From: a virus | Taxonomy: Duplodnaviria; Heunggongvirae; Uroviricota; Caudoviricetes | Virus record (IMG/VR): IMGVR_UViG_3300029288_000136 | Reading direction: 5' to 3' (one strand) | DNA: 64,000 bases | In this document: positions 1 to 64,000 of the stretch, one piece after another | Numbering within the stretch: position 1 is the stretch's first letter | Layout of the letters: each line of letters starts with the position of its first letter | Made by a program: the position numbers and the translations under genes | The notes under the pieces: generated by a model | What the model was told of the DNA's origin: nothing | What the model saw: only the letters and a program-made list of their open reading frames with translations | The model's database searches: none

Positions 1-2
1 AA

Positions 3-2744
3 TTAACCTGTGATCTTGACGTTGAACTGATATTCAGTGAATGGTGTTATCAGGAATCAGCTACAGTATTCAATCAAAGTGGAATGGATGGAAGTTGTGG
101 TCTTAGATACAATGGATCATATTCTCTTCCAACACTGTATCACCCGATCAATATCGTAGATGGTAATGATTCGACAAGCGCTACTGGAAGCTATCTATAT
201 GTCAATTACACCAAACCAGATAATTCTGTTAATACAAGTTTATGGAGAGTTAAAGCAGTGTTTGAGGAATCAGCTGAGATAAGGAATCTATCAATACCTT
301 ATCCCTGTTGGAATTACTCTGAAGTTACATTAAATCTAAGAGCTTATGCGTGTGGATTCGATTGGTATTCATGTTCTTCAGAGGATGATGATTCAGTAGG
401 GTTCTCCTGTTGGAATGGAAGCAGTTGGCAGAACATATACAATCATAGCAATGTTTCAGTCCAATATTCTATGTATGAGGAAGGGATGTGGTGGAATATA
501 AGCGAGGAAAAGTATTCTTTTTACTCATGGAATGGAAACAAGTGGATATATGATATGGAACCTTTGATAAGGGTTAATTGGAGCTGTCCAAGAGGGAAGA
601 ACTACTGCACTCCAAGATATCAGAATAGCAGTCAGGGAGTTATGATGATATATAATAAGAGAAACATGAGTGGAGCATATATGAGACTCAATCAAACATC
701 TGATTATATTACTGTATTCTGCGGAAACAACGCATCATATACTTCTGATTATGTTAGAACCATTAATACTGATTGGAAGAAGGTATGCGATCTTGACATA
801 TATGAGAATTGTACCTTGTGGTGTTGGGTTAACAACTCACTTAACTCTTCTTTGTATGGTTATTCTTCTTTTTTGTTTGATATGAACTTCTCTAATTTCC
901 CTACGATATACTTTGAAGAACCAACTGAAGACAATGGCACATATATCTCTGAGAACCATACCAAGATAGTGTTGTATTCTTCTTTTACTGATGAGGATGC
1001 TGCTTCTAATATTTCATTCAATTGGAATGATGAGATTAATATGAGTATATTTGATGATTCTCTTGTTCTAAGTTTGAACTTCGACAATAACTCATATATC
1101 GGGGAGAATTCTATTACTGCTAAAGACACATCAAAATATAATGCAACAATAACACATTCACTTCAATCTATAGAAGGTAAATTTGGAAAAGCATTAAACT
1201 ATACTGGAAGTTCGGGTACTGGAATAGCTGGTTCTCCTTATGACATATATGATACTCCACAATTCACTTTGGAAGCATGGATATACCAGTTAAACAGGAC
1301 TGGAACAGTTGCAAATAAAGGGATTGTTGCAGGTAGAAGTTTTCGATGGCCATACTGTATGTATATATCAAATACAGGATATATTGTTAGTGGATTAACT
1401 TGGTCAGATGATAATACAGAGTATACTACAGTCAGCAATAATATAATTCCTCTCAATACATGGACACATGTTGCATTATCTTATAATGGTAGCCACGTAA
1501 TTACCTGGATAAACGGAGTATTTGATAAATCTACTGCAAAAAACAAAGACTTGAAACTTGGAACAAATAACAATTTCAAGATAGGTTATTTGGATACTAC
1601 GAACTACTTTAACGGAACAATAGATGAAGTTAGATTATATAATAGAAGTCTTTCAAATGAAGAGATAAGATTACACTACTTAATTAACTTAAAGTATAAA
1701 CTGCCAAATGAATATGAGATAACCATGAATATAACAAACCTAACAGATGGAGAATACCACTACCAAGGATGGTCCCAGAATAGCGAGGGACATGGGGCTG
1801 AAACAGAAAGAAGAACACTATATGTCAATAAAGAAGCTCCAGTGTTGACCTTCCAAGACCCTACCCCCATAGATGAGGAATCTTTAACCAATAATTGGGT
1901 AGATATCAATGTAAGTATATCGGATGTTGCTAGGAATACTTTTGGAGTAACATGGGGATCAACCAACTGCTCAATAGACGATACCTATCTTAAATTAGCT
2001 TTAAACTTCAACAATAACTCAGAGATAGGAGACAACTCAACATATTCAGTGGATATATCAAGATATGAGAACAATGGAGTAATATCTAATGGAAGCTATG
2101 TTGAAGGAAAGTTTGGACTTGGATTAAACTTCAATACTTCATCAAGAATAACAATACAAGATATGAGTAACATATCCAAGAGCTATACAATAATGCATTG
2201 GCTTAAACCTAACCCAACATCATACAATTATCCTCCAATATTATACAAGAAATCAGGTAATAATGGATTCCTTGAATACTTTAGAAAGGCTACAAATGAG
2301 GTAAGACTAGTCATGTATAACTCATCTGGAACCAATTTTGAATGCCAACAAACAAGCGACTACTGGATCAACACATGGAAACAAGTAGTGTGGACATATT
2401 CCAATTATAGCGGAGAGACAAAGTTATACCTTGACGGAACACTATCAAAGACATGCACAAACCAAAAAGACATAATAACGAACAGTGCGGACCTATTGAT
2501 CGGATCAGATGGAACATACGGATACAATGGAACAATAGACGAGTTAAGGATATATAGTAGAGTGTTGTCAGCAGAGGAAATAGCAATACAATATAAATCA
2601 GAATACACAAGATATAATGACAGTACTTATAGATTCATAACTAATATGAGCGCTGGAACAGGAACACAGAAGTTCTCAGCGTGGGCCAAAGACAACATGA
2701 ACAACTATGGGACAACAGAGATTAGAACAGTATATATCAATTGA
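3..2744 (+). CDS. LamG/concanavalin-A-like lectin domain fibre or receptor-binding protein, 5' end outside window
   Basis: Reading frame is open from nt 3 to the first ATG at 84, so the gene is truncated by the window edge. There are two LamG-type motifs: NGTIDEVRLYNRSLSNEEI and NGTIDELRIYSRVLSAEEI. The protein is N/S/T/Y/W-rich with dozens of N-x-S/T sequons. Confidence 0.6.
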   Translation, partial: LTCDLDVELIFSEWCYQESATVFNQSGMDGSCGLRYNGSYSLPTLYHPINIVDGNDSTSATGSYLYVNYTKPDNSVNTSLWRVKAVFEESAEIRNLSIPYPCWNYSEVTLNLRAYACGFDWYSCSSEDDDSVGFSCWNGSSWQNIYNHSNVSVQYSMYEEGMWWNISEEKYSFYSWNGNKWIYDMEPLIRVNWSCPRGKNYCTPRYQNSSQGVMMIYNKRNMSGAYMRLNQTSDYITVFCGNNASYTSDYVRTINTDWKKVCDLDIYENCTLWCWVNNSLNSSLYGYSSFLFDMNFSNFPTIYFEEPTEDNGTYISENHTKIVLYSSFTDEDAASNISFNWNDEINMSIFDDSLVLSLNFDNNSYIGENSITAKDTSKYNATITHSLQSIEGKFGKALNYTGSSGTGIAGSPYDIYDTPQFTLEAWIYQLNRTGTVANKGIVAGRSFRWPYCMYISNTGYIVSGLTWSDDNTEYTTVSNNIIPLNTWTHVALSYNGSHVITWINGVFDKSTAKNKDLKLGTNNNFKIGYLDTTNYFNGTIDEVRLYNRSLSNEEIRLHYLINLKYKLPNEYEITMNITNLTDGEYHYQGWSQNSEGHGAETERRTLYVNKEAPVLTFQDPTPIDEESLTNNWVDINVSISDVARNTFGVTWGSTNCSIDDTYLKLALNFNNNSEIGDNSTYSVDISRYENNGVISNGSYVEGKFGLGLNFNTSSRITIQDMSNISKSYTIMHWLKPNPTSYNYPPILYKKSGNNGFLEYFRKATNEVRLVMYNSSGTNFECQQTSDYWINTWKQVVWTYSNYSGETKLYLDGTLSKTCTNQKDIITNSADLLIGSDGTYGYNGTIDELRIYSRVLSAEEIAIQYKSEYTRYNDSTYRFITNMSAGTGTQKFSAWAKDNMNNYGTTEIRTVYIN

Positions 2745-2763
2745 ATAAGAAGAGAGGAATAGA

Positions 2764-4476
2764 ATGGTAGATGTAAAAGAGATTGGAGGAAGCGTATGGA
2801 CCTCTATGGGGATACCTGATGAATTCTCAGTATACATAAATAAGAAGGATTATACTGCTCATACTGTGTCATGGAGTCTGACAAAGAAACTAAATGAGAT
2901 AACAACATTTAAGGCATCACTGCTTGGAATAGATGATGATGAGAAACTGGATGTGGCTAAAGGAGAAGACATCAACATACTATTCGATGACGGAATAATA
3001 ATGCAGGGATCAATAGAAAGAGTAACCTATACAACAGATTATAAGACAGAAGTAGAAGGATATGGGGATGAAGGGAAGATGCTTAAGAAGATAATCCCCG
3101 TATGCTGCGAACTATACACTGATTATAAGACTGCAATATATCATATATGTTCCGAGAATGGGGATGGGATTGAACCATTTTATCTTACCCCTGCACCAAA
3201 CATAGAAGACCTTGGAATAGTCATAGCTACAATAAAGTATAAGAGCAAACTTGAAGCAATATCCGACCTTTGCAAGGTAACGGGGAGAGAATGGTGGGTT
3301 GAGACCGATTATGACACATGGATCAGCTACTTATACATGGCATACTTCAAAGGAAGCGAAGACTCAGTTATAACATTCACCGCAGATGGAACCGCTCCAA
3401 ACTGCACTGTAATAAGCTACAAACAAGATATTGAGAACTTATGTAACTCAGTCTATTATACTGGAACAATAAATTCAGTTGAGACCACTGCAAGAATAAC
3501 TGACTCTTATAGGGTTACTGGTTTGAATTGGGGGGACAAATACACTGGTCTAACAGTTGACAGCAACTTATATGAGGCAATGGATGATTCACAGACTATT
3601 ATGAAGTGCAAGAAGAGCGCTAGAACAGCCAATGCAAGGTTTGAAGGTAGGTATGTAAGCATTGGAAGCGATGAAGTAGCCCTGGTGTCAAGCTTCATAG
3701 ACATGGGAGACTACTACCAATATGAGATTGTAAGGGATGTGTTACCTGGTTACCCGGCATCAACCCACCCCATAAGAACAGAGGTGTGTCTTGCTGCAGG
3801 AGGTCCAGGAGCGGATGCTTATGTCATTGTATCCGGGAGTGATGAGGACTTGGCTGCTTTACCTGCTGTCGGAGTGTTAAAGATAGGATCACAGGATTAT
3901 ATCATATCATCAACCACCACAACTGAAGAGGATGAGGAAGGAAATATGGTTGGATTGATAAAGATGGAGTCCAGAGGATACCTCGATGAATCCCTGTATA
4001 CTGAATTACCTTTCAGTCCTGAGATAACCGGTCTACCATACAAACACAGTGAAGGATCCCTCATATTCTATTGGTATGATATGGCGGTGGCGATATATAA
4101 CCCAACCCATCCATACAGTGGATCATCTGTAGCCCTTGATGGATTATCAGAGAAATGGTACTCAGATACTTCAATAGATACATTGGACGGATTGGATCAA
4201 GCAGCATATAGTAAGCTGAACACTGAGACAATGAAGACAATAACAATAGAAGTATGCGACCCATATGAGATATTCCCATTGATAAGGATCGGAGATGTAG
4301 TATCATTCAACGATTCAGAGACTACTTTAACAGGAGACTACAGGGTGTTAGGATATACTCTTGGAATGGATCAAGGACAAATATCTCTTAAATACACAAT
4401 TAGTCAAAACTATGTGACATGTATTGATGACCTTGCAAAGACAACAAAAGATGTCAAGAACCTAACACTACATTAA
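2764..4476 (+). CDS. structural protein of unknown function (tail/baseplate candidate)
   Basis: 570-aa ORF starting 19 nt after the fibre gene on the same strand. No motif recognised. Confidence 0.45.
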   Translation: MVDVKEIGGSVWTSMGIPDEFSVYINKKDYTAHTVSWSLTKKLNEITTFKASLLGIDDDEKLDVAKGEDINILFDDGIIMQGSIERVTYTTDYKTEVEGYGDEGKMLKKIIPVCCELYTDYKTAIYHICSENGDGIEPFYLTPAPNIEDLGIVIATIKYKSKLEAISDLCKVTGREWWVETDYDTWISYLYMAYFKGSEDSVITFTADGTAPNCTVISYKQDIENLCNSVYYTGTINSVETTARITDSYRVTGLNWGDKYTGLTVDSNLYEAMDDSQTIMKCKKSARTANARFEGRYVSIGSDEVALVSSFIDMGDYYQYEIVRDVLPGYPASTHPIRTEVCLAAGGPGADAYVIVSGSDEDLAALPAVGVLKIGSQDYIISSTTTTEEDEEGNMVGLIKMESRGYLDESLYTELPFSPEITGLPYKHSEGSLIFYWYDMAVAIYNPTHPYSGSSVALDGLSEKWYSDTSIDTLDGLDQAAYSKLNTETMKTITIEVCDPYEIFPLIRIGDVVSFNDSETTLTGDYRVLGYTLGMDQGQISLKYTISQNYVTCIDDLAKTTKDVKNLTLH

Positions 4477-4477
4477 C

Positions 4478-4585
4478 TTATTGCAGTAATATACAATAAT
4501 ACTTCAATAATACTGCAGTAATATATAATAACACCGCAGTATTATTCAATACTACTGCAGTATTATTCAATAAGTATAGTAGTAT
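4478..4585. repeat. four tandem 22-30 bp repeats with CTGCAG/GCAGTA cores
   Basis: TGCAGTAATATAyAATAA occurs twice, followed by GCAGTATTATTCAATA twice, in the AT-rich spacer upstream of the protease gene. Confidence 0.6.
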
Positions 4586-4646
4586 ATATAGATGTTTGAC
4601 TATTAAATAATAAATAAAATAATCAAATAAGATCAACACAAACAAA

Positions 4647-5957
4647 ATGACAATAATGAAGAATGGAACAATAGTAGAAGATAGAAAACTAACACAAAAA
4701 GAAAGATTCGACCTACAACTACTTGAAAGCATAAGATCAATAAGTCCAAACTGCATAGGAATAGCCAAAGGAACAAAGATAACAGAAGGAAAAGACACTG
4801 GGATGCCAGCATACAAGCTATTCGTAAAGAAGAAACTACCAATAGAAAAGATACCAACAGGAGAAATGCTTCCAAAAGTGCTTGGAACACAAGATGAAAG
4901 ACTACCAACAGACGTACAAGAACTAGGAGAGATCTATATAACATCAATGCTCAAAACCAAAAGAAGCAATAAACAGAAGATAAAGAACATAATACAAAGA
5001 ATACAAGGAATAAGCAGGACAGACAAGGCAAGACCCTTCAAGATGGGAACCAGCGGAGGATGCTGGGACACCACCGCGTTAACCAATGGGATGACCTTCA
5101 AACACATAGAATCAGGGAAGAAGGTCATATTCACCAACGGACACGGATCAGGATGCGACCTAAGAGACGAGATGCCCCTATCAACAGAGAAAAGATACCT
5201 ACAACCAGGACCAGTAGACGGAGGACAACAAGAAGGAAACGTAGTAGGGGAGAGACTAAACCTGGTAAGATACAAGGACGGGAAAGGATGGAATGACGGG
5301 ATGACGGTCATGGTATCCTCGGAAGACTACCTGGATGAGGAGTTGTATGAATTAGGCAGGGTAGTTGGAGTTGATACGCTGGTGGTCGGGGATAAGGTAT
5401 TCAAGTCAGGTAGGACGACAGGAAAGACCGAAGGAAACTGCACATCTCTCAACGCAACAATATCAGTAAACTATGGAAACTACTCCATAACACACCTTGG
5501 ATGCATACTATTCACAGGGATGAGCGCAGGAGGAGACAGCGGATCAGTGATAGTAAAGATCAGGGAAGGTAAGATATATGTGGTAGCCTACCTATTCGCA
5601 GGGAATGAATCAGTGACAGTAGCCCATGAAATACAGAACATGATGAGCATATTCGGATTAGCCCTAACACAGACAGAAGAACCAAACGATCCAATGGAGA
5701 ATACTTACACAATGAATGTGGAAATGGAAAAAGAAACAAATGAGACACCACAAACATGGACAGTAAAAGGAGTCATAACAGATAAGACAACAAAACAACC
5801 AATAAACGGTGTCAATGTAAAGATAGGAGAGATAAACTGCAACACAGGATTGGATGGATCATATGCGGTTAAAGGACTCATAAAAGGGACATATAATACG
5901 CTGTTCTCAATGAGCGGATACAAGCAGATAAACGGATCAATAGTTCTTGGAGGATAA
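4647..5957 (+). CDS. trypsin-like serine protease with C-terminal carboxypeptidase-regulatory-like beta-sandwich domain
   Basis: Has a GDSGS catalytic-serine motif (SAGGDSGSVIV) and a candidate catalytic His (TNGHGSGCD). The C-terminus TWTVKGVITDKTTKQPINGVNVKIGE... resembles a CarbopepD_reg domain. Confidence 0.5.
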   Translation: MTIMKNGTIVEDRKLTQKERFDLQLLESIRSISPNCIGIAKGTKITEGKDTGMPAYKLFVKKKLPIEKIPTGEMLPKVLGTQDERLPTDVQELGEIYITSMLKTKRSNKQKIKNIIQRIQGISRTDKARPFKMGTSGGCWDTTALTNGMTFKHIESGKKVIFTNGHGSGCDLRDEMPLSTEKRYLQPGPVDGGQQEGNVVGERLNLVRYKDGKGWNDGMTVMVSSEDYLDEELYELGRVVGVDTLVVGDKVFKSGRTTGKTEGNCTSLNATISVNYGNYSITHLGCILFTGMSAGGDSGSVIVKIREGKIYVVAYLFAGNESVTVAHEIQNMMSIFGLALTQTEEPNDPMENTYTMNVEMEKETNETPQTWTVKGVITDKTTKQPINGVNVKIGEINCNTGLDGSYAVKGLIKGTYNTLFSMSGYKQINGSIVLGG

Positions 5958-5968
5958 ATACAGAGTAA

Positions 5969-6583
5969 ATGGACAAAGAAGACATAGGAGAAGAACCGGA
6001 AGAGCAAGCACCAGAGATCCAACAAGAAGAATATAATGTGAGGAAACCAGGGAGAAAGAAAGGATCAACCAATAAAGGAGTAAGGAAAGTATTATGGGAC
6101 AATCTTCCAATGAATATACAACTGGAGATATGGAAGATGAAAACAGACGGGGCAAGCATAGCAAAGATCTGTAAATACGTCCACGACCAATACCCAAAGT
6201 ATACTGCAAGCGAGAAATCAGCAACTAAATTCTTCAACTACCGGAAAGAGATACTATCAACAGAAGTAGTAAACTCCAAGACCTACCAAGACTCAATAGT
6301 TGAAACCTTCTCAGAGATGTGCAAAGACATGAACGTAGTGAGTAAACTGCTCGTGGAAAGAGCGAAAGAAGAAGCGATAGGGGGTAAAACAGAGGATCTA
6401 ACTGATGCTGCAGGAGAATTTCTGAACTTCTTCAAAGCACACGGAGACCTCTTAGAGAAGACTGGAAGACCAGATAGCAATCTGAAACCAGTGAATACAG
6501 TACAAGAATTGAAGGACACAGTGAGTGGAATAAAGATAAAGAAGATAAACCAGGAAGTAAAAGAAGAAGAGCCGAGCATTTGA
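5969..6583 (+). CDS. charged protein with HTH-like segment (regulator or small-terminase-like, uncertain)
   Basis: 204 aa. The segment KGVRKVLWDNLPMNIQLEIWKMKTDGASIAKICKYV is HTH-like, and the termini are acidic. Confidence 0.3.
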   Translation: MDKEDIGEEPEEQAPEIQQEEYNVRKPGRKKGSTNKGVRKVLWDNLPMNIQLEIWKMKTDGASIAKICKYVHDQYPKYTASEKSATKFFNYRKEILSTEVVNSKTYQDSIVETFSEMCKDMNVVSKLLVERAKEEAIGGKTEDLTDAAGEFLNFFKAHGDLLEKTGRPDSNLKPVNTVQELKDTVSGIKIKKINQEVKEEEPSI

Positions 6584-6649
6584 TCATTTAATCAATCAAG
6601 CCAATGCAAACAAAGTAAGTAGAACTCTTACTACTTATTAATATCCTAA

Positions 6650-6922
6650 TCACTTCAATTGACCAACATTACCAGAAGGACTTTTACCAACTTCCTTACA
6701 TATCTGTCTTGGAGTCTTATGCAATGATTCCTCAAAGTCCAACGTATCTCCTAAACACTTGAATCTATAATTCATCATGCGTTTACAGTAGACACATCTT
6801 ATTGGAGAATCACTTAGAGGAATACTATATGAGTCTCCGCATTTTGGACACACTGCTTCCTTCAAATAATATTTTCCTCCTCTTATCCCTATCATATCAC
6901 TTACTTTCCTCATATGAATCAC
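6650..6922 (-). CDS. zinc-ribbon protein
   Basis: Carries CPKC...CVYC pairs. First gene of the minus-strand block. Confidence 0.4.
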   Translation of the reverse strand: MIHMRKVSDMIGIRGGKYYLKEAVCPKCGDSYSIPLSDSPIRCVYCKRMMNYRFKCLGDTLDFEESLHKTPRQICKEVGKSPSGNVGQLK

Positions 6923-7191
6923 TTCCTAGAGGTGAATCCTTCCTCCTCGGTATACTTAAGATCCTTATAGGTGTTTTGTTTGATTGGTGGTTCCTTAGTC
7001 ATATTATATCCTGTAATACAGAAAAACCAACCTAAAGCTACAAATACTATGACATGTAATATATAATCTCTTGGAACGTATGAGACAAGTGTTGCAGCCC
7101 CAATCATAGTAGACACTAAGAATGTTATTAGAACAGTAGTGAGGAATACTGAGATTACTCCATTTATTATTGCTTTATAAAATCGCTTCAT
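6919..7191 (-). CDS. small membrane protein
   Basis: Two hydrophobic helices. 4-nt overlaps with both neighbours. Confidence 0.4.
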   Translation of the reverse strand: MKRFYKAIINGVISVFLTTVLITFLVSTMIGAATLVSYVPRDYILHVIVFVALGWFFCITGYNMTKEPPIKQNTYKDLKYTEEEGFTSRK

Positions 7192-7445
7192 TTTGACAAC
7201 TCCATTACCTCATTAGTTTCTTTGTTTATGATGTCCTCATCATCTAATAACAAGATTAAGGATATTCTTGTTGGATTTTTCCATAACTCCCTTAACCAAT
7301 CCCTTTGTTTTAGAGCTGCTTCAAGAGTTGGAAACCAGGATGAATTCAATCTGCCATCAAGAGATATCCATTGAACTCCAAAGTTAAGATTTCCTCTCTC
7401 CTCTTTTATTTTTAATGTATGTTCGGTTACTGTTTTTGAATTCAC
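7188..7445 (-). CDS. AP2-like DNA-binding domain protein, paralogue 1
   Basis: GNLNFGVQWISLDGRLNSSWFPTLEAALKQRDWLRELW resembles the AP2/HNH-associated domain. It is a clear paralogue of 8009..8224. Confidence 0.35.
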   Translation of the reverse strand: MNSKTVTEHTLKIKEERGNLNFGVQWISLDGRLNSSWFPTLEAALKQRDWLRELWKNPTRISLILLLDDEDIINKETNEVMELSK

Positions 7446-7714
7446 TGTAATACCTTCAGGAATAATTTGTAAAATTCTTCAGGAGATGGAGCTAAAGTGA
7501 TATATTCAACAAATCCATCAACCAATAAGGTAGGGATAGTTGCCACATTCTTCATCAATGCCTCAGTATAGTCTTCAGATGTTACGATCATCTTCAACTC
7601 ATAATCCTTCCCCTCAACCGCTCCAGTTCTTTTAGCCGATTCCAACAACTCTTTCTCGAATATCTTGCAATTGGGGCAGTTCTCAGATTTATATAATACT
7701 ATTCTTGGGTTCAT
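7442..7714 (-). CDS. thioredoxin/glutaredoxin-fold redox protein
   Basis: CPNC active-site motif near the N-terminus and a downstream IPTLLVDG motif. Confidence 0.5.
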   Translation of the reverse strand: MNPRIVLYKSENCPNCKIFEKELLESAKRTGAVEGKDYELKMIVTSEDYTEALMKNVATIPTLLVDGFVEYITLAPSPEEFYKLFLKVLQ

Positions 7715-8012
7715 TTTCTTTTACAATAAGTGAATCATCTATTGTTATATCCGAGGCAATAATTGAATTATTCCCAATCCTTTCAACTGATACTCCCGAG
7801 ATATCAACTGGTAGATTCAATTTAAGGTCTTTTACAGTTGTTAAATTTACTGTAGCTGAGATCAGTGGTCTCTTGAACATGGAATCATCTATGTTGAATT
7901 CCAGAGCAATAGCAATCTCATCTCTTTTCAAATTGCTTGGAATGCTCTTTCCAGTTGTCAATATACGTGCATGTCCCTTACTATCAAGGATCATATACTT
8001 CTTAATTTTCAT
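7689..8012 (-). CDS. hypothetical protein
   Basis: 107-aa ORF in the operon chain. No motif recognised. Confidence 0.35.
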   Translation of the reverse strand: MKIKKYMILDSKGHARILTTGKSIPSNLKRDEIAIALEFNIDDSMFKRPLISATVNLTTVKDLKLNLPVDISGVSVERIGNNSIIASDITIDDSLIVKENEPKNSII

Positions 8013-8224
8013 TTTATCTTAGTTAAGTTAACGTCATCTATTGAGACAAGTAATGAGATCCTATTTGATGAGTTCCATAACTTCCTCAACCAATCTCTCT
8101 GCCTAATAGCATCATCCAATGTAGGATACCAATTAGAATTTAAACGCCCATCTAATGATATCCATTGAACACAGAAAGGTAGATTGCCTTTACCTTCTTC
8201 CACATTAAGTTCATATTTAGCCAT
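8009..8224 (-). CDS. AP2-like DNA-binding domain protein, paralogue 2
   Basis: GNLPFCVQWISLDGRLNSNWYPTLDDAIRQRDWLRKLW, about 70% identical to 7188..7445. Confidence 0.35.
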   Translation of the reverse strand: MAKYELNVEEGKGNLPFCVQWISLDGRLNSNWYPTLDDAIRQRDWLRKLWNSSNRISLLVSIDDVNLTKIK

Positions 8225-8226
8225 TT

Positions 8227-8493
8227 TTATCTATACATCTGTTCAAACATTTCTTCATCAAGAAAACATTTTCCTTCAAGGAATATCTCTAAATTATCTC
8301 TTAATTGCTTAACTGCATCTAGTCTATCAATAGGTTTACCACAGCAATTACACACCACTTCATTCATACTGCATTCATCACATATTGTTTGTCTGATGTG
8401 TCCTTTTGATTTACTATTACACATACTGCAAACAAATTCATGTGATGTACTGAATCTTGCACCAACACATCCGCATTCTAGTGTAAATTCCAT
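8227..8493 (-). CDS. Cys-rich zinc-binding protein
   Basis: CGC...CSMC...CDEC...CNCCG. Confidence 0.35.
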   Translation of the reverse strand: MEFTLECGCVGARFSTSHEFVCSMCNSKSKGHIRQTICDECSMNEVVCNCCGKPIDRLDAVKQLRDNLEIFLEGKCFLDEEMFEQMYR

Positions 8494-8513
8494 CTTGTGT
8501 TTTTAATTGATTA

Positions 8514-8723
8514 TTATTTCCATTTATGTAAACCACACAATAGTTCAGTAAAGGAGCCTTCTTTGAATATCCACATAACTGCCTTAACACTGAATAATTC
8601 ACCATCAATCATAATTGAATCACCAATTCTTGGAATATCGTTCAATGAATGTTCCTCTGGTTCTCTAAGTCCTTCTGGATAGAATGCAAACGTAACTTTC
8701 ATCTTATAATTCAACATGATCAT
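8514..8723 (-). CDS. hypothetical protein
   Basis: 69-aa ORF in the chain. Confidence 0.3.
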   Translation of the reverse strand: MIMLNYKMKVTFAFYPEGLREPEEHSLNDIPRIGDSIMIDGELFSVKAVMWIFKEGSFTELLCGLHKWK

Positions 8724-8874
8724 CTATTTGGTCGGGTATGTTGTCCTCAACTGAGTCCTCATGTATGTAGCTTCTTAGATTGGCTCGTTGTTGTAGGATA
8801 GCATGGCACATAGGACATTCGCCATTTGGTGGAATGGTCCTATTGTGTATGTAACACATGTTCTTATATGCCAT
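8704..8874 (-). CDS. zinc-ribbon protein (start moved to internal Met)
   Basis: Contains CY..CPMCH. An internal ATG at 8872-8874 avoids overlap with the upstream mini-gene. Confidence 0.3.
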   Translation of the reverse strand: MAYKNMCYIHNRTIPPNGECPMCHAILQQRANLRSYIHEDSVEDNIPDQIDDHVEL

Positions 8875-8892
8875 GCTTTCTCCTCTTATATC

Positions 8893-9033
8893 TTTCCTTC
8901 TTTCTTGGCAGTGCACAATGGACAAAGCTGCTCTACTTCATATCTGCTCTTCTTCCCTTTGTTCTTAAAGGTCATCTCCTCTCCACACTCCTTACAGAGT
9001 GCTTTCCTTGGTTGAGTCACTGGCATTTTAATG
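8893..9033 (-). CDS. 46-aa zinc-ribbon mini-protein
   Basis: Translation MPVTQPRKALCKECGEEMTFKNKGKKSRYEVEQLCPLCTAKKEGKI. Too short for the ORF track. Confidence 0.3.
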
Positions 9034-9220
9034 GTTTAATATTTTTAATGATTTAATATTAACCCAGGAATGCCTTCCTTCATTGATACAAGGCTTCTTA
9101 GTCCTGGACCTATAATACTTCTTTGCTCCGCACTTAGTACAAATAAGTACAATATTATTATTTGACATTTGTGTTACAGATTTAATTAGGAATGATAGTA
9201 TATATACTGTTGGTTTGTTA

Positions 9221-9457
9221 TTAGTATATTCCTTTCGCTCTTCTTCGATCTCTCTCTATTCTATGGACAACTGCAAATTTAGCATTTAACTTCTCAAGCT
9301 CTCTTTCCAGCCTTAATTTGTATGTTATAAGCCCAAGGTCGGAGCAGTGTTCAAGTATCATATTGTATTCACGAGTTAACCTGGATATATCTTCCCCTGG
9401 TACAGTATGAGATCCTTCGCATCCATACTCATCTATATAATCATTTGTGTCTTTCAT
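9221..9457 (-). CDS. hypothetical protein
   Basis: 78-aa ORF. Confidence 0.3.
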   Translation of the reverse strand: MKDTNDYIDEYGCEGSHTVPGEDISRLTREYNMILEHCSDLGLITYKLRLERELEKLNAKFAVVHRIERDRRRAKGIY

Positions 9458-9467
9458 TTTAAATCAA

Positions 9468-9956
9468 TTAGTATATTCCAAAGAACCCTTCCATGTTCCA
9501 ATCCGTACCAATCCTTGGAATCTCATAAGAAACACTTTTGATGACCTCCCAGGAGACTTCCGGCTTGCAGGAGGAAGCATACATAGATAGGAAGTCGCTT
9601 ATTTTAGTGGCATAGGCTTTGAAATGGTGAGGCACTCTCCGGTCATTGAATATGAAGTAGGATTTCACCCCTGCCTTAGATGATTCAGTAAGGGCTGCTA
9701 TCTGGTGTGGTTTGATGTTGGCCCAAGGGAAGTTGTCTTTCTTGCATGACTTCAACTCAAGGAAATAGATATCTCCCCTGAATACGACCAGGTAATCACA
9801 TGGCTGCTCAATGCAACAAAGCTTCTCAGACGCTCTTCTAAATGATTTAGTATCATATAAGCGGTGTTTATAGAATCCTTTTACCTTGGATGATAGCCTG
9901 ATCAATTCTTGATTCACTTCTCGCTCAAACTCATAACCATGATTGTTATTGACCAC
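9468..9956 (-). CDS. PD-(D/E)XK nuclease, Holliday-junction-resolvase (Hjc)-like
   Basis: CDYLVVFRGDIYFLELKSCKKD fits a D...E-x-K core. Sits immediately downstream of the Cas4-like nuclease. Confidence 0.45.
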   Translation of the reverse strand: MVNNNHGYEFEREVNQELIRLSSKVKGFYKHRLYDTKSFRRASEKLCCIEQPCDYLVVFRGDIYFLELKSCKKDNFPWANIKPHQIAALTESSKAGVKSYFIFNDRRVPHHFKAYATKISDFLSMYASSCKPEVSWEVIKSVSYEIPRIGTDWNMEGFFGIY

Positions 9957-9962
9957 TTTGAA

Positions 9963-10799
9963 TCAAATACCATTACATGATCCTCTGTAAGCGCAGTAAA
10001 CACATAGCATATTCTCAGATTGGCATGGTAGAATCTCACCTGCCTTCACTTTATCAAGCATCTCAACAGTCTTATCAAGATTCTCCATGAATAACCTTCT
10101 ACCTTTCTCCTTATCAGAACCACTTATCTTAACGGAAACAGGCTTCTCATCTCCAAAGAAAACAAGATACCAATCCCTATCAGATCCAAGACCATTATTA
10201 GACAACAACCACTCATATCCAGCAAGTTGAGTAATATAATCAGAAGACACTTTCTTCTTACCAGTCTTCCAATCAACCTGCTTCAAATCATCAAAGTAGT
10301 CCAGTTGACCTGAAAAAGTATACCCCTTGTAGACAAAATAGAACCTCTTCTCAAGGATACCCTTAGAAAAGTCCATGGGGGTGTCATCAAGCCACATCCT
10401 TGCCTTAACTATGTGCTGTGTGGCCTTATCCCTTGCTTCCAGGAATACTGTTTCAGGTATTCCATCCGAATGTTCTTTAAGCAGTCCTTTTAAAGATCCA
10501 TCCTCCACTTTTCCTTTAGTGAGCAATTGTTCTATCGCGGAATGAGCAGTAGTTCCTATCAGGCCCCTTATATGTTGAGGTGCTTTCTCTATCTTGAAAT
10601 CAGTGGTATTAGACAGATAAGTGTACTGTAGTTTTCTACCACACTTACCAATTTCAGTAATGTGGATAAAGACTTCCGATCCAATTGACTCTGTGTTTGG
10701 TTGTTCATTCTTTTGTTCAATTGAACCTGTTTGTTCAATAGAATTTTCAGTCAATTCTTCAATAAGTTTTCCAATTGATTGTTTAGTTTCTTCTTCCAT
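9963..10799 (-). CDS. Cas4/RecB-family exonuclease with Fe-S cysteines
   Basis: An N-terminal Cys (CGRK) plus C-terminal C-x8-C-x2-C-x5-C (LPCQSENMLCVYCAYRGSC). QLAGYEWLL matches the Q-h-x-x-Y motif. Confidence 0.6.
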   Translation of the reverse strand: MEEETKQSIGKLIEELTENSIEQTGSIEQKNEQPNTESIGSEVFIHITEIGKCGRKLQYTYLSNTTDFKIEKAPQHIRGLIGTTAHSAIEQLLTKGKVEDGSLKGLLKEHSDGIPETVFLEARDKATQHIVKARMWLDDTPMDFSKGILEKRFYFVYKGYTFSGQLDYFDDLKQVDWKTGKKKVSSDYITQLAGYEWLLSNNGLGSDRDWYLVFFGDEKPVSVKISGSDKEKGRRLFMENLDKTVEMLDKVKAGEILPCQSENMLCVYCAYRGSCNGI

Positions 10800-10801
10800 T
10801 C

Positions 10802-11407
10802 TTATTCCTCAGATTCATCCAGTTGCTCTTCCGCTTTATTATTTGAAAAGAAGTCAGCTTCTTCCATTGCTTTCCTAATAGCAGAAGGTTCCTTGTTATC
10901 AGTATCGTCAATTATTTGATTTGTGAACTCTAGTATCTGTTCTTCCTTTGATTTAAGGAGCTTATTCTGACAGTTTTCTATTGCTTTCTTGAAGTATTCT
11001 TCCTCCGCATGTTCTGCCTCATTCCTTGCAGCCCTTAGAGATATGATCAAATTGGTTGTTTCCCTCTCTATCTCACGATATTCCTTCTTTAAGCTTGTTG
11101 AGTTGTTCTTTATCGATATTAATTTAGAGATGGCTGAGTCTATCTTATCTAATGACTCATCATTATATGTTATCTTTTTCCTCATTGACGAAGCATAGTC
11201 AATGAATTCTGACTGTATTACCTTCTTCCTGAACTCCATAGCCTTTGAGATATCTCCATTGAATAAACGCACCGCGTTTTCTTCAAGGACCATTGACACA
11301 ATCTCTCCTTTGTTCGGCAATTGGTTCAATGCTTCTATCATTTGTTGTGGTAGACTTATACTTGTCCCAATTCTCCTCATAGCTTCGTCTTTAACTATTT
11401 TCGGCAT
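10802..11407 (-). CDS. coiled-coil protein
   Basis: 201 aa, E/K-rich heptad-like sequence. Confidence 0.4.
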   Translation of the reverse strand: MPKIVKDEAMRRIGTSISLPQQMIEALNQLPNKGEIVSMVLEENAVRLFNGDISKAMEFRKKVIQSEFIDYASSMRKKITYNDESLDKIDSAISKLISIKNNSTSLKKEYREIERETTNLIISLRAARNEAEHAEEEYFKKAIENCQNKLLKSKEEQILEFTNQIIDDTDNKEPSAIRKAMEEADFFSNNKAEEQLDESEE

Positions 11408-11439
11408 AATTATTCACCTATTCTATTTTTATTATTTGA

Positions 11440-11631
11440 TTACCACTCAATGTCTCCTTTACTGAAAGATATTGCTGCAAAGATCATACATACAGAACAC
11501 CAAATACTTACAATAATCCATTCATTTGCAAAGATGTGAAATATAGCTAGAAGAATACTAAAACTCCATAAACCAAGGAATATTATTCTATTTATTATTG
11601 TTGTTCTTTGATCTTTGACAATCTTTGGCAT
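11440..11631 (-). CDS. small membrane protein
   Basis: 63 aa with two hydrophobic segments. Confidence 0.3.
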   Translation of the reverse strand: MPKIVKDQRTTIINRIIFLGLWSFSILLAIFHIFANEWIIVSIWCSVCMIFAAISFSKGDIEW

Positions 11632-11750
11632 TTTCTTTTATCAATTAGTATTCTAAGTCTTCAGATTCCTGATCCATTGCTTGTTCTGATTCAGGTAATT
11701 GAGAATCAAAGGACTTGTATAAAAGAGCTTCCTCAGCTTCCAGGTCAATA

Positions 11751-12020
11751 TCAATGTTGGAGTATTAGGGGATCCACCATATATTCAATGACCATAACAG
11801 TACCCCCACAGCAGGTGCAATACTTGACCACGCGGGGATCACCAGATAGGACAGATACCTCTATCCAGCGTATGATGTTGGGCTCCAGGCAGTTGCATCT
11901 TTTTCCGAATTTATCCATTCTTTTAAGCTTGGAATAGATGGCGTTGTCTAATTTCTTCTTACAGTTTAGGAGTTTGTCTATGTCAGGAGCCTGCTCAATC
12001 AAAGAATCAATAAATTCCAT
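11751..12020 (-). CDS. hypothetical Cys-containing protein
   Basis: 89 aa with CNC...CTCCGG. Lies downstream of dispersed repeat copy A. Confidence 0.35.
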   Translation of the reverse strand: MEFIDSLIEQAPDIDKLLNCKKKLDNAIYSKLKRMDKFGKRCNCLEPNIIRWIEVSVLSGDPRVVKYCTCCGGTVMVIEYMVDPLILQH

Positions 12021-12132
12021 TGTGTGTTTAATTTAATAATTATCAACTACTTTTTGTCTTATTATTTATTAGATAACCAAGTATAAATACTGGAAATTGC
12101 TGGAGCTGGGCAGAAAATAGGAGGATTATTAA

Positions 12133-12199
12133 TTATAAATAATTAAAAATAGAATTATTTTTTAAATCTAATAGGATTTTTAATTATTAATAAAAAATA
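12133..12199. repeat. dispersed ~70-bp AT-rich repeat, copy A
   Basis: TTATAAATAATTAAAAATAGAAT...CTAATAGGATT...TAATTATT, about 85% identical to 45325..45393 in the same orientation. Contains a TTTATAAATA TATA-box-like core on the minus strand. Confidence 0.65.
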
Positions 12200-12218
12200 A
12201 AACCTTCTATTTTCTTAG

Positions 12219-13385
12219 TTAAAAGGTGTATTTAGCTGATTGTACTCTTGGTTTTGCCACCACAACTCCATTAATATCCATGAGTAATTGTTCCTTGACT
12301 GCTAACTTGATCCAGAGTGAGTTGATTCGTGGTTTACTCATCTGATAGTATTTCTCAAAGAAGAAAAATAAATCCTCTTTGGTCATGGGGTTGGGCTCAT
12401 TCAATACTACTTGATACATGGCTTCCTTCTCAGGATCATCCCGCAGTATCATCCTATTCTTGCATTCATCTCTCAATAGGGCTTTGAGTGTGTCGTCTAC
12501 TATGATGTCAGGGAAAGTGCCATTGGCTGCAGCATAACCTACTGCGATCCTCTTATACAATGATTCTTCAAAGTGTGGGACTGCCATTGTTGTGTCTATG
12601 AGCTTCTCTACCTCTGAGACATCTATCTTATCAATCAATTTAGCCAGTTCATATAACTCAGCCACTTCAGCAGCCACTTCGTTCTTAACGCATTCAGAGA
12701 TGGGGCGTTTCATCCTTGGGTCTCTGCCAGCTTTCTTCAATTGGATTGCTATTGTTGGAGTAGGGAATATGATTTGAATGACAAAACGCCTCAATAAACC
12801 TGATGCAGTGTCCATATTGGTTAAGCGTAGACCAGGCCATATAGTAGTTCCTATCATGGTCTCTGTGATTTCTCCAGAGCATAGATCTTTGGTTGCGGTG
12901 TCTCCGTCCAATGCTGATAGGAGATACACTTCTTCATTTGTTGAGATAGCGTTCTCGGCAAGGAGTTTGAGACGCATAAACTCGTCTGCTCCAACCATCC
13001 CTCTCTTGAATCTGCTGAAGACTCCCTTGGTTGTGATGAGTTCTCCGTCCTTGCCTGTCTTCTTGTTTGAGATGGTGCCAAGCCAGCATTCAGCTGAGAA
13101 TGTGGAGCGGACTGAGACAGGGAATGTAGTGTTAGAGGAGAGGATTCCATTGGGGCCAAGGTAGAAATTAATAGTTTGAGACTTGGTGAATCCAGAAGGA
13201 GCCATAATGCCTTCGTGTAATCGGTAATTCTCCCTGCGACCAGCGTGATAATGGCGGTCAGTATCCAAGTTGGCAAGGTTGATAACATGGGATGCTATGG
13301 ATGCACAGGCTCGCTCAGTAAGGAAGGGGAATTGGATCAAGCCCATGTTCTCGTTCTCCTGCTTAACGATTGATAATAAAGACAT
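12219..13385 (-). CDS. hypothetical protein (388 aa)
   Basis: Long ORF with a GGGAGG SD 8 nt upstream of the ATG. No motif recognised. Confidence 0.5.
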   Translation of the reverse strand: MSLLSIVKQENENMGLIQFPFLTERACASIASHVINLANLDTDRHYHAGRRENYRLHEGIMAPSGFTKSQTINFYLGPNGILSSNTTFPVSVRSTFSAECWLGTISNKKTGKDGELITTKGVFSRFKRGMVGADEFMRLKLLAENAISTNEEVYLLSALDGDTATKDLCSGEITETMIGTTIWPGLRLTNMDTASGLLRRFVIQIIFPTPTIAIQLKKAGRDPRMKRPISECVKNEVAAEVAELYELAKLIDKIDVSEVEKLIDTTMAVPHFEESLYKRIAVGYAAANGTFPDIIVDDTLKALLRDECKNRMILRDDPEKEAMYQVVLNEPNPMTKEDLFFFFEKYYQMSKPRINSLWIKLAVKEQLLMDINGVVVAKPRVQSAKYTF

Positions 13386-13386
13386 C

Positions 13387-13632
13387 TTAGCCGCCTCCCT
13401 GCTTATCTTCCATCATTGAATCATTGAGAAAGATCTTGTTTGTAGTGGTCTTCTGATAGATTATCTTGGAATTCCTTCTAATCAATAAGTCAGATATGTC
13501 CTGTCTAAGCTGTTGGATGTCCTCTGCGTTCCCTTTGAAGACCACTCCATAGTTCACCAATAAAGGCATAATTGATGGAGTAGATTCTTTCTTGTCGGTT
13601 GATTCAGGTCTTTTCATTTTGTAGTTTATCAT
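13387..13632 (-). CDS. hypothetical protein
   Basis: 81-aa ORF in the chain. Confidence 0.3.
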   Translation of the reverse strand: MINYKMKRPESTDKKESTPSIMPLLVNYGVVFKGNAEDIQQLRQDISDLLIRRNSKIIYQKTTTNKIFLNDSMMEDKQGGG

Positions 13633-13990
13633 TAGATTTGATTGGGACCATTATATAGATACGTTTACCTCTCTTGCAGATATCATAAGGAAAGACACCA
13701 TGCTTCTTTAACACTAATATTCTGCTCACAATAGCCCTATGATCCATATCATTTGAATCATAGAACGCTCTTCTCACAATGTGTTTGACTCCAAGAATCC
13801 TTAATCTATCATGTATGGTAGTGATTGATAAGACTTGGAATCCTTCTTCGAATAGGAATTCAACTGTTTCAAGGACCAATTCGGTGAATTGATCCAATGA
13901 AATAGTCTCCAATGAGGTCAAAGAAGAGAGGGGCTTCTTTGACTGTATCCTCAGTTGGGAGTGTTCCTTATACTTTGTCAACTGTTCCAT
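13604..13990 (-). CDS. hypothetical protein
   Basis: 128-aa ORF. Confidence 0.35.
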   Translation of the reverse strand: MEQLTKYKEHSQLRIQSKKPLSSLTSLETISLDQFTELVLETVEFLFEEGFQVLSITTIHDRLRILGVKHIVRRAFYDSNDMDHRAIVSRILVLKKHGVFPYDICKRGKRIYIMVPIKSNDKLQNEKT

Positions 13991-14948
13991 TTGTCTTTCC
14001 TTCTGCTATGGCTTTGGAATTGTTTATCCTGTGCTCCTCATTCATGTTCAATACGAAGTCGTCCCTTATCTGGGAGTAGAGACCGACAAATTCTGTTGTA
14101 GATTTATCATTGCCTGTTCCTGGAGTGGTCTTTGATATTGTGTATTTGCGCCCTTCCAGTTCAGGGCTGCCTCTTGTCTTCTCCAATAGGGCGATTCGTT
14201 TGATGGTCCCGTACTCGTCTATTCTTTTGATGATGAAGCGGTAGCTAATGTAATCTGGGAAGGTCTTGTACCAGATAGGGACATCTTCTTTCACTATCTC
14301 CCTCTTCTCATTTACCTTGTCTTCAGTGTGTGTAGTAACGATCATATCTAGTCCATTGTCACGGGCATAGAAGTATATGAGTTCAAAGGCTTCGATTATG
14401 TAATCGTTACGGAGATTCCAATCTTCTGCACTCACTTTAATAGTGTCGTCTTCCTTCTTGCCGAAGTATTTGATCTTTTCCAATGGGATGTTCTTGGCTT
14501 GGAGCATCATCTTGAAAGAGCGTTGTTTGAGACGGTCAACTCCTTCGAAGGCCAGGAGACCGAATTGGCCTTTGTTTACTTCAAGTGTCTTCTTGACTGC
14601 GGACATTCCTATCTTCAAGCCTCTGCGATAATCGTCTCCGCAGGTGGTTCCTGAGACCACTATGAATCTATCGCGCAAGTGTGGATAGTGTGTTGAGATG
14701 ATTTTGTTGATGCTTCCATCCATGTCAAATACGAGACACTTTTTGTCTTTGGGAAGATTGGAGGCAAAGTCACATATGATGCTGCTCTTACAGGTGGAGT
14801 CTTTGCCGCACAATGCTATCACATTGGGGTCCATCACTGTGAAGGCTTCATCTATCTCGGCTTCTGAGATGTCATTTACTATTTCATCTTTTTTCTTGGT
14901 TCCATTCCAGGAACTTATATCAAATGTTTTACCTGCCATTTTGTTCAC
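13968..14948 (-). CDS. PAPS-reductase-like PP-loop ATP-pyrophosphatase family protein
   Basis: VIALCGKDSTCKSS approximates the PP-loop SGGKDS(xV), degenerate by one residue. Size is typical of phage PAPS-reductase-like proteins. Confidence 0.45.
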   Translation of the reverse strand: MNKMAGKTFDISSWNGTKKKDEIVNDISEAEIDEAFTVMDPNVIALCGKDSTCKSSIICDFASNLPKDKKCLVFDMDGSINKIISTHYPHLRDRFIVVSGTTCGDDYRRGLKIGMSAVKKTLEVNKGQFGLLAFEGVDRLKQRSFKMMLQAKNIPLEKIKYFGKKEDDTIKVSAEDWNLRNDYIIEAFELIYFYARDNGLDMIVTTHTEDKVNEKREIVKEDVPIWYKTFPDYISYRFIIKRIDEYGTIKRIALLEKTRGSPELEGRKYTISKTTPGTGNDKSTTEFVGLYSQIRDDFVLNMNEEHRINNSKAIAEGKTNGTVDKV

Positions 14949-15122
14949 ATACTTTCACTTACGTCTTTAGCTATTGCCATCATGTCTATCATAACTGCTT
15001 TCATTCCATCCATAAATTCCTTATATTCTGTTGGATTGGTCTTTCTCAGTATCACTAATTTCTCAAGGAAATCAGTATTGCTCATATCAATGCTTGCCAT
15101 TTTCTTTAATTACAAATTATCT

Positions 15123-15311
15123 TTAGTTTTTTGATTGATGTTCCACTCTTATATAATATTTGGATAAGGAGTGATGCTTTAGACAATTCTTACAGGTGCA
15201 GCGATCATACTTATAGGTTAATTTGGATTTGGTATCATCTTCCAAATCAAGTCCGCATAAGGTTTCCTGCTTGTCTGAATTGTATAAGTGGATACGAAAA
15301 GGTCTTGGCAT
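15123..15311 (-). CDS. zinc-finger mini-protein
   Basis: C...C...CTCKNC. Confidence 0.3.
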   Translation of the reverse strand: MPRPFRIHLYNSDKQETLCGLDLEDDTKSKLTYKYDRCTCKNCLKHHSLSKYYIRVEHQSKN

Positions 15312-15384
15312 CTTGCTCTCCTTTTAATTGATAAGAAAAACATTGGAGAAGCGGAAGTTGTCTTCTCCAATGAGGGGGAATTGC

Positions 15385-16146
15385 TTAGATAACTGCTCGC
15401 GCATTTATCTGAGTTTTTCCGCCCTTGTCCTGGTTCACATATCCGAAGACAGTGATCTTCTTTCCTTTTGCCGTCTTGTCTGTCTCAGGTCCGTTCACAT
15501 ATACTGTGACTGGGATCCCTTTTATGGAGACAAGTTCAAGTCCGTGTCCGCCATCATACTTGAAGACCCTTCCAACTATGCCAGTGAAGAACTCGCTCTT
15601 CTTCATGTAGTTGTCGGCTTCAGATATGTTGTGGACTCCTATCTTCTGGACCAGCTGCTCGGTTGTCGGGAACGTGGCGGTGGACGCTTTGATTATGTCC
15701 TTGCCTTCTCCCAGCACTCGCAGCTTGGGCAGTTGATCACCGTTGCCTGCTACCAGCTTGGCTTTGCAGTCATACAGTTCTCCTTCAGATACTCCGTCCA
15801 ATAGGGCTATGCGGTCATTGTAGAAGGATGCATCGTATAATACATCCTTTTCCAGTTTGCCGTCCACTCCTACAAAGGCATATACGCGGGCCACTGTGTA
15901 GGGCTCTTTGCCTTCTTTGGTTGGCTTCACAACTTGGGGGTCGCTTATTGATAGGACCCTCATTGTGATCTCTGCCACTCGTCCTCCGAATAGGTTTGCA
16001 TTCTCTGACTTCCATAGACAGAATGCAGTCTCTTCGTCATATCCCTTTGTTACCATTTCAGCTATTGCTTTTTCAATATCAGCCAATGGTACCCCAGTTG
16101 TTGTTGAGGCTATTATTGCCTCCTTCTCTATGTTTTTGTCTTGCAT
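15385..16146 (-). CDS. RPA/SSB-like single-stranded DNA-binding protein (two OB folds)
   Basis: Two segments alternating beta-strand-like patterns with K/G-rich loops (RVAEITMRVLSI...YTVARVYAFVGVDGK and GIVGRVFKYDGGHGLELVSIKGIPVTVYV...). Recombination-module context. Confidence 0.4.
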   Translation of the reverse strand: MQDKNIEKEAIIASTTTGVPLADIEKAIAEMVTKGYDEETAFCLWKSENANLFGGRVAEITMRVLSISDPQVVKPTKEGKEPYTVARVYAFVGVDGKLEKDVLYDASFYNDRIALLDGVSEGELYDCKAKLVAGNGDQLPKLRVLGEGKDIIKASTATFPTTEQLVQKIGVHNISEADNYMKKSEFFTGIVGRVFKYDGGHGLELVSIKGIPVTVYVNGPETDKTAKGKKITVFGYVNQDKGGKTQINARAVI

Positions 16147-16184
16147 TTTCTTTTGTTCTACCTCACTCCCTCATGGGGAATGGG

Positions 16185-16520
16185 CTAATCTTTGGGATTA
16201 GTGTGAGTTTTATCTTCAGTTCTCTTTGATACTTCTTCTCTTGAGACTTGGAATAAAGGAATTCTGTTGTCGCATACAGGACAATATACACATGCTTCTT
16301 TGATCTTGTACTTGGTGTATTCCAGAGTCTCTTTGTCTATTACGCTTCTGATGTATGTAGTGATGCCAAGCCAGTTTTTAATCTCTTTTTTCTTGTATGT
16401 TGTATTTGCATCAGTCATCTCTTCTTTCTCTCTTTCTTTGTACATCAGGTCTTCTTTTGAGTAACTTGACACAAACCTACATTGAGGACAAGTTATATAT
16501 CTTTCTCTTGTGTTTGCCAT
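16185..16520 (-). CDS. zinc-ribbon protein
   Basis: CPQC and CVYCPVC pairs. Start placed at the internal Met to avoid a 74-nt overlap. Confidence 0.35.
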   Translation of the reverse strand: MANTRERYITCPQCRFVSSYSKEDLMYKEREKEEMTDANTTYKKKEIKNWLGITTYIRSVIDKETLEYTKYKIKEACVYCPVCDNRIPLFQVSREEVSKRTEDKTHTNPKD

Positions 16521-16530
16521 TTTCAGTTGA

Positions 16531-16842
16531 TTATCGATGTTGTCTTTTGATTGCGAATACTTGTCTTGTATAAGCAAGATATACCTTAGTGTTATTTTCT
16601 TCAATTACATGTGCGTGTTCAGTTCCCAATGCCACATGATTTCCTTTGTGTCCATGATCCATTGTGCAGTGATATGCTTTGTAAATTGATTGGTCTGATT
16701 CAAAGGCGAATTCAGTTGGAATATGTATGTAGTGGTCTTTGTCAACTAATCGTTTTCCACAAGGAGTTGGACTTATCTCCACATCTGAGACAAGTTGACC
16801 AACCTTTAAGTAGTTCTGCCAGGGCGTGTCTTTAGCTTTCAT
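16531..16842 (-). CDS. hypothetical protein
   Basis: 103 aa, His-rich. Confidence 0.3.
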   Translation of the reverse strand: MKAKDTPWQNYLKVGQLVSDVEISPTPCGKRLVDKDHYIHIPTEFAFESDQSIYKAYHCTMDHGHKGNHVALGTEHAHVIEENNTKVYLAYTRQVFAIKRQHR

Positions 16843-17048
16843 TCTTTGATTTCTTTATCATGTATCTCTTTGACAATGGATTCAATCATAGTTATCAGTG
16901 TTTCCTTTCTTGTCTCATTTATAACACTATCCTTTATCACAGAGTATACAATGGATAGAACAAAGGAGTCATTGATGTCTTCATCTATTCCTTTGTATTC
17001 TGCTTTGTCCATGAATTCCCTTACCATTGAACCAATCGTAGTTGTCAT
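16839..17048 (-). CDS. hypothetical protein
   Basis: 69 aa, 4-nt overlap with the downstream gene. Confidence 0.3.
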   Translation of the reverse strand: MTTTIGSMVREFMDKAEYKGIDEDINDSFVLSIVYSVIKDSVINETRKETLITMIESIVKEIHDKEIKE

Positions 17049-17207
17049 TTTATGTTTTTGAAACTGAGTCTATTAAATAGTGTATCCTCTTTGCAGCTTC
17101 TCTCTCTTCTTCTTTTGAATTGGAACATACTAATACATGATCTACAAGGCAGTTTAAGTCATCTAAATCCAATGTTATTTTGGTATCAATTATCTTTGGC
17201 ATTTTAT

Positions 17208-18968
17208 TTACTCTTTAATTAGATTGAAGAAGGTTTGGGGGAGTAGGGATAAGTGGGATATTATCTTGAAGTTCCTGCGTTGAGGACCGAGGATGTCGTT
17301 GTAGTCCTTGATAACTCTCTCTCTCATTGAAGCGTCTGATTGAATGTAAGCAATTCCATAGATTGAGATGCCTGAGCGGTGAGCTATCTTGGATTGCTCA
17401 ATGGCTTCCTGCTTGTCTGATGCTATGCCGTCAGAAATGAAGAGGATGCGTTTTATGTTATTGGCTTTGCATCTTGTAATGGCAGTCCCAAGGGCTCGTC
17501 CAAGAGGGGTGAGTTTGTCAGCGTCAAAGCCTCCAAGCAAGGCACGGGTTTGGTCTGTGAATCGTTCTGTTCGTTCCTTTACCATGCGGATCTGATCCTT
17601 GTGTCCAAAGTATAGCATCTCGTATTTAATCTTGGTTGTGGTGAGGGCTTCACATATTATTGCTAGTGACATTATGTATTGGTTCTCGTATTGGGAGACG
17701 CTTCCTGAGTTGTCCACTAATATGTATAAGTCGGTTTTGTTTGAGATGCGTTCTTCATTGTTGAAGTATTTGTCGGAGCAGGAGATGTAGGCTTCAGGGT
17801 CGAAGTCTTCTCCTTCAGTGTCTAAGTGCTCATCCCAGCCAATGGTCCACTTCTTGAGACGCTGCTTCATGTCAAGGGTTTCGCGTTGGACTGCTCCCTT
17901 CAATGTGTTGTATCTGCCGATGTCTGAGGAATTGGAGCGGATTATTGGTGTCTTGGCTATCTTCATCTGTTGTGTGTATTGGTCGCATAGTGATTTGAAT
18001 TCTACCTTGAGTTCTTCTGTTGGGGAGGTTTCATCGGAGTCTATTTGTTGCAGGATCTTTTCGACTGCTTCAAGGCTTCCTCTTATTGATGCTTCGGATG
18101 TTTGTATCTTTTGTCCAGGAGTTGTGTTAGTATCAAGTTCTCCAGGTGCTTGGATATAGACCATGTTCAAGCCTTGGGAGTTTGGGTCGAGTTCTTGAGA
18201 GGTTGATCCATTCTCTTTCCTTTCATTGTATTGGTCTCTGAAATCGGGTTCATCTGGGAATAGTTTGGAGAACTTGAATGTGGACTCTATTGCTTGGTCT
18301 GTGGTCTCGATGTCTTGGAATTCAGGTATCAATGCTTTTAGTTGTGTTAGGAGTTCAGGTGAGAGTTTTTCATACATTGGGTTGGTGTCTCTTTCAGTGT
18401 CTTTGGATATGGAGCGGAGAGAGTCGAGGATGTAGAGTCCTGCGATTCTAACAGTTGAGAGAGAGTGCTTTAATCTTGTGTATTCCTTTGCGTTCTTCTT
18501 CAAGTAGTATTGGTCTCTGAAGCGTTGTTCTCTGTAGTAGCCTGTGTAAGTGCGAAGACTGATTTTTTCTATGCGGTAATCTTCTAAGGCATTGAATAAT
18601 TGGAAGATGAATTTGTCTTTGGCGTGTTCTTTTGGCAGTATGTCAGGGTTTATGTGGGGTGTGTGCCAGATGTGGAGTGATTCATGGAAAGTCTCAAAGC
18701 GGAAGAGTCTCCATATATTGAAGTCTTGGGTTAGATCGCCTGAAAACATTGGGAGTTGAGGAATGAGAATTGTGCCTCTGCTGTCTTTAGTAATTAGTGT
18801 GGAGAATCCTTTGTTTGTGAGTGAGGTGATTATATGAGTATTCTTGCATTTGGACCATACACGAGCCAAATGATTCAAGTGATCTACTCTTACATCATTG
18901 GTATAAGTGGTTTGAATAGATTGCTGTTGAGACATATTATCAATGTCGTCTGGAGTTGGTTGTTTCAT
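17208..18968 (-). CDS. CobT/NorD/CbbO-like protein with C-terminal von Willebrand factor A domain
   Basis: MIDAS DxSxS motif (LYILVDNSGSVS) and ILFISDGIAS in the C-terminal third. 586 aa. Partner of the MoxR ATPase 1 kb upstream. Confidence 0.6.
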   Translation of the reverse strand: MKQPTPDDIDNMSQQQSIQTTYTNDVRVDHLNHLARVWSKCKNTHIITSLTNKGFSTLITKDSRGTILIPQLPMFSGDLTQDFNIWRLFRFETFHESLHIWHTPHINPDILPKEHAKDKFIFQLFNALEDYRIEKISLRTYTGYYREQRFRDQYYLKKNAKEYTRLKHSLSTVRIAGLYILDSLRSISKDTERDTNPMYEKLSPELLTQLKALIPEFQDIETTDQAIESTFKFSKLFPDEPDFRDQYNERKENGSTSQELDPNSQGLNMVYIQAPGELDTNTTPGQKIQTSEASIRGSLEAVEKILQQIDSDETSPTEELKVEFKSLCDQYTQQMKIAKTPIIRSNSSDIGRYNTLKGAVQRETLDMKQRLKKWTIGWDEHLDTEGEDFDPEAYISCSDKYFNNEERISNKTDLYILVDNSGSVSQYENQYIMSLAIICEALTTTKIKYEMLYFGHKDQIRMVKERTERFTDQTRALLGGFDADKLTPLGRALGTAITRCKANNIKRILFISDGIASDKQEAIEQSKIAHRSGISIYGIAYIQSDASMRERVIKDYNDILGPQRRNFKIISHLSLLPQTFFNLIKE

Positions 18969-19110
18969 AGTCTCACTCTTATTCTTTGTTTAACTGGTTT
19001 GCATTTATGCTCTTTCATCTCTCTTGGAGTTGGATTTAATAGTAATAACCCACATGACTTACATTTCCAGTTTACTCCAATTGTTAGTTGTTTCATCTTG
19101 CTCCTAAGTG

Positions 19111-19365
19111 TTATAACTCTAAAAGTAACTTTGCATCATTATTCCATGTTCCATCTTTGTTCTCACGCCATGACATGTCTATAAACAAATTCTTCAAGTC
19201 CAGAATGTAAGCAGATTTGTAGTGATGATTTGAGAGTTCTATGGCGATGGCTTCTGCTATTCCAGCAGTTTCAGGTTGTCCTCTTCTTTGATATATGTCT
19301 CTTTTATCTTCCATTGATTTGATATAATATATCTGGGCTTCTTTGTATTCATCCATTGTAATCAC
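19111..19365 (-). CDS. hypothetical protein
   Basis: 84 aa. Confidence 0.3.
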   Translation of the reverse strand: MITMDEYKEAQIYYIKSMEDKRDIYQRRGQPETAGIAEAIAIELSNHHYKSAYILDLKNLFIDMSWRENKDGTWNNDAKLLLEL

Positions 19366-19586
19366 TCCAATTTGATCTTACCTTGTTTGTATTGATGATA
19401 TAATCTGACAACCAATCCTTTGTCTCTTATAGCGATTACTTGATTGTAGGAGCGATCTATGAATTTGGAGATTAATTCTAAGACAGTGAACCATGTGAGC
19501 ATTATTCCAAGTAGGGATATACAGAGACAATCCAGGAAACCAAGGATTATCAGTGTATAGTAAATTGATTCGAGTATTGGGATCAT
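19362..19586 (-). CDS. small two-helix membrane protein (holin-like?)
   Basis: 74 aa with two hydrophobic helices and a charged C-terminus. Confidence 0.3.
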   Translation of the reverse strand: MIPILESIYYTLIILGFLDCLCISLLGIMLTWFTVLELISKFIDRSYNQVIAIRDKGLVVRLYHQYKQGKIKLE

Positions 19587-19828
19587 TCTAATTTCCTCTT
19601 TACATATTCAGCTCTTGCTCTTTGTTCCAGTTCTTCTGCTTTGGAGAGATCGAAGTTGAAGTATTCGAAGGCGGCTAGTATTTGAACTAGGGATTGAACT
19701 ACTGCTTCTTCCACTTCTTTTTGTGTTGTCAGTTCATGTGAGCAGCATCCGCAGCCAGTTGATCTGGCACTGAATCCTTCTTCATCTATTTTGTTATCTT
19801 TATTAGACCAGAAACTCATTAGTCCCAT
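19583..19828 (-). CDS. hypothetical protein
   Basis: 81 aa, CGCC motif. Confidence 0.3.
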   Translation of the reverse strand: MGLMSFWSNKDNKIDEEGFSARSTGCGCCSHELTTQKEVEEAVVQSLVQILAAFEYFNFDLSKAEELEQRARAEYVKRKLE

Positions 19829-20015
19829 TTTAGTTTTTATTTTTTATTCTCTTTGGACAATGATCTATATCGCAGAGACATAATACACCTGGGCCTTCAT
19901 GTCTTGCATAGCATATTGCAGCTTCCATTGTCTCATTTTTGTTGTGTATGATTTCTCTTGAAAGACAATCCTCATTTGAGGTGCTTATTATCCAAGTTAG
20001 TCCCATTTTGCTTGT

Positions 20016-21035
20016 TTAGATTGTAATGTCGTCCGCTTTAACTTTTTGCTCTTCATAGCAGCCAAGGGAATGTGCAAGCGTTTTAAGGTTATCCATGTGG
20101 AAGGTTCCCCATTGTCTCATAGCATTAATCAATGTAAGATCAATGGTTTCGGTCAATGAGTAGCCGCTGTTTAGTAGGTGGGCTGCTGTGATTGATTCTC
20201 TTGTGGTGGGGCGGTATGGGTATTCGTCTGTGCTTCTAATGTTCTCGAATAGCTTCAATACCTTAAGCAAGTCATCGCGGTGTTGTGATTCTAGTGTCAG
20301 CTTTCTTTCGACTATTTTGAGTTCGGTGAAGGCTGGGGGATAGTTGTAGACTAGGCGTGCTGAGAATCGTGAGAGTATTTGTTGGGGTAGTTCCTTTGCT
20401 CCAGGGCAGTCAAGGGGATTGATTGAGGCGGTGAAAAACCAGGAGGGTTTAGCGTGTATTGTTAGTCCTTCATAGTTGAGTTCTCGTCTGTCGTCTAGGC
20501 ATTCATTTAAGCGGATTAGGACATCTGGCTCGGATTGATTGATTTCATCTAGCATTAAGATTGAGCCTTCTTCCATTGAGAGGGGGAGTGGTCCTTTTTT
20601 CCAGTTGATGTTTCCGTCCTGTAAATCCAAGCGTCCAAGTAAATGCTGTTCTCTGCAGCGTAGTGAGAGGTTTAGTGAGTGTATGTTTTGGTTGTATTTT
20701 TCTGCCATTAGTAGAATAGAGATCGTCTTGCCACAACCAGGGGGGCCAATGAGTAGGGGGTTGATTCCTTTTTCATACAAGTGGCATAGTTTTCTGAAAT
20801 TGCCTTCCCAGTCGTAGAATTTGCCTCCGCTTAGGTCTTTGAGTATCCAGATTGCTCCAGAACGTATTATGATATCCTTCTGTTTTAGTGAGTCTAGTGC
20901 AGGGTAGATGTTTTGTATGGTGAGCGGTTCTGGGAGATTTAGGGGTTTGCTCCATTCTATGAGTTCTGTGGGTGAGCCTTTCTTGTGTTGGTCCAGTATT
21001 GATACCAGTATTCCTTCTATTTGTGCTTTATCCAT
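20016..21035 (-). CDS. MoxR-family AAA+ ATPase (CobS/NorQ/CbbQ-like)
   Basis: Walker A LLIGPPGCGKT and Walker B ILMLDEINQ. AAA_5-like, 339 aa. Confidence 0.75.
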   Translation of the reverse strand: MDKAQIEGILVSILDQHKKGSPTELIEWSKPLNLPEPLTIQNIYPALDSLKQKDIIIRSGAIWILKDLSGGKFYDWEGNFRKLCHLYEKGINPLLIGPPGCGKTISILLMAEKYNQNIHSLNLSLRCREQHLLGRLDLQDGNINWKKGPLPLSMEEGSILMLDEINQSEPDVLIRLNECLDDRRELNYEGLTIHAKPSWFFTASINPLDCPGAKELPQQILSRFSARLVYNYPPAFTELKIVERKLTLESQHRDDLLKVLKLFENIRSTDEYPYRPTTRESITAAHLLNSGYSLTETIDLTLINAMRQWGTFHMDNLKTLAHSLGCYEEQKVKADDITI

Positions 21036-21047
21036 TTTGCTTTAGCT

Positions 21048-21422
21048 TTAGAGTTGTTTTCTTTTTTCATGTATCTTTAATGATTCGCTTGGGTTTTGTT
21101 GTAGGAATGTCTTCCACTGATCGTATGTGTATGTAATTCCTTTGTAGTATACTGATATGATTTCTCCACTTCCTTTGCATGTGAATTGGGGAAGTTCCAG
21201 GCCATCAGCTAATGTTGTGTTGTCTATTTCTAGTTCTTGTTTTAGTTGGGTTGATATTATTTCTTGTCGTAGTTCTTCGCATATTGTTTGTATGTTAGTA
21301 TAGTCTGATAAGGAGATATCTATTCCTAGATACATATCTCCATAAGTTGACATTTCATCAAGAATTAGATCCACTATTTTTGTCAGAGAATTTATATTGA
21401 CTTTTATTGTTTGATTTTCCAT
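21048..21422 (-). CDS. hypothetical protein
   Basis: 124 aa. Confidence 0.35.
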   Translation of the reverse strand: MENQTIKVNINSLTKIVDLILDEMSTYGDMYLGIDISLSDYTNIQTICEELRQEIISTQLKQELEIDNTTLADGLELPQFTCKGSGEIISVYYKGITYTYDQWKTFLQQNPSESLKIHEKRKQL

Positions 21423-21488
21423 CTTGCTTTCACTTTATTTGATGATTTCACTTTCCTCTTTTGCTTTGGAGAATCAGAGGAATGCAAT

Positions 21489-21534
21489 AAAAAAATTGGA
21501 CATAGACCCCCTATCCTTTTTAGGGGAATAGGGG
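21489..21534 (-). terminator. GC hairpin plus T7 run (minus orientation)
   Basis: CCCCTAT...ATAGGGG inverted repeat (21508-21534), followed on the minus strand by TTTTTTT (plus-strand A7 at 21489-21495). Lies between convergent-free neighbours 21579 and 21422. Confidence 0.4.
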
Positions 21535-21578
21535 TGGTGTATACCTGTCTGTGTCCGTCGTAATGGGGGATTATTAAT

Positions 21579-21833
21579 TCACATCCGGTGCTTAAATAGT
21601 AAATTACGTAGTCGCTGTAATCGTGTTTTCATGTCGTGGTGTGTCGTGGGTTTAAGGGGCTTTAGGGTGCTATCTACTTTGTCTTGGGTGATTCTCCAGA
21701 TACCGCAGTAGCATAGCCAGGAAGTGCCATCCCATTCCACTTCACCTGTTTTTAGCGATATGTATGTGGCTTGCTGAAGGGGGCACTTGTGGATGGGACA
21801 GTTTGGGACTTTAATAGGGGTTGATGAGATCAT
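21579..21833 (-). CDS. Cys-rich hypothetical protein
   Basis: CPIHKC...CYCG. Confidence 0.3.
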   Translation of the reverse strand: MISSTPIKVPNCPIHKCPLQQATYISLKTGEVEWDGTSWLCYCGIWRITQDKVDSTLKPLKPTTHHDMKTRLQRLRNLLFKHRM

Positions 21834-21838
21834 AAGAA

Positions 21839-22036
21839 TTAGATGTGGATTCCTGTATCGCTCATCTTCTCAAAGTCTTCTTCACTGATTGAGTTGGATT
21901 CAGTTGTGTTTAGACCTACTGGATCCTCTCCTATGTCTTCGTCAATGATTATGTAATCAATGGGTTCAGTGCTTTCAACAGCACATACACAGCCCCCTTG
22001 GACTTGTATCACTACTTTTGGTTTTTGTGTGGTCAT
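21839..22036 (-). CDS. hypothetical protein
   Basis: 65 aa. Confidence 0.3.
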   Translation of the reverse strand: MTTQKPKVVIQVQGGCVCAVESTEPIDYIIIDEDIGEDPVGLNTTESNSISEEDFEKMSDTGIHI

Positions 22037-22254
22037 TTTGTTTGATTTTTTATAAGATATTCCCTGATAAGAGATCTAAGTTGTGGAACTCCAATACTGT
22101 TTAATTCTCCTGTCTTTATCCATTGTAGAAGACCAACAGTTCCATGCATGAATGTGTGGAATGGATCAACATTATGATATACCTGATGATTTCTTTGTCT
22201 ATACTCAATGATAACTCTTTGAGCTATATCTACTCTATTTTCTATGGTTGTCAT
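22033..22254 (-). CDS. hypothetical protein
   Basis: 73 aa, 4-nt overlap with the downstream gene. Confidence 0.3.
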   Translation of the reverse strand: MTTIENRVDIAQRVIIEYRQRNHQVYHNVDPFHTFMHGTVGLLQWIKTGELNSIGVPQLRSLIREYLIKNQTK

Positions 22255-22256
22255 CT

Positions 22257-22472
22257 TCAGTGTTCACTTATGTTTATGCGAGATAAGATATCTGATTCTC
22301 CATCATCTCTGCCTCTTCCATAATATGTTTGCTTAAGGTCAATGAGAACATCATACAATTGTTCATCAGTGGTTGCTTCTTTGATTTGTTTCAAGTAATC
22401 CTGCACTTCAAGCTCATCTTCAACACGTTGCAGCCTTACTTTCTCTTTGTGATACTCTTCAAATGTAGCCAT
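22257..22472 (-). CDS. hypothetical protein
   Basis: 71 aa, acidic. Confidence 0.3.
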   Translation of the reverse strand: MATFEEYHKEKVRLQRVEDELEVQDYLKQIKEATTDEQLYDVLIDLKQTYYGRGRDDGESDILSRINISEH

Positions 22473-22672
22473 GTTAAGAAATTATAAGGAGGCTGGTGTG
22501 AGGAATTAGCTCACATCTGCTTCATCAGTTGTTTTAATCACTTTCGGAAGCTGTCTTACACGGATTCTTCAAGGGTGAAAGGTATGAAGGTACCATTTGC
22601 TTGAAGTTCCCCATTAGACGAACCAGCCATCTTTACATATTTGATTTTAATATTAATCTACATCAATACTAC

Positions 22673-22753
22673 TCAAAAACACCTAATTTTATCAAATTCT
22701 GAAACGGAACCATATTTACAATGCTTGCATATCCAATCGTCAATCTTACTCAT
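22673..22753 (-). CDS. 26-aa CxxC mini-ORF, last cassette of junction array
   Basis: MSKIDDWICKHCKYGSVSEFDKIRCF, preceded by the conserved junction GGAGGGAATGAACG-ATG. Confidence 0.25.
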   Translation of the reverse strand: MSKIDDWICKHCKYGSVSEFDKIRCF

Positions 22754-22788
22754 CGTTCATTCCCTCCTTTGCAATCTGTCTCTAATGT

Positions 22789-22863
22789 TTCCCCATGTTG
22801 GGAATCGAACCCACACCCCAGGGTAATATTACCTCCCCAAAGGCTCCATTCCAGGACTAGGGG
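22789..22863 (-). tRNA. tRNA-like element (possible degenerate tRNA or att-type tRNA fragment)
   Basis: Minus strand reads a canonical T-arm G(T)GGG-TTCGATT-CCCA(A), then CATGGGG-A. The candidate 5' strand CCCCTAG pairs with two central mismatches. D and anticodon arms were not foldable by hand. Confidence 0.35.
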
Positions 22864-22875
22864 ATTTCGATCCAT

Positions 22876-23016
22876 TTATGCTAGCTCGGCTTTGGCTTCC
22901 ATTATATCTCGTTCTTCTATCTTTTTGCCTAGCAATTCCTTCGCTTTTTTAATTGCCTCTTGCTCGCTCTCTGCCTCAACCGTAGGGCAGACCGTTATAT
23001 AAACATTGTAGTCCAT
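22876..23016 (-). CDS. 46-aa mini-protein in cassette array
   Basis: MDYNVYITVCPTVEAESEQEAIKKAKELLGKKIEERDIMEAKAELA. Its stop abuts the tRNA-like element. Confidence 0.25.
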   Translation of the reverse strand: MDYNVYITVCPTVEAESEQEAIKKAKELLGKKIEERDIMEAKAELA

Positions 23017-23027
23017 TTTGAATCTTA

Positions 23028-23192
23028 TTAAGTGTTATATCCGCAGTCATAGCATACAAGATCTTTATATTCTCCTTCCATAGTACATACATCGGTGTTC
23101 TGAGAACCGCATCTAGGGCATTTATCGCCCTTCCTTTGCTTCTGCTCAGCCGTTGAATCTGGATAGGTTTTATAACAATGCTTTTTGTTCAT
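23028..23192 (-). CDS. 54-aa zinc-ribbon cassette protein
   Basis: MNKKHCYKTYPDSTAEQKQRKGDKCPRCGSQNTDVCTMEGEYKDLVCYDCGYNT, preceded by the junction variant GGAGGGGATGAATG-ATG. Confidence 0.35.
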   Translation of the reverse strand: MNKKHCYKTYPDSTAEQKQRKGDKCPRCGSQNTDVCTMEGEYKDLVCYDCGYNT

Positions 23193-23205
23193 CATTCATC
23201 CCCTC

Positions 23206-23412
23206 CTAATGGTTTATTGCTTGGGTTAGGTCTTGTTCTGAAATTATATTTCCTTTATCATCGCTAACTACAAGAAAAACCGCTTTTATCGTTTTAAGAT
23301 ACTCACAGGTTAAAGTTCCTTCTACACAGAACTTATACCAAAACTCAGCCTCAGTTGCCTTCAACATTGATATTTTCCCATCTTTATAATTAATTCTCAG
23401 TTTTACAGTCAT
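23206..23412 (-). CDS. cassette protein (68 aa)
   Basis: Start codon lies inside the conserved junction, and its stop overlaps the next junction. Confidence 0.4.
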   Translation of the reverse strand: MTVKLRINYKDGKISMLKATEAEFWYKFCVEGTLTCEYLKTIKAVFLVVSDDKGNIISEQDLTQAINH

Positions 23413-23415
23413 CGT

Positions 23416-23784
23416 TCATTCCCTCCTTTTAATCTCTGTCTCTTTCGATTTTTCTTCTATTGGCTTATAATCCGGGCAATCCGACATCTCGCCATAACAA
23501 TAGAAAAAGCATTGTTCTTGTATTTCACTACTTGGATTATGACACCAATCGCCATGTAAAAACTTGCAGTCGGGACAGATACATGCAAGAGTGCCCTTTT
23601 CAATAACTCCCACCCCCTTCAAACGAGCAATCTCCTGGTCCTTCTCTTTGTGGTCTGGAAAGTAATGGTCCTCAACGCAGGACATACAACAAAAAACATA
23701 CTCGTCCCCATCCGCTTCTATCACTCTGATTGCATCAAAAGAGCTAAACACGCCCTTGCAAGCCTCACAACCAAGTTTAGTCAT
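23416..23784 (-). CDS. Cys-rich cassette protein (122 aa), C-terminus ...KRRE
   Basis: Multiple CxxC pairs. The C-terminal KRRE-stop is encoded by the conserved junction. Confidence 0.4.
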   Translation of the reverse strand: MTKLGCEACKGVFSSFDAIRVIEADGDEYVFCCMSCVEDHYFPDHKEKDQEIARLKGVGVIEKGTLACICPDCKFLHGDWCHNPSSEIQEQCFFYCYGEMSDCPDYKPIEEKSKETEIKRRE

Positions 23785-23787
23785 CGT

Positions 23788-23994
23788 TCATTCCCTCCTT
23801 TTTTCTCTGTCTCTTTCGATTATTTTTTTTGTTTTGTCAAGGAAAACCTCGAGAGCCGCATCCTTGACCTTCTGGTACTCAGCCAATGCCGGAGCCTCGA
23901 CCTTCTGGTACTCAGCCCAGAAAACTAATACCTCTTTCTCGTTCCTCTTGATCGCATTAAGATTTTCCTTAGAAAAAACCATATTATAGCTCAT
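23788..23994 (-). CDS. cassette protein (68 aa), C-terminus ...KRRE
   Basis: Junction at both ends. It shares a 17-nt block with the previous gene but reads it in a different frame. Confidence 0.4.
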   Translation of the reverse strand: MSYNMVFSKENLNAIKRNEKEVLVFWAEYQKVEAPALAEYQKVKDAALEVFLDKTKKIIERDREKRRE

Positions 23995-23997
23995 CGT

Positions 23998-24174
23998 TCA
24001 TTCCCTCCTTTTAACTGTTTCTAATGATTTATTCTCGTAGCCCTGCGCACGTTTCAGAATGGCTTTATATTCCTTGTCTGTATACTGCCGTCCGCATCTG
24101 GGGCATTCTCCGATCCGGGGGTCGAAGTCGCTTTCTTCAAGCAAAACCTTACACCTTGTGCAATATGCGTCCAT
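23998..24174 (-). CDS. 58-aa zinc-ribbon cassette protein, C-terminus ...KRRE
   Basis: MDAYCTRCKVLLEESDFDPRIGECPRCGRQYTDKEYKAILKRAQGYENKSLETVKRRE. The stop TGA lies inside the junction. Confidence 0.35.
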   Translation of the reverse strand: MDAYCTRCKVLLEESDFDPRIGECPRCGRQYTDKEYKAILKRAQGYENKSLETVKRRE

Positions 24175-24500
24175 TATCCTTTATGACCCTCTGTCTCTTT
24201 CGATTCTTTCCATTTTAACCCGGCACAGCTAATAATGTCCTTTGCCTGAATCAAGTCATGATATAGCCGTGCGTTCTCGGCTTTCAGTTCCGCTATTTCT
24301 CCCTTCATCCTTGCAGCTTCAATATAACATGAATCCGCTTTAAGGCTCATAATCTCCTGGTCCTTCTTCTTTAGTTCATTTAGAAGGCGTAAACAATCTT
24401 TATGGTCCAGTTCTAGTCCTCGGTGATTTAGCGTTCCCTCATAAAGTAATTGCTTCCACTCATCCCAATTCTGAGAATTCAAAACTTGTGTTTTGTCCAT
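24174..24500 (-). CDS. coiled-coil cassette protein (108 aa)
   Basis: Ends ...SKETEGHKG. Its TAA overlaps the next ATG (TAATG). Confidence 0.4.
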   Translation of the reverse strand: MDKTQVLNSQNWDEWKQLLYEGTLNHRGLELDHKDCLRLLNELKKKDQEIMSLKADSCYIEAARMKGEIAELKAENARLYHDLIQAKDIISCAGLKWKESKETEGHKG

Positions 24501-24501
24501 G

Positions 24502-24708
24502 TTACTGTTTACCCTCTGTCTCTTTGGGATGGTATTTTCCTGAAACTTCTATATCCTCTCCTGATAGTCCGTTTGAATCTATCTCAATCTTATAGCGGGC
24601 AATTCTTCCAGAGTATAGTTCCATCGTTCCTGAAATTTCGGTCGCCCCATCTCGTAGCATTTCCATCACCGCTTCCCCAATCTTGCCCGTCGTGCTAATT
24701 GCGCTCAT
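24502..24708 (-). CDS. first cassette protein (68 aa)
   Basis: Ends ...KETEGKQ. Start preceded by CAAGGAGGGAATGAACG-ATG. Confidence 0.4.
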   Translation of the reverse strand: MSAISTTGKIGEAVMEMLRDGATEISGTMELYSGRIARYKIEIDSNGLSGEDIEVSGKYHPKETEGKQ

Positions 24709-24976
24709 CGTTCATTCCCTCCTTGAACAAGCGATCAAACGAATATTAAAAAACTTACAAAAAGAAGGGAAGGTAGATGTAATAGAAGATAAAAGCCATG
24801 TCGTATTACTTAGAAAATAGGACTCAATTATATGTAAAAAGAAAAATAATCACCAGTTAATCGCTTTAAGTTTCGCTGTTTTCTGGGGTTTTTTATACTT
24901 GGCGTAAAAGTCTTCCCCAACTTGTTTCAACTTACCTAAAACCTCCTTCTCTCTTTCTTTCACCTTTAGGGGAGCA

Positions 24977-25240
24977 TCATATCTTTTCATTTTTCAATAC
25001 ATCATTCAAAAGTTCTTTTCTTATCTTGCTATGCCTAGCGTTTTCTTCTTCATATTTTTTATGGATTTTTTCCATTAGCTCAGATTCATCATAATGTCTT
25101 CCTGTCTCTTTTGACAAGCATTCAAATAAAAGCAAATCAGAAAGAGATTTGTCATGATTGCATATGGAACATCTGTATTCAAAGGGATTAACTCTTATGC
25201 TTTCTGTATCAGTGTTGCAGATGGAGCAAGGGGTTTTCAT
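24977..25240 (-). CDS. zinc-ribbon protein
   Basis: CSICN...CSICN. Confidence 0.35.
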   Translation of the reverse strand: MKTPCSICNTDTESIRVNPFEYRCSICNHDKSLSDLLLFECLSKETGRHYDESELMEKIHKKYEEENARHSKIRKELLNDVLKNEKI

Positions 25241-25470
25241 TCTACAGTATCTATTGAAGTTATTTCAACTCCACTGAATTCACGCTCACCATCTTCAATT
25301 CTGTTTTCATTTGATATGTCTTTGATGTTCTTTATAACAATATCAAAGGTGATAGTAGAATCGTCATATAAGTCATCAACTGAATTCCATATAGCATCCA
25401 TTATCTCTTGAGGATATTGGTCCTTTAGTGAGTCCATAAATGCCTTTAACTTAATTGTTGTCTCTTTCAT
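25237..25470 (-). CDS. hypothetical protein
   Basis: 77 aa, acidic, 4-nt overlaps with neighbours. Confidence 0.3.
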   Translation of the reverse strand: MKETTIKLKAFMDSLKDQYPQEIMDAIWNSVDDLYDDSTITFDIVIKNIKDISNENRIEDGEREFSGVEITSIDTVE

Positions 25471-25874
25471 TGTATATGAGATTGTTCTAAATATTTATGC
25501 TCACCATACTCATTCACTTCATCAGTCCTAATGAATTTAAAATAATCAACTGGTTTTAATGATGCAAGAATTGGAGCTTCTTCTACTGTCAAACTTAGTT
25601 TCCTACTTTTAGGTATTAAAATATAATCTCTAGTAGAATCCAAATATAAGTAAATTGATAGAGTACAGCCATAACTTTTTTCTTGTTCAAGCTCATCTAT
25701 TTTCTTACGAATACTTAGAAGATTCTCACTCCAATTTGATACTGAGTCAAACCACAATATCTTTTGATCTTCACTTAGTTTTAAGTCATCTTTATATTCC
25801 TTTTTCAGAATATCTATTTTATTGATTATCAATCGTCTTCTTATAATATATGGATTTGAACTGTCTCCTTTCAT
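25467..25874 (-). CDS. hypothetical protein
   Basis: 135 aa. Confidence 0.35.
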   Translation of the reverse strand: MKGDSSNPYIIRRRLIINKIDILKKEYKDDLKLSEDQKILWFDSVSNWSENLLSIRKKIDELEQEKSYGCTLSIYLYLDSTRDYILIPKSRKLSLTVEEAPILASLKPVDYFKFIRTDEVNEYGEHKYLEQSHIQ

Positions 25875-26530
25875 TTTAAATACTCTTGTAGAAATCTGAC
25901 TCTGCTTTCATAATCTTCATCTATGAGAAGCAATGATGAGGGGATCTTTGAGTTGTCATGGATACAGGCATAGGATTCACGGACCTCTTGGTTAAAGAAT
26001 TCCTTTAGTTCCATGTTGCGAGCGCACTTCTCATGGATATAGATGCCATGAGTGTTGACTCCTTCAATTATGTTTGAGATGATTGGGTAATAACGGCAGA
26101 TCTCAGGTCTGCAGGAATACACAGAACATCTGGAGTCCTTGGTAAAAGGACATGGAGAACACTTCATATTGAATGTGTTGTCACTATCACTCTTCTTCAC
26201 AGGAGAGATTCTATACAAATACATAAGGCGGGATTCAGTGATACCAAGGGAATCTGAGAGTCTTATGATGTCTTTGTCAGTCATACCGAGATTGTCGGGA
26301 GCAATGCAGCATAGACCACATCCTTTGCATTTGACTTTTGGATCAGTGAGAAGCTTGTATAAGACCATTGCTATGTAGTGGTCGGTTTGGAATGGGAAAG
26401 GAGCGAAGAAGGTTCCATCTATTTGGAGGATAGAATCAAGATAATCTTCCAGTTGCTCATCTGATATGGTGTGGAGATCGACTGGGGGGAATACTGGTTC
26501 TCCTATCTTGCGATTCTGTAGTGCTTTCAT
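25871..26530 (-). CDS. YkgJ-family putative zinc/iron-chelating (CxxCxxCC) protein
   Basis: CKGCGLCC motif plus further Cys pairs (CSPCP...CSVYSCRPEIC). Confidence 0.5.
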   Translation of the reverse strand: MKALQNRKIGEPVFPPVDLHTISDEQLEDYLDSILQIDGTFFAPFPFQTDHYIAMVLYKLLTDPKVKCKGCGLCCIAPDNLGMTDKDIIRLSDSLGITESRLMYLYRISPVKKSDSDNTFNMKCSPCPFTKDSRCSVYSCRPEICRYYPIISNIIEGVNTHGIYIHEKCARNMELKEFFNQEVRESYACIHDNSKIPSSLLLIDEDYESRVRFLQEYLK

Positions 26531-26925
26531 TTTTGTCTTGATGTCTCTACAAGTTTTATCAATTCAGGATTCTCATAGATATTACCAAGGATAGTTAATT
26601 TATCTCCAGGTCTTGCCAGATTAGCCATTGGAAACCAGCTACCATATCTGTAGACTCCGAAGAAGCCAGTTATGTATTTCACTTCAGATAAATAGCAGTA
26701 ACTTACAATATCATTGGACATCTTTATCTGAAGAATATCCCCTTCAAATATCTTTGAGTCTGTTTTGTCAAGGAAACCTGTGTATTGCATCAGATGGATT
26801 TGATTATATCCGATGTAGTGTCCTATATGCTCAAAGAATCGTCTTAATTCATGTATGTTCTTTTGAGAAGGACATACCATCTCTTTGGTTTTATCATTCC
26901 AGTATCTAAAAGTTGGAAGGCTCAT
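26527..26925 (-). CDS. YopX-family phage protein
   Basis: RYWNDKTKEM...MQYTGFLDKTDSKIFEGDIL...GNIYENPELI matches the YopX hallmark pattern. Confidence 0.6.
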   Translation of the reverse strand: MSLPTFRYWNDKTKEMVCPSQKNIHELRRFFEHIGHYIGYNQIHLMQYTGFLDKTDSKIFEGDILQIKMSNDIVSYCYLSEVKYITGFFGVYRYGSWFPMANLARPGDKLTILGNIYENPELIKLVETSRQK

Positions 26926-27113
26926 TTCATATACCTCGCTTTATTGACTTCATTTGTGAGTATTTCTGTTGTGGAACGAAGAGAGTTCACAAGAGAGTCG
27001 AGGGTTTCGATGTCTTGAGAACTTATTAATTCAGAGATAGTGGATCTCTTATTCTTTATCCTTATGAATAGTTCACTGTTAGGATATACTGTAATGCTTG
27101 TTGTGTGGTTCAT
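26922..27113 (-). CDS. hypothetical protein
   Basis: 63 aa. Confidence 0.3.
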   Translation of the reverse strand: MNHTTSITVYPNSELFIRIKNKRSTISELISSQDIETLDSLVNSLRSTTEILTNEVNKARYMK

Positions 27114-27712
27114 TGTTCAGAGTAAATTTCATCAAGTGTTTTCAACTGTTGATTGATGCTGAATTTAGTGTCTTTGAAGTGTTTCTTTAATACTGCATAC
27201 TGGGTTGGATTCATTCTTCCGTCAAGTGTCAGGATTGTGTGTTCACATATTCTTCTAATAACTATCCATCCTCTCTTCATCAAGTAATCAGTATCATTGC
27301 GCTCTTCAGTATCTGGATTGGTGTATTCTATGTATGAGTTGATGAATATTCTATGATCTCCATAAGGGACGTTGTACCATTCACCAGATGGGGGCATCAG
27401 TACTTCTTCATTTCTTTCATCAGTGCAGGAAGCTATCTGAGCAGTCCACAGGTAAGGACCAACTTGAGCTATCTCACGAACCAGTGCTCTCTTGTATTGT
27501 TCTCCGAATTTGGGATTAGAAGCTAAGACAGCAGCAGTTACGTTTCCATCTAAGAATCCATATAATCTATCTGCAGGCTTGGAATCCTTCGCATAACAAG
27601 GGAGATCTATGTTAAAGCCTCCAAAGCAACACTTATTAGATAGACAATACTTGCATGATTTATCTTCACAAATCCCTTGACACTTAGTTGCTCTTTTCAT
27701 CTTATTCACCAT
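27110..27712 (-). CDS. Cys-rich hypothetical protein (200 aa)
   Basis: N-terminal CQGICEDKSCKYCLSNKCC cluster. Confidence 0.35.
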   Translation of the reverse strand: MVNKMKRATKCQGICEDKSCKYCLSNKCCFGGFNIDLPCYAKDSKPADRLYGFLDGNVTAAVLASNPKFGEQYKRALVREIAQVGPYLWTAQIASCTDERNEEVLMPPSGEWYNVPYGDHRIFINSYIEYTNPDTEERNDTDYLMKRGWIVIRRICEHTILTLDGRMNPTQYAVLKKHFKDTKFSINQQLKTLDEIYSEQ

Positions 27713-27980
27713 TCAATTGCTTTCCTGCTAGTTTGATCAATGCTTTCACTGTTCTTCCTTTGTTGTCTAAGATGTGTTCGTCAACCCACATGGCAGTGAA
27801 TAGCTTGATGTTCAATGCTTCCATAGGAGGGAGAGAACCGCTTTCGATCTTGGCTGCTATGTCCTTGAATGTTTGGATGTAGGATTGGTCCATGTTATTT
27901 GTTGGAGTATTCAAGAAGTTCTGTATATAAGACAACAAAGGATATGATAACACAGTATAGGAATGTGTTGAATTCTCCAT
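27702..27980 (-). CDS. hypothetical protein
   Basis: 92 aa. Confidence 0.3.
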   Translation of the reverse strand: MENSTHSYTVLSYPLLSYIQNFLNTPTNNMDQSYIQTFKDIAAKIESGSLPPMEALNIKLFTAMWVDEHILDNKGRTVKALIKLAGKQLNGE

Positions 27981-28216
27981 ATGTTGTTAGAGAGATTTGC
28001 ATCATTCCCACTATAAGATAACTCCATATAATTGATAGTATGAATGATATGATGAGACAGGAGAGTTTGTGTTTCATCTTAATTGGCGAATTTTTAATTC
28101 CTTTAGTATTTCATCAGCAAAATCTTTATCACTTTGATCATTGGATTTTCTAGTTTCATTTAATAATACAATCAAATCCATGTCGCTCAATTCTTTAAGG
28201 TAAGGAAATTCCATTT

Positions 28217-28498
28217 TTATACTAATCTATTTAGTAAGAAATCCAATCCATATGAAGCTACTCTTATTATATCTTTTACATCTGTAAGAGGTTTATATTT
28301 TCCATCTTTAAAATCAGTTAATTGAAGAAAACAAGATTCGCTTTTCATTGTAGATTTTCTAACAAGAGTCATTTTGATGCCATTTCCTGTTGGTAGAAAA
28401 TCGAGAATCAGATCCTCATTTAAAGAATCAGGAAGGTTTTTATCTTTCAATTGCTTCTTCAACCATTCTTTAATTAAAGATTCTTTTGTGGTTGTCAT
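28217..28498 (-). CDS. hypothetical protein
   Basis: 93 aa. Confidence 0.3.
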   Translation of the reverse strand: MTTTKESLIKEWLKKQLKDKNLPDSLNEDLILDFLPTGNGIKMTLVRKSTMKSESCFLQLTDFKDGKYKPLTDVKDIIRVASYGLDFLLNRLV

Positions 28499-28917
28499 GG
28501 TCCTTTGTATTCTGTCAACGCTTTCATGAATGGTTCTTTTAAATAATTTGAACCAACAGAAACAATGCCTTCAGAGTCAAGTTTGTCAAGCCAAGATTCT
28601 AAAAATTCATCCCATAGTCTTTCACGCTTTATGTAGTCAGTTGCTTTGATGTCTTTGTTGTAGTATAGGAGTTCACCTATTTCGATCTCTGATATAGGGA
28701 GAGAAGGTTCAAATGGGATATCATCATGGTCTCGCATCACCTGAGTGGATCTGTATTGAGAAAGGATGGAGAATGATTTGATGCTGAACTTGGCTCTCTG
28801 TCCATTCTCATCTGTGAGTTCAATAGAAGAGAATTGGCGGAACTCATGTGTCTTTTTGCAGTCAAGAATTTGATTTAAATACTTTGATTTGATTGTGGCT
28901 TGTAGTTCCATTTTCAT
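28495..28917 (-). CDS. hypothetical protein
   Basis: 140 aa, 4-nt overlaps with neighbours. Confidence 0.35.
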   Translation of the reverse strand: MKMELQATIKSKYLNQILDCKKTHEFRQFSSIELTDENGQRAKFSIKSFSILSQYRSTQVMRDHDDIPFEPSLPISEIEIGELLYYNKDIKATDYIKRERLWDEFLESWLDKLDSEGIVSVGSNYLKEPFMKALTEYKGP

Positions 28918-29309
28918 AGTTCTCTTGAATATCTATATAAACATCCATGGGATGTTTTAATAACAAAATCAAATATTAATATCTTATGCTCTAGAGCAGT
29001 TAGGGGATCTGAAGATTCAAACAGTTGATAATCAATAACCTTTGCAATTTTTATTTCATCAGGAAATGGAGGTTCAGTAATATAAATTTCTCTCTCAAAC
29101 CGTTCACTTATAGGTATCTCATTGTACTCTTTTTCAGAATTATATAAGAGTAAAGAAATATTATGTATAGCTTCAATACTCTGTTTTTCCTCAGAAAGAT
29201 CATTTAAATAGTTAAGAGTATATCTATAATTATTTACTTCTTTTAAATGTTTTTGATAGTATCGTTCATAAACATCAACTGGATTTATCTTTTTCATTTT
29301 AGATTGCAT
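28914..29309 (-). CDS. hypothetical protein
   Basis: 131 aa. Confidence 0.35.
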   Translation of the reverse strand: MQSKMKKINPVDVYERYYQKHLKEVNNYRYTLNYLNDLSEEKQSIEAIHNISLLLYNSEKEYNEIPISERFEREIYITEPPFPDEIKIAKVIDYQLFESSDPLTALEHKILIFDFVIKTSHGCLYRYSREL

Positions 29310-29556
29310 TAAACTCGTTAACTATCTCCCCAGTCTTAGAATTATAATAGAACCAATTATTAGTCCAGTTCCAAGGATCACCTGTTTTAGCTATCTCCAC
29401 ATATATTGTCCACCATTCCTTGCTTTTAACTCTACTTGCAGTAAAATAAGATATCTCAATTATTTCATATCCTCCAGGAACGATCTTTAGAATATCCTTT
29501 CTGAAATTCCTGAGAGCATAAGGCTTGAACCAATATAAGTATTTTAAGTATTCCAT
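29299..29556 (-). CDS. hypothetical protein
   Basis: 85 aa, W-rich. Confidence 0.3.
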   Translation of the reverse strand: MEYLKYLYWFKPYALRNFRKDILKIVPGGYEIIEISYFTASRVKSKEWWTIYVEIAKTGDPWNWTNNWFYYNSKTGEIVNEFNAI

Positions 29557-29558
29557 CT

Positions 29559-29771
29559 TTATTCATAGATTAACATGTCAGGATCGCAGGCTTGAGGAGT
29601 TGGATTCAGAATGCAGACTCCATCATAACAGTGATAGAATCTTACAAATACATACTTGGAATTGGTGGATGTGATGATACCGCGCTCACAGTCCTTATGC
29701 AACTTGTCTCCTTTAGCATGGTGAGGGATGTAGATCACTGAGAGACCTGGTTCAAAGTCAGATGAGTTCAT
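29559..29771 (-). CDS. hypothetical protein
   Basis: 70 aa. Confidence 0.3.
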   Translation of the reverse strand: MNSSDFEPGLSVIYIPHHAKGDKLHKDCERGIITSTNSKYVFVRFYHCYDGVCILNPTPQACDPDMLIYE

Positions 29772-30013
29772 TTTGTTTTCTCTAAGACTATAAGCTCTAT
29801 AAAATCTATATCAGAAGAATGAATCTCTTTAATGTAATACCCATTCAAATTAAGATAATCAAGAAGATAGAAACCCCTTAGTATCTTAAGTTCAGAAGGT
29901 ATCCTTATTATGAAGTGATCTGGATTTATGTAAGATACACTGACTCGTGGAGTTACACTAAGAGAAGAAATACAAAGTTCTTCCAATCTTTCTATGTGTT
30001 CTGCAGTATTCAT
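29768..30013 (-). CDS. hypothetical protein
   Basis: 81 aa. Confidence 0.3.
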   Translation of the reverse strand: MNTAEHIERLEELCISSLSVTPRVSVSYINPDHFIIRIPSELKILRGFYLLDYLNLNGYYIKEIHSSDIDFIELIVLEKTK

Positions 30014-30279
30014 TTCTTTCTACGGCTCAAAGAGAACTTGGTTACAATGCCTAAGTTCATGAGCATTGATTGGGAGACATAATGAGGTTGGACAAGTTCT
30101 TCAATATCATAAGTTGAGACAATATAATCGTTGATATCGTAGTGATTGTCAATAACCCACCAATCATCGGAAGTTCCTTGGATGACTCCCATACCATGAT
30201 TGAGTTTTTCTTTACCGAAAAATATGGATGTTTTCTTTAGCTTTATGAGATCCCCTATTTTATACTTTCGCTTTGTCAT
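30010..30279 (-). CDS. hypothetical protein (start at internal Met)
   Basis: MTKRKYKIGDLIKLKK... The upstream 45 codons of the tracked ORF overlap the next gene and look non-protein-like. Confidence 0.3.
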   Translation of the reverse strand: MTKRKYKIGDLIKLKKTSIFFGKEKLNHGMGVIQGTSDDWWVIDNHYDINDYIVSTYDIEELVQPHYVSQSMLMNLGIVTKFSLSRRKK

Positions 30280-30520
30280 TTTGCAGTTTTGATTCCAATT
30301 GGTTGACACGCTGTTGGAATGCTTTAGATTTACGTTCCAGTGTAGCATACTCAAGCATCCTTTTGTTCTTAGCCCATGCAAGCTTAGACTCAAGGATATT
30401 GATGTTAGAGTCAAGGTTGGAAATAGAGGTATTGCGTCTTACAATATTGTTGAATTGTCTCAGAAGGGATTCCCTATCAGCGTCGGAGTTACATGCCTTC
30501 AATAATCTATCAAGGTCCAT
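30260..30520 (-). CDS. coiled-coil protein
   Basis: 86 aa, heptad-like. Confidence 0.3.
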   Translation of the reverse strand: MDLDRLLKACNSDADRESLLRQFNNIVRRNTSISNLDSNINILESKLAWAKNKRMLEYATLERKSKAFQQRVNQLESKLQNDKAKV

Positions 30521-31005
30521 TACTTTTTGAATCCAATATCAGTTGCTACTGTGTCCTTTACTTTGTCGTAGGTAGCTTCAAGGAGGAAGTAACCTGCGAT
30601 GTCTTGGATGGTGTCATAGGTGGATTCATTGGAAACTTCCTGCTGCTTGTTGGAGAGGGTTGTAAGTCTCATCAGTTTTTCCCATAACCTCATCAATAAG
30701 TAATTAGGGCCGAGTATTTTGCGGAGCTTATAGTAGGCTGAACCATAGTCGGAGTCCTTCTTCCTTACGAGCTCTGCAAGGTCAATGGCCTCGGAGATGA
30801 AGGGGTTGTAGTCCATGATGTTTTTGGAGAGCCAAGGGCATACCTTATCCAGTTCATTCTTGGTTAATCCTGAGTTGTAGGAGAAAGCAGTACCTATGTT
30901 TCCATTGGTTTTTAATACAATAACCATACCTGTTCTCCCATCAATCAATTCTTGAACATCCCTCTTTATATCCTCTTTAGATACTCTTTTAAATTGTGTG
31001 TCCAT
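30520..31005 (-). CDS. hypothetical alpha-helical protein (MazG-like NTP-pyrophosphatase fold possible)
   Basis: 161 aa. Weak resemblance at IQDIAGYFLLEATYD. Confidence 0.3.
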   Translation of the reverse strand: MDTQFKRVSKEDIKRDVQELIDGRTGMVIVLKTNGNIGTAFSYNSGLTKNELDKVCPWLSKNIMDYNPFISEAIDLAELVRKKDSDYGSAYYKLRKILGPNYLLMRLWEKLMRLTTLSNKQQEVSNESTYDTIQDIAGYFLLEATYDKVKDTVATDIGFKK

Positions 31006-31147
31006 TTTTATATTAAGTTACCTAGATTGAAGTGGATCCATAGGGCTCTACCAACAAGGAAGAAGAATACAAGGAGCCCAAGTTGAACTAATACAAGCAG
31101 AATCCATCCATAGTTAGAAAACCATTCCATTATACTATTCTTAAGGT

Positions 31148-31375
31148 TCATTTTAGTTCATCTGCTTTAGAAAACAACTCCTTTATCATCCTTACAATCT
31201 CAGCCTTAATTATGTCAGGCAGGTCTACTATTTGCTCGACAACAGGTGCTGCGATTATCATTGCCCTGCTTAAAAGTAACCCATCTGTAGGTTTTTTATA
31301 TACAATTGTTATTTGTATCTCTCCTTTCTTTAGAAAAGATTCAACTAATTTGTTCTTGTTATTATTTGAGTTCAT
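31148..31375 (-). CDS. hypothetical protein
   Basis: 75 aa. Confidence 0.3.
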   Translation of the reverse strand: MNSNNNKNKLVESFLKKGEIQITIVYKKPTDGLLLSRAMIIAAPVVEQIVDLPDIIKAEIVRMIKELFSKADELK

Positions 31376-31400
31376 TTTAATTTGAAATTAGTGTAAGTAT

Positions 31401-31820
31401 TTATGAGAGCTTCCTTATATACTTACGCTTTAATATCTGAATCCAGCTTAACTCATAACATTCGACTCCAGATGGGAATCTGTTAGCTCGCTTGTGTTCT
31501 CCTTTTATCATGCCATCCACCTCTCTCCAGGATAATATCAATGGCATTCTTATCCTGGGAGATTGGAGGGATTTACCTATGAAAATATAATAGAAGGTGT
31601 CTGGGTGTTTGATGTTGTTGTGGGTGTTGGCATTGATCTTGACCTTGCCTACCTGCTTTCTTTTTGTTCCAGTGTAAAAGTAAAATGATTTGATTTCGAT
31701 CTTGAATTTACCAAGATCGATGTCATGGTCGTCAAATTCAGAGGTAAGAGTACCGCGAAGCATGGCACCAATGAACTGCTCTATCTCAGTGCCTTCTGCT
31801 TTGTTATCTTTGATTGTCAT
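31401..31820 (-). CDS. hypothetical protein, possible PD-(D/E)XK fold
   Basis: DIDLGKFKIEIKS resembles a D...E-x-K core. Confidence 0.3.
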   Translation of the reverse strand: MTIKDNKAEGTEIEQFIGAMLRGTLTSEFDDHDIDLGKFKIEIKSFYFYTGTKRKQVGKVKINANTHNNIKHPDTFYYIFIGKSLQSPRIRMPLILSWREVDGMIKGEHKRANRFPSGVECYELSWIQILKRKYIRKLS

Positions 31821-31997
31821 CCTCTCTCTTTGTACTTTACACGCAGTCTATTAGCAGCTAGACATATTGCTTCATCTAAATCATTTTTAGAATCAAGTAA
31901 TTCCTTCTGAAGTTCTTCTATGATCTCTTCTTTGCGTAACAACTCAGCCTTTAAATCAGCTATCAATTGTTCAGTAGGTGTTAGAGATGCCATTGTA

Positions 31998-32300
31998 TTA
32001 GATTATCTTGTGGAAATATAGGTCAATTAAGTCAATGAGAGATACTTGAATTGATCCTCCTTCATCGTACCTAATCAAGTTGTCAAATAGAAAACTTAGA
32101 GGATGAGTGTTGTCATCTTCACATTCAATACTGTACTGCTCTCCAAGTTCTACAAGTTTGTTATTCCAGGATTTAAGACCATCACGCACTTCTTCCAGTA
32201 ATTGGATGCGGTCAGAGTAATTAAGATCATATATGGTTGGTTGTTCAAATCCAAGCTCAAGTAGTTTCTCAAGAACCTCATCCAATGTTTTAGAGTCCAT
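31998..32300 (-). CDS. hypothetical protein
   Basis: 100 aa, acidic. Confidence 0.3.
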   Translation of the reverse strand: MDSKTLDEVLEKLLELGFEQPTIYDLNYSDRIQLLEEVRDGLKSWNNKLVELGEQYSIECEDDNTHPLSFLFDNLIRYDEGGSIQVSLIDLIDLYFHKII

Positions 32301-32319
32301 TGTTCATGCATTTATGGAA

Positions 32320-32580
32320 TCATTTGTATACTAGGAATCTTATGATCCTAATAAAAAGACCAAACAGGATGCTATGTAATACTAATTTAAGGATGCTAGT
32401 GTAGTGATAAATATTAAAAATAGATAGGACAAGAAGAAAGATAAGGCCGAAGAATGAGTAAATTGTGATAACAAACAGGAAGATAAGAAGAATTATAAGA
32501 CAAAGTAAAAGCCCAATTGCAGATCCAATTATAGTAGTTGCCAATATATCAGATAATGTTTCCTTGGTTGTGTCGTCCAT
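32320..32580 (-). CDS. small membrane protein
   Basis: Two long hydrophobic helices. Confidence 0.35.
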   Translation of the reverse strand: MDDTTKETLSDILATTIIGSAIGLLLCLIILLIFLFVITIYSFFGLIFLLVLSIFNIYHYTSILKLVLHSILFGLFIRIIRFLVYK

Positions 32581-32614
32581 TTTGATTTTATTTGATCAAT
32601 TGATTGTATGATTC

Positions 32615-33067
32615 CTACAAAAGTCCAATCTTATCCAACTGTTGTCTATTTAATCTTGCGGTTGCTTTAGTATTATTGAAAGCCTTCTGTAATTTCTTCA
32701 ATACCAGGATGGATGAATGAAGGGGTCTTTTTCCATTAAACTTAAAATCATTACAAATAGATCTGGAATGACTGCTAATTGGAAATTTTGGATTCTTAAG
32801 AAGAAGCAAGTATAAGAGAGAACCGCACAATAAGTTCTTACCACCTGAAAACTTTATCGACCTACACTCACCAGATGTTAATAGATTAAAAAGATCAGAA
32901 CGATAAGAAGAATATTTAGACGGAAGGAAGTTATCAAGGTAAGTATTAACAAGAGCAGTCCTTCTACGATTACTTAAGGCTACCATATATCCTTTCTTAC
33001 GCTCAGGATTATTACGACACCACTCCTTAAGATAAGCATTCAATTCTTCCCTAGACTTAGGAGCCAT
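32615..33067 (-). CDS. basic hypothetical protein
   Basis: 150 aa, K/R-rich. Confidence 0.35.
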   Translation of the reverse strand: MAPKSREELNAYLKEWCRNNPERKKGYMVALSNRRRTALVNTYLDNFLPSKYSSYRSDLFNLLTSGECRSIKFSGGKNLLCGSLLYLLLLKNPKFPISSHSRSICNDFKFNGKRPLHSSILVLKKLQKAFNNTKATARLNRQQLDKIGLL

Positions 33068-33568
33068 AATATTAGATTTAGAAACTAAAGTATAAATAGA
33101 TAAGCAGTATTTATAGTTGAAAGAGTATGATAATATTAGAGGAATCCTGCAAAGCCTCGTGTCGGTTATAACATTGGTAGGTTATAAAATTGGGTCACTG
33201 GCTAGTTCCTTGTGTTCATCTAGTCCAGTGATCCTCATATTAGAATCAAGCATATATAAAATCAATCATATCTGTTTGTTTTTTCAATAAGGGATTCAAG
33301 CCTTAGAAGTTTGAAATCAATAGTCCTCTGGATATCTTTGAATACGTTGCGATCTGGATTGATAGCGCATAATATCGTGGTGCTGATTCACGAAATGCAC
33401 GAACTAGGGATAAAGCCAGATTTTAAAAATATATCATTATAATGTACTATTTTTTATAAAAACATATTGATTTATTAACCCTTGTGTGCTATAATATATT
33501 TGTTTGATACCCGCTATCGTTACTGTAACAGTGATGATAGGCTTAGATTACCGTTACATCTGTATATA

Positions 33569-33902
33569 ATGGCTTCTAGTGACAAAGTTGCTATATTTAT
33601 TGATTCGGGCTATTTTAACAAAGCCTTAGAGGAATTTGCCGAAGAGGTAAATGGTAGGAGGAAGTTACCTAGGATAGATTTTGGTAAAATCGGATCTGTC
33701 TTAGCAGAAATAGTAAACGCTGATTTATTTAGGGTATATTTTTATGATTGCCGCCCATTTCAAAGCAGCCCGCCAACACCCGAAGAAAGCACTAAATTTG
33801 CTTTAAATGACCGATTTCTCAAAGCACTAACTCGTATTCCTCGTTTTGTTGTTCGTGAAGGAAGACTTAATCGTTATACCGTAGTATGCAAGAAATGTAA
33901 TA
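33569..33902 (+). pseudogene. NYN/LabA-like nuclease domain gene, N-terminal fragment, interrupted by island
   Basis: MASSDKVAIFIDSGYF... is the NYN N-terminal hallmark. Sequence character changes to GC-rich after ...VVCKKCN. The C-terminal half resumes at 38787. Confidence 0.55.
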
Positions 33903-34129
33903 GGGCAGGGTGCCGGTTGTCTTCGGGTATAATATTTACTGCATGCTGGGCCGTAAGACCGGGAAGTTGCTTGCCCATAATGGGTTGTATGTTAAGAGTT
34001 TAAGCGTCGGATGGGCCGAATTAAAGAGGGATTTCTCCGGGTACGCAGTCAACGGGACTGCCTTGAATGCATCGCTGGATACGGGTAAGTCTTCCGTACA
34101 ATAGAAGTTTTTGTGGGTATTCGTCCTCA

Positions 34130-34640
34130 GGCAGTTATAGTCGAGGGCAAAAGTTGTCCACAGACATGCCCTTAAGGGCAACTAGCCTTTTTTTAAAAAT
34201 CAGATTACGTGCCCTCGAATAGATTCGCGGCCGATAGCAGTCTAAATGCATTTAAGGCATTTGCCTTTTTGCACAATTTATGGCCACGATTATGTCCAAA
34301 TCAGCGTTTTTAAGCTCTTTTGTATCATTATCCGGTTTGCCTTAGGCTGTGGGTTCTTTCCGCCTTGCAGCAGCCGAGGTCATATTATAGTGCAGGAGAT
34401 AACTTTCCTGCGCCCGTCGAGCGCATGCCTGTCAGGCGGAAAATTTGTGCCTAGAGGCACATGCCCCTTGAGGGCAAAGTCCCTTTATCTCCCTGCACTT
34501 GTTTCAAGGGCCAAAATCTTAGGGGTATTCTGGTCCTCGACTATAGTTCTTCAGGTCTTTTGCCTGCCTATTTTACAACAGTTTTCCGGCATTTAGGGAT
34601 TGAATAATCGTGGAGGGATAACTTTTCCCTCCTTAAGGCA
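34130..34640. other. GC-rich non-coding region with multiple perfect palindromes, bounded by 11-bp inverted repeat
   Basis: TATAGTCGAGG at 34137 and CCTCGACTATA at 34533. Internal palindromes GCCCTTAAGGGC, GTGCCTAGAGGCAC and GAGGGATAACTTTTCCCTC. No credible ORF. Confidence 0.45.
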
Positions 34641-34930
34641 TTCCCTGCGAGCATCCCGAGTTTTTCGTGAAAGACCTTTGTTCTCCCGCGCTGGTTTCCA
34701 GTAGGCGGACTTGCCTGGAAGGCGTTCCTCTTTAAAGGCGCGAAAATTTAATCCTTGACTAAGTGTTTTCCCTGTCTGCTCGGGGTCTGCTTCGAACACT
34801 TTTTTTCTATGCCGATGAGCCGCATATTTTCCAGGGAACCTACAGAAAAAAATTTGTTAGACGCAACATATCTTTTATTATAAATATATTCCAGTAAACA
34901 TGATATAAGGACATAGTCTTATATAGTAAC

Positions 34931-35377
34931 GTGACATTACTTTATTTTGCCTATGGCGCGAATATGAACCACAAGCACATGAAAGACGCGTGCTCTCAGA
35001 GCAGGTTCTTGAAGAGGGCTTTTCTGGAGGATCATAAGATAATATACGACGGGTACTCGGATTACATGAGAAGAAGAGCAAGGGCCAATGTCATCAGCTC
35101 TGAGGGCAGTGTCGTGTGGGGCGGCCTGTATGAGATAAGCGAGACGGACCTTGTATCGCTGGACGTATCGGAGTACGCGCCTAACTCATTCGACCGGAAG
35201 ACAACCGTCGTCAAAGACGAGGACGGGAAGACATATGAGGTCATCGTCTACCGCAGGGAAAAAAGGGAGTTGTGCGCGCCTTCTACGGAGTACAGGCAGA
35301 CCATAATACAGGGAGCAAAAGACTGCAACCTCCCCCAGGGATATATAAGGGGGATAAGTTATAGAGTAAGCGGATGA
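34931..35377 (+). CDS. gamma-glutamyl cyclotransferase / AIG2-like protein
   Basis: N-terminal LLYFAYGANMN hallmark (YFAYGSNM of the GGCT/AIG2 family). Confidence 0.55.
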   Translation: MTLLYFAYGANMNHKHMKDACSQSRFLKRAFLEDHKIIYDGYSDYMRRRARANVISSEGSVVWGGLYEISETDLVSLDVSEYAPNSFDRKTTVVKDEDGKTYEVIVYRREKRELCAPSTEYRQTIIQGAKDCNLPQGYIRGISYRVSG

Positions 35378-35391
35378 TTATCAAAATCTGA

Positions 35392-35829
35392 TTACATGTA
35401 TTTAGACTGGCTTTTAGTCTCCCGGGCAGTTGGCTCTTCCTCTGCAGGCACCGGTTCTTCTACCTGGACATCATCGGCCGGTTCGTCTACAGGGTCGTCT
35501 TCCAGGTATTCATCCAGCCGGTAGAGCCAGCAGCATTTGCCGCATTCAAGTTCCAGTTCTCCCGCGCAGTTGCCGTTTGTCCCTTCCTGCATCACTATTT
35601 CCCCGTCTCTCACATATGCTGTTATCTTGTTCTGGCATTCGGGGTTCTCACAGGTGAAAGACACTTTTTCCGCCTCGCACACAAGTTCCGGTTTATAGAC
35701 CATGTTCTCATCCTCCGATAGATCTTCGTTTAGTATCGCTCTTTCTGCGCTCGTGTAGCTTCCATATCTCAAGACAAGATATAGAAGGTACGCAACGCCA
35801 ACCAGGAAAAATAAGCTTCCCAAGTCCAT
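35392..35829 (-). CDS. membrane-anchored Cys-rich acidic protein
   Basis: N-terminal TM helix, CxxC pairs, acidic tail. Downstream of the flotillin gene. Confidence 0.4.
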   Translation of the reverse strand: MDLGSLFFLVGVAYLLYLVLRYGSYTSAERAILNEDLSEDENMVYKPELVCEAEKVSFTCENPECQNKITAYVRDGEIVMQEGTNGNCAGELELECGKCCWLYRLDEYLEDDPVDEPADDVQVEEPVPAEEEPTARETKSQSKYM

Positions 35830-35833
35830 TAAA

Positions 35834-37210
35834 TCATTCCTTCTTCTTTGTTTCGTGCTTTATCTCGTGCCTGCGCGTTATGGGCTCTACTCCGACAGCT
35901 TCGAATATCTTCGGCAGAGCCGCTGTTCCCTGCATCACGGTATTCAGGATGGATCCGCCAAGTCCCATGTCTGACGTATCCCCTGTCTGGACTATCGTTA
36001 TCTTGTCTCCGATGTTCTTCAGGGGCTCTGCTATTCTCTCGGCTATCAAAGGAAGCGTCTCTATCTTCATTATCTCAAGGCCGCTCTGGTTCAATTCCTT
36101 GTATGCTTCCGCCTTCTTCTGGACTCCTTCCGCTTCGGCTAGAAGCTTTTGTTTCTGTCCCTCCGCTTCGGCCAGTAATTTTGCCTTTATTGCTTCCGCT
36201 TCCCCGATCCCTTCCAGCTTCTTCTTCTCGGACTCTCCCGCCGCAATAGCGATCGTCTTGACTTTCTCGGCCTCTCCTTCAAGCTGCTGTATTTCCTTGT
36301 TTCGTTCGGATATCTCTACTTGTTTCTGCTTCTGTATTAGTTCGATCTTCATCTGCTCTTCTTTCAGTTTCTGTGTTTGTATGGCAGTCTCTATATCCTT
36401 TGCCTTGTCGGCCATGGCCTGCTGCGTGAATGTCTCCTGGTTGTATAGCGCCATCTTTATCTGTTTTTCTTTTTCGTATTCTGCTATCTTTGTCTGCGCT
36501 ATGTTCTCCTGCTCGCTTGCTTCCTGGTTCGCCTTGGCGGTCGCCTTCCGGGACTCGCTCTTCGCGTTGGCTTCGGCTATCTCCGCTGCTTTTATCTTTT
36601 CGGCAAGCTCCTTTGCGTAGAGGGACTCTATGTACCCTCTGCCGGTCTCTTTCTTTGTTGACGATGAATCGCTGATGTCCTTTATCGTGAAGGATACTAT
36701 CGAGAGGCCCATCTTCTCCAGGTCGTCTTTTGCGTTCTCAAGGACCCTTTTGTTGAAGCTTTCCCGGTCCTGTATCAATTCCTCGACTGTCATGTTGGCG
36801 CATATCGCCCTTATGTGGCCCTCCATTGTCTCTTCTATCTTCTGCATTATCCTTTCGGTCTCAAAGCCCAGGAATGATTTTGATACGTTGGCGTATCCTT
36901 CTTCGGTGTCCTGCAACTGTAATTGTGCGACTGCTTCCACGTCGACGGGAACGATAAGCTGAGTCTGCACGTTTTCCTTTACTATTGTGACGGTCATAAG
37001 CTGTTTTGTTATGGACCACGCTTCTTCCAGGACAGGGAATATGAGCGTTGCTCCTCCCGACACGAATCTTGTTCCTTTCCTTCCGGAGATCACCATAAGC
37101 TTTGACGGGGGTACTTTGATATAGTTCCTGCTCATAACATACGCTCCCCCCATGACCGCTATTGCTCCCCCGCCGACTATTATCGGCAGCACGAATCCGT
37201 CGATGTTCAT
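35834..37210 (-). CDS. SPFH/band-7 flotillin-like protein
   Basis: N-terminal TM helix plus SPFH-like domain, then a long EA-rich coiled coil (AEAEG repeats). 4-nt overlap with the upstream NfeD gene. Confidence 0.65.
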   Translation of the reverse strand: MNIDGFVLPIIVGGGAIAVMGGAYVMSRNYIKVPPSKLMVISGRKGTRFVSGGATLIFPVLEEAWSITKQLMTVTIVKENVQTQLIVPVDVEAVAQLQLQDTEEGYANVSKSFLGFETERIMQKIEETMEGHIRAICANMTVEELIQDRESFNKRVLENAKDDLEKMGLSIVSFTIKDISDSSSTKKETGRGYIESLYAKELAEKIKAAEIAEANAKSESRKATAKANQEASEQENIAQTKIAEYEKEKQIKMALYNQETFTQQAMADKAKDIETAIQTQKLKEEQMKIELIQKQKQVEISERNKEIQQLEGEAEKVKTIAIAAGESEKKKLEGIGEAEAIKAKLLAEAEGQKQKLLAEAEGVQKKAEAYKELNQSGLEIMKIETLPLIAERIAEPLKNIGDKITIVQTGDTSDMGLGGSILNTVMQGTAALPKIFEAVGVEPITRRHEIKHETKKKE

Positions 37211-37788
37211 TTTTCAGCCTCTCTTGATGCTTTTTTTACTTTCAACATGTCGCCGCATAGTCCGGCGACTATTACATTCGTTCCCTTGGGCAGGCTTTCG
37301 TCCGAGACCGCCAGTAAAGACTTATGGCTCCCGTCTACGAAAAGAACTTCCCCCTTGTCGCCCGCGCCCTTTATCTCCACTGTCACTACGCCCTCTTTTC
37401 CTATGAAATCCCTCAGCTTGCGTATAGAGCTTGGCGAATTGGAGAACACCTTGGACATTAGATACGTTGATGAGACGGTTATCGCTAAAGAGATAAAAAG
37501 CGACGCAGGAACCAGGACAAAAGGACTCATTTCAGGATACGCGAGCAGGAGATATACCCCGGCCCCTCCGAAAGTCGTGCAGAACGCGCCCATCGCGAAT
37601 GTGCCAAAGCCGTGGAAAGACACTCCGTCGAATGCATCCCCCAGGAGGGATATGCCATCCAACGCGTTGCCCACGCCTTCCAATACCCCTTCCAGGGCGT
37701 CGCCTAATATGTCGGCAAAGAAGCTGACAACTGTGATCAATAGCCCCATCAAGAATATTATTCCGAAAACTAGTAGAATATCTATCAT
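37207..37788 (-). CDS. NfeD-like membrane protein
   Basis: Multi-TM N-terminus plus a C-terminal OB-like segment (GKEGVVTVEIKGAGDKGEVLFVDGSHKSLLAVSDESLPKGTNVIV). Classic operon partner of SPFH proteins. Confidence 0.5.
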   Translation of the reverse strand: MIDILLVFGIIFLMGLLITVVSFFADILGDALEGVLEGVGNALDGISLLGDAFDGVSFHGFGTFAMGAFCTTFGGAGVYLLLAYPEMSPFVLVPASLFISLAITVSSTYLMSKVFSNSPSSIRKLRDFIGKEGVVTVEIKGAGDKGEVLFVDGSHKSLLAVSDESLPKGTNVIVAGLCGDMLKVKKASREAEK

Positions 37789-37945
37789 TTTTATTGAATA
37801 ATATTTAGATTATGTTATATTTATATAAATATTCTGTATAAAACTTTGATTCTTTCCTGAATTTGTAGATTTGTGGGAAGTGAGCGAATGTAGTGCCTAA
37901 CTTTCCGGACCAAAAAAAATATTTAAATAATCAGAAAACACATAC

Positions 37946-38458
37946 ATGTATGTGATGAAAGCCAGCAAACATCGCATGCTTTCTTTTATGATGGTCGCCG
38001 CGTCTACCGCTGCCGGCGCGAACTCCGTAATGGGCCCTCTGACAGGCATTTGGGGAGTGGCAATGATATTCTTATTCCTCCCGGTATGGCTTCTTGAGGC
38101 CGTAATCATTTACTTCGCAGCAAGGAAGATATGTTCCTACAGTATAAGCCTCAAGCGCGCATTTATCACGTCTTTTGCAGCCAACACCGCCTCGACAATA
38201 GGCGGCCTTATGGCAATGCAAATTTGCTACTTTATTACCTTCCTACTGTTCCATAACTATACCCTGAGCATATTTTACGAGATCGTCCCCGTCTTTGCCC
38301 TGGGTTTTGTGATAACGGTCATCATAGAAACGGTCGTGGTGCATATCTCAGTCAAGGATAAAGGCAGAGGCTGCAAGCCTTTTTATATTTCCATGCTGAT
38401 GAATCTGGCGTCATATGCCCTGCTTGCAGCGCTTGCAGTCATCAGATACAGTCGTTGA
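37946..38458 (+). CDS. integral membrane protein
   Basis: Four or five hydrophobic helices. GC-richer codon usage like the island. Confidence 0.4.
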   Translation: MYVMKASKHRMLSFMMVAASTAAGANSVMGPLTGIWGVAMIFLFLPVWLLEAVIIYFAARKICSYSISLKRAFITSFAANTASTIGGLMAMQICYFITFLLFHNYTLSIFYEIVPVFALGFVITVIIETVVVHISVKDKGRGCKPFYISMLMNLASYALLAALAVIRYSR

Positions 38459-38783
38459 CGTTCTTAAGCCACATTAGCAGCGTCGACTGAACCGTTCCGG
38501 ATGCCTCGGCGCTTATCCTCTCCGCGTCGTATCCGAACGTTATTAGCAGGTTCTCGAGAGCCCGGACCAATAGTTCGTAGTACTTGTCCGGATCGTATTC
38601 CCCCCGTATCTGCTTCGGCGTGTAGCGCCGCTCGGGCTTCTTCGCGCAGGCATCTGTTATCACGTACTCGACCGATTCCCCCGGCCGGGTCTTCAGACCG
38701 TAGCGTTCCAGCTTTTCCATCACGACCTTTTGCGCCGCCGCGCTCTTGTATTCATTCCGCTCCCTTGTCACGCTCTTGAACAT
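38442..38783 (-). pseudogene. C-terminal (thumb) fragment of an archaeal-type family-B DNA polymerase
   Basis: ...GESVEYVITD...EYDPDKYYELLVRALENLLITFGYDAERI...QSTLLMWLKNVN aligns with the conserved PolB C-terminus (G..I.Y.V...YDP.K..YDAEYYIENQVLPAV.RIL..FGY...Q..L..WL). It has no N-terminal 600+ aa and ends at the island junction. Confidence 0.65.
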
Positions 38784-38786
38784 ACA

Positions 38787-39062
38787 ATTGACTACAAGCA
38801 GAAAGGCGTAGATATACTACTATCTATGGATTTAGTAAAGTTGGTTTCTAAGGAAGAAATAAACAAAGCAGTACTAATAACTGGTGACAGTGACTTTGTG
38901 CCTGCGGTTCGAATGGCAAAGGATGATACGATCCAAATTTATTTGATACATGGTACTAGAATCCATAATGGAAAAACTCTTCCACTAGCTCATGATGAAC
39001 TTTATTCGTTATGTGACGAACGCATACCTATAACAAAGGAGCTACTTAAAAGGCTGACCTAA
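38787..39062 (+). pseudogene. NYN/LabA-like domain, C-terminal fragment
   Basis: IDYKQKGVDILLSMDLVKL...AVLITGDSDFVPAVRMA matches the NYN C-terminal core (KGVD...SGDSDF.P). No own start codon, since the tracked ORF start lies antisense to the PolB fragment. Confidence 0.55.
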
Positions 39063-39225
39063 TCATCTCTTTCTGCTAATAAACTCCCTCGTCTGCTAAT
39101 AAAGTCGCTGGTTTTCATGACTAAATTAGCAAAGCCAGTATAGATATGTTAGGATAAGTATAAAACAGATAGAAGAATCTAAGGGGATACCAAGAAGAAT
39201 CCAGAGAAGTATTAACCTGGAATAC

Positions 39226-39459
39226 CTACTTGAAGTCGAAGGCTTCGATAACTTCATCCGGTGTTGGATTATATATGTCTCCACACCCAATTGTTCCATC
39301 ATATTCATTTTCTTTGTCAACTACAAGAGCGCGTTTAGGCATGGTTCTCTTCTTGTATCCACAAAGGGGACATGCTTCTCCCGGCTTCCTGCTATCAATT
39401 CGTTCTTTCCTTTTAAGCACCTTATCCAAGTATGCTCCGATCTTATCCAATGTGTTCAT
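39226..39459 (-). CDS. zinc-ribbon protein
   Basis: CPLCGYKK...GCGD. Confidence 0.35.
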   Translation of the reverse strand: MNTLDKIGAYLDKVLKRKERIDSRKPGEACPLCGYKKRTMPKRALVVDKENEYDGTIGCGDIYNPTPDEVIEAFDFK

Positions 39460-39646
39460 TTTATGTGTATAAGTTATGAGAGAAATTGGAGCCAGTCAGG
39501 ATTTGCACCTGACAACCTGGGGACATTGTACTGTGTCAATCCCATACTGTAACAGCAGCGGCACTACAATCTTTCTCCGCCCTTGACTCCATTAATATAT
39601 GAGAGTATTATGTAGAATTGATGAAAAAAGTTAATGAAAAAAAGAG

Positions 39647-39919
39647 TTAGAGCTTATTTCTCTTCTCCATATCATTCCATAACTCAGTCATCATCAAGTA
39701 GAAACCAGCTATAGTTATCCCCCAAAAGAATGCAGTAATAAAGAGTTCAGGTAATGCTTCTCCATAGTTGTTAATTGCAACCCATGATTTTTTAGAGCTG
39801 TCCATCCAGCTTGTAAACCATACAAGCTGTAGTAGGGAGGCAAGACCCGTGCTCCATATAAGAGATATTAACTTGACATACCTTCTAATAATGTGTTTAT
39901 CCATTTTTTTAGAGCACAT
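39647..39919 (-). CDS. small membrane protein
   Basis: 90 aa, W-rich hydrophobic helices. Confidence 0.3.
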   Translation of the reverse strand: MCSKKMDKHIIRRYVKLISLIWSTGLASLLQLVWFTSWMDSSKKSWVAINNYGEALPELFITAFFWGITIAGFYLMMTELWNDMEKRNKL

Positions 39920-40337
39920 AAATGAATCTATCTCCTGTTGTTTCCCTGGTTAAAGCCCTCCAAGGCCACTTATCCTCCATACCAATTACCTGGTTTCCTT
40001 CTAATTCAATCACTCCAGGTCTTGAAGTCTCCGGAACAACCAGGGAATATGTAACTTTGGATGGTATTGGAGAGAAATAAGTCCATAAAAGCCACTCTAT
40101 TTTTCCATACCTCACCATTCCATTGTTCGATATATTGGTGACATTAAAACCATCAGGTATAGATTCTTCAATTCCAACAACTACTGTATCATTTGTCTTT
40201 GTTATGTCCAATGATATAGAGTAATTGTATCCTCTATGCATTATTAAAGAGCTACAGTCTCGTTCAATTGTTGCGGTTCCATAACAGGTTCCTATCAGCG
40301 CAAGAATTAGTATTCCTGCTATTGTTTTTGTATTCAT
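39909..40337 (-). CDS. secreted/signal-peptide protein
   Basis: N-terminal MNTKTIAGILILALIGTCYG signal-like segment. 142 aa. Confidence 0.35.
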   Translation of the reverse strand: MNTKTIAGILILALIGTCYGTATIERDCSSLIMHRGYNYSISLDITKTNDTVVVGIEESIPDGFNVTNISNNGMVRYGKIEWLLWTYFSPIPSKVTYSLVVPETSRPGVIELEGNQVIGMEDKWPWRALTRETTGDRFIYVL

Positions 40338-40546
40338 CTTAGTTTATTTACTCTATTTATATTCACTTCAGGGAATTTGGCTTCCAACAAAAAACCTATG
40401 ATTTCTTCAACACCATCATCTCTCATACGTACTATTGAGATTAGGCGAGTAACATAGCCCATCTTTTCAAGTTTATCACATTTAGGGTAAAAATCCTTAA
40501 GAGTCATATTTAGAGGGAGAGACTCTGATACTGTAGGTTCAACCAT
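40334..40546 (-). CDS. hypothetical protein
   Basis: 70 aa, 4-nt overlap with the downstream gene. Confidence 0.3.
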   Translation of the reverse strand: MVEPTVSESLPLNMTLKDFYPKCDKLEKMGYVTRLISIVRMRDDGVEEIIGFLLEAKFPEVNINRVNKLR

Positions 40547-40605
40547 TTTCTGTTTAAATAATAGAATAATAAGTATTTATATTTGTATGTCTAATATTAG
40601 TTTGT

Positions 40606-40929
40606 ATGGATCCAATAACATACAATGCATTGGTAGGAGTAATAGCTGCAGGAGTGCTGGCTATGAGTACGTATATAAGGAAAAGAGAGCAGGATGGTAC
40701 GAGTTTTGAGTTTTCAAAGCTTCTAGCCACAGGGATAACAGGGATTATTGTAGGGATAAGTGCGGCATTCATGGGGATACAGGTGAGTGAGTCATGGCTG
40801 CTAATACAGTTGGGAGCATATGCAGGATTCACTTCCATACTTGAGTCCTGGATTCGTATAGTCCTTACAAAGCTTAGAGGAATAGGAGTTGTTAATTCCT
40901 TGTACTCGAAGATCTATAAGACTGTATGA
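40606..40929 (+). CDS. small membrane protein (opposite strand to block)
   Basis: 107 aa with three hydrophobic helices. More protein-like than the overlapping minus ORF 40554..40838. Confidence 0.35.
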   Translation: MDPITYNALVGVIAAGVLAMSTYIRKREQDGTSFEFSKLLATGITGIIVGISAAFMGIQVSESWLLIQLGAYAGFTSILESWIRIVLTKLRGIGVVNSLYSKIYKTV

Positions 40930-41164
40930 TCTGTTCTTCTTTCTTTTTTTCTTTTATCCTATTTGATTCATCTATTGATTTACGTGCTTCTTTCAGTGAT
41001 TCTTCTTCTGTTAAATGTTTGAAGAAGCAGCGGATTCCGCGAGCATAGTTCTCAACCCTATTATCTTCAGGCATCACTATTGGTTCTCTCTTTGATATTT
41101 CATTCGATTCAATTGTTTCTATGTCCTCATATGTTTCCGTGTCCATTTTAGTGTAAATCAGCAA
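40892..41164 (-). CDS. hypothetical protein
   Basis: 90 aa, charged. Confidence 0.3.
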   Translation of the reverse strand: MLIYTKMDTETYEDIETIESNEISKREPIVMPEDNRVENYARGIRCFFKHLTEEESLKEARKSIDESNRIKEKKKEEQIIQSYRSSSTRN

Positions 41165-41195
41165 TAATTTGTAATAAGTAATGATTTGTAGTATT

Positions 41196-41576
41196 TTAGT
41201 AATAATGTGAGAGAGCCATTATCTTGAATGCTTTATTAGTCATATCAATATCATTCTTATCAATGAAATTAACTAAAGGCATGATCAGTTCATCTAACTC
41301 TTTGTTTTCAATCTCGATGTAATCCAAATTGCCTCCATCTTCATCACTATCACTCATTGCAAGTATGTTACCAATGAGACAATATTCTCCTGACATTCCA
41401 TCAGTTACTATACGGATTCCTCTATTCTCTTCAATGTCTGAGTATTCGTCAAAGGCAAATTCAGCAAGAGAGGAGTCTTCAATCCCATCAGGCAATAGTT
41501 TCCTGTATTCTTCCTCGTTCAGTTTTATCCCATACATTACCAGTGTTACGCAGTGTGTGCTCATTTTGGTTTCCAC
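41196..41576 (-). CDS. hypothetical protein
   Basis: 126 aa, acidic. Confidence 0.3.
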   Translation of the reverse strand: METKMSTHCVTLVMYGIKLNEEEYRKLLPDGIEDSSLAEFAFDEYSDIEENRGIRIVTDGMSGEYCLIGNILAMSDSDEDGGNLDYIEIENKELDELIMPLVNFIDKNDIDMTNKAFKIMALSHYY

Positions 41577-41947
41577 TTCTCTTTGTACATCTTTTCATAT
41601 AATTCAAGTAAGTAGTTGTAGAAGTCTGTTGCAAGTTCCTGAGAGTGTCCTACTTTAAGTAATTCCTTCTCCCATGCTCTATAAGGAGTATAACTACATG
41701 CAGTTTGTTTATTATTACATAGACCAAGTACACAGTAATTTACACCACTTCCAGCATAATTGTAGAGTTCACAAAAAGGACAGTCAAATTTTCTAGGTCC
41801 AATCCCAAGTTCATCCAAGAGTTTTCCTTTCAAGTTATTTAAGTTTCCATAACTTGTTGATGGTGTATTGCTTAGTTCCTTCCATAATAGAAGACACTCA
41901 TTGAATGCTTTCCTATTTCGTTTGCTTGGCTTCATGTATACTTCCAT
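41561..41947 (-). CDS. Cys-rich hypothetical protein
   Basis: CPFCELYNYAGSGVNYCVLGLCNN...C. Confidence 0.3.
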   Translation of the reverse strand: MEVYMKPSKRNRKAFNECLLLWKELSNTPSTSYGNLNNLKGKLLDELGIGPRKFDCPFCELYNYAGSGVNYCVLGLCNNKQTACSYTPYRAWEKELLKVGHSQELATDFYNYLLELYEKMYKEKWKPK

Positions 41948-41971
41948 TTTACCTCTAATATATTGAGATAG

Positions 41972-42424
41972 TTATTCAACAAAAACATACTCATACATAT
42001 AAACGGGATATCCTGACTCATCATGTCCATATTTTGTATTAGCCGTTCTTTTAAACACCAATGGTTGAGGCATACTAACAGGTATATTCATCGCTTCACA
42101 TACTTCATATATCTTGTTTGATCTTCTAGGAAATTGGATTATATCTCCTGCATATTCAGAAAAAAATTTAGTATCAAAGGTGTGTGTATCAAGCTTATGC
42201 TTTATTTCCTTTAGCTCTGTAGAATACCTCTTTTCCTTTGTATTTAGTTCTTCCTCAAAAGGATCCAAGATTTTTGCTTTTGTATATATTGATACATCAA
42301 GTTTATCTCTTATTTTCTTAATATCTTTTTTACATATCCTTATATCATCTAATTCCATCTGTATTGCTTTGATCCTGCTTCTAGATCTAGCTTCAAATGA
42401 ATCATATGGGTTTATTGCTTCCAT
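41972..42424 (-). CDS. hypothetical protein
   Basis: 150 aa. Confidence 0.3.
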   Translation of the reverse strand: MEAINPYDSFEARSRSRIKAIQMELDDIRICKKDIKKIRDKLDVSIYTKAKILDPFEEELNTKEKRYSTELKEIKHKLDTHTFDTKFFSEYAGDIIQFPRRSNKIYEVCEAMNIPVSMPQPLVFKRTANTKYGHDESGYPVYMYEYVFVE

Positions 42425-42430
42425 TTTACT

Positions 42431-42895
42431 TTATTCTTTCACTACTTTGATTGTTAGAGTGGTTGATCCTTCGATCCATGGAGGCATCTTATCTGATTGA
42501 GCAAATGACTCACACCATCCATACAAGAAGTGGTTCATATAGTTATTTTCAAAATCTATCCAATTATCTATGGTAACTTCACGAGTCCAGTTTTCATAAG
42601 TGGCATCGTCCATACCAGAATATTTCCTAGTGTCTTCTATTTCATCAGTGACATCCTCAGTGTATGTATGTTTGCCGTCTGTGATTATTACTTTGACTCT
42701 TAGGGGTTTCTTCAAAGTATCCAATGCTTCCTTTAGTTCAGGGATGCAGTTGGATTCTAAGAATAGCAGCAATTCAAGACGAGTAATTCCGTTGCCTTCA
42801 TCCAGTACTATCATATCTATTGGTTCATTGTTATTTGCTCCAAGAGTCAATAGGATATACTTCTTCAACACTTCCCTAGCTTGTATTTTGTCCAT
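42431..42895 (-). CDS. hypothetical protein
   Basis: 154 aa. Confidence 0.3.
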   Translation of the reverse strand: MDKIQAREVLKKYILLTLGANNNEPIDMIVLDEGNGITRLELLLFLESNCIPELKEALDTLKKPLRVKVIITDGKHTYTEDVTDEIEDTRKYSGMDDATYENWTREVTIDNWIDFENNYMNHFLYGWCESFAQSDKMPPWIEGSTTLTIKVVKE

Positions 42896-43151
42896 TGTAT
42901 ATACTACATAAAAATTGCGCTTTTAGTACGTATTCAGAAGACCCAACTGGATATTCTTCTATTACCGCCGTTCCTTTGATTATCTTTCCAATATTACAGC
43001 TTAATCCTGGAGCAATATCCAAAGTTACAGGGATCTCAATGTCTTCATTATTAATTTGGTCTCTCATTTTGTGAAGAGATTCAAGTGAAAAACTAACACC
43101 CTTGTTTTTCCCTGACACAGCTAAAACTGCAATATATGTCTTAGGTTCCAT
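42876..43151 (-). CDS. hypothetical protein
   Basis: 91 aa. Confidence 0.3.
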   Translation of the reverse strand: MEPKTYIAVLAVSGKNKGVSFSLESLHKMRDQINNEDIEIPVTLDIAPGLSCNIGKIIKGTAVIEEYPVGSSEYVLKAQFLCSIYNGQNTS

Positions 43152-43157
43152 TGTATA

Positions 43158-43340
43158 TTATTCCTTAGTCTTATTCTTAATGATCCTACGTATATCCCTT
43201 AACTTACTTGTCAATGTTTGAGCCATTTCAGTGAAGTCAACCCAGTCATCAAAAGAAAGTTTTTTATCCTTTGAGTAGTTGGCTAAATTAGTCAATTCAT
43301 CATCAATGATTTGACACGATTCCTTAACTGTTCGGCTCAT
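43158..43340 (-). CDS. hypothetical protein
   Basis: 60 aa. Confidence 0.25.
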   Translation of the reverse strand: MSRTVKESCQIIDDELTNLANYSKDKKLSFDDWVDFTEMAQTLTSKLRDIRRIIKNKTKE

Positions 43341-43522
43341 GTTTAATCTCCTAAGTATTCATTTAATATACGACTCAAGTTGAGTTTGAGCTGTTCTTTC
43401 TTAACTCCGATCATATCATCAGACGAGGGGTATTTATATTTGAGATACTATCCATCAATAGCAGAACATAATATAATCTCCAGTTGTTCTATTAAGTTTG
43501 ATGAGACCATTGTAGTAACTAT

Positions 43523-44026
43523 TCAATATTCTCCCTCCTCATAATCTATTGAGAAATCTGAGATAAATAGTTCAATGTCAATAGAGAATCCAGCTTTGAT
43601 CAATTCATCAGCCCACTTCCTCCTCAACATACGTATAGCAGTCCTGGGTTTATGCAAAGACATCAAGTAATCCTGATCTGATTTGAATCTGGAATCAATT
43701 TCATTTAGGATGACGGCGCGATTGGATTCATCTATCTTCACAACCTGCTGCTCTAATAGGAGAGAGGGATATATGATTTGAAGTTCATGGACTGTTGTAG
43801 ATGAGGCTCCCTTGAATATGAAGGTGGCGCGCTTCAGATTGCGAGTACCTGGCTCATGCTCCTTTATTATCTGAAGCGTCCCTTTCAGTTCAGGGGGTAT
43901 CAGCCAGAGGTATTTTTCAGCCAGGTAGTTGCCTATCCATTTCCATTTGTCTCTTTTGCGGTACTTCTCAAATTCTTTTCGGTTTCCTTCGTATTCTACT
44001 CCTGAGATCGTTGCTGTGTAATCCAT
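43523..44026 (-). CDS. hypothetical protein
   Basis: 167 aa. Confidence 0.35.
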   Translation of the reverse strand: MDYTATISGVEYEGNRKEFEKYRKRDKWKWIGNYLAEKYLWLIPPELKGTLQIIKEHEPGTRNLKRATFIFKGASSTTVHELQIIYPSLLLEQQVVKIDESNRAVILNEIDSRFKSDQDYLMSLHKPRTAIRMLRRKWADELIKAGFSIDIELFISDFSIDYEEGEY

Positions 44027-44186
44027 CTTAATTAGAAGTCTATTCCTCCAAATTGCCAGGAGTAAACTATTCTACCATCAACCATAAAAGGCTCACCAGT
44101 ATTTGGATCAACTGATGCATGACACTTGGAACATTCAGAAGCACATGCACCAATGTTTATTCCTATATGCCCGCAGGCTCCACACT

Positions 44187-44693
44187 TTATTTCTTTTGTT
44201 TCCATTGTTTAGTGAATGATTTCAATGAGGGTTCATCCTCGAATAGTTTCCAGAAGCGGGATGCTTCAATGTAGGACTGTTGTCGTGAGGGGGGCCAGGC
44301 TGACATGCGGGAAAGGTTGGAGGCGCGGTCACACATCTTTATCATTACAGCATCCCTTGATTTCAAGTTGGGGAAATAGTAGCCTGTTGATTTAGTTCCA
44401 GCGTGAGTGAGTTCATTGATTAGTTTAACTGCTCTTTCGTCAAAGACTTCCAGCAGTTGAGAGTATGTCAAATGCAAGTCTTCAACCAAGTCATGACCAT
44501 AAGCTTCTTGGATTACATGAGGTTGATCTGTTAATACTTTCACCATTGAGACTACTGGGAGGAGGTGGGCGTTGAAGTAGGGGATGCCCTCATCGTCCAA
44601 TACATCTTTGAATGCGGCGGCAGTGTAAGAGTAAATGCGTTGCTCCCATTGGGGCAAGTATAGGAAGTCCTTAAGTGTTTGATCGTCTTTCAT
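44187..44693 (-). CDS. HD-domain phosphohydrolase-like protein
   Basis: Upstream His (NAHLLP) and then a GHDLVED HD motif. Confidence 0.4.
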   Translation of the reverse strand: MKDDQTLKDFLYLPQWEQRIYSYTAAAFKDVLDDEGIPYFNAHLLPVVSMVKVLTDQPHVIQEAYGHDLVEDLHLTYSQLLEVFDERAVKLINELTHAGTKSTGYYFPNLKSRDAVMIKMCDRASNLSRMSAWPPSRQQSYIEASRFWKLFEDEPSLKSFTKQWKQKK

Positions 44694-44841
44694 TTTAATT
44701 TGGGTTTAGTCCAACCAGTGCTTACAACAAAAGTATCTCTCGGATCTACGTTGTATTTGTCATCAACTTCTATAGTTAGTTCCCCTGTGAGAGTATCCAT
44801 TGAAGGCTCTCCTTTGAAATGAGCTACAAGAACTTTCATTT

Positions 44842-45282
44842 TTATTCAGACGGTTTGAATAGATCTTTTCCATAAGAAATATTCCTAAGTGTTCTTTTTT
44901 GCTCATCAGATAAATTTGAATCATTTATCTTCTTTAGTTCCTCTTGAAGTTCGTCCTTTGCAGGAGCTACAATAGTGGCCCAAGTCTCTGAACCTGCAAG
45001 AGAACTTGTCATGTAAGGATAGGTTTTGTTTGACGTAGTGAATGTAAGATTAGACAAGTGGTAGCCATAATGTTTTCCATACTCATGATAACAATTCTCA
45101 TCAAATTCACATTCAGAACATTCATAGGTGCCGAGAGTGACAATGCCTTTGAAGTCTCCCTTGGTTTGTATAAGGTCACCCAAGCTGATATCTTTTCCAT
45201 TCATATCCTTAATTCCAATAGGTATCTTTTTCATTTTAAGTATAGTCAAAATATGCTTCCATCTCAAGAATCTCCTGACCAA
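44842..45282 (-). CDS. hypothetical protein
   Basis: 146 aa, downstream of repeat copy B. Confidence 0.35.
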   Translation of the reverse strand: MVRRFLRWKHILTILKMKKIPIGIKDMNGKDISLGDLIQTKGDFKGIVTLGTYECSECEFDENCYHEYGKHYGYHLSNLTFTTSNKTYPYMTSSLAGSETWATIVAPAKDELQEELKKINDSNLSDEQKRTLRNISYGKDLFKPSE

Positions 45283-45324
45283 TCTGCTTCAACGGATTGT
45301 AAAAAAAAGAAGGGGATTTTATTT

Positions 45325-45393
45325 TTATAAATAATTAAAAATAGAATAAAAAATTTTTTCTAATAGGATTATTAATTATTTTTAATTAATAAT
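45325..45393. repeat. dispersed ~70-bp AT-rich repeat, copy B
   Basis: About 85% identical to 12133..12199. Lies between the tRNA pair and gene 44842..45282. Confidence 0.65.
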
Positions 45394-45449
45394 GGGGGGT
45401 TGTTTTTAGATCGTGGAGTATGGTTAGTGTATAGATTGAGATATTTCTT

Positions 45450-45543
45450 TGCAGGTTGGGGGAATCGAACCCCCGACTCTCACAGGACTATTTATTCATC
45501 ACAGTTAGTGACTTTCCCAGTTAATCCATTGGTCGATACCTGC
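45450..45543 (-). tRNA. tRNA-like gene A (94 nt, possibly intron-containing)
   Basis: Minus strand has a perfect T-arm GGGGG-TTCGATT-CCCCC. Acceptor strands GCAGGTA / (A)ACCTGC give 6 of 7 pairs. Too long for a standard tRNA and the anticodon arm is not foldable by hand, so an intron or long variable arm is suspected. Confidence 0.45.
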
Positions 45544-45551
45544 TTACGTAT

Positions 45552-45622
45552 TGGAAGGGGTGGGATTCGAACCCACACTCATGGTATCACCCGCAACACA
45601 TCCATATTATATTATCCCTTCC
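45552..45622 (-). tRNA. tRNA-like gene B (71 nt)
   Basis: Perfect 7-bp acceptor (GGAAGGG / CCCTTCC) and perfect T-arm GTGGG-TTCGAAT-CCCAC. No canonical D or anticodon stems could be found by hand. Confidence 0.45.
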
Positions 45623-45894
45623 TTTTTGATATTGTATGATTCGTCAAATGCTTCTATGTTATCCAATTGTTCTTGAGTGAAAGGCCCATATGATTCTTGA
45701 TCATTGTCTTCATCTCTTGCATTATCAAGCTCTTCTTTGGATAATACTCCAATATTTGTATAAGTATTGAATCCACAACGCTTGCATATTCCTTCAATCA
45801 CATCAAACGGTTTATAATCAGAGTAACACTCTAAAGTTTGCTTTCCTCTGCAGCGAGGGCAATCATTTGAGTAACTGGTTCCTGACATCTTCAA
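45607..45894 (-). CDS. zinc-ribbon protein
   Basis: CPRCRGK...CKRCG. The 3' end overlaps tRNA-like B by 16 nt. Confidence 0.35.
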   Translation of the reverse strand: MKMSGTSYSNDCPRCRGKQTLECYSDYKPFDVIEGICKRCGFNTYTNIGVLSKEELDNARDEDNDQESYGPFTQEQLDNIEAFDESYNIKKEGII

Positions 45895-46127
45895 TCATCT
45901 CCATTGTATTCTTCTATTCTGTCAAAGTCCAAGAGAACATCTCCACAATTTTCGCATTCAATAGCGACATTCATGATAGGGCCTGTTCTCTTTCCTGTCT
46001 TATGATTCATCTTAGAATAACCAACACATACAATCCAGTGACCAATGTGTTGCCTTAGTGTTTCAAAGTCGTGTGCTCCCATAAGAATTAGTCCTCCTTG
46101 TTTGATTTGCCAGTAGCACAAGTCCAA
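45891..46127 (-). CDS. Cys/His-containing hypothetical protein
   Basis: 78 aa, CENCG motif. Confidence 0.3.
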   Translation of the reverse strand: MDLCYWQIKQGGLILMGAHDFETLRQHIGHWIVCVGYSKMNHKTGKRTGPIMNVAIECENCGDVLLDFDRIEEYNGDD

Positions 46128-46324
46128 TGAACTGGAATTGCTACTGAGTTATATACTTTTCCTTCTCTGCACTTCTCCTGTTCTATGACATCTTCTCCAG
46201 GACCAACAGGGACTAAACATATTAGGTCACCCAATTTAAATAAGTGCTTGCATGCGGGGCATTCTTTTCCAATTATTGGAGAATTTTGTTTAAGCGGTCC
46301 GAACTTCCTTAATTCAGTAATCAT
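46088..46324 (-). CDS. zinc-ribbon-like protein
   Basis: CPACKH...C...C. Confidence 0.3.
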   Translation of the reverse strand: MITELRKFGPLKQNSPIIGKECPACKHLFKLGDLICLVPVGPGEDVIEQEKCREGKVYNSVAIPVHWTCATGKSNKED

Positions 46325-46540
46325 TTTGTTTTGTTTGATTTATATTTTTTCATAAGTATCTCAGTTATTTCACTACGTTCCTAATTGGTTAAATCCAAGA
46401 CTATCTCTATATCAACCATGAATCTATTGGTTGAATCTGAGATCTTACACATATATCTGCGTCCCTTGTATATAACATCGTAATAGGTTGCAGTCATGTC
46501 TCCTGTCTTGCGGATTGTATCTGACATTTTGATTTATTGA

Positions 46541-46726
46541 TTATTCTATGTCATCTAGGAAGGCTCTGACAGTTTTGATATTATTGTAGATGTGGGTTGA
46601 GGTATCCTGTCCAGAGGATTCCATCTCTTCCATATGTGTGCGTTCATCATCTTCCAAGTAGTCAAGTATGGTTCTCATCGAGGAGAGAACAGCATCGGTC
46701 AGTTCAGCCATTTTTATTCGATCCAA
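46541..46726 (-). CDS. hypothetical protein
   Basis: 61 aa, acidic. Confidence 0.25.
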   Translation of the reverse strand: MDRIKMAELTDAVLSSMRTILDYLEDDERTHMEEMESSGQDTSTHIYNNIKTVRAFLDDIE

Positions 46727-46729
46727 GTG

Positions 46730-47068
46730 TTATGGTTGGTTTATAACTTCCTTCTTTAATTTCTTCTTCAAGTAGTTGTAGAAGATTAAAGCGTTCTCAG
46801 GAGTTTGAACAAGATACCAGTTTACATAAGGTTTGTTTCTACTATTACACTTATTGATAGGACAGGAATAACAGCCTCCATTGTATTGATTGCAGTAGTA
46901 TTCGCAGAGGAAACATTCTGCCATGACAAAATCATCAGATATACCAATTGCAGTCCTAGCCATATACTTGTTTATTTCTGATGATAGGGTTGGGTCGCTA
47001 TGCTTGGATAACCATTCCCACGCCTTAAGACAATAAGAGTGGGCCTCTTCTTCAGTCAATGTTTTCAT
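46730..47068 (-). CDS. Cys-rich hypothetical protein
   Basis: CFLCEYYCNQYNGGCYSCPINKC. Confidence 0.35.
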   Translation of the reverse strand: MKTLTEEEAHSYCLKAWEWLSKHSDPTLSSEINKYMARTAIGISDDFVMAECFLCEYYCNQYNGGCYSCPINKCNSRNKPYVNWYLVQTPENALIFYNYLKKKLKKEVINQP

Positions 47069-47465
47069 TTGGTTTATCGTATTTCAATAAGAGTTCACAT
47101 AGGTCGGCTTTAAATAAGTGTTCATCAGAGGGTGAGAGCTTGATTCCAAGGTCCGTATAAAGCAGTAGAGTGATGGAGGTTGAGAGTTTGAGGAGGGAGT
47201 CATAGGGTGTAGCTGGAGGGGTTGTGGTTTGGTGGGTCAGGATGACTGCATAGGACTCTATCTTAGACAGTGTGTTGCGTTCTTTCTCCATTAGGAACCA
47301 GGTGTTCAACATGCGAAGGGAGTCGAATTGAAGCAATCGCTTGGAGAAATGGATGTCAAAGTCCTTATTAGACATAAGGCGTTCAGATGTTGGGGAAATC
47401 ATTGTAATCAGGTGAAGTCTCTGAGTTCGTCTTTGTTCATTGGTCGGGAGGCTCCACATATACAC
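47052..47465 (-). CDS. hypothetical protein
   Basis: 137 aa. Confidence 0.3.
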   Translation of the reverse strand: MYMWSLPTNEQRRTQRLHLITMISPTSERLMSNKDFDIHFSKRLLQFDSLRMLNTWFLMEKERNTLSKIESYAVILTHQTTTPPATPYDSLLKLSTSITLLLYTDLGIKLSPSDEHLFKADLCELLLKYDKPNENID

Positions 47466-48535
47466 GAGACAGTCATATCTACCATGTCGTAACAGCAGTA
47501 GTCGTGTTTCTTACAGGTTTTCTCCTCAGTGGATTTTTTCTTTGAGGAATTTAGTTCTGAATCCTTTGAGAAAGTCCTGAACCAGGACTCCTTTTCCTTA
47601 GCGACTTGGACTAGTTTGGCGGCTTCCTTCTTGATTGCTTTGATTATGCGGTTTGGAATTTTTCGTCCAAGATACTCATAGATAAAGATTTCCTGATCCC
47701 TGGTCTCAATGGCCTCCTTACAATAATGCTTTCTAACATAGTCGATTGGGTCTGTTTTCTTGGAGAGGTGGAGACCGCACCATATTGCTAGGACGGTTCC
47801 AGTGCGGCCGTGAGCTCCTTCACATGTGACCAATACTTTTCCAGTGGTGGTTCTCTCTTTTAAGTAGTCAATGATCACATCCATTTGTTCTTTGGTTGGG
47901 GGAGTGCGGTCCATGACATCAACGATTAATGGAGAGAAGTAGCGGGTGTCAAAGATGGGGTATTCTCTGAGGGTGTGGTTGTCAGTCATAACCCAACCTG
48001 AGAATTCCTTCAAGCGATCATAAGGTATTGTGTAGGACATCAGGCGGACTGGTTGTAGATTGAATAGCTTGGGGTGGCTGTGTTCAATGGTGTGGGAGCA
48101 AGTATCAAAGTTGTAATAAGTGTTTGAGTGGATACAAGCTGAGCCTTTGGTGTAGAGGCCGCCGCTCAATGTGGTTTGACCTCTCATCATAGCTTCCTCT
48201 TGTTCGAGCTTGTATTCTTCAAACATGTCGCGTTCTTCTTCTGATGAGGCGCATTGAGTTAGGTAGCCTTCACATGCCAAGACAATGCGCTCATAATCTT
48301 CTTCAGAGTGACATTCAAGAGCGCAATCACATCCAATGCAGTCTACAGGTGAGCCGCATATGTCAATGTCTGATATCATAGTAGAATCTACAAGTGGAAG
48401 GATACCATAATCCTTTGACTCCTTTTCGCTCACATCGTGGTCTGAGAATAAGGAGACAATGGCTTGGTTCTCATTGATGTCATCTGAGAAGTCTTCATTT
48501 GAGTTACGTCTGCTTGTGTGTTTGTTTCGTCCCAT
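47408..48535 (-). CDS. Cys-rich protein with dual-specificity/tyrosine phosphatase (CX5R) domain
   Basis: VLVTCEGAHGRTGTVLAIWCGL fits the HC-x5-R(S/T)G P-loop signature, with the TPPTKEQ region upstream. The N-terminal half is Cys-rich. Confidence 0.5.
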   Translation of the reverse strand: MGRNKHTSRRNSNEDFSDDINENQAIVSLFSDHDVSEKESKDYGILPLVDSTMISDIDICGSPVDCIGCDCALECHSEEDYERIVLACEGYLTQCASSEEERDMFEEYKLEQEEAMMRGQTTLSGGLYTKGSACIHSNTYYNFDTCSHTIEHSHPKLFNLQPVRLMSYTIPYDRLKEFSGWVMTDNHTLREYPIFDTRYFSPLIVDVMDRTPPTKEQMDVIIDYLKERTTTGKVLVTCEGAHGRTGTVLAIWCGLHLSKKTDPIDYVRKHYCKEAIETRDQEIFIYEYLGRKIPNRIIKAIKKEAAKLVQVAKEKESWFRTFSKDSELNSSKKKSTEEKTCKKHDYCCYDMVDMTVSCICGASRPMNKDELRDFT

Positions 48536-48990
48536 TTTTGAATCTTATTTAATGTATTTTAAAAAGTATGTTTAATTGGATAAGTGAGAATAAAACTCAA
48601 GAGAGTTTAAGCTCTTGAGTAAATACTGTTGTTGTTTCCGTTGTCGTGGTCGATCTATTGGCTGCCGTATCCGTAGGTTTTGTCAACTATTTCCTGAGCG
48701 TTTTCTCCCTTAGATATGTGGGTTACGGAGAGGACAGAAGGGGTTGCCTTTGATGTTCCCTGGGTGTATAGGAAGCGAACAGCTGAGTTCACTACTCCAA
48801 CACATAAGCCAACTGAGGTTACTTGTGATGCGTGGTTTCCTTGCTTCCAGGTAAAGGACTCAGGTAGCTCTCCTTTTACAGTTGTGGTCTGATCTGCAAG
48901 TTGTATGCGGACTCTTACTGCTTCTTCACTGATCGCTCTGATTCCAATTAATCCTTTGTTGTTTCTTCAGGTTCTGTTGGGGTGGTCATC

Positions 48991-49209
48991 TTAAGGTTTG
49001 TAACGCGGTTCGATTGTGGTTCCGAATCGTTTGAGTCTGCATAGGGAGTTGATTTGATTGATGCGGAATATAAGGGAACGTGCTTGTTTTACTGTCATGC
49101 CTTCGATTAACTGTCGTTCATGTTCCATGAGGCCGTCAGTGTTTACTGGTTGGTTGTCTGCTTCAAGTTCGCGTTGTCTCATCTGTTTGATTGCATCGGA
49201 GAAGGTCAT
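48991..49209 (-). CDS. hypothetical protein
   Basis: 72 aa. Confidence 0.3.
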   Translation of the reverse strand: MTFSDAIKQMRQRELEADNQPVNTDGLMEHERQLIEGMTVKQARSLIFRINQINSLCRLKRFGTTIEPRYKP

Positions 49210-49493
49210 TTTATTTTTTGTAGTCTGGAGAGCACTTGTATCTGAATAAATCTGGTTGGAATTGGGGGTTGTCTTTTTTGAAGACGAGGCAGAGAGCGTC
49301 CAGTTGTTGTTCTATGCTTCCAGTGCGGAAGGCTTTGGCTACCAGTTCGTAATCTTTGCGGCTTGTCATTTTGATTTGTTTAGTTTACGTAAGGCAAAGT
49401 ATCATCCAAGATATATTCCAAGGAAAGAGCCAAGGTATATTCCAAAGAAAAAGGCAAGTGACCATTGAATCAGTGTAATTTGTGCGATTTGAT

Positions 49494-49916
49494 TCATTTT
49501 TGTTTGTTTAATTTGATTCTATTGATTTTTTCTTCTTGTAACTCTGCAAGTATTGTTTTAAGGTAATCTACCTCTGATTGTATTAGTGATATCATATATG
49601 AGTCAGTTGGGTCTATTGTTGTTTGTAGTTTTCTTTTTCCTTCTAAAACGTATTTTGTGTGTATTTTGTCCCAAGGCGTATTTACACAATGTCCATCTCT
49701 TAAGCGTATTGGACAATATTCGCATTTAAAATTTACGAAGAATGTTAAGCATAAAGGGCATGTATCAGTGTAGATTTCAGGGGAGTATGGTTTTTTGGCA
49801 TTTGGCTTTAAGTTGTCTTTGATCCAGTGAGAGATGCTTTGCTTGGTTGCCTCGATTGCTTTGTTAAGGTCTTGGTCTGTGTGTGTTGTTGTGTATTTGG
49901 TTGTACTGATTGTCAT
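49494..49916 (-). CDS. Cys-rich hypothetical protein
   Basis: CPLCLTFFVNFKCEYCPIRLRDGHC. Confidence 0.35.
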   Translation of the reverse strand: MTISTTKYTTTHTDQDLNKAIEATKQSISHWIKDNLKPNAKKPYSPEIYTDTCPLCLTFFVNFKCEYCPIRLRDGHCVNTPWDKIHTKYVLEGKRKLQTTIDPTDSYMISLIQSEVDYLKTILAELQEEKINRIKLNKQK

Positions 49917-49926
49917 TTTTATTTGT

Positions 49927-50121
49927 TTATTTTGATTCGTTTAAGAGTGATCTTGCGTGTTGGATTATTTTGGTTGCGGATTGCTTGAGTATTCCTATTT
50001 CTTCAAAGTCAAGATATGTGGATTCTGAGACATCTTGGATTGAGTAGATTCCTTGGGAGTTTAGGGCTTTCTCAAGTTTTGGTCCGATTCCTGCTATTTC
50101 TTTTAGGTCGTATTCGTCCAT
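49927..50121 (-). CDS. helix-hairpin-helix DNA-binding mini-protein
   Basis: IAGIGPKLEKAL HhH motif. Confidence 0.4.
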   Translation of the reverse strand: MDEYDLKEIAGIGPKLEKALNSQGIYSIQDVSESTYLDFEEIGILKQSATKIIQHARSLLNESK

Positions 50122-50331
50122 TTTTGTTGTAACTTGATTTTATCTGGTTTTAAGATTAATTGTTTTTATAAAGGAATTGGCTTCGTGTTCGTAGTATATG
50201 AATTCGATTGATGATTCGATCAAGTAGTTTGATTAATTCATTCCATGTTTGTCGTAGTCGTAACAGGAGTGTCCATGTATGTCTAAATCTTGTTCATTCA
50301 TTATAGTATTTTAAGTGTTTGTGTGAATTGA

Positions 50332-50751
50332 TTAGAGGGGTTTGTATGAGCAGATGGGGTAGCGTCTGTCTGCTTTGGAGGTGTATGGTTTGAGGTTGTA
50401 GATGCGGCTTGGGGGCCTGGGTTCAAGGGGGTTGCGGTTTAGGTCTTTTTTCTTGCGTTTTAGGTAGTCTATTGCGTCTTCTTTTTGTGTTGAGTGGAAT
50501 TGTTTTAGGGTTTTGACTGTGGTGGGGGTTATGTGGAGTATTTGGTAGACTAGTTGGTTTGGGCGTAGTAGTAGGGGGAGGATTTTTAGTGAGTCGTTTA
50601 GGCCTAGGCGGTAGTAGCCGTTGAATTCGCCTTTTTTATCGTATGTTTCGATCCAGTTGGTTGAATGCTGGATTTGCGTTGTAAGTGGTTCGATTAATGG
50701 TGTGGTCATTGGTTCCTTTATTGGTTCCTGCTCTTTAATCAGTGTTTCCAT
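50332..50751 (-). CDS. hypothetical protein
   Basis: 139 aa, P/T-rich. Confidence 0.3.
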   Translation of the reverse strand: METLIKEQEPIKEPMTTPLIEPLTTQIQHSTNWIETYDKKGEFNGYYRLGLNDSLKILPLLLRPNQLVYQILHITPTTVKTLKQFHSTQKEDAIDYLKRKKKDLNRNPLEPRPPSRIYNLKPYTSKADRRYPICSYKPL

Positions 50752-50758
50752 GTTAGAT

Positions 50759-50956
50759 TTATCTTAATTTGCAGTACTCTTTGAATCTGGGTGTGTGTTT
50801 ATGAAGTAGTGAATCATATTTGGAGTATTTATCAGATAATGGGTGTTCATTGTCTCTTATTCCAACTAGGCGGTTATAGAGAGTCATGAAGTAATGTAAA
50901 CTTGCCTCACTTAAAGCATTGTCGTATTCTTTTAGTTCTTGTTCAAATGTTTCCAT
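50759..50956 (-). CDS. hypothetical protein
   Basis: 65 aa. Confidence 0.3.
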   Translation of the reverse strand: METFEQELKEYDNALSEASLHYFMTLYNRLVGIRDNEHPLSDKYSKYDSLLHKHTPRFKEYCKLR

Positions 50957-50962
50957 GTTAGA

Positions 50963-51178
50963 TTAAGGCTTTGTAATTGTTGCTCTTATGGTGTATGTTG
51001 ATTCGTCAAAGGTTCGTGTGTAGGTGTAGAGTTTCCATGTGCCTGGGAGGAAGCCAAGGCCTTTTAGGATTCTGTTGGCGGCTCCTTTGAGTGTTTTTAG
51101 ATCTCTGATGAAGATTCCGTTGTCAGAACCCAGTCCTGCTAGTTGTCCGTTTATGTGCCTTTCAGCAAAGTAGTTCAT
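50963..51178 (-). CDS. hypothetical protein
   Basis: 71 aa. Confidence 0.3.
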   Translation of the reverse strand: MNYFAERHINGQLAGLGSDNGIFIRDLKTLKGAANRILKGLGFLPGTWKLYTYTRTFDESTYTIRATITKP

Positions 51179-51542
51179 GTTAGAGGTTATTGCTTAGGAT
51201 ATATCTTGTGTATCTCATCTCATCATCTAACTGTTCATATACTGAGTTCTTGAATTGGTTGTCTTTGCTTGGGATTCTGTCTAATAGGATTGTTAAGGCA
51301 TTCATTATGGCTTCTTGATTCCTGAGTATCTGTTTGGGTGTTGGGTCCATGTTATGGTTTAGATGGTGATGAGTTTATTTGATTGATTAAATCCTTGCAG
51401 CCTTTAAGGATTGTTGACTTCTGTAGTTCTGATAGTTCTTGTGAGTCAATTGTTATTGTATTTTGTCCCTGGTATATGCAGGTTATTGTATTGTTTTTAT
51501 TTGTGTATTTGCCAAAAGTAATTGGGTCCATGTTAGAGTTTA

Positions 51543-51860
51543 TTATTGACTATTTTCTTGTAGTTTTTCAAGTATGGTGTCATCTGTGAAGGCTATCCGG
51601 GTTTTTAGGGCTTGGTCAGCTGGCGGGCCTGAGAAGATACGTTTGAAGGCGGATTCTTTAAGTACGACAAGGCGGCCTGTGTTGGGGTTTATTAGGAGGA
51701 TGCCTTCAGTTAAGTATTTGGTTTGGCATTCTTCGCATACTTGGGGTAGGGTTGAGTCTTTAGGAGGGAGTTCGTATTTAGTGTTTTTTCGTGCTATGAG
51801 GATTACTTCCCTGTGGCATATCATACAGTCTTTTACCAGTGTTGTTTCTCCAAGTTTCAT
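51543..51860 (-). CDS. zinc-ribbon protein
   Basis: CMICHREV...CEECQTKY. Confidence 0.35.
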   Translation of the reverse strand: MKLGETTLVKDCMICHREVILIARKNTKYELPPKDSTLPQVCEECQTKYLTEGILLINPNTGRLVVLKESAFKRIFSGPPADQALKTRIAFTDDTILEKLQENSQ

Positions 51861-52220
51861 TTTGTTTGGTTTATTTGTTATGTTAAGGTAATTGTGGGGA
51901 TAGTTTGGGGATAGTTGTTGGAAAGATGCGGGAAAGATTGACTCAAATTTGGGTAGGTACTCGGATTTGAGCAGGTACTCATTTTTGGGTAATTACTCAA
52001 AAGTGAGTAGGAAAAGTGTTAGAAAGTGGACTCACTTAATTCCAAGATAGGTGAGGACTTGGACATTAAGTGAGTGTAAGTGTAATAGGTATCAAGAGAA
52101 CCATATTGATGTATTTTAATATATCAATAAGGGTTTATTATTGGGTTTTTTCTTAAGTTTATTCAAATAAATTGAATAAAAGAAAAACAATAAATAAAAG
52201 AAGAATTTTTGTTCGTTTAT

Positions 52221-52742
52221 TCAAGAGAAGATTTCCTCAAAACCGGGGGAAAAGCGAAAAAGCTCTGAATGAGTTGATTTCAATAAACGAAGAGCAATTT
52301 CAGGAGAAACAAAGCCTTTATAATCGGTTTCATAGATTTCCTTAATGCGATTAATGTAAGCATGTTTTATTCCCTCTGACTCGATTTTACACTGGTTTTT
52401 CCAGTCAGGGTCGAGAGAAATGCTCTTGAATAGGTTTGATGTTGCTTTTTGGACAAGGGCTTCAAAAACTGCTCGGTCTTTTTGGAGGAGTAAAGCCATT
52501 TCAGGAGTTAAAGGAATTGTCATAGTGTTTATACCAATGCCTATGCGTATTTGTTTTTGACTTTCGATAAGTTCTTTATCGTAGGCGATTATTTGTTCAT
52601 AGGTTTTGTTGTCGTATTTTCTTTTACGGAAGTCATAGCGGCGCATATGACTTAATTTCTTTTCGTTCTCTTTCGTTCTTTCACTTGGTCCGGTCAAGAG
52701 GACTTTTCCTCTTGGATGGTTTCGTCTATCCATTGGTTTCAC
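52221..52742 (-). CDS. basic hypothetical protein
   Basis: 173 aa, K/R-rich N-terminus. Confidence 0.35.
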   Translation of the reverse strand: MKPMDRRNHPRGKVLLTGPSERTKENEKKLSHMRRYDFRKRKYDNKTYEQIIAYDKELIESQKQIRIGIGINTMTIPLTPEMALLLQKDRAVFEALVQKATSNLFKSISLDPDWKNQCKIESEGIKHAYINRIKEIYETDYKGFVSPEIALRLLKSTHSELFRFSPGFEEIFS

Positions 52743-52831
52743 CTTTTATTTTTAATTTTTTTTAATTTGTGAGAATGAATAGAAGAAGACCAAGTTCAGT
52801 TGACTTGGCTCTACAGATTCGATCAAGCCCT

Positions 52832-53245
52832 TTATTTCAGGGTTAATGCTCCCAGGACTTTTATCTGGGTTTCCGCCTGTCCACCGAGGTACTTGATACC
52901 GCTTAACCACTCGGTCGGATACTGCGTTGGATTTTCAAACGCAGCCAGAGCAGTCTTGTTCATTGCGTCTATTTGCTCCTCGGTGTAGACGATTCCCACT
53001 GCTGCTGATTGAGTCACTATTGACTTAACTTTGGCTAATGGGTCGCCTGTTTTTACGTCGCATACTCGTGCGACTTCGGTCAGCACTTTGACTGCTGCTG
53101 TCAGTTCTTCTTTGCTTATGCCGTGAAGTTCAATCTTTGTCGCAAGTGTTGCGGCTGGGATTGACTTCTTTTTCTCGTCTGTTTCTGTTGCCATTTTTCG
53201 CTCAATTAATTGAGAGGGAAATGGAGAGTTAATTATTTGGAACAA
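52832..53245 (-). CDS. hypothetical protein
   Basis: 137 aa. Confidence 0.35.
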   Translation of the reverse strand: MFQIINSPFPSQLIERKMATETDEKKKSIPAATLATKIELHGISKEELTAAVKVLTEVARVCDVKTGDPLAKVKSIVTQSAAVGIVYTEEQIDAMNKTALAAFENPTQYPTEWLSGIKYLGGQAETQIKVLGALTLK

Positions 53246-53284
53246 GTGTGAGTCGTCAATGTAGGCAGTGTGCCTCTATTGGAT

Positions 53285-53500
53285 TTATCTTCTGAGAATC
53301 AATCCGAGCAATCTGTCGGGGTCGAAGTCGGACATCTTTATCAGTTGCCTCTCGCTCATCCCTGTCATCATGGAGATTTCCTTAAGTGGGATCTTCGATG
53401 TGCTTCCATTGGCTTCCAGTACAAAGACAGGCTCCCTGCTTCTTGTTTTGATTGGCAGGTCGCTCACCCTTATCTGGATGCCCCTTGTTGTATAGGTCAT
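53285..53500 (-). CDS. HTH-like regulator candidate
   Basis: ISMMTGMSERQLIKM is an HTH-like segment. First gene of the minus block, next to the long non-coding region. Confidence 0.3.
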   Translation of the reverse strand: MTYTTRGIQIRVSDLPIKTRSREPVFVLEANGSTSKIPLKEISMMTGMSERQLIKMSDFDPDRLLGLILRR

Positions 53501-53913
53501 CCTTAAAGTCTGTTAAGTTGGATATATCTGAGAATTCCTTGGAGATTATCTTTATGAATCTTCTTATCATTCAGAATTTTCTGAATTAATTTATTCTTAT
53601 CTCCATGTCTTAGAAGTGTTATTAACACGTAGTCAGGGATGGATTCAAGATTTATTTCCATGTTCATATCAGTTCCACTATGTAGAACATTAATTGAATC
53701 AGTTTCATTTTATTTTTTTAGAATCATTGATTAAACATTTTTTGCATGTAACTGCTTTTTTTGTTCTTGAAGCATTATTTATTTCGTTAAGACTAAGCCC
53801 ACATGCTATTTTATTGTCTCCGATAATTAAGTGAATAAATTTGTTTTTCATTTTGAGTATACTTTAGGAATCAAGTCTCTTACATTGGGTACAGTCCATT
53901 TTTGAGAAGAAAA

Positions 53914-53939
53914 TGATTAACTCATTTTTGAGTTAATCA
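53914..53939. promoter_or_regulatory. perfect 11-bp inverted repeat with 4-nt spacer (operator- or terminator-like)
   Basis: TGATTAACTCA-TTTT-TGAGTTAATCA. A CATTTTTGAG direct repeat is also present. Confidence 0.4.
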
Positions 53940-53999
53940 AATTATGTGCATGTTTACTTCATACATCATCCATTCTGTGCCTGAGCATATCTGTATGTT

Positions 54000-54780
54000 G
54001 GCTATGTAAGCACAAGCATCCAAATATCTCTGAGCAAGTCGAGAGAATTCCATTGTTTAGTTCACCTTAAAACAGTTGCTTGGCGGCATAGTGATTGAAC
54101 ACACATGCCTTAACCAGCCCGTGCAGTCTTCCAATTAAGGCTTGACTGCACGCTGTGGTATTTAGAAGCAGCACCATGTTTACTCCTTTCACCATATTGG
54201 CTTATGGATGCCAACAGCTTTCCCGTTGAATGCAGAACAGCTGAATAAGTCAGCCCGATTCAAAGGTTATACTATGTGGCAGTGCTGCCCGTATGCCTGC
54301 ATTATTTAAATACTTGCCCGCTCTGCCTCCGACAGCCGACAGTCTAAACTGTAGTAGTCATGCGTCCTCCCCGTTTTTGCTATTATCTCCAATCTTCCAA
54401 GGACCGAGTAGTTACTGACTACATCACCCGGTTAGTTCCTTGACCGTCAAGGAGAGCAATTCGTAAGAGCCGACGCTCAAGAGTATAGAGCCTCAAGTTT
54501 GTTTTTTGCGCTTTGCGACACGAGAGCCAGGCTAACAGCTCCCGTTTTTTTGCTCAATCTCATACAACCTCTGAGATTGTCGCACCGCTCCCGCTATATG
54601 GGAGATTCGGAGTCACTCTTATAGGATACAGGATAACAGGTCGCTGCCCGCATTTCCTCCTATGATAACCATTAGACGATTAGGATATAAGAGCGATTAC
54701 GACCAATTTCCCAAACCAAAACCAGCACCCTGCGAATTCACAGAGCAAAAAGATTAGAAGGGGTAGTTACACTATTTTTT
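54000..54780. other. GC-richer, hairpin-rich non-coding region upstream of terL (candidate ncRNA or packaging/ori region)
   Basis: No ATG-initiated ORF of 60 aa or more in any frame, although base composition is more balanced than the flanks. Contains an 8-bp stem-loop CAATCTCA-n9-TGAGATTG at 54555-54579, among others. Confidence 0.35.
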
Positions 54781-54785
54781 CTCAG

Positions 54786-54836
54786 TCTGACCTTTGACTT
54801 TTTCTTATTCTGATCTTTGATTATTCTGACCTTTGG
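54786..54836. repeat. three iteron-like 12-bp repeats TCTGA(C/T)CTTTG(A/G)
   Basis: Copies at 54786, 54809 and 54825. Confidence 0.45.
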
Positions 54837-54945
54837 TAAAAATCGGACTCAAACATTAGAAGCATAAATACTTATACTCTCATAATTACACATTCCAAAC
54901 AATTAATCTTAACATATACTTAATCAACCAAAAATACAAACCACA

Positions 54946-55083
54946 ATGCTCACCAACATAAGAACCCAAATTAAAACAAACCCAGCAGAACCCAATCTCA
55001 TCTTTGATCCTATAACACTAATGACTCTACACTTATTATCAATAAACAAAACCAAATATTGCATCCATCAATCACAATGCTAA
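54946..55083 (+). CDS. upstream mini-ORF 1, paralogue of the terL N-terminus (45 aa)
   Basis: MLTNIRTQIKTNPAEPNLIFDPITLMTLHLLSINKTKYCIHQSQC. The stop TAA follows the next ATG within CAATGCTAA. Confidence 0.35.
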   Translation: MLTNIRTQIKTNPAEPNLIFDPITLMTLHLLSINKTKYCIHQSQC

Positions 55084-55211
55084 CAAACATAGACCTACAA
55101 ATCAAAACAAGCCTCACAACCTCAAACCACATCATTGATCCAATAACATCAAAGACCCCACACCATCTCCAAATAGATAAACCCAAATACAATTACCACC
55201 CACAATGCTAA
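55077..55211 (+). CDS. upstream mini-ORF 2, paralogue of the terL N-terminus (44 aa)
   Basis: MLTNIDLQIKTSLTTSNHIIDPITSKTPHHLQIDKPKYNYHPQC. Its first 11 residues are nearly identical to the TerL start, and its stop overlaps the terL ATG. Confidence 0.35.
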   Translation: MLTNIDLQIKTSLTTSNHIIDPITSKTPHHLQIDKPKYNYHPQC

Positions 55212-56749
55212 CCAATATCGACTTACAGATCAAGACCGGACTAACAACCTCAGACTTCATAATAAAAGGAGCCACAGACTTCAAATACTGGGCCGAAACC
55301 CTATACGACTACACAATCAAACCATACCACATCGAATGGGCCAACAACCTAACACAACAAACACGCTCCTCAACCATCGCAGCAAGAGGACTAGGCAAAT
55401 CACTCATACTAGGAACCCTAATGCCCATCTGGCTAAGCTTCTACGACTACACACCACAGACAACAAACCTAAAAGGAATAGTAATAGCAGCCCAAAACCT
55501 AAGCCAAAGCACTAAACTAATGATGAACATCCGAAACCACATCAACAAAACAGAACTAACACAACTACTCATACCAAAAACAGGAGACTACACCTGGACC
55601 AAAAAAGAAATAAACACCACAACCGACTGGAAAATAAACGTACTACCATACAGCGACAACGCAAGAGGACCACACGTCCCATACCTCCTAATGGAAGAAG
55701 CAGGTCTATTCACCGACCTAGAAATATACACAGACGTATTCCTACCAATGATCCAAAGAGCCAACGGCAACGCAATGTTATTAGGGACCCCAAAAACAGC
55801 ATACGACCTGCTAGCAAGAAGCCAAATACCCGGAAGCGGATACCAGATAAGCAAATACCCCCTAATCAAAAACGGAGAATGCATCCTACCAGAAATATTC
55901 CCCCCAGAACGAATACAACAAATACGAAAAGACATCGGAGAACTAAGCTTCGCAAGAGAATACCTACTCGAAATAGTAGGAGAAGGACGAGCAATAAAAA
56001 CACAACACATAATAGACAGCCTAGACCCAACAGAAACCTTCACCACACTAGGAACCGAAACAGGAGAATACTACATAGGAGCAGACCTAGCACTATCCCC
56101 CACAGGAGACTACACAGTACTAACAGTCATAGAACGCTACAATGGACGCTACCACATCCGCAAAATAGAAGAATACCGCGGCATGAGCTTCGACAACCAA
56201 ATAAACACCATAGCCACCCTATACAAACAATACAACCCCGTCACCCTACTAATAGACGAAAGCAACTTCGGAGGAATAGTAACCCAAAAACTACAAACAC
56301 AATACAACATACCAGCCCAAAGCATCAAATTCCTCCCAACCACCCGCAACACCATGCTCATAAGACTAATAAACACCTTCACATCAAACAAAATAACCAT
56401 ACCACGAAACCCCAACTGCCCCACCACCCTCACACTAACAGACCACCTACTAGACCAAATAAGCAGCCTACACAGCGACAAAACACGCAGCGGCCAAGAC
56501 ACCTACAAAGCATCAACAAAACACGATGATTCTTTAATGTCCCTAGCACTAGCCCTACACGCAGCAGGAGACACAGACAACTACCAAGAAACAGCCATAC
56601 TAACAGCCAAACCACCAACAAACCAAACACAACAAAACAAGATAATACAAGACAACTACTATGAAACAATACAAAAAATGAGACAAAAACCAATAAAAGA
56701 AACCAAAGAATACGGATCAGCCTTCAACAAATGGCTACCACACAACTAA
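55205..56749 (+). CDS. terL: terminase large subunit
   Basis: Deviant Walker A AARGLGKS, Walker B LLMEEAG. C-terminal nuclease-domain acidic motifs are IGADLALSP, LLIDESNFGG and KHDDSLMSLALALH. 514 aa, immediately upstream of the portal candidate. Confidence 0.8.
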   Translation: MLTNIDLQIKTGLTTSDFIIKGATDFKYWAETLYDYTIKPYHIEWANNLTQQTRSSTIAARGLGKSLILGTLMPIWLSFYDYTPQTTNLKGIVIAAQNLSQSTKLMMNIRNHINKTELTQLLIPKTGDYTWTKKEINTTTDWKINVLPYSDNARGPHVPYLLMEEAGLFTDLEIYTDVFLPMIQRANGNAMLLGTPKTAYDLLARSQIPGSGYQISKYPLIKNGECILPEIFPPERIQQIRKDIGELSFAREYLLEIVGEGRAIKTQHIIDSLDPTETFTTLGTETGEYYIGADLALSPTGDYTVLTVIERYNGRYHIRKIEEYRGMSFDNQINTIATLYKQYNPVTLLIDESNFGGIVTQKLQTQYNIPAQSIKFLPTTRNTMLIRLINTFTSNKITIPRNPNCPTTLTLTDHLLDQISSLHSDKTRSGQDTYKASTKHDDSLMSLALALHAAGDTDNYQETAILTAKPPTNQTQQNKIIQDNYYETIQKMRQKPIKETKEYGSAFNKWLPHN

Positions 56750-57474
56750 AACACCAAACTAATCAAGCCACACAATCAACTGACACAATCAACTGACACA
56801 ATCAACTGACACAACTAACAGAGACAACTAACAGAGACAAACAAACCAAAAAACCAACCAAGACAACACAAGTAAACAAAGACAACCAAACACACAACAT
56901 ACCAATATGAATAAGCAAAGACAACTAACACAACTAACAGAAACAACACAACCAAACCACGCAACTAAGCAGACAAAGATAACTAAACCAAACAACAAAC
57001 TAACACAACCAAAACAAGACAACTAAAACAAGACAACTAAACCAAGACAATTAGATCATACAATAAAACCATACAACCAAACCAAGACAGATAAACTAAA
57101 AAAACTAACTAACTCAACTGTTAAGAATCAAAACAACTAACAGAGATAACATAACCAAATCACACAATTAATCAAAATAACTAAACAACACAATTAGATC
57201 ATACAACTAAACCATACAACTAACTAACACAACAAACCAAATAAAACAAATCAAAAACAACCAAACACAAACCAATCAGAAAAATTTAATATAAATACTA
57301 CAATACATATACAACTAATATATACCATACAAAACTAATTAATAAAAAACCAAATAAACAAGCACTAAAACAAACAGATATCAAAACAAATAAATACAAA
57401 AACAAATAAAAACCAAATTAATAAAAAACAAGACTAAAAAACAACAATAACATACAATCAATAAATATTACAAG
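56750..57474. repeat. A/C-rich low-complexity spacer with tandem repeats
   Basis: Plus strand is almost entirely A and C. CACAATCAACTGA x3 (56771-56809), CAACTAACAGAGA x2, ACAAGACAACTAAA x2, and ACAATTAGATCATACAA at both 57051 and 57191. Confidence 0.6.
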
Positions 57475-58893
57475 ATGACAACACCAAATCAAAAAACAAA
57501 AACCCAAAGAAGATCACAACCAATATCAACACACACACAAAACATACAAAACACCGGATTCCAAGGAATAATACCCACACTGCAAAAATTCATGTACGGA
57601 GAACAAAAAACAGACAACACCCCCGAACCGGAAATAGGAAACAAAGGATACAGCACCGGACTAACACTAAACAGGGCAAGCAAAGCAGACCTGGAAGCAC
57701 TATACATAAGCGACCCAGTAATATTCAACGGAATAAACACCTACTACAAAACAATCCTCTCAAACCCCCCAACCCTGACAAACGGATCGGAAAAAGACCA
57801 AAAAAAACTAGACCAATTCAGCAAACAAATAAAACTACAAAGAAGCATAATACCAAGCATAACCCAACACAGCCTCATATACGGAACCGCGTGGAATGAA
57901 AAAATCTACAACAAAGCCCCCAGAGGAAACATCCTACACAAAATACTCGGAATACCCACAAGAGACCCCAAACTAATGGACTTCCTAAGACACCAAAACA
58001 CCAACTACATAAGATTCAACGAAGTAGGAGAACCGGAAGGATACTGCCAATACATAGCTGACGGAATACACTACGAAGGAACCGACACCATAATAAACGG
58101 AACAAACAGCCTAAAAGCCATACCCTTCACCCCAAACAAAATAATGTGGACCAACTACATAGCAGTAGGAGACACCTATGAAGGAATAGGCCTGGTCGAA
58201 CCAATACTAAACAGCTCACTAGACAAAAACAACGCCCAAAAAGGATTCAGCGCATACATCTACCGACTAGGACACGGACTACTAGGCATCAAAGCAGGAA
58301 ACGAAAGATTCATACCCTCAACCGACATGATACACAAAGCCATACAGATCTTCAGCAACATAAACACCGAAACAGTAGTCTCCTACCCCTACTACCTACA
58401 ACCCGAAATGATCGAACCCAAAAGAGGAATAGAACGACTAAGAGAACAAGTAGACTACTTCATAGACCAACAAATAGCCGGAATCGGTTTGCCAGCATGC
58501 TTAGTAACAGGCCAAGGAACTTCTATGAACCGCAGCATCCTGGACAAAATGATGATGCTATTCTACCAAAGCCTCACCATGATCCAAAACAACATATCTA
58601 TAAGCATAGAAGACAACCTATCCCAAGAACTAATGGACATATACGGACTAGACAACCCCCCAAGACTAGAATGGCCCGACATAAACATAGAAAGCATGGA
58701 CAGCAAAGCAAACAGGCTAAGCACATACGCAAAAGCAGGCCTGCTAGGAGCCACCCCAATGCTGCAGACATACATACGACACTCAGAACACCTACCCCAA
58801 GAAGGAGACAACACGCCCAACACGCCAGACACCCAATCAAACGAAGACCAGGAGAACCACAAATCAAAGCTGGATTCAATCCTCGACTTCTAA
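57475..58893 (+). CDS. portal protein candidate
   Basis: 472-aa ORF directly after terL in head-module order. Size and position only, no motif checked. Confidence 0.5.
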   Translation: MTTPNQKTKTQRRSQPISTHTQNIQNTGFQGIIPTLQKFMYGEQKTDNTPEPEIGNKGYSTGLTLNRASKADLEALYISDPVIFNGINTYYKTILSNPPTLTNGSEKDQKKLDQFSKQIKLQRSIIPSITQHSLIYGTAWNEKIYNKAPRGNILHKILGIPTRDPKLMDFLRHQNTNYIRFNEVGEPEGYCQYIADGIHYEGTDTIINGTNSLKAIPFTPNKIMWTNYIAVGDTYEGIGLVEPILNSSLDKNNAQKGFSAYIYRLGHGLLGIKAGNERFIPSTDMIHKAIQIFSNINTETVVSYPYYLQPEMIEPKRGIERLREQVDYFIDQQIAGIGLPACLVTGQGTSMNRSILDKMMMLFYQSLTMIQNNISISIEDNLSQELMDIYGLDNPPRLEWPDINIESMDSKANRLSTYAKAGLLGATPMLQTYIRHSEHLPQEGDNTPNTPDTQSNEDQENHKSKLDSILDF

Positions 58894-58907
58894 ACCACAT
58901 AAAAAAG

Positions 58908-61094
58908 ATGCCAAACCCCCAAACTAACACCAAACCACCACATGAAAACAATGAGAAAATAGCGGAGTTGGTTCACTCCAACTCCGAAATAGGCTCGTCA
59001 GGATCCTCACCAACATCTTCCCCCGATTCCTCCGTCTCGGAAGCATCCTCGACTACGGAACCTCGCTCAGACTCGGCTTCATATCCTTCCTCGTTACAGG
59101 GATTGGTTCACGCCAATCCCACGTTACCTACGGAGTCGGTCTCTAAGACCTCCTCGACGTTACAATTACAAGATGAATCATCTGTGAATGTTACATCAGA
59201 CGTTACATTACGAGAACAAATAGCCAATCAATCCCATACTCAATGGTCTAAATGGATGGAATATCTATTCAATGAATCAAATCAATTAGAAGATGGAACA
59301 GTAAGCATCCCACCAACTAAAGTAAGCAGATGGAAGAGACAAATAGTTACAGATTACAAAGACTTAACTATAGAAGAGCAGAATAGTGACTTAAAAGAAG
59401 CAGATATCTACATACAAATCTTTAATTCATACTTACATAATTCCAAAGAGACCTTAGATAATGCAGAGTTAGTTCAATCCAACTCTGAAATGAATGAATC
59501 AAGTGAAAAACCACTGAATAAAGAAGAAAAGAACGCTCCGACCAACTGCGAACTAATGAAGCCATTCACCCCAATGCAGATGACAAACAAACAAATGAAC
59601 ATAGAAGACATCAATTACTACTTCAACGACAAATACTCAGAGAAATACATGCTATTCAACCAAACAAACAAAGGAACACACATATTCCTACATAAAGGAA
59701 GCAGATGGAACGGTTCAACAGTAAAGATATACAACGACAACAAAGAAGAGATAACTGACAGATACCCAGACATAGTATACCAAGCACCTGAACTGACAGA
59801 TTACTCCATAATAGTGGAAGGAATAATAGAAAACAATGGAACACTAGACTCTGGAACTCTAAATGGAACACCAAAAGGAACAGTAAACTCTGGAACACAG
59901 AATGAAACACTAAATGAAACACTAAATGGAACACTACAACTATACGACATACTATACTACGACCAACCGATGAACAGATCACAGCTGATAGAAAGACTAA
60001 GAGTATTATTCATGAATATAAAAGACACTGAAAACATAAAGAAGAACAGACCAATACCTGAGAAAAACATCAAACACATGATCAAACTAGCTAAAAAGAT
60101 GGGAACAGGCATAATAAGACACCTAGACTCAGCCTACCATATCAATGAACATGGAAACGACAAAGGATTCCAACTCTCAGACACTTCTGCAGCCTCCTCC
60201 ACTAACACTGATACAATATATAATAATATACATACAATAGGCAACAACACTTCTACAATACTAAAAGAGATATCAGACAAATTACCACAAACATTCATAT
60301 CAGAATTAAGCAAAGCAAAAGACAACTGGATACCATTCACACTATCAAAGCATTACAGAGGACACAAAGAAGGAAATAATATAATAATGAATAGCGTACA
60401 CCAGGATCTAAGATTCAACATCCCCAATTCAACAAACGTACAAGCAATAACGATACTAACACCAGGAAACAATGAAAATCAGGACCTACTAACAATAGGG
60501 GAAGCAGCTAGAAATGGAAAGATAAGATTCCTGGTAAAAGAACCAGAACCAATACAAAGCACAAAACCAACATACTACCAAGAGAATAACCCAGGAGCCA
60601 CAACAGTACCTGGATTCAGCATAGTAGTAGCAGAAGGCCAATACACGCTCCTGGAATCAACAGATACCAAGCTACATATCGAATTAAACTGCATAGAGTC
60701 CTCATCCAGTGAAGGAGAGCATACAGTAAGAAAAAACAAGGAAGTCATAGATAAAGCGCTGGAAGCAGGGATCAAAGTAGACGAAATAGACTGGAGTACT
60801 TTAAAAGACATATCAGGGGTGTGGAGCCTAAGCGAAGCGCATATGACAGACACTACAATACTACTTATGAGGCTTCTAAACAGGGGAACAGCAAGATTAC
60901 TTGAAAAAGTAGACAAAACATGGATGGAACAAGTCAAAAAAGGACACATACACAAGACCGGAGTAAACAAGGAAAAACTATACAAAATAGCCCTTATGAG
61001 CGAAGAAGGATACTACAGACCAGAGATAGCCAAAGAGATAGGAACAAACAAGGACACAGTATACAGATGGCAGAAAGCATTAGGATACTACTAA
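58908..61094 (+). CDS. large head-module protein with Ser-rich linker and C-terminal HTH
   Basis: Start set at the first ATG after the portal stop, because the tracked ORF start at 58497 lies in an alternative frame of portal. GC-rich Ser/Thr/Pro linker (SSGSSPTSSPDSSVSEASSTTEP). C-terminal EIAKEIGTNKDTVYRWQKALGY is HTH-like. Confidence 0.45.
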   Translation: MPNPQTNTKPPHENNEKIAELVHSNSEIGSSGSSPTSSPDSSVSEASSTTEPRSDSASYPSSLQGLVHANPTLPTESVSKTSSTLQLQDESSVNVTSDVTLREQIANQSHTQWSKWMEYLFNESNQLEDGTVSIPPTKVSRWKRQIVTDYKDLTIEEQNSDLKEADIYIQIFNSYLHNSKETLDNAELVQSNSEMNESSEKPLNKEEKNAPTNCELMKPFTPMQMTNKQMNIEDINYYFNDKYSEKYMLFNQTNKGTHIFLHKGSRWNGSTVKIYNDNKEEITDRYPDIVYQAPELTDYSIIVEGIIENNGTLDSGTLNGTPKGTVNSGTQNETLNETLNGTLQLYDILYYDQPMNRSQLIERLRVLFMNIKDTENIKKNRPIPEKNIKHMIKLAKKMGTGIIRHLDSAYHINEHGNDKGFQLSDTSAASSTNTDTIYNNIHTIGNNTSTILKEISDKLPQTFISELSKAKDNWIPFTLSKHYRGHKEGNNIIMNSVHQDLRFNIPNSTNVQAITILTPGNNENQDLLTIGEAARNGKIRFLVKEPEPIQSTKPTYYQENNPGATTVPGFSIVVAEGQYTLLESTDTKLHIELNCIESSSSEGEHTVRKNKEVIDKALEAGIKVDEIDWSTLKDISGVWSLSEAHMTDTTILLMRLLNRGTARLLEKVDKTWMEQVKKGHIHKTGVNKEKLYKIALMSEEGYYRPEIAKEIGTNKDTVYRWQKALGYY

Positions 61095-61372
61095 AAGTTG
61101 TCACTAATCTAAGTGAGAAAAATAGAGACAAAAAACCAGATAAACAACACACAACAAACCAAACACAATAAATTACAAACACAATACATTATAAACACAA
61201 CATATCCCAAACACAATACATTGAGAACACAATATATTAATATGGTTATAATAAATGATGTATTGATTTCTAATATACAATTCCAAATATACAACACCAT
61301 ATCAAATATACTCAATAAATATAAGCAAAAATATAAGTAAATAATCAGATTAAGAATACAAACAAGAAAAGA

Positions 61373-62524
61373 ATGCCAATACCCTCTGAGATACTCAAAA
61401 CAGAAGAAGACATACAAGAAATAAGAGTACAAGACATGATACTCCCATACAAGCTAAAAGACAGAATACTCTTCAGCCCAGGAGTACACAACCAATCAAT
61501 ATACACAGGAGACGTAATAGTTGACTCCTTCTACAACACCCAATGGAATGACAGAACCCTATCAATATACCTGGACCACAAAGACGAATTCACAACAGAC
61601 CCAGACACCGGCAGAAAGACAAAACATGTAGGAGCAGAAGTATCAGACTACGCAGGATACGTCAAAAACCTAAGATGCGACAAAGGACACATAAAAGGAG
61701 ACCTACACTTCACAGACCTAAACACCGCACTAAAAGTAAAACTAGGAGCACACTTCGGAATAAGCCCCAGAGGAGACAGCTACATGATAGGAAACAAAGT
61801 AAAAAAGATGCTAATAGAAAACTGGAGCATAGTAGTAAACCCAGCTATCAAGACAACATACCTAAACTTCGCGATGTGTGAAAAAACAGAAGAAGAAATA
61901 TTCACACAAAAAATAGAAGAAAACAACGACAAAGAAAACACAATAAAAAACAAATCAAAAGAACCAAGACCAATAACAGATCAAAAAATACAAATAGACG
62001 GATCAATAAAAAAACAAGAGGAAAAAACAATGACAGACGAAACTGTAAACAAAGAAGGAAACGAAAACACAAGCAAAAACGAAGCAGACAAAATAATCAC
62101 ACTAGGAGAAAAAGTAAACAAACTAGAGACAACCATGACCAAAGTAGCCAACATGATGGAAGAAGAACTAGCCTGTAAAAAGAAAAAACTAGAAGAAGAA
62201 ACAAAAGAAAAACAAACAATACAAGCACAAAAAGAAGAAGAGAATAGGAAAATACAAGAAATAGAAGCCAAAAAACAAGAAACAAAAGAAAAAGAAATGG
62301 CCGAAAAACAACTAAAAGAAGAAATAGAGACAGCAAAGATGAAAGAAATAGAAGAACTAAAAACACAAATAAAACTACTAAGAGAAGCAATAGACAAACC
62401 TGAAATAGAATCGATCAAAGACAAAGGAATAAGAGGAGCACCCTTTATAGAATCAGATACGATGAGCCTAGGAGACATGGACGAAGGAATGCTCGAATAC
62501 CTAAAAAAAGAAATAGTAATATAA
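61373..62524 (+). CDS. scaffolding-like protein (N-terminal globular part plus long E/K-rich coiled coil)
   Basis: The C-terminal 200 aa are an extremely charged helical KEEE-type repeat. Position between portal and capsid. Confidence 0.45.
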   Translation: MPIPSEILKTEEDIQEIRVQDMILPYKLKDRILFSPGVHNQSIYTGDVIVDSFYNTQWNDRTLSIYLDHKDEFTTDPDTGRKTKHVGAEVSDYAGYVKNLRCDKGHIKGDLHFTDLNTALKVKLGAHFGISPRGDSYMIGNKVKKMLIENWSIVVNPAIKTTYLNFAMCEKTEEEIFTQKIEENNDKENTIKNKSKEPRPITDQKIQIDGSIKKQEEKTMTDETVNKEGNENTSKNEADKIITLGEKVNKLETTMTKVANMMEEELACKKKKLEEETKEKQTIQAQKEEENRKIQEIEAKKQETKEKEMAEKQLKEEIETAKMKEIEELKTQIKLLREAIDKPEIESIKDKGIRGAPFIESDTMSLGDMDEGMLEYLKKEIVI

Positions 62525-62582
62525 GAACAAAACACCAAGAATAAAAACAAAAAAAAACAATAAACAAAAAAAAAGAGAAAAG

Positions 62583-62624
<42 letters not shown>

Positions 62625-62673
62625 TAAGAATAAAAAAAATAAATAAAAACAAACAGGTAAAAAAAAAAACAAG

Positions 62674-63876
62674 ATGGCAAACAACGCACCCGGAGAAGGA
62701 AGAAGCATATTTGAACTGGACCTAAAACCAGCCAAACACGCCCTAGGAGGAACATGGAAAACATTTGAACTAGCATCAGCGGTAACCCAACAATCAACAA
62801 CTAGAGGAACCGCCCTATCAACCAAATACATGCTCCTACCAGTAGCATGGGCAAAGGCTGCAATGGACGCAGCCAAAGAAAACATGAGATTCGTGGAAAC
62901 ATGCAAACAAGAACTCATGAAAGAAGGACAAAGCACCTATGTAATACCCAAAAGGACTAAATACATGGCTGACGGAGACTGGGAAGCCTCAGCGGAAGAA
63001 TACACCACAGCAAACACAGAGATGCTATGGACCGACATAACCACCCCTGACGGAGTAGAGTTCACCCCGACAGAATACAACTATGGAGTGGCCATAACAG
63101 ACAAAAACGTGAGAACCAACGCATTAAACATAGTACAATTCTGCAGAGAAGAACTACAATACAAACTGGAAAACCACCAAGACAACCTCGTAAGAAACGC
63201 CCTACTAGGAGTATCCAACTCAGTAGAAGCAACAGTGACCACGGCAGCGGGACCGGTAGCTATGAGCAACTCAGTAAACGGGGCAACCAACCTAATGGGA
63301 GGAGACGCTACAATGGCAGACCTATCCCTGGTAGACGGAGACATCCTAACAACCGAGCTGATGAAGAAAGCAGTAAGACACATGACCTCAGACAAAGGAT
63401 ACTACTGGAGTAATACGACCACACACACACCATCAGCGGTGACAAAGAACGCATGGGAACCAACAGCGTCAGAACCCCTGGTATGGTATATAGCGCCTGA
63501 GAACCGAACCCAACTACAAGACGACTCCCAGTTCATGAGCGCAGCCGAATACGGAAGCGACAAAGTACTGCTAAAAGGAGAAATAGGGGAATTCATAGGA
63601 ACCAAGATCATATGCACCACAAAGGTTACCAAATTCGTAGCAAACGACTACATATGGATGGATGGAACCATAAACCCCACCGTAAACTGCTCAGGAAGAC
63701 AAGTATCACTGCAGAAATCAGGAAAAGCGATGGGTCTAGTATACGGAGCCAAACCAACAATAGAAGTGTTCAGAGAACCATCCTACAGACAAGTAAGGAT
63801 GTGCCTGAACATGGCAGCACAAGCCAAACCCATCTACGACGACGCAATAGTAAAGATATGCGTGTCAGATGTGTAA
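62674..63876 (+). CDS. major capsid protein candidate (HK97-fold expected)
   Basis: 400-aa ORF after the scaffold-like gene in canonical order. Followed by a T14 run. No motif verified. Confidence 0.45.
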   Translation: MANNAPGEGRSIFELDLKPAKHALGGTWKTFELASAVTQQSTTRGTALSTKYMLLPVAWAKAAMDAAKENMRFVETCKQELMKEGQSTYVIPKRTKYMADGDWEASAEEYTTANTEMLWTDITTPDGVEFTPTEYNYGVAITDKNVRTNALNIVQFCREELQYKLENHQDNLVRNALLGVSNSVEATVTTAAGPVAMSNSVNGATNLMGGDATMADLSLVDGDILTTELMKKAVRHMTSDKGYYWSNTTTHTPSAVTKNAWEPTASEPLVWYIAPENRTQLQDDSQFMSAAEYGSDKVLLKGEIGEFIGTKIICTTKVTKFVANDYIWMDGTINPTVNCSGRQVSLQKSGKAMGLVYGAKPTIEVFREPSYRQVRMCLNMAAQAKPIYDDAIVKICVSDV

Positions 63877-63902
63877 AAAACGCAGACAAAACAACCAATC
63901 TA

Positions 63903-63916
63903 TTTTTTTTTTTTTT
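63903..63916 (+). terminator. T14 run downstream of capsid gene (oligo-T terminator candidate)
   Basis: 14 consecutive T, 27 nt after the stop codon. Confidence 0.4.
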
Positions 63917-64000
63917 ATTATATAATTGATGAATAGCGGCAAAAACAAGAGAGAAAAAGCCGACAAACATACGATAACCAATAAAACAAACTAAAAAACG

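Follow-up and report, generated by a model that had tools for sequence, protein, structure and literature searches.

A two-part DNA junction shared by the mini-genes of an uncultivated phage and its probable role in cassette exchange

About ten mini-genes of an uncultivated phage (IMGVR_UViG_3300029288_000136) follow one another on the minus strand, joined by one short DNA junction that they have in common. They lie in the sequence analysed here, a stretch of 64,000 nucleotides (64 kb) referred to as the window. The junction consists of two blocks, a coding linker (module 1) and a start region (module 2). Both are repeated and kept at the nucleotide level across reading frames and across at least seven unrelated backbones, and homology between these genomes starts and stops at the blocks. 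In other metagenomic phage fragments, at least seven in number, the same junctions flank the same and other mini-genes in differing order, and the locus is thus a place where phages swap small genes. Judged from sequence comparison, the junction is probably a portable linker and translation-initiation adaptor in the early hyperplastic region of a tailed phage, acting as the crossover point for cassette exchange.

Table 1. Features of the mini-gene array and its surroundings, in window coordinates and in the direction of reading; names beginning with L are comparison contigs
Feature	Coordinates	Strand	Remarks
87-aa ORF	24977-25240	-	internal module 1 copy in mid-ORF
Module 1, internal copy (AAAGAGACAGGAAG, L014 type)	25102..25111	-	middle of the 87-aa ORF
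Leader	24709..24849	-	non-coding, 141 nt; upstream of gene A
Module 2, copy 1	24705..24724	-	precedes gene A; here in non-coding DNA
Gene A	24502..24708	-	68 aa; 99.5% copies in L059, L060 and L061, with different neighbours
Module 1 (AAAGAGACAGAG; K-E-T-E)	24514..24525	-	end of gene A; then alternative start context GGTAAACAGTAACATG of gene B
Gene B	24174..24500	-	108 aa, coiled coil; 93% copy in L062 with other neighbours and another tail
Module 1	24189..24200	-	end of gene B; then GGTCATAAAGGATAATG of gene C
Gene C	23998..24174	-	58 aa, zinc ribbon
Module 1 variant TTAGAAACAG	24015..24024	-	end of gene C (SLETV)
Module 2, copy 2	23991..24010	-	precedes gene D; codes KRRE-stop tail of gene C
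Gene D	23788..23994	-	68 aa, two 33-nt AEYQKV repeats
Module 1	23805..23816	-	end of gene D; sole copy outside the K-E-T frame (IERDRE)
Module 2, copy 3	23781..23800	-	precedes gene E; codes KRRE-stop tail of gene D
Gene E	23416..23784	-	122 aa, Cys-rich
Module 1	23434..23445	-	end of gene E (KSKETE)
Module 2, copy 4	23409..23428	-	precedes gene F; codes KRRE-stop tail of gene E
Gene F	23206..23412	-	68 aa
Module 2, degenerate (TAGGAGGGGATGAATGATGA)	23189..23208	-	precedes gene G
Gene G	23028..23195	-	55 aa, zinc ribbon; phrog_2945, E = 1.5e-5
Gene H	22876..23016	-	46 aa; no junction module upstream
ORF I (doubtful)	22750-22875	-	contains the tRNA-like cloverleaf; KGGNER-stop tail
Degenerate tRNA-like cloverleaf	22789..22864	-	76 nt; ARAGORN at 80% of threshold only; inside ORF I
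Module 1 variant TTAGAGACAG	22776..22785	-	3' of the tRNA-like relic
Module 2, copy 5	22750..22769	-	precedes gene J; KGGNER-stop of ORF I, stop overlaps ATG (ATGA)
Gene J	22673..22753	-	26 aa; end of the array

The array (Table 1) likely begins its transcription unit in the leader, in which the promoter scan found no consensus promoter. Over the whole region, promoter and terminator matches were as numerous as in shuffled sequence, and no promoter-like match fell at any junction. Pfam and PHROGs searches with the ten cassette proteins returned nothing significant beyond generic zinc-ribbon hints and the phrog_2945 match of gene G. The anti-defence role that the first-pass annotation put forward as a candidate is not supported by any family match. 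The first-pass annotation had called the cassettes unrelated, which does not apply to two pairs: genes B and E have an exact 17-mer in common (23629-23645 and 24351-24367), and genes C and G a 31-nt zinc-ribbon stretch at 74% identity. All strain-level SNPs fall inside gene D, whose homologue in L014 has at least eight repeats and a start region different from that of the window. Gene J is a truncated or recombined cassette, because it opens with 17 nt (ATGAGTAAGATTGACGA) that also begin a 54-aa MSKIDELEE cassette in L065, L059 and L060, and the 87-aa ORF upstream of the leader may be two fused cassettes. The array was also considered as a composition island and rejected as such, its GC content and G-C skew lying within about 1 SD of the remaining genome.

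Module 2 is the 20-nt sequence AAGGAGGGAATGAACGATGA, made up of a perfect 7-nt Shine-Dalgarno (SD) sequence, a 9-nt spacer, the ATG and one A. Through two ATGA motifs that overlap, it provides a stop codon in each of two frames. No other non-low-complexity k-mer of the window is repeated as often, and module 2 is restricted to one 2-kb stretch, with five exact copies and a degenerate one on the minus strand between 22,750 and 24,724 and none elsewhere in the 64 kb. The 17-mer GGAGGGAATGAACGATG reported in the first-pass annotation is found exactly at 22751, 23410, 23782, 23992 and 24706 (minus strand) and with two mismatches at 23190; these six matches compare with 0.15 expected, and none of 100 shuffles reached that number. 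Two further variants had been placed at 24172 and 24498, where the 17-mer proved to be absent (more than three mismatches each). These sites share only the upstream AAAGAGACAGAGGGT block, and their start contexts differ (..TAACATGGAC and ..GATAATGGAC). The ORFs and their K-R-R-E-stop tails are as originally described. Since module 2 is read as KRRE-stop, as KGGNER-stop and as non-coding DNA, with zero variation at its synonymous sites, conservation operates at the nucleotide level. Nineteen non-redundant junctions were collected over eight sequence contexts from independent metagenomes, and 18 of them are identical over the 20 nt; one base outside, identity is 35-60%. Across contexts, about 15 different genes stand behind module 2. 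The junctions are 74% purine and unstructured, and those of the window contain neither inverted repeats nor stem-loops.

Module 1, AAAGAGACAG(AG), measures about 10-15 nt and ends seven upstream ORFs, of which it is the last conserved stretch, read almost always in the K-E-T frame (about 25 of 26 cases). The form AAAGAGACAGAG occurs exactly at 23434, 23805, 24189 and 24514 and at no other site in the window. The difference in frame noted previously between genes 23416-23784 and 23788-23994 (KSKETE and IERDRE, respectively) was recovered. The Thr codon of the linker is ACA every time, a rare codon that is used for only 14% of Thr residues in the cassette bodies. This codon, together with a 20-mer that is invariant in 18 of 19 contexts and read in several frames, bears out the suggestion that selection acts on DNA or RNA rather than on protein. 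At the distal end of the array, 35 nt (22749-22783) recur without a mismatch (100% identity) at L059 9971-10005.

The cloverleaf within ORF I is probably a decayed tRNA. A functional embedded tRNA finds no backing in ARAGORN at default settings or in Rfam at gathering scores; the T-arm hairpin alone scores, the acceptor and anticodon stems are mismatched, and the fold is no better than that of shuffled sequences (z = -0.28). The reported recurrence of the tRNA flank is real, CATTAGAGACAG (22776-22787) and CATTAGAAACAG (24015-24026) both being present.

Translation signals set the array apart from the rest of the genome. GGAGG or AGGAG lies upstream of five of the six array genes and of 7 of 129 others (Fisher p = 1.3e-5). 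Because stop and start codons are spaced by -4 to +11 nt and the SD sequence lies within the upstream ORF, the array has the geometry of a coupled operon, and its genes would be translationally coupled. Start-region folding energy showed no difference between the array and other genes of the genome. The invariant spacer and the base after the ATG are not explained by simple SD function; a sequence-specific trans-acting factor could explain them instead.

This last point leads to a reading in which the junction is mainly regulatory: a phage or host protein or a small RNA would bind the 20-mer, perhaps recognising the GAGACAG block too, in mRNA or in DNA, and would switch the early genes together, exchange being a by-product. 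RegA/RegB-like translational control and an SAS- or stoperator-like site are the models for it. In 18 of 19 copies, taken across genomes, even positions without pairing to 16S rRNA (spacer GAATGAACG and the A at +4) do not vary, and all copies point in the same direction and are restricted to early non-structural genes. Few starts in the rest of the genome contain GGAG, so that a factor specific for GGAG or for the 20-mer would be selective, and the same argument has already been made for start-associated sequences (PMC3203893). However, no candidate regulator was identified, and the window holds no antisense junction copy of 12 nt or more. A junction common to very different backbones would require a factor that is host-encoded or very widely shared, and the single reading frame of the linker is left unexplained by regulation itself. 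Regulation as the main function is unlikely on balance, though it keeps a genuine chance of being right.

The favoured reading, a linker at which cassettes are exchanged, draws on the comparison with other fragments. Cassettes A, B and D recur outside the window, at identities of 99.5%, 93% and 86%, beside neighbours that are not those of the window. Cassette A (window 24724-24505) corresponds to L059 9985-10204 and to L060 371-590 at 99.5% identity, its homology beginning on the left at the first base of module 2 and ending on the right at module 1 plus 8 nt. Cassette B (window 24525-24177) corresponds to L062 497-849 at 93%, with a module 1 at each end. L060 matches L064 without a difference (100%) over 390 nt and departs from it directly after ATGA, and L060 and L066 share 91.5% identity from module 1 through the end of module 2. 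Altogether, about 13 of 15 internal homology edges lie at one of the two blocks, and 2 of about 15 are off-module. Five cassette families (A, B, 54-aa, 131-aa and 152-aa) have alternative tails, the alleles being at least 90% identical as far as KET and different from there on. The backbones that share the junction, at least seven, are unrelated and include integrase-, resolvase-, D5-primase- and MoxR-containing ones. The comparison contigs are mostly short (1-18 kb), and several are single assemblies.

The comparison with related viral genomes that the first-pass annotation had proposed thus reveals cassettes reassorted exactly at the junctions, and not the pattern named there as contrary, in which cassettes and order are the same and the junctions drift with the coding sequence. 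Its description of a variable accessory region agrees with distant relatives, which carry different genes between YopX and MoxR. Ordinary serial duplication and divergence, with junctions that take no part in exchange and survive simply as the youngest or slowest-evolving remnants, is very unlikely. It would fit the traces of paralogy (the B/E 17-mer, the C/G zinc-ribbon stretch and the internal 33-nt duplication of gene D) and the kept linker frame, as in duplicates, but it is already contradicted by the different neighbours of the same cassettes elsewhere, by junctions that are 100% identical even where the bodies are 86-93% identical or unrelated, and by the roughly 15 unrelated genes that bear the junction.

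Wider searches returned little. Neither the 2.7-kb region nor a 51-nt junction had a significant nucleotide match among deposited phages and plasmids. In IMG/VR, searches for the 18-mer, for the two modules in relaxed form and for an internal motif, KEKDQEI, turned up only chance singletons (L001-L004 and L015-L041, except L036, a distant relative with a KETEKRRE tail). Among GTDB genomes, the 20-mer had 16 unrelated single SD-start matches in Firmicutes and in other bacteria; multiple copies occurred in no host or prophage, and the two-module pattern was not found. The motif is absent from relatives found via the MoxR ATPase (41-52% identity), and searches for a related locus with MoxR and with gene E found none. 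Gene D alone as query retrieved its own cluster only, and P0032 (484 aa), a member of one cluster list, was unrelated.

Integron gene-cassette arrays are built by the integrase IntI from cassettes bounded by attC sites, imperfect inverted repeats that form hairpins, next to an attI site. Like integrons, the array has small promoterless cassettes in one direction whose content varies between relatives. Unlike integrons, it has no adjacent IntI (among window ORFs of at least 150 aa), attI or attC, its junctions are purine-rich and unstructured, and its crossovers fall at two different sequences. A site-specific system of this kind, with its own recombinase that moves cassettes into and out of the junctions, is highly improbable. 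It would suit the single orientation and the breakpoints exactly at repeated sites, and about 21 kb of the 84.9-kb source contig lie outside the searched window; against it, the cognate recombinase suggested by the first-pass annotation did not appear, no Phage_integrase or resolvase match (tyrosine or serine recombinase) being found among window ORFs of at least 150 aa. The junctions lack an inverted repeat or hairpin, the breakpoints lie at module 1 or module 2 and not at a single core site, and the recombinases differ between contigs (integrase in L065, resolvase in L066, Y1_Tnp in L064). As recombination machinery in line with the favoured reading, the window encodes RecU, a Holliday-junction resolvase, and a PD-(D/E)XK exonuclease at 9468-10799; no single-strand annealing protein was recognised in it. 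Identical stretches at the junctions measure 10-23 nt, and up to 35 nt with both parts adjacent, a short length for homologous recombination to be efficient. The gene upstream of the L060/L064 array was considered as RecT-like and the 152-aa protein of L062 as Gp157-like, and neither assignment is backed by Pfam or PHROGs.

Least credible of all is a metagenome assembly artefact, in which chimeric joins at short repeats mimic reshuffling: L059, L060 and L064 do end at a junction or within about 20 nt of one, which shows that assembly graphs branch there, and the contexts of L062, L014, L065 and L066 are single contigs, but the repeats of 20-40 nt are far below the final k of 141 (ENA contigs), the window order occurs in three independent assemblies, two independent samples yielded L060 and L061 as identical contigs, L013 is contained in L059 across samples, and SNPs separate shared cassettes between contexts. 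For the block of cassette A and the 54-aa gene, L059 and L060 differ by 4 SNPs, and the L059 block is therefore a separate haplotype and not a chimera.

The first-pass annotation could not assign the locus to a known system; it resembles both start-associated sequences (PMC3203893) and the modular shuffling of PeSLs (PMC2839356). Start-associated sequences (SAS) of Cluster K mycobacteriophages (Pope et al. 2011) are 13 nt long (GGGATAGGAGCCC) and have a proposed, unproven role in translation initiation; in extended SAS (ESAS), 17-bp inverted repeats lie upstream of about half of the sites (PMC3203893). Like SAS, module 2 is an asymmetric repeat with an SD core, a few bases before the ATG of many non-structural genes of various families, in one orientation, often containing the upstream stop codon and conserved at positions unable to pair with 16S rRNA. 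Unlike SAS, it is 20 nt long, includes the start codon and does not match the SAS consensus. In place of the ESAS inverted repeat, its upstream element is a direct in-frame coding block (K-E-T). The copies lie in one 2-kb array, whereas SAS are spread over half the genome, and the repeat is common to phages of unrelated backbones and coincides with recombination breakpoints. There is no sign of membership in the Cluster K lineage; at the nucleotide level the locus resembles none of the deposited phages.

PeSL regulatory cassettes of T4-type phages (Arbiol et al. 2010, PMC2839356; Comeau et al. 2014, PMC4122927) are transcription units of about 100 bp with a sigma-70 early promoter and a stem-loop terminator, and excised mini-circles, each with one cassette and one chimeric repeat, are a further mark of them. 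As in PeSLs, ORFan genes of hyperplastic regions are flanked by short conserved regulatory motifs, related phages differ by insertions, deletions and replacements that end at the motifs, and the motif carries its own expression signal along with the gene. In contrast to PeSLs, the motif is a translation start region with a coding linker, free of stem-loop or terminator consensus; no sigma-70-like promoter matched at the junctions, a consensus that may not be the host's promoter type, and exchange keeps the upstream reading frame.

In the modular theory, which reportedly goes back to Susskind and Botstein in 1978 and Botstein in 1980, linker or boundary sequences are said to target homologous recombination, and boundary sequences of lambdoid phages were reportedly described by Juhala in 2000 and Clark in 2001. 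The lambdoid cases are few and debated. The junction shares with such linkers the short conserved sequence at gene boundaries and the exchange of modules without damage to genes, but it differs from lambdoid boundary sequences in being exact, highly repeated and partly coding, with many independent breakpoints. Stoperators, the binding sites of the L5 repressor in Cluster A mycobacteriophages, number about 24-30 per genome, are distributed genome-wide and contain no SD sequence or start codon. They are likewise asymmetric short repeats at stop/start junctions, oriented with transcription, whereas the sites described here lie within one 2-kb array, with none elsewhere in the 64 kb, and include the SD sequence and start codon.

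The proposed explanation is that tiny accessory genes are kept apart by a portable two-part boundary. Module 2 would give any following gene strong, SD-dependent, stop-start-coupled translation in a genome mostly without SD sequences. General recombination, single-strand annealing or template switching may use both parts as crossover points of short homology, with co-infecting phages as partners and also copies inside one genome. In this way a cassette would be inserted, deleted or replaced while the upstream frame stays intact and a ready-made start signal comes attached, and perfect conservation would be upheld by ongoing exchange, functional constraint or both. It is a more doubtful proposition that the junction is a selected, dedicated exchange-and-expression adaptor, an integrase-free 'phage integron' with a universal two-frame-stop start region and an in-frame linker through which host-sharing phages trade micro-genes, possibly with a trans-acting factor specific for the 20-mer. 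Candidates for such a factor are an annealing protein, a nuclease or a translational regulator.

Two views of phage mosaicism compete, homologous recombination at linkers and random illegitimate recombination followed by selection. To our knowledge, clear natural examples of linkers are few. The locus is an unusually clean case, in which a start region exact over 20 nt and a coding linker of 10-15 nt occur on at least seven backbones, with about 15 different mini-genes, more than 12 breakpoints mapped to linkers and the frame preserved. As a probe, the junction could help to recover accessory-gene cassettes from metagenomes. Strong SD-type starts on one set of genes in an SD-poor genome point to a separately regulated class of translation, and the locus adds a new and clear case to a style of phage genome shuffling that is already known.

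The junctions of the cassette array appear, on balance, to be a portable boundary that joins a coding linker to a translation start region. The array comprises ten minus-strand ORFs, A to J, between 24708 and 22673, with stop-to-start spacings of -4 to +11 nt. The 17-mer that the first-pass annotation placed before the cassette starts is exact at all five positions it named (22751, 23410, 23782, 23992 and 24706) and recurs with two mismatches at 23190. These six matches compare with 0.15 expected, a level reached in 0 of 100 shuffles. The exact repeat extends to 20 nt (AAGGAGGGAATGAACGATGA, module 2); it is found at this locus only, and among non-trivial k-mers it is the one repeated most often in the whole window. 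The linker, module 1 (AAAGAGACAGAG), lies upstream of it and is exact at four sites of the array and nowhere else in the window. At 24498 and 24172, which had been proposed as variant junctions, the 17-mer is absent; both keep module 1 and continue into other start contexts (GGTAAACAGTAACATG and GGTCATAAAGGATAATG).

Module 2 is built from AAGGAGG, a 9-nt spacer, ATG and A. The AAGGAGG sequence is complementary to the canonical 3' end of 16S rRNA. Two ATGA motifs lie within the AATGAACGATGA portion. The first TGA is the stop of ORFs read as K-R-R-E, namely genes C, D and E, and the second, which overlaps the true start codon, stops ORFs read as K-G-G-N-E-R (ORF I and several genes elsewhere). 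Upstream of gene A the same 20-mer stands in non-coding DNA. Module 2 is thus kept in either of two reading frames as well as outside coding sequence, which agrees with the earlier proposal of conservation at the nucleotide level.

GGAGG or AGGAG occurs at -20 to -4 in five of six array genes and in 7 of 129 others (Fisher p = 1.3e-5); only 12 of the 137 ORFs of the window have it, five of them in the array. Shine-Dalgarno (SD) sequences are scarce in the rest of the genome, where most starts have A-rich leaders (..aaaATG, ..ctaacATG), a scarcity that hints at weak SD usage by the host. Gene J is followed, just 3' of this SD-rich array, by 200 nt of non-coding DNA that carry on the mRNA strand CCTCCTTA, the same sequence as the canonical 16S rRNA anti-SD end; several chance occurrences of such a 7-8-mer are expected in 64 kb. 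No inverted repeats and no promoter or terminator consensus were found in the junction, and its folding energy is not unusual. The main rival reading, of rather low probability, is that a trans-acting regulator binds the 20-mer. It does not exclude the portable boundary and would account better for the invariant spacer.

Module 1 is read as K-E-T in about 25 of 26 cases, gene D alone being out of frame, and its codons are invariably AAA-GAG-ACA. ACA makes up only 14% of the Thr codons in cassette bodies, and the chance of this triplet is 0.034 per independent copy. A conserved peptide does not fit, because it would permit synonymous change; crossovers inside a shared block would produce both the identical nucleotides and the constant frame. 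Directly upstream of the array, an 87-aa ORF has an N-terminal zinc-ribbon half ending in ..SKETG, whose coding sequence (AAAGAGACAGGAAG) is the form of module 1 typical of the metagenomic contig L014, and then an unrelated half. From its sequence, it looks like two cassettes fused through junction loss.

Searches of deposited phages, plasmids, IMG/VR and GTDB genomes returned no relative, only chance single SD-start matches. Distant relatives found through the MoxR protein (41-52% identity) lack the motif and carry other genes between YopX and MoxR, so this interval is a variable region. When JGI metagenomes were scanned for module 1 together with module 2, two contigs emerged, L013 and L014, and cluster look-ups of cassette proteins added L059 (which includes L013), L060 and L061 (identical contigs from different samples), L062, L064, L065 and L066. 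These contigs are mostly short, come from independent samples and assemblers, and belong to different phage backbones, with a D5-type primase and Y1 transposase, an integrase and HNH, or a methylase and resolvase in one contig each. Source samples are ENA ERZ27247363 and ERZ27247358 and JGI 3300037067 and 3300014205. Two contigs that otherwise differ have a 101-nt block in common 3' of their arrays (L065 7350-7450, L066 2774-2874; 79% identity); it contains a TTGAC-like hexamer and could be a promoter region common to both. A more distant phage (L036, IMGVR_UViG_3300033149_003707) encodes at 113-484 a Cys-rich 123-aa protein ending KIIEKETEKRREND, with a YopX gene nearby. Its nucleotides AAAATAATAGAAAAAGAGACAGAAAAAAGGAGGGAA are 89% identical to the window gene D/E junction, so the linker family predates the exact 20-mer and is more widespread.

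Among the 19 non-redundant module-2 junctions of the window and its relatives, 18 are identical over the full 20 nt. Directly outside, identity drops to 35-60%, and about 15 different genes come next. Cassette A (24724-24505) is 99.5% identical in L059 and L060, with different neighbours on both sides in each; the homology runs from the first base of module 2 to 8 nt past module 1. Cassette B (24525-24177) is 93% identical in L062, from module 1 to module 1, among other neighbours, and the L014 homologue of gene D (86% identity) has a different start region in front. L060 and L064 share 390 identical nt and diverge directly after ATGA, and L060 and L066 have in common a block running from module 1 through the whole of module 2. 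Of the internal homology edges, about 13 of 15 fall at module 1 or module 2. In five cassette families, alleles at least 90% identical up to K-E-T have different tails thereafter, which places crossovers in module 1. Site-specific, integron-like recombination at these edges is disfavoured, since its defining features fail: there is no IntI among the window ORFs of 150 aa or more and no attC at the junctions. Plain duplication, which would leave relatives with the same order and junctions drifting like coding sequence, is likewise disfavoured; the relatives clearly depart from this pattern, and the reassortment suggested by the first-pass annotation holds.

An assembly artefact is disfavoured too: the window order is seen in three assemblies (the window, ENA k141_3129407 (L005/L058) and Logan SRR8542065 (L063)) only 2-3 SNPs apart in about 20.2 kb, SNPs separate the copies of shared cassettes between contexts, and the repeats are far below the assembler's final k of 141. 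Several contigs terminate at junctions, as expected if populations hold alternative neighbours.

The cassettes are mostly unrelated ORFans, except that genes B and E have an exact 17-mer in common and genes C and G a zinc-ribbon stretch. A third shared nucleotide block (CAAAGAGAAGGACCAGGAGATT, read as KEKDQEI) lies mid-gene in the otherwise unrelated genes B and E, a 127-aa gene of L059 (block at 9811-9832) and a 155-aa gene of L014 (block at rc 483-503). It may represent either a patch of internal recombination or a coiled-coil motif common to these genes. Gene D holds a 33-nt tandem duplication, and its L014 homologue (minus, rc 1699-2032) has at least 8 such repeats (11-aa AEYQKI-G-A-) in place of two; judged from these sequences, gene D is a repeat-number-variable small protein. 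All strain SNPs fall in gene D (23885, 23898, 23956) and are non-synonymous (N13K, E33K, L37W), with a chance of about 1e-6 that three would all land there. Two of the changes go towards the repeat consensus of L014, and the pattern suggests diversifying selection or repeat-mediated conversion. The embedded tRNA-like element claimed earlier is weak. At normal thresholds neither ARAGORN nor Rfam reports anything, and the T-arm hairpin alone scores; the ARAGORN threshold has to be lowered to 80% before a 76-nt cloverleaf emerges, and this has mismatched stems and folds no better than shuffled sequence. It is probably a decayed tRNA, and the 41-aa ORF I overlapping it is doubtful.

Features of the window, with positions in window coordinates
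Feature	Position	Strand	Remark
Gene A	24502-24708	minus
Gene B	24174-24500	minus
Gene C	23998-24174	minus
Gene D	23788-23994	minus	33-nt repeats at 23855-23917
Gene E	23416-23784	minus
Gene F	23206-23412	minus
Gene G	23028-23195	minus
Gene H	22876-23016	minus
ORF I	22750-22875	minus
Gene J	22673-22753	minus
Module 1, exact	23434, 23805, 24189, 24514
Module 1 variant	24015-24024		TTAGAAACAG
Module 1 variant	22776-22785		TTAGAGACAG
Third shared block	23629-23650, 24350-24367		genes E and B
tRNA-like cloverleaf	22789-22864
Anti-SD-like sequence	22485-22492	minus
87-aa ORF	24977-25240	minus	module-1 form at 25102-25111
Tail proteins	84-5957
RecU-type Holliday-junction resolvase	9468-9956	minus	early-gene block
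PD-(D/E)XK exonuclease	9963-10799	minus	early-gene block
MoxR-type ATPase	20016-21035	minus	early-gene block
AT-rich 87-nt repeat	12114-12200, 45306-45392	plus	75% identity
63-nt block	54942-55004, 55073-55135, 55201-55263	plus	begins CACAATGCTAAC...
Terminase	55205-56749
A/C-rich stretch	56750-57474	plus	degenerate 13-14-nt tandem repeats: ACACAATCAACTG x3.5, ACAACTAACAGAG x2.3, AAGACAACTAAACC x9.8
Mu-like portal	57475-58893
16-nt repeats and A-rich tract	61160-61239, 62543-62675	plus	CAAACACAATACATTA

The window belongs to a tailed-phage contig of 84.9 kb from a metagenome, and its small early genes form a long minus-strand block that likewise encodes a VWA protein and YopX. NCBI places the contig in a 'Candidatus Paceibacterota bacterium' MAG (proteins MFA5132802-MFA5132810; locus tags WC444_057xx-058xx), a label that either arose by faulty binning or hints at a CPR host, and that says little on the host because the gene content is that of a phage. 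The plus strand of 54-64 kb is strongly A/C-biased throughout. Between terminase and portal, about 720 nt of non-coding DNA are nearly all A and C (GC skew -0.49, AT skew +0.60) and could be a packaging or replication site. Further on lie five 16-nt tandem repeats and a tract, about 130 nt long and rich in A runs, that includes about 45 consecutive A. Three copies of a 63-nt block (67-78% identity), each with an ATG and MLTNI-like codons, are triplicated N-terminal coding starts 5' of terminase, the third being the start of its ORF. An 87-nt AT-rich repeat in two far-apart intergenic regions may serve as a regulatory element or as a terminator-promoter.

The modular theory of phage evolution includes the idea of 'linkers', which the locus fits. 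In how it works it also resembles the start-associated sequences of Cluster K mycobacteriophages (PMC3203893) and the PeSL-mediated modular shuffling of T4-type phages (PMC2839356). Yet it belongs to none of these: unlike them, it has its own sequence, includes the start codon and an in-frame coding linker, is without promoter, terminator or hairpin, and is common to unrelated backbones. As a portable boundary, module 2 would give any next gene strong SD-dependent translation coupled from stop to start, and both modules would serve as short-homology crossover points for general recombination, annealing or template switching. Cassettes could then be gained, lost or replaced with frame and start signal kept intact.

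Follow-up and report, generated by a model that had tools for sequence, protein, structure and literature searches.

Probable capture of an archaeal chromosome fragment inside the NYN nuclease gene of an archaeal tailed virus

Introduction

How does the gene for a viral nuclease come to lie in two pieces, on either side of almost five kilobases of DNA that do not resemble the rest of the genome? This question is raised by the IMG/VR virus record IMGVR_UViG_3300029288_000136, from which we analysed a stretch of 64,000 nucleotides, hereafter the window, that encodes the hallmarks of a tailed virus (large terminase, Mu-like portal, tail and baseplate proteins). An earlier note on this DNA had described positions 33,569-39,062 as a NYN-domain gene split by a GC-richer island with cellular-type cargo. 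Here, we ask what the island is, where it came from and how it was joined to the virus.

Results

The features of the region are given below with their coordinates in the window and their strand, where they have one; P0001 is an archaeal NYN protein, and L016 and L022 are archaeal metagenomic contigs described further on.

33569-33901, plus strand: N-terminal half of a NYN/LabA-like nuclease (aa 1-111; 54% identity to P0001 residues 1-105)
33899-33909: left junction interval; NYN homology stops by 33898-33901, rhodanese homology begins at 33907-33913
33907-34104, plus strand: 3' fragment of a gene encoding a rhodanese-type sulfurtransferase (75% identical over 53 aa to the L022 rhodanese by tblastn, E 3e-23)
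34105-34930: non-coding spacer; no notable ORF and no Rfam match; donor-like loci have other genes (g182, g75) here
34931-35377, plus strand: gamma-glutamyl cyclotransferase (GGCT/AIG2-like), intact (Pfam AIG2_2 E 1.3e-13, GGACT E 4e-12)
35392-35829, minus strand: small membrane protein that combines an N-terminal TM helix with a zinc-ribbon-like, Cys-rich region (aa identity to L022, 67%)
35834-37210, minus strand: flotillin (SPFH/Band 7 and Flot domains), intact, 458 aa (Band_7 E 6e-20, Flot E 2e-10)
37207-37788, minus strand: NfeD-like membrane protein, intact (81% aa identity to L022; NCBI name 'NfeD family protein')
37789-37945: divergent intergenic region, AT-rich (30% GC), with TATA-box-like motifs upstream of both flanking genes
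37946-38458, plus strand: multi-TM protein, 170 aa, in a variable slot where L016/L022 have a secreted protein of 592 or 374 aa
38442-38783, minus strand: 3' fragment of a family-B DNA polymerase (PolB) gene (71% identical over 110 aa to the L022 PolB by tblastn, E 7e-42)
38777-38796: right junction interval; PolB homology stops at 38777-38783, NYN homology restarts at 38787-38797
38787-39062, plus strand: C-terminal half of the NYN nuclease (aa ~112-202 plus stop; coding 38787-39059, 91 aa; 66% identity to P0001 residues 111-198)

The two NYN pieces are adjacent parts of one gene, since P0001 (201 aa), the best intact homologue with 58-61% identity to the joined halves, aligns collinearly to both (residues 1-105 to 33566-33901, residues 111-198 to 38793-39056). 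At most ~3 codons are missing at the join, within a length-variable loop that follows a CxxC motif. The C-terminal half matches Pfam NYN (PF01936) by itself (E 2.1e-8), and the joined 202-aa sequence matches it in a single stretch, covering profile positions 1-124 of 145 with an E of 1.4e-10 and 42.3 bits (cut-off 24.2). The two same-strand halves, 4.9 kb apart, had been proposed to belong to one NYN domain, and the Pfam and P0001 alignments bear this out; the N-terminal half ends at 33901, however, not at 33902 as had been stated.

An intact single NYN reading frame is absent, as ~4.88 kb interrupts it. The frame of the N-terminal half, whose GC content (~38%) is virus-like, continues for 33 out-of-frame codons into the island up to a stop at 34001-34003, and the C-terminal half has no start codon of its own ahead of D120. 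In an 11-sequence alignment, D12, D120, D145 and D147 are invariant, the last three being those of the QKGVD and GDSDFVP motifs conserved in the C-terminal half. Because the first of these aspartates lies on one piece and the other three on the start-less piece, the split gene is almost certainly inactive. In domain and conserved acidic residues it resembles other NYN/LabA-like (PF01936) nucleases, phage members (phrog_5783) among them, the difference being that the gene is split here; its closest relatives are archaeal cellular genes with 42-58% identity. Scans of IMG/VR and metagenomes with the NYN gene, two neighbouring genes and the terminase found no relatives of the virus, and the state before insertion was therefore reconstructed from a 58% identical cellular homologue in place of an island-free viral relative.

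The island differs from its surroundings in composition. Its GC content (33903-38785) is 48.2% versus 38.1% in the rest of the window (z = 5.7), while other 4.9-kb segments of the virus reach 41.6% at most. The tetranucleotide usage of the island correlates with that of the rest of the virus at 0.43, compared with a mean of 0.89 and a minimum of 0.62 for viral control chunks, and at 0.77-0.89 with that of the donor-like loci on L016 and L022. The GC values agree with the GC-richer character claimed earlier for the intervening DNA.

Since the data are metagenomic, the same picture could have been produced by an assembler that wrongly joined 4.9 kb from a co-occurring archaeon to the viral contig. 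The contig has also been binned into a 'Candidatus Paceibacterota' MAG, a sign of imperfect downstream handling, and all database copies of it are identical and appear to be drawn from one dataset, so that the support comes from several assemblers and not from several samples. Such a chimera, however, would need two false joins, with exit and re-entry at the same codon of the same viral gene, and viral flank and island share no repeat that could have misled a k=141 graph. Moreover, the junction-spanning ORF is identical, and the gene order the same, in the JGI/NCBI (84,939 bp), ENA (84,899 bp; MEGAHIT) and Logan assemblies. We consider an assembly artefact very improbable.

A locus like the source of the island was found on four metagenomic archaeal contigs (L016, L022, L023 and L031), which share its gene order at 80-82% DNA identity and resemble the window within the island only. 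The order on these donor-like contigs is PolB, a variable gene, NfeD, flotillin, the Cys-rich protein, GGCT, more variable genes and rhodanese. PolB is full length on L016 and L031 and runs off the contig end on L022; cellular neighbours include a response regulator/PAS protein and the rhodanese, which is full length as well. In the window, the PolB fragment comprises the last ~113 of ~724 codons (the last 16%), with homology ending at 38777-38783, and the rhodanese fragment corresponds to residues ~107-159 onward of the 178-aa L022 protein, the 5' 60% of the gene being missing (blastn identity to L022, L023 and L031, 72-74%). Both fragments remain open up to a stop near the natural C-terminus. 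That both island ends lie inside genes which are full length in the donor-like contigs establishes transfer from cell to virus, and their position within genes argues for random breakage. For two stretches, 34105-34778 and 37946-38458, none of the donor-like loci has an equivalent; capture of the island in one contiguous piece is the simplest, though not proven, reading.

The donor loci belong to archaea, as do all close NYN homologues. The best matches to the donor PolB are proteins of Altiarchaeota-labelled MAGs, at only 55-56% identity, and the gene for the 56% identical PolB sits in an Altiarchaeota MAG among those for CTP synthase, HtrA and an aminotransferase. The island is of archaeal chromosomal origin, and the syntenic archaeal locus together with the foreign composition confirms the earlier view of this DNA as foreign and cellular. 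The donor may have been the actual host of the virus.

A different donor is conceivable, namely some other mobile element, for example a plasmid or a co-infecting virus, with a PolB-NfeD-flotillin region, the exchange then being virus-virus recombination. Virus-like contigs of this kind, L017-L020 (66-74 kb for the ones shown, with lengths of up to 113 kb listed), have a GC content of 51% and numerous small ORFs on the same strand, and carry a phage-type PolB, a DenV-like gene and NfeD-flotillin a few genes downstream of PolB; their flotillin is the third-closest to that of the island among 5.8 billion proteins, with 43% identity. Yet the close relatives of the island adjoin rhodanese, response regulator/PAS and PAS-rich proteins, which is typical chromosomal content. 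The PolB of the donor-like loci is only 28% identical to the L017 PolB, and its own relatives lie in a plain chromosomal context in the Altiarchaeota MAG. A mobile donor is improbable on this evidence, and we favour a chromosomal one.

Five whole genes lie between the truncated ends. All items of the cargo listed in the earlier note (GGCT/AIG2 protein, Cys-rich membrane protein, flotillin-NfeD, multi-TM protein and PolB 3' fragment) are present, the rhodanese fragment at the left end having been overlooked. The flotillin is 93-94% identical to the L016 and L022 proteins at the amino acid level, with a dN/dS of 0.03-0.05, and its Pfam scores (Band_7 72.4 bits, Flot 41.4 bits) exceed the cut-offs. 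The NfeD-like gene lies upstream of it and matches Pfam NfeD below the curated cut-off of 29.1 bits (20.7 bits, E 4.7e-4); a 4-nt overlap between its stop and the flotillin start indicates that the two form an operon. The Cys-rich membrane protein has no Pfam or PHROG family, and its gene immediately follows that for flotillin in every locus that has the latter (L016, L022 and L023). Operons of nfeD and floA are known from bacteria such as Bacillus subtilis and Staphylococcus aureus (PMC4928834, PMC11222466), and the arrangement seen here is similar in that an NfeD-like gene lies immediately upstream of a flotillin gene, which encodes SPFH and Flot domains, and overlaps with it. It differs in being archaeal, in its conserved third gene and in being carried on a virus, where its role is putative. 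The unrelated virus-like contigs L017-L020 have an NfeD-flotillin pair of their own near a viral PolB, and the L017 counterpart of the NfeD-like gene gives an unmarked Pfam NfeD hit.

The remaining cargo consists of GGCT, which is 89% identical in amino acids to its L022 counterpart and whose start is placed at 34964 by gene callers, and the multi-TM protein, for which no homologues were detected. The AT-rich region between the NfeD-like gene and the multi-TM gene is a putative promoter region, on the strength of its motifs. Within the spacer, only 34779-34930 aligns to the donor loci (from 34779 in L016, from 34884 in L022, L023 and L031), where it corresponds to the region upstream of GGCT; it includes an AT-rich, TATA-like stretch at 34873-34888.

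The ends of the island were then compared by repeat searches and junction alignments. These revealed no repeat common to the left and right junctions and no terminal inverted or direct repeats at the island ends; a target-site duplication, for which the earlier note had suggested inspecting the NYN/island junctions, was likewise not found. The absence of duplications and terminal repeats points to illegitimate recombination, as opposed to transposition or site-specific integration.

These data also bear on whether the island is itself a mobile element (a transposon, a casposon-like PolB element, an integrative element, or an intron or intein) that targeted the NYN gene. The insertion is discrete, with almost no loss of target sequence, and a PolB-related ORF lies at one of its ends, reminiscent of casposons, which are self-synthesising transposons with PolB and Cas1; the setting is archaeal, and the 0.8-kb non-coding spacer folds better than shuffled sequences (z ~ -5 on both strands). 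However, Pfam, PHROGs and PADLOC searches of all island ORFs found no transposase, Cas1, integrase or reverse transcriptase, and the island contains no tRNA. Rfam gave no match, introns included, at E <= 1 across 33000-39500, and the repeats in the spacer are short and scattered. No continuous reading frame runs through the island, which is therefore not an intein. The island departs from casposons in having neither Cas1 nor a terminal inverted repeat or target duplication, and its PolB is what remains, 113 codons, of a gene found complete and on the chromosome in related archaea; the opposite end of the island is a gene fragment too. Self-mobility hence hardly deserves credence, and capture of chromosomal DNA remains the preferred explanation.

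Discussion

Our analysis suggests, with a probability of about 0.8, that a ~4.88-kb fragment of archaeal chromosome was captured into the NYN gene of an archaeal tailed virus by illegitimate end-joining. With halves that form one domain, a foreign island and a cellular source locus, the locus justifies the view taken in the earlier note, namely that foreign DNA left a clean insertion scar in a viral gene. It clearly illustrates a process that is already known and does not represent a new mechanism.

The capture would have begun with a break inside the NYN gene of a ~85-kb tailed archaeal virus, which would have been healed by ligation of a random linear fragment, most likely from the chromosome of the cell in which the virus was replicating. 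Joining may have occurred by end-joining or a microhomology-type illegitimate recombination, which would require no dedicated mobility machinery. The fragment would have reached from the middle of the rhodanese gene to a point close to the end of PolB, importing two defunct gene ends and, together with their own intergenic regions, five whole genes: GGCT, a three-gene operon of the NfeD-like protein, flotillin and the Cys-rich protein, and the multi-TM protein. The event looks recent, because the GC content is un-ameliorated and the NYN halves and both gene fragments are free of internal stops; as the nearest donor-like loci are only 80-82% identical, open frames and GC content are the sole gauges of its age.

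Like the morons and host-derived cassettes of tailed phages, the island is a block of foreign composition with its own regulatory regions in a coherent tailed-virus genome, and GGCT is already a recognised phage 'moron/auxiliary' family (phrog_2520). Classical morons lie between genes and are trimmed down to the useful gene. In contrast, the island interrupts a gene in an archaeal virus and, with a defunct gene fragment at either end and 0.8 kb of non-coding sequence, is still untrimmed.

The Methanothermobacter wolfeii prophage psiM100 reportedly carries a host-like 'IFa' fragment that is absent from phage psiM2, and is likewise an archaeal tailed virus with a few kb of cellular-genome-like DNA. 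In the window, the locus of origin can be identified, and so can the two truncated genes at the borders and the viral gene that was disrupted. Specialised transduction, which results from imprecise prophage excision as in lambda dgal, also leaves a virus with a contiguous piece of host chromosome; the transduced DNA adjoins the attachment site and replaces viral DNA. Here, however, both junctions fall within one viral gene, viral loss is almost nil and no integrase was seen in the window. Also unlike the topology of prophage flanks, the host segment forms a closed block into which the truncated gene at either end points.

The cargo may be expressed by the virus or useful to it. One rather unlikely extension of this idea is that the island is a working acquisition, from which the virus would express an archaeal membrane-scaffold cassette (NfeD-like protein, flotillin and Cys-rich TM protein) as well as GGCT, so as to stabilise or remodel the membrane of the infected host, and that SPFH cassettes, of which L017-L020 have their own, may be recruited repeatedly by archaeal viruses. 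If this were true, flotillin would represent a new class of auxiliary gene in archaeal viruses, and the window would show the acquisition step itself.

The NYN gene is interrupted by a foreign segment

The two pieces of the viral NYN nuclease gene lie, within one base, where the earlier note had placed them, on the same strand and on either side of the island (33903-38785), the outermost features of which are gene fragments.

33569-33901, + strand: N-terminal NYN piece
33907-34104, + strand: rhodanese fragment, from residues ~107-159 onward (75% identity, E 3e-23)
38442-38783, - strand: PolB 3' fragment, matching only the last ~113 residues of a ~724-aa PolB
38787-39059, + strand: C-terminal NYN piece

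The C-terminal piece is sufficient for a Pfam NYN match (E 2e-8), and joining both pieces produces a 202-aa protein with one continuous Pfam NYN match across profile positions 1-124/145 (E 1.4e-10). A database search with this joined sequence found 933 NYN homologues, the best intact one being an archaeal protein of 201 aa (P0001) that is 58-61% identical across 99% of the joined NYN. P0001 aligns with 33566-33901 through its residues 1-105 and with 38793-39056 through its residues 111-198. This alignment leaves at most ~3 codons unaccounted for at the split, which falls in a loop that follows a CxxC motif and differs in length between homologues. Since the conserved Asp residues are divided between the halves (D12 on the N-half; D120, D145 and D147 on the C-half) and the C-half has no start codon ahead of D120, the split gene is very probably dead; no second NYN copy was detected in the window. 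The closest NYN relatives (42-58% identity; contigs L002, L026 and L028) are all in archaeal cellular contexts, adjoining genes such as fibrillarin, Trm56, PGK or an HD-domain protein, suggesting that the viral NYN is probably itself an older host-derived acquisition, since shifted to viral base composition. NYN already has a PHROG family, as does the island's GGCT protein.

The DNA between the halves is GC-richer than the virus, as had been claimed from inspection, with 48.2% GC compared to 38.1% for the remaining window; no other 4.9-kb window exceeds 41.6% (island z = 5.7). The tetranucleotide correlation of the island with the rest of the virus is 0.43, while equally long chunks drawn at random from the virus have a mean of 0.89 and a minimum of 0.62. 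At the right end, the PolB 3' fragment reported in the earlier note stands, its homology ending at 38777-38783; at the left end, where that note listed no gene, lies the rhodanese fragment. Both border genes are thus broken mid-sequence and both read inwards, showing that the island is a closed chromosomal segment running from mid-rhodanese to late PolB. As these genes are broken in the island, transfer was from cell to virus. The opposite direction was rejected, full-length PolB and rhodanese being present only in cellular loci. We also rejected prophage flanks: host genes truncated on either side of a closed 4.9-kb segment, and both facing into it, have the wrong topology.

The island derives from an archaeal chromosomal locus

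Homology searches, proposed in the earlier note as a way to identify the donor, led to an archaeal chromosome locus with the same gene order as the island. The exact flotillin protein could be traced only to this viral contig; the Logan contig L016 (8.2 kb) codes for a 94% identical flotillin, which has cluster mates on the JGI contigs L022 (12.7 kb) and L023. In opposite orientation to the window, the donor order is PolB, secreted protein, NfeD, flotillin, Cys-rich TM protein and GGCT, the last on the strand opposite to the preceding genes in the donor-like contigs. PolB is 724 aa long on L016 and is interrupted by the contig end on L022, where the locus extends beyond GGCT with genes of 182 aa and 75 aa, then rhodanese (178 aa), a response regulator/PAS/TrmB protein and a PAS-rich protein. 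At the DNA level, donor-like contigs and window are 80-82% identical across 34824-37835 and 73-75% identical at the PolB end, and similarity is limited to the island. A GTDB genome scan with the flotillin, by a method that demands shared exact 8-mers, gave only bacterial matches (26-33% identical), and GenBank phages contained no blastn match to the island.

Another archaeal contig, L031 (252-6109), carries PolB, GGCT, the 182-aa gene, rhodanese and the response regulator and lacks NfeD-flotillin-Cys, showing that the PolB-rhodanese stretch is a variable slot in the archaeal source lineage. Comparison of L031 with L022 (3-8273) and L016 further shows that the flotillin cassette itself is an indel in cellular genomes. 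The PolB-adjacent gene also varies, with 592 aa on L016, 374 aa on L022 and 170 aa in the window. For two parts of the island, 34105-34778 and the 170-aa multi-TM gene (37946-38458), none of the donor-like contigs has an equivalent; since both fill slots that differ among those contigs too, the simplest interpretation is that the island was captured once, from an unsampled relative. The 182-aa and 75-aa donor genes were absent from 34105-34930 by tblastn and tblastx. On each strand, the non-coding spacer itself (34105-34830, ~0.7 kb) folds better than its dinucleotide-shuffled versions by ~5 SD (20 shuffles), and it contains palindromes, for example TGCCCTTAAGGGCA at 34167-34180, with a diverged second copy at 34463-34477; its repeats are short and scattered only.

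MAGs labelled Candidatus Altiarchaeota encode proteins with 55-56% identity to the donor-type PolB, and one of these proteins is encoded beside genes for CTP synthase, an HtrA-type protease, an aminotransferase and glycogen phosphorylase. Together with the donor-like contigs, these ordinary chromosomal surroundings identify the island source as an archaeal chromosome, its taxonomy loosely placed. Polymerase motif C normally reads 'YGDTDS', as at the aligned position in L017, a virus-like contig; the donor-type PolB (L016:737-2911) reads 'HGIVDS', replacing one of the two motif-C aspartates, and may therefore be a catalytically altered PolB paralogue.

L017 belongs to a group of separate virus-like contigs (L017-L020) with 51% GC and many small same-strand ORFs, 66-74 kb long among those shown and up to 113 kb among those listed, which also code for DenV-like and eRF1-like genes. 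At L017:5269-11383, a phage-type PolB (766 aa) is followed by five or six small genes and then NfeD and flotillin, the group's flotillin ranking third in closeness to that of the island across the full protein database (43% identity). That the donor was itself a mobile element would agree with this succession of PolB and NfeD-flotillin, but we consider it unlikely, as the PolB of L017-L020 is just 28% identical to the donor type and close relatives of the island lie in cellular context. L017-L020 may represent an independent viral acquisition of the SPFH-NfeD pair.

The island resides in a probably mis-binned archaeal virus genome

The 64-kb window (~38% GC) is part of a tailed-virus contig of ~85 kb and has the following features in addition to a Cas4-like nuclease.

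84-6583: tail and baseplate proteins
17208-18968 and 20016-21035: MoxR/AAA_5 ATPase and VWA-domain protein, ~1 kb apart
55205-56749: large terminase
57475-58893: Mu-like portal
58497-61094: 865-aa protein with an ATP-dependent DNA ligase domain and a C-terminal HTH_23-type helix-turn-helix

The pairing of MoxR/AAA_5 with VWA proteins is better known from cellular genomes. Copies of the contig occur in ENA (k141_3129407, 84,899 bp), JGI and NCBI (84,939 bp) and Logan. All are identical, so they probably stem from one dataset, as an assembly chimera would allow; such an artefact is nevertheless highly improbable, requiring two false joins, unprompted by any shared repeat, that come back to one codon, and the same structure emerged from three pipelines. 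NCBI assigns the contig (proteins MFA5132832-MFA5132838) to a 'Candidatus Paceibacterota bacterium' MAG, almost certainly through faulty binning: with terminase, portal and tail proteins present, and relatives of NYN and island that are archaeal only, the 84.9-kb contig has the appearance of an archaeal virus genome placed in the wrong bin. IMG/VR scans for relatives of the virus, run with the terminase, the joined NYN and two further genes (the left neighbour, 150 aa, and a phosphatase-like gene, 375 aa), found none, and a metagenome scan with NYN returned distant matches only; neither search revealed an empty site, that is, an island-free viral relative.

Capture by illegitimate recombination fits best

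The junctions are bracketed to 33899-33909 on the left and 38777-38796 on the right. Alignments of the junctions against the donor proxies revealed no target-site duplication, a feature that the earlier note had suggested inspecting, and a repeat search of 33000-39800 detected no inverted or direct repeats pairing the two junctions. The island has none of the defining properties of a self-mobile element, intron or intein: Rfam (E <= 1, 33000-39500) reported no intron or other RNA family, and the island ORFs include no recombinase, Cas1 or reverse transcriptase. PADLOC identified no defence system in the cargo, the match of the PolB fragment being confined to the tail of an intein-PolB model. 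Casposons were considered and rejected together with introns and inteins. A tRNA scan of the whole window found no tRNA genes, and thus no tRNA-type attachment site.

A break-and-ligation event is the best fit to the random end points, the almost complete target and the lack of any mobility signature: a double-strand break would have arisen in the viral genome and been closed by ligation of a stray piece of linear cellular DNA. For the repair itself we infer end-joining or microhomology-mediated illegitimate recombination as the best fit, a double template switch in replication being a less likely variant. The virus-coded ligase (58497-61094) could act in end-joining of this kind.

The NYN halves and the rhodanese and PolB fragments contain no internal stops, and the GC content of the island agrees with donor loci (48-51%) rather than the virus, which together indicate a recent capture. 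On the window branch of a three-taxon test, dN/dS of the four intact conserved cargo genes is 0.03-0.19, pointing to purifying selection in which pre- and post-capture phases are inseparable. AT-rich intergenic regions with TATA-like motifs arrived alongside the genes, making cargo expression in infected cells plausible.

Discussion

Composition, source locus and broken ends together support the proposal that foreign, probably host-derived DNA was inserted into a viral gene. Host-to-virus gene transfer is mostly inferred late, from trimmed, ameliorated single genes. The island results from the same host-to-virus capture process as phage morons and auxiliary genes but is unusual in being untrimmed, inside a viral gene and assignable to a source locus. 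The event is thus seen early, with broken host genes still attached, the source identifiable and the disrupted NYN undecayed, which speaks for a randomly captured chromosome fragment and against a dedicated mobile element.

Bacterial operons of NfeD and flotillin are well documented (PMC4928834, PMC11222466), and the island raises the question whether flotillin-NfeD cassettes are of use to archaeal viruses. It also signals that the 'Candidatus Paceibacterota' MAG contig is mis-binned, and connects an uncultured ~85-kb tailed virus with an archaeal lineage whose PolB is nearest Altiarchaeota. Its main value is as a clear example of capture and as a clue that links an uncultured archaeal virus to a host.

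Follow-up and report, generated by a model that had tools for sequence, protein, structure and literature searches.

The window analysed here is a 64,000-nucleotide stretch of a tailed virus that includes terminase (TerL), portal, protease, major head protein and tail genes and no tRNA. It carries a three-gene operon on the same strand as the surrounding viral minus-strand genes, encoding a short NfeD-like membrane protein (193 amino acids, 37207..37788), a flotillin (458 amino acids, 35834..37210) and a cysteine-containing protein (145 amino acids, 35392..35829). A plus-strand gene of the GGACT/AIG2-like gamma-glutamyl cyclotransferase family (148 amino acids, 34931..35377) converges on this operon. 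The sequence-only reading of this DNA had described these genes and their viral location, and both the open reading frames and the viral genes in the window confirm that description.

The flotillin is FloT/YqiK-like and matches the Pfam models for the SPFH domain (Band_7, PF01145; score 72.4 bits, cut-off 23.6, E 6e-20) and for the Flot domain (PF15975; score 41.4 bits, cut-off 27, E 2e-10). Kyte-Doolittle analysis predicts an N-terminal anchor in a hydrophobic segment at residues 1-26, and residues 34-437 align end to end with residues 6-409 of human flotillin-1 (PDB 9bq2, E 5e-50). Against the NCBIfam equivalog model for Bacillus subtilis FloT (NF058507) the protein scores 254 bits, under the cut-off of 700; judged by sequence, it is FloT-like and not a FloT orthologue. 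Its counterparts on two uncultivated archaeal contigs, L001 and L009, are 93-95% identical in amino acids, with dN/dS of 0.03-0.05.

The NfeD-like protein is predicted to comprise a TM region, with hydrophobic segments at residues 1-32 and 87-110, and a C-terminal OB-fold domain. Its sole PDB matches are the NfeD OB-folds 2exd and 2k5h, both weak (E~0.5), and a single-sequence AF2 model was poor (pLDDT 52.7). Band_7, Flot and GGACT score above their Pfam cut-offs; NfeD reached 20.7 bits (E 5e-4), under its 29.1-bit cut-off; all four orthologues (4/4) match the family, the best with E 3.6e-8. No protease family was matched in Pfam, and the protein has no ClpP-type protease domain. The previously noted 4-nt overlap between the NfeD and flotillin genes is real: an ATGA start/stop overlap lies at 37207-37210, within AAATGAAC on the minus strand at 37212-37205, and recurs in L009. 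NfeD is directly upstream of flotillin in L009 and L001 and in a more distant contig, L003. From this gene arrangement, NfeD is predicted to be translationally coupled to flotillin by the ATGA overlap.

Hydropathy and invariant cysteines point to three parts in the third operon protein: an N-terminal membrane anchor (hydrophobic residues 1-24), a zinc-ribbon-like core with invariant C60, C65, C96 and C99 (CX4C...CX2C), and an acidic tail. Pfam, PHROGs, NCBIfam and PADLOC assign it to no family, and a search of 1.84 billion representatives gave just two matches; its dN/dS is 0.16-0.18. By these features it is a lineage-specific orphan and a zinc-ribbon-like membrane protein. The GGACT protein matches PF06094 (47.2 bits against a cut-off of 22.8, 4e-12), AIG2_2 (PF13772; 51.6 bits against a cut-off of 27, 1e-13) and phrog_2520 (8e-16), a PHROG classed 'moron/AMG'. 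It is 83-91% identical in amino acids to its counterparts in L001, L009 and a third archaeal contig, L021 (dN/dS 0.04-0.06); a link to glutathione would be speculation.

An archaeal TATA-box-like motif, TTTATATA, lies on the minus strand at 37822..37829, 34-41 nt upstream of the NfeD start. Conservation of the DNA with L001 and L009 extends as far as 37835 and covers this motif, a putative operon promoter. Relative to homologues, we found no frameshifts or stops in the NfeD, flotillin, cysteine-protein or GGACT genes. Their dN/dS values of 0.03-0.18 show purifying selection along the lineage of these genes; a cell-to-cell comparison of L009 with L001 gives the same values.

The operon resembles the bacterial pairs YuaF(NfeD2)-FloT(YuaG) of B. 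subtilis and YqiJ-YqiK of E. coli, in which a short membrane NfeD likewise lies directly upstream and is translationally coupled. FloT and YqiK have in common with the window flotillin the N-terminal anchor, the SPFH domain and the C-terminal Flot coiled-coil. Unlike the bacterial pairs, the window operon is archaeal in origin, is now carried on a virus and has a lineage-specific zinc-ribbon membrane orphan as its third gene. The window flotillin is also homologous end to end to the proteins of the eukaryotic flotillin-1/flotillin-2 cage (PDB 9bq2, 9l3g), and by analogy a similar ring or cage might be expected. In contrast to that hetero-oligomer, the window system, known from sequence alone, has a single paralogue with an NfeD partner.

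The operon and the GGACT gene lie within a GC-rich island of 4,878 bp. Its GC content is 0.481 compared with 0.381 elsewhere, about 5.7 sd over other windows, and the highest value among 248 other 4.9-kb windows is 0.414. Third-position GC is 0.55-0.64 in island genes, equal to the 0.56-0.65 of the chromosomal genes on the archaeal contigs, as against 0.27-0.51 in viral genes. The island interrupts a viral NYN/LabA gene cleanly, with no target codons lost. The N-terminal half of this gene (plus strand, 33569..33905) corresponds by tblastn to residues 1-107 of an intact 201-amino-acid homologue, P0127 of L017, on 33560-33901, and runs out of frame into the island to a stop at 34003. The C-terminal half (plus strand, 38785..39062) matches Pfam NYN positions 71-124 and residues 113-200 of P0127 on 38793-39056. 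When fused, the two halves are colinear with P0127 (58% identity over 99% of the length) and give one Pfam NYN match spanning profile positions 1-124 (42 bits). The left virus/host junction falls at 33896..33909, where GC steps up and alignment to L009 begins (nucleotides from ~33896, protein from 33907). The right junction falls at 38778..38784, between the end of the L009 alignment at 38777 and the return of NYN homology at 38785-38793, where GC drops; both positions are good to about 10 nt.

At each end, the island consists of a truncated gene. On the left are the last ~70 codons of a rhodanese gene (plus strand, 33907..34104), 5'-truncated but still open in frame, which show 75% amino acid identity to residues 107-159 of the 178-amino-acid rhodanese of L009, match L021 too and have pN/pS of 0.29-0.31. 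On the right, an archaeal family-B DNA polymerase (PolB) gene is represented by its final ~110 codons (minus strand, 38442..38783) and is 5'-truncated at the junction. This fragment matches NCBIfam PRK05761 models at C-terminal positions 616-715 of 717 and is 71-75% identical in amino acids to the C-termini of the 724-728-amino-acid PolB proteins of L001, L009 and L021. Together the end fragments have pN/pS of 0.19-0.31, somewhat above the intact island genes, and open reading frames persist in both of them and in both NYN halves. Next to the polymerase fragment, open reading frame calling and hydropathy identified a four-TM orphan gene (170 amino acids, plus strand, 37946..38458) that has no family match in Pfam, PHROGs, NCBIfam or PADLOC and no counterpart in L001, L009 or L021.

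Between the rhodanese fragment and the GGACT gene lies a GC-rich stretch (34105..34885) with no open reading frame of at least 120 amino acids. It has folding z-scores of -3.0 and -4.6 and weak colinear traces of a 182-amino-acid protein of L021 and L009; it is possibly a decayed remnant of that donor gene, or an unknown structured element. No intron RNA or other Rfam family was matched over 33400-39200, whether the gathering threshold or a limit of E<=10 was applied, and an intron or ncRNA explanation for this stretch was rejected. A reading of the locus as a defence system was likewise rejected, as PADLOC gave no match for the NfeD, flotillin, cysteine, GGACT or 170-amino-acid proteins.

The order of genes in the island is shared with uncultivated archaeal contigs, in which the end genes are full length: L001 and L009 carry PolB, NfeD, flotillin, the cysteine protein, GGACT and rhodanese, and L021 has this neighbourhood without the flotillin operon. 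The DNA of the island is 80-82% identical to these donor-type loci over 34824/34884-37835, and beyond the island there is no further match between them and the window. The donor-type PolB is 55-56% identical to that of Altiarchaeota-labelled MAG contigs, where it lies amid housekeeping genes, and the 144-amino-acid gene upstream in the donor-type loci is kept in Altiarchaeota-labelled contigs at 50% identity. Judged by this gene context, the donor-type loci are chromosomal. None of the sampled loci reaches the divergence of the true donor (dS about 0.8-1.3), and GTDB representative genomes yielded only distant bacterial flotillins (26-33% identity). The GGACT gene adjoins the operon because the synteny was inherited, the same adjacency being present in the donor-type chromosomes. 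For the functional link once proposed, as a speculation, between GGACT and the operon, L021 offers no support: it has GGACT in the same neighbourhood without NfeD, flotillin or the cysteine gene, and there is therefore no sign of functional dependence.

We consider it likely that an archaeal chromosome was the source of the operon and the GGACT gene, which are still intact, and that they were captured recently as one host fragment by non-homologous recombination. Host-derived genes are flanked by viral genes on either side, with the island inside NYN and structural genes elsewhere in the window; the direction of transfer was from host to virus. The GC-discordant island with its 5'-truncated PolB and rhodanese ends bears the marks of host DNA captured recently and not yet processed. 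Recency is seen in its base composition, which is unadjusted to the virus, and in the end fragments and NYN halves, which are still open; it is read from one viral genome, no relative with an empty NYN site having been found. The sequence-only reading had preferred an adapted module over 'passively hitch-hiked DNA', a preference that gains no support from an island of this kind splitting NYN. Two observations form a counterpoint to capture alone. The four genes are intact beside the ORF-free stretch, which could mean that the virus has retained them selectively, and NfeD-flotillin pairs on other, probably viral contigs (L003-L007) hint at recurrent usefulness.

In the proposed course of events, one ~4.9-kb fragment of host chromosome, with one end in the rhodanese gene and the other in the gene for the replicative PolB, would have entered the virus and inserted into the NYN/LabA gene by non-homologous, end-joining-like recombination. 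Expression would be driven by the operon's putative TATA-like promoter or result from read-through of co-oriented viral genes. If transcribed, the operon would yield a FloT/YqiK-type flotillin together with its short NfeD partner and the zinc-ribbon membrane protein. Flotillins of the FloT/YqiK type form oligomers that build a cage or scaffold attached to the membrane, and the NfeD OB-fold binds the SPFH protein; the infected cell's membrane might be affected. At present we would class the module as a passenger or a candidate moron. Like host-derived morons and auxiliary genes acquired by illegitimate recombination, the island has its own (putative) promoter, lies within viral genes and deviates in composition. 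It differs from typical morons in having been caught early, with truncated host neighbours still attached and a viral gene split.

A less probable account is that the virus keeps NfeD, flotillin and the cysteine protein, with or without GGACT, as an adapted auxiliary module that reorganises or stabilises the host membrane during infection; envelope-stress tolerance, lysis timing and platforms for assembly or egress may be its uses. This account is compatible with host origin and adds selection within the virus. The low dN/dS of the four intact genes is consistent with it but is fully explicable by selection in cells before capture, given the same values between L009 and L001. In its favour are also the island's own TATA-like putative promoter, the co-orientation of the operon with its viral neighbours, the somewhat higher pN/pS of the end fragments, the loss of coding capacity from 34105-34885 and the 'moron/AMG' class of the GGACT family. 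Against this, the island has not been trimmed of its useless gene fragments, of the orphan membrane gene or of 0.8 kb of non-coding sequence, a viral gene was destroyed by the insertion, the island's composition has not been adjusted to the virus and the island is known from a single viral genome. We found no close viral relative or empty NYN site in INPHARED (tblastn with the terminase), in IMG/VR (scans with the flotillin, both singly and as an alignment, and with the fused NYN, the terminase and the major head protein) or, using the fused NYN as query, among 5.8 billion proteins.

Insertion of a self-mobile element into NYN, whether a transposon, an integrative element or a group I/II intron with cargo, would account for the clean insertion without codon loss and for a non-coding, structured 5' part of the island. 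It is very improbable: the island has no integrase, transposase or reverse-transcriptase gene (Pfam, PHROGs, NCBIfam, PADLOC), no terminal inverted or direct repeats bracket its ends, no intron family was matched, and both ends fall within ordinary genes of the host, which donor-type chromosomes carry at full length. Equally hard to credit is an assembly chimera of host reads misjoined into a viral contig, for although the metagenomic assembly shows an abrupt composition change and NCBI's placement of the contig in a Paceibacterota MAG points to error-prone handling, two false joins would be needed at one codon of one viral gene with the halves still colinear with an intact homologue, and ~84.9-kb contigs with the same protein occur in four independently assembled collections (ENA, NCBI, JGI and Logan) at slightly differing lengths (84,899 and 84,939 bp).

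SPFH and flotillin genes in phages are already annotated, and their presence on tailed viruses favours an auxiliary role. T4-like phages (44RR/Aeh1/RB43) encode SPFH proteins (PMC1524935), and flotillin-family proteins occur in the complete genomes of the crAss-like csAssE-Sib and of Vibrio phage KIT04. As in the window, Band_7 is found there on a tailed virus, with or without Flot. These genes differ in belonging to bacterial viruses, in being only 23-25% identical to the window flotillin, and in having no recognisable NfeD adjoining and no obvious raw host fragment around them. Closer to the window in gene content are the virus-like contigs L003-L007 (16-113 kb), whose NfeD-flotillin pair, 38% and 43% identical in amino acids, lies near a family-B polymerase and also favours an auxiliary role. 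They are probably viral, with no structural genes in the 21 kb available, and differ from the island in lacking the cysteine and GGACT genes and in having a phage-type PolB (phrog_262). Because this PolB is 28% identical to the donor PolB and the latter is chromosomal, a mobile-element backbone common to the two syntenies was ruled out. A literature search turned up no publication that deals with a flotillin or an NfeD protein of archaeal viruses. We tentatively raise the rather doubtful idea that archaeal tailed viruses, the window virus and independently those of L003-L007, repeatedly acquire and keep NfeD-flotillin modules as membrane-organising auxiliary genes; the locus would then show such domestication at its first step, and no flotillin system would have been described from an archaeal virus before it. 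If the operon is expressed, virus-encoded SPFH scaffolds would extend to archaeal viruses.

The main value of the island is as a virus-host link. DNA that was captured has to have been in one cell with the virus, so the island ties this otherwise orphan tailed virus physically to a host. That host would be an archaeon, uncultivated and with a chromosomal PolB most similar to those of Altiarchaeota-labelled MAGs. The locus also catches gene acquisition early, as a worked example of the birth of a moron or auxiliary gene, and warns that an intact host-like operon in a virus need not be an adaptation. NCBI files the contig under a Paceibacterota, that is bacterial, MAG, and the archaeal origin of the island suggests that this public placement is a mis-binning.

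GC content along the window rises from ~0.33-0.40 to 0.46-0.53 at ~33.9 kb and drops back at ~38.78 kb, marking out a 4,878-bp island with a GC of 0.481, versus 0.381 in the rest of the window and at most 0.414 in same-size windows outside the island (n=248). GC3 is 0.55-0.64 in island genes and 0.27-0.51 in viral genes. The NfeD-flotillin operon sits in this island of foreign DNA, within a tailed-virus genome; the window has genes for a large terminase, portal, head protease, major head protein and tail proteins. The island splits a viral NYN/LabA gene into an N-terminal half at 33569-33905 (+) and a C-terminal half at 38785-39062 (+). Once joined, the halves give one continuous NYN match over profile positions 1-124 and are colinear with P0127, an intact 201-aa archaeal homologue, over 99% of length at 58% identity. 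By tblastn, P0127 residues 1-107 and 113-200 flank the island, one block per side, and no NYN target codons were lost at insertion. Intact homologues of the P0127 type adjoin an HD-domain gene on archaeal chromosomal contigs (L017-L020).

The sequence-only reading had proposed a virus-borne operon of NfeD, flotillin and Cys-protein genes beside a GGCT-type gene. Its coordinates are identical to our ORF list: on the minus strand, an NfeD-like protein (37207-37788, 193 aa), a flotillin (35834-37210, 458 aa) and a Cys-rich protein (35392-35829, 145 aa) and, convergent on them, a GGACT-family gene (34931-35377, +, 148 aa). The 4-nt overlap was also confirmed, the NfeD stop and flotillin start sharing ATGA (minus strand, AAATGAAC); flotillin and Cys genes are only 4 nt apart. 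Its observation is correct, gene identities included. The flotillin (Band_7, 72 bits; Flot, 41 bits) and the GGACT-family gene (GGACT and AIG2_2) exceeded curated Pfam cut-offs, whereas the NfeD-like protein matched Pfam NfeD at 20.7 bits (E 5e-4), below the 29.1-bit cut-off. All of its orthologues (4/4) match the NfeD family (best E 3.6e-8), and a PDB sequence search with the NfeD profile matched only two NfeD OB-fold structures, both weakly. Human flotillin-1 and flotillin-2 can be aligned with the window flotillin end to end (E 5e-50), and the NCBIfam FloT model scores it at 254 bits, below the equivalog cut-off. The Cys protein, with a hydrophobic N-terminus, an invariant CX4C...CX2C motif and an acidic tail, had no family match in Pfam, PHROGs, NCBIfam or PADLOC; exhaustive HMMER searching of 1.84 billion representative proteins returned, apart from a single marginal match, nothing but its own cluster of orthologues.

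Flotillins build large membrane-attached oligomeric cages or scaffolds, as in structures 9bq2 and 9l3g of the homologues matched by the window flotillin. NfeD proteins of the short type act as membrane partners of SPFH proteins, which they bind through the OB-fold; Pfam words the NfeD domain as 'partner-binding'. Judged by their families, the flotillin and NfeD-like protein would play such roles here. The third operon protein is a putative membrane-anchored zinc-ribbon orphan, apparently conserved only with the NfeD-flotillin operon. Transcription of the operon in the infected cell is plausible, given that the motif TTTATATA occurs 34-41 nt before NfeD, in a segment that the donor loci also conserve, and that the operon has the same orientation as the surrounding viral minus-strand genes.

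Both island termini are truncated genes. The right end keeps the final ~110 codons of a gene for family-B DNA polymerase (PolB; 38442-38783, -; NCBIfam PRK05761 positions 616-715 of 717), and the left end the final ~70 codons of a rhodanese gene (33907-34104, +), which aligns with residues 107-159 of a 178-aa protein at 75% identity. The closest flotillins, 93-95% identical, lie on four uncultivated archaeal contigs (L001, L009, L010 and one further contig). There the order is full-length PolB (724-728 aa), a 374-608-aa protein, NfeD, flotillin and Cys, followed by GGACT (-), a 182-aa and a 75-aa gene, full-length rhodanese (-) and response-regulator/PAS genes. At the DNA level these loci are 80-82% identical to the window across 34824/34884-37835 and 72-76% over the two end fragments, and the rest of these loci gave no further match to the window. 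PolB from these loci shares 55-56% identity with PolB encoded on long, housekeeping-rich contigs (with, for example, CTP synthase, aspartate-semialdehyde dehydrogenase and a CDC48-type ATPase), one of them labelled an Altiarchaeota MAG, and the 144-aa gene directly upstream of PolB is kept there at 50% identity. These relationships show the donor-type loci to be chromosomal. Both end genes, PolB and rhodanese, are full length in the cells but cut short in the virus, so the transfer ran from host to virus.

The proposed functional link between the GGCT-type gene and the operon fared poorly, their proximity being inherited synteny. A related archaeal contig, L021, whose PolB is 83% identical to that of L001, has the same neighborhood (252-6109) with GGACT but without NfeD-Flot-Cys, so the PolB-to-rhodanese host region is variable, and GGACT appears independent of the flotillin operon.

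Besides the four genes, all intact, the island holds a 170-aa four-TM orphan (37946-38458, +) with no family match and no counterpart in donor-type loci, which have a 374-631-aa protein in its place. Only faint traces of the donor's 182-aa gene are left in an ORF-free GC-rich stretch (34105-34885), which on either strand is predicted to fold more stably than shuffled controls (z -3.0 and -4.6) and had no Rfam match. In it the hairpin motif CATGCCC(C)TT(A/G)AGGGCAA occurs twice (34165-34181, 34460-34477), and 34135-34146 and 34535-34546 form a 12-nt inverted repeat.

With both the true donor and an empty site unavailable, the junctions could be narrowed only to 33896-33909 and 38778-38784. No recombinase gene, terminal repeat, target duplication or intron RNA was found at the island, and both donor breakpoints fall inside ordinary genes. 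On the simplest reading, a random chromosomal fragment would have been captured at a double-strand break in the NYN gene, probably through end joining or some other form of illegitimate recombination.

In comparisons of the window with L009/L001, dN/dS was 0.03-0.05 for flotillin, 0.04-0.06 for GGACT, 0.14-0.15 for NfeD and 0.16-0.18 for Cys. The cellular-locus pair gives essentially the same values, and selection before capture can explain them. The large dS (0.8-1.3) places the real donor outside the sampled loci. In the end fragments pN/pS is somewhat higher, at 0.19-0.31 versus 0.12-0.16 between cellular copies. The reading frames of both fragments remain open, for 113 and 64 codons, as do those of both NYN halves, and this, with the unadjusted composition, points to a recent capture event. 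An adapted auxiliary module, which the sequence-only reading had preferred, is not supported over hitch-hiking, the genes lying in a foreign island with truncated host-gene ends and unadjusted composition.

Host-derived cargo in viruses and virus-borne SPFH genes are both already known kinds. As in the window virus, SPFH genes occur in T4-like phages, reported in 2006 (PMC1524935), and flotillin-family proteins, Band_7 with or without Flot, are annotated in one crAss-like phage and in Vibrio phage KIT04, both with complete genomes; PHROG classes the GGACT family as moron/AMG. Our literature search turned up no publication on flotillin or NfeD in viruses of archaea. A separate contig group, L003-L007 (16-113 kb, GC 0.51), has an NfeD-flotillin pair with 38%/43% identity to that of the window (e.g. 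L003 9328-11383), near a T4 endonuclease-V-like gene and a phage-type PolB that matches phrog_262 at 265 bits. No structural gene was found within the 21 kb examined; these contigs are probably viral and may represent a second, independent virus-borne flotillin system. The value of the window locus lies in its host link to an uncultivated archaeon, in the probable mis-binning of a public record that it exposes, and in an unusually legible snapshot of gene capture.

The viral contig (~84.9 kb) is present in ENA, NCBI, JGI and Logan, and the NCBI record (protein MFA5132835.1) assigns it to a bacterial 'Candidatus Paceibacterota' MAG. Two features, the piece of archaeal chromosome in the island and the archaeal affinity of the NYN gene, suggest an archaeal host and make this placement probably a mis-binning. 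No close relative of the virus was found in INPHARED or IMG/VR, and no tRNA in the window. The viral backbone encodes a MoxR-type AAA_5 ATPase (20016-21035) near a VWA-domain protein (17208-18968; region 17208-21035, -), a pairing typical of MoxR-VWA chaperone systems. The window also encodes a Cas4/RecB-like exonuclease (9963-10799, -), a PTP-SAK-type phosphatase (47408-48535, -) and an 865-aa protein combining an ATP-dependent ligase domain with a C-terminal HTH (58497-61094, +), whose ORF overlaps the portal ORF by ~400 nt. AT skew is very strong (0.4-0.6) in the head-gene block (56000-64000), far exceeding that elsewhere in the window, and GC skew there is negative.

Follow-up and report, generated by a model that had tools for sequence, protein, structure and literature searches.

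How did an open reading frame of 113 codons that resembles only the end of an archaeal DNA polymerase come to lie in the genome of a tailed virus, and does it do anything there? The window, i.e., the whole stretch of 64,000 nucleotides analyzed here, is part of a ~85 kb contig (ENA ERZ27247363 k141_3129407, 84,899 bp; the NCBI copy has 84,939 bp), which NCBI labels 'MAG: Candidatus Paceibacterota bacterium'. Judged by its terminase, portal, head and tail genes, the contig is that of a tailed virus, with the following genes located in the window:

84-5957, tail proteins
55205-56749, large terminase
57475-58893, Mu-type portal

A major head protein is also present, a head protease is represented by a weak match (E 8e-4), and further viral genes encode RecU, YopX, a Cas4-like nuclease, and a MoxR-VWA pair. 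Most viral genes occupy the minus strand, which is also the strand of the polymerase fragment (hereafter, the stub):

38442..38783, minus strand, 113-aa ORF, 3' remnant of a putative PolB2-type family-B polymerase gene, of which residues 3-113 correspond to the distal thumb and C-terminal tail

The translation of this ORF is MFKSVTRERNEYKS...TVQSTLLMWLKNVNDCI (113 codons, minus strand); stop codons occur in its frame a few codons 5' of the ATG, so that the frame ends there. The sequence-only reading had assigned the 113 residues to the extreme C-terminus of an archaeal PolB, and the database searches that it called for returned significant similarity to exactly this part of the protein family. 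In a phmmer search against all PDB chains, the 113-aa query matched 33 family-B polymerase chains, the top one being 7b06_A (query 2-107 on chain 663-770 of 773, E 1.7e-6), whose alignment with the stub extends over 106 residues and covers the terminal QxxLxxWLK. The NCBIfam profile NF004418 ('type B DNA-directed DNA polymerase') aligns at positions 616-715 of 717 with stub residues 6-105 (E 1.6e-8), and an exhaustive phmmer search of 1.84 billion representatives produced 215 matches at E<=1e-3, in which the full-length proteins (~715-833 aa) are always aligned with the stub at their extreme C-terminus. The Pfam search yielded no DNA_pol_B match to the stub, and a word-index protein search with it returned the self-match only.

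A functional family-B polymerase combines a 3'-5' exonuclease with palm and fingers carrying motifs A (DxxSLYPS), B (KxxxNSxYG), and C (DTDS). The stub possesses only the equivalents of residues ~620-724 and, because it has neither the exonuclease domain, nor palm motifs A-C, nor the fingers, it is unable to polymerize; it is a distal thumb with a tail and nothing else. The missing portion is not nearby: tblastn with seven diverse PolBs against the window and 9.9 kb downstream, i.e., the ~85 kb contig except for ~3.6 kb at one end and ~7.3 kb at the other, recovered only the C-terminal stub and no further PolB piece. The earlier observation that the window holds neither an N-terminal part nor an intact polymerase is thus upheld, and its proposed search of the remaining genome for the N-terminal part gave none in the 9.9 kb beyond the window. 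A second weak PolB-like tblastn match (L002 20416-20721) was rejected as spurious, being antisense to a gene and containing a stop.

The stub adjoins one of two plus-strand ORFs that, by their alignments, are the halves of one viral NYN-domain gene split by an inserted block:

33570..33902, plus strand, 111 codons forming the N-terminal part of the interrupted viral NYN-domain gene
38778..39062, plus strand, C-terminal part of the disrupted viral NYN-domain gene (Pfam NYN and alignment of the joined halves)

The N-terminal part reads MASSDKVAIFIDSGYF...VVCKKCN, after which its frame runs on for 33 junk codons into the block and ends at 34003; the C-terminal part, from ~38778, reads (L)EHTIDYKQKGVD...GDSDFVPA... 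or, in a second rendering, (L)EHTIDYKQKGVDILL...GDSDFVPA... The C-terminal part alone matches positions 71-124 of the Pfam NYN profile. The joined halves give one NYN match (residues 6-167 on profile 1-124, E 1.1e-10) and align in one piece with intact phage NYN genes, for example that of Streptococcus phage Javan85 (tblastn, E 3e-14). Around the junction, the joined protein is ~15-19 residues shorter than its distant homologs, and a small deletion may have occurred alongside the insertion. Viral contigs searched with the joined NYN protein and two neighboring proteins, as well as metagenome contigs, contained no close sister virus with an intact NYN gene; for want of such an insert-free relative, we infer both how the gene read before the insertion and where exactly the junctions lie.

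The junctions map to 33903-33912 on the left and 38777-38784 on the right, and the GC content steps at each edge of the block, from 32-38% just outside to 45-54% between ~33900 and ~38800. At the right junction, nucleotide homology to polymerase genes starts exactly at 38777, in the AAG codon of K3, whereas the full-length polymerases of two environmental contigs, L009 and L013 (see below), extend upstream of this position as ...DDLVI(K/R)KSVTRE. Bases 38778-38783 encode E-H in the NYN frame and are aligned with D-F before 'TIDIKQKGVD' of the homologs; the ATG-TTC that opens the stub (M1-F2; 38778-38783) is probably the antisense of these NYN codons, with the start codon placed just outside the inserted DNA. 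The ATG had initially been taken for the very edge of the insert, which is accurate to within ~6 bases, although the PolB nucleotide homology itself begins only at 38777.

The block between the two NYN halves has the following content, besides the stub at its right end:

33903..38777, whole inserted block of ~4.87 kb, putative archaeal chromosomal DNA (GC 45-54%, ~48% overall; synteny)
33910..34104, plus strand, 5'-truncated remnant of a rhodanese gene at the left cut end of the block (tblastn to L013)
34311..34821, minus strand, decayed pseudogene of the 182-188 aa gene that comes after GGACT in the relatives (frame comparison)
34931..35377, plus strand, intact gamma-glutamylcyclotransferase-like gene, GGACT/AIG2 (Pfam, synteny)
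35392..35829, minus strand, intact gene of a 145-aa protein that matches no known family, located downstream of flotillin on L009 as well
35834..37210, minus strand, intact flotillin gene with SPFH/Band 7 and Flot domains (Pfam)
37207..37788, minus strand, intact gene of an NfeD-like membrane protein (Pfam, synteny)
37946..38458, plus strand, 170-aa ORF with long hydrophobic stretches (by eye), in the place of the 592-631 aa secreted protein of the relatives

Intact and damaged genes are thus mixed within the block. The rhodanese remnant encodes the last ~64 residues of the protein and is 73% identical to residues 107-158 of the L013 rhodanese (tblastn, E 4e-24), with nucleotide homology starting at 33913; the L013 protein matches Pfam Rhodanese, whereas the remnant in the window has no Pfam match. 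The pseudogene has lost ~300 bases of its 5' part relative to L009, and the pieces of it that can still be recognized are spread over three different frames. The 170-aa ORF, which also has no Pfam match, overlaps the stub by 17 bases at its 3' end.

Neither terminal inverted or direct repeats nor a target duplication were found at 33903-33913 or 38777-38784, no integrase, transposase or other recombinase was detected by Pfam among the ORFs of the block, and it contains no tRNA. A transposon, IS or integrative element was therefore ruled out as the identity of the block, and the lack of end repeats, recombinase and tRNA is the signature of illegitimate recombination rather than of a mobile element. 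A group II intron or other structured RNA was also considered for 33900-34900, the region of the rhodanese remnant and the pseudogene, and rejected; apart from a chance miRNA, no Rfam match was obtained at the gathering score or at E<=10, and the fold z-score of -3.55 for this region is not diagnostic.

The flotillin of the block led to the Logan contig L009 (8,223 bp, GC 51%), which contains, in this order, genes of a 146-aa protein, a 724-aa family-B polymerase, a 592-aa secreted Cys/Thr-rich protein, NfeD, flotillin, and a 152-aa protein, followed by GGACT on the opposite strand and the start of a gene that is only partly on the contig. L009 4834-7883 is 80.6% identical in nucleotide sequence to window 37835-34824, and L009 2594-2857, the 3' end of its polymerase gene, is 73% identical to window 38777-38514. 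At the protein level, the block flotillin is 94-95% identical to that of L009 (dN/dS 0.033). A search of genome contigs with the flotillin yielded no matches other than distant flotillins of bacteria. The gene order of L009 recurs on a JGI contig, namely PolB, a large secreted protein, NfeD, flotillin, a small protein, GGACT on the opposite strand, and a 188-aa gene. The ENA contig L013 carries PolB (728 aa), GGACT, a 631-aa protein, a 182-aa protein, and rhodanese, and continues with cellular genes including a response regulator; its GGACT protein is 90.5% identical to that of the block. The block GGACT also falls into the same 90%-identity cluster as a protein from an NCBI MAG named Candidatus Altiarchaeia archaeon. 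The 87.5 kb contig of this MAG, L020 (GC 49%), harbors rhodanese, the 182-aa gene, GGACT, and a 146-aa-type gene amid ordinary cellular genes such as ABC transporters, glycosyltransferases, and an acyl-CoA ligase-like gene. On both L013 and L020, rhodanese, the 182-aa gene, and GGACT are ordered as in the window.

The stub itself is 73-77% identical in protein sequence to the C-termini of the L009 and L013 polymerases; by tblastn, the values are 74.8% (L009, 724 aa) and 76.7% (L013, 728 aa) over 103 aa, at residues 620-723. The nearest named relatives of the L009 polymerase are found in Candidatus Altiarchaeota MAGs (55-56% identity). Together with the conserved gene order on archaeal contigs, the protein identity of 73-77% favors the first of two origins offered by the sequence-only reading, in which the fragment points to an archaeal donor. 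As gene order and similarity indicate, the block derives from the chromosome of an uncultured, Altiarchaeia-like archaeon. Its nucleotide identity to the available archaeal relatives is ~72-82%, and thus the actual donor is itself unsampled.

The second of these origins, that the fragment is what a deletion has left of the virus's own replicative polB, has a certain background plausibility, as a family-B polymerase is encoded by many large tailed viruses and none was found in the window. It is contradicted, first of all, by the type of the polymerase. Archaeal PolB2 is a Dpo2-type translesion polymerase encoded in iRadA-PPB2-PolB2 operons (PMC4104785, PMC11791011, PMC8764526). Its hallmarks are that the DxD motif has lost its first Asp and that the gene shares an operon with those of iRadA and PPB2; the latter protein has a conserved N-terminal 'MGRT' arm, and SRAP genes are enriched near PolB2 operons (PMC4104785, PMC11791011). 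The stub itself does not include the motif region; the first Asp of DxD is substituted in its closest full-length relatives (73-74% identical over the fragment), which all read HGIVDS at motif C where replicative enzymes read YGDTDS, and this variant is nearly invariant in alignment A2 (11 sequences). On L009, the 146-aa gene and an ORF starting with MGRTVKT precede the polymerase, which fits the order iRadA, PPB2, PolB2; on L014, a contig of an Altiarchaeota MAG, genes of 151 aa and 97 aa occupy the corresponding places and an SRAP gene is nearby. By position, size, and by-eye similarity, the 146-aa protein is a candidate iRadA-like protein; searches gave no Pfam or PDB match for it and no Pfam match for the PPB2 candidate. 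We conclude that the donor gene almost certainly encoded a PolB2, i.e., a damage-tolerance polymerase that is neither replicative nor viral.

The stub resembles archaeal PolB2 in its 73-77% identity to the C-terminus of HGIVDS-type polymerases and in a C-terminal PIP-like motif of the kind found in some PolB2 proteins; unlike them, it keeps only the last ~111 of ~725 residues, sits in a viral genome, and is accompanied at its locus neither by the catalytic, exonuclease, and iRadA/PPB2-binding parts nor by the partner genes. To the Thermococcales PolB (PolB3; PDB 7b06, 1tgo, 3a2f), the stub can be aligned residue by residue along the C-terminus of the thumb (663-770, including QxxLxxWLK); however, its identity to the Thermococcus enzymes is low, and it is closer to the PolB2-type models and sequences. 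A casposon or viral protein-primed PolB was likewise ruled out on the sequence comparisons, as the neighboring genes are homologs of cellular genes in conserved order and the best matches are of the PolB2 type.

The surroundings speak against a viral polB as well. The genes adjoining the polymerase relatives on L013, L014, and L020 are ordinary cellular genes, the genes flanking the stub are ordered as on the archaeal contigs, the GC content of the block (~48%) is like that of the donor relatives and unlike that of the virus, and the other end of the block cuts through a rhodanese gene, a host gene with no relation to the polymerase. A remnant of a lost viral polB would thus be a most surprising outcome.

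Since the contig names (k141) mark the source as a metagenome assembled from short reads, and related archaeal sequences occur in ENA assemblies with neighboring accession numbers (L022), one could also suppose that archaeal reads were misjoined into a viral contig. Such an artefact would need two false joins returning to one gene, as the flanks of the block are consecutive, same-orientation, colinear parts of a single NYN gene. Moreover, no base of the block differs between the window and the ENA contig, although these two differ by 60 bases in an A/C-rich tandem-repeat region at ~56760-57410; this suggests that at least two assemblies agree on the block. We consider a misassembly very improbable.

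Thus, we propose, with a probability of about 0.78, that the stub is the 3' end of a cellular archaeal polB2 gene, a bystander at the edge of ~4.87 kb of host DNA captured by illegitimate recombination. In the suggested sequence of events, one break in the archaeal chromosome would have fallen inside polB2 and the other inside the rhodanese gene, and the ~4.87 kb segment between them would have been joined into the ~85 kb tailed-virus genome by illegitimate (non-homologous) recombination, destroying the viral NYN-nuclease gene. The donor would be an uncultured archaeon related to the contigs that NCBI assigns to Candidatus Altiarchaeia. The polB2 stub would have been carried along because the break happened inside polB2, and as a passenger it would not itself be maintained; selection, if any, would presumably keep the nfeD-flotillin operon and the cyclotransferase gene.

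Whether the stub has nevertheless acquired a role is a separate matter, which is raised by a feature near its end:

38466..38489, minus strand, motif resembling a PCNA-interacting peptide, Q99-S-T-L-L-M-W-L106, with the pattern QxxLxxWL that Thermococcus PolB also shows (QVGLGAWL)

The PIP motif has been defined and PCNA-binding motifs have been described at the C-termini of some PolB2 proteins (PMC11791011). The pattern Qxx[LIM]xx[FYW][FYWL] occurs in the stub as QSTLLMWL, a predicted PIP box for which alignment A2 shows Q99 to be invariant and L102 nearly so. One may therefore imagine that the virus expresses the stub as a small protein in which the tip of the thumb carries a PCNA-binding motif; such a peptide would engage the host sliding clamp or the partners of PolB2, either as a decoy or as an adaptor. 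The 113 codons are open behind an ATG created at the junction, the 111 polymerase codons among them having neither a frameshift nor a stop, and read-through transcription is possible as the minus strand is common to most viral genes. However, neither a promoter-like site (bacterial consensus) directly upstream nor a Shine-Dalgarno-like sequence ahead of the ATG was found, AlphaFold2 modeled the stub alone with low confidence (pLDDT 57.9, from a shallow alignment of 11 sequences), and both the other end of the block and one of its internal genes are plainly decaying. The iRadA-binding loop, located near residue 250 of the S. islandicus PolB2 (PMC11791011), lies in the missing part.

Divergence estimates point in the same direction. 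The non-synonymous distance of the stub is 0.181 to both L009 and L013, versus 0.066 between those two, and the derived non-synonymous divergence is ~0.148 on the window branch of the stub versus ~0.033 for each of L009 and L013 and ~0.045 for the GGACT gene of the window. The rhodanese remnant is also unusually diverged (dN 0.288). For the stub, dS is saturated and dN/dS is accordingly not computable; window-specific changes at codon positions 1:2:3 amount to 12:11:26, a third-position bias slightly weaker than, but not clearly different from, that of the intact GGACT gene (5:6:14). The elevated non-synonymous divergence suggests relaxed constraint on the stub. Altogether, we consider an expressed small protein improbable, and slightly more so its most specific version, in which the junction-made ORF would be translated to a 113-residue thumb tip with a predicted PCNA-binding peptide that occupies the host clamp or hinders the PolB2 damage-tolerance complex of the host. 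If this version were true, the peptide would be a virus weapon built from a broken host polymerase gene. The stub is, with good probability, a dead remnant.

The simplest option for the capture proposed above is that the donor archaeon would also be the host of the virus, and this step is the weakest link of the explanation. The capture could be real and the donor not the host, for instance if a bacterial phage had taken up archaeal DNA via a co-infected or symbiotic partner or as free DNA. RecU and YopX, which occur most often in bacterial phages, are both present here among viral genes that show no archaeal signature outside the block. The contig was binned by NCBI with a Paceibacterota MAG; however, composition and coverage are unreliable guides for assigning viral contigs to bins. 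The GC content of the window (31-45%, ~37% overall) places the virus 10-14 points below the donor relatives (47-51%). The best matches of TerL among isolate phages are Bacteroides phages (24% identity), and Shine-Dalgarno-like sites occur before 21 of 103 genes, a proportion that is uninformative on the host. On the other hand, the acquisition of 4.9 kb of contiguous chromosome most simply needs a viral genome inside the donor cell, and we regard a non-host donor as unlikely.

An archaeal host would invite comparison with the Altivir viruses, the proposed viruses of Candidatus Altiarchaeum. They share with our contig, set beside it by description only, the proposed archaeal lineage; in contrast to them, the contig has terminase, portal, protease, and major head protein genes, and its link to a host comes from captured DNA alone. 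To our knowledge, the described viruses of the Altiarchaeia lineage are few and are devoid of tailed-virus hallmark genes.

A close parallel is offered by the blocks of host-derived genes (morons, auxiliary genes) that tailed viruses acquire by illegitimate recombination. As in these, the block has a foreign GC content, interrupts a viral gene, cuts host genes at its ends, combines intact with decaying genes, and contains neither terminal repeats nor a recombinase. It differs from them in its donor, an uncultured Altiarchaeia-like archaeon, in its cargo, an nfeD-flotillin operon with a cyclotransferase gene, and in that both truncated end genes are still recognizable. The stub is an ordinary by-product of host-DNA capture, a process that is already known.

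NfeD is the usual operon partner of flotillin. The same nfeD-flotillin gene pair was also observed in an unrelated set of contigs of 43-74 kb, which encode PolB as well, and this second occurrence hints that such a membrane-scaffold module may be useful to viruses.

With its neighbors, the stub serves as a provenance tag, by which a tailed-virus contig of ~85 kb labeled as Paceibacterota is seen to carry 4.9 kb of Altiarchaeia-like chromosome. The block represents a clean case of captured host DNA with both cut ends still legible, and an nfeD-flotillin operon is seen here to travel in a viral genome. For a mis-binned, uncharacterized tailed virus, the captured block thereby provides a testable hypothesis on its host.

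The source contig of the window is ENA ERZ27247363 k141_3129407, whose proteins are deposited at NCBI as MFA5132833-37 and which NCBI assigns to a 'Candidatus Paceibacterota bacterium' MAG. This contig encodes a terminase, a portal, a head protease (weak match), and major head and tail proteins; the sequence filed under Paceibacterota is a tailed-virus genome, and its placement in that MAG is probably the result of mis-binning. Directly after the portal gene lies the gene for one large protein, in which an ATP-dependent DNA ligase domain is fused to a C-terminal helix-turn-helix. Its coordinates are:

58497-61094 in the window, ligase/helix-turn-helix protein
6282-8468 in sequence L002, ligase/helix-turn-helix protein

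Both the genomic position of this protein and its domain fusion are unusual. The terminase and portal genes are separated by short tandem repeats with periods of 13-58, which form an A/C-rich array at positions 56760-57412 with extreme AT skew; such repeats also occur at 54776-54835. The window and the ENA assembly show a 60-base difference within the 52.6-64 kb stretch that contains the array. Elsewhere in the window, four small genes (23206-24708, minus strand) share the near-identical upstream sequence AAAAGGAGGGAATGAACGATG and look like a small paralogous family. A strong Shine-Dalgarno-like motif lies within AAAAGGAGGGAATGAACGATG; among the remaining viral genes, any such motif is present in just about 20%.

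The archaeal locus related to the captured block is itself variable. The full gene set is present in the archaeal relative L009 and in the JGI 3300075153 contig; in L013, the GGACT gene directly adjoins PolB2, and NfeD and flotillin are missing; in L020, the iRadA-like gene lies about 445 bp from GGACT, and PolB2, the secreted protein, NfeD, and flotillin are all missing. In the window, the AT-rich spacer upstream of nfeD (37800-37860) contains TTTATATAAATA on the opposite strand, at a distance of about 40 bases from the start of nfeD. This element resembles an archaeal TATA box, and thus the captured operon may retain a promoter of its own.

The NfeD-flotillin pair, 43% and 35% identical to that of the window, was also identified on three contigs of 43-74 kb (L010, L011, and L012, from ENA ERZ27256770 and JGI 3300017987/3300017989), which form an unrelated set and are packed with small ORFs. 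They also encode a PolB of 766 aa, whose score exceeds the cut-off for the NCBIfam pol2 superfamily and which gives exonuclease-domain matches. If the three contigs are viruses, the NfeD-flotillin pair was acquired more than once.
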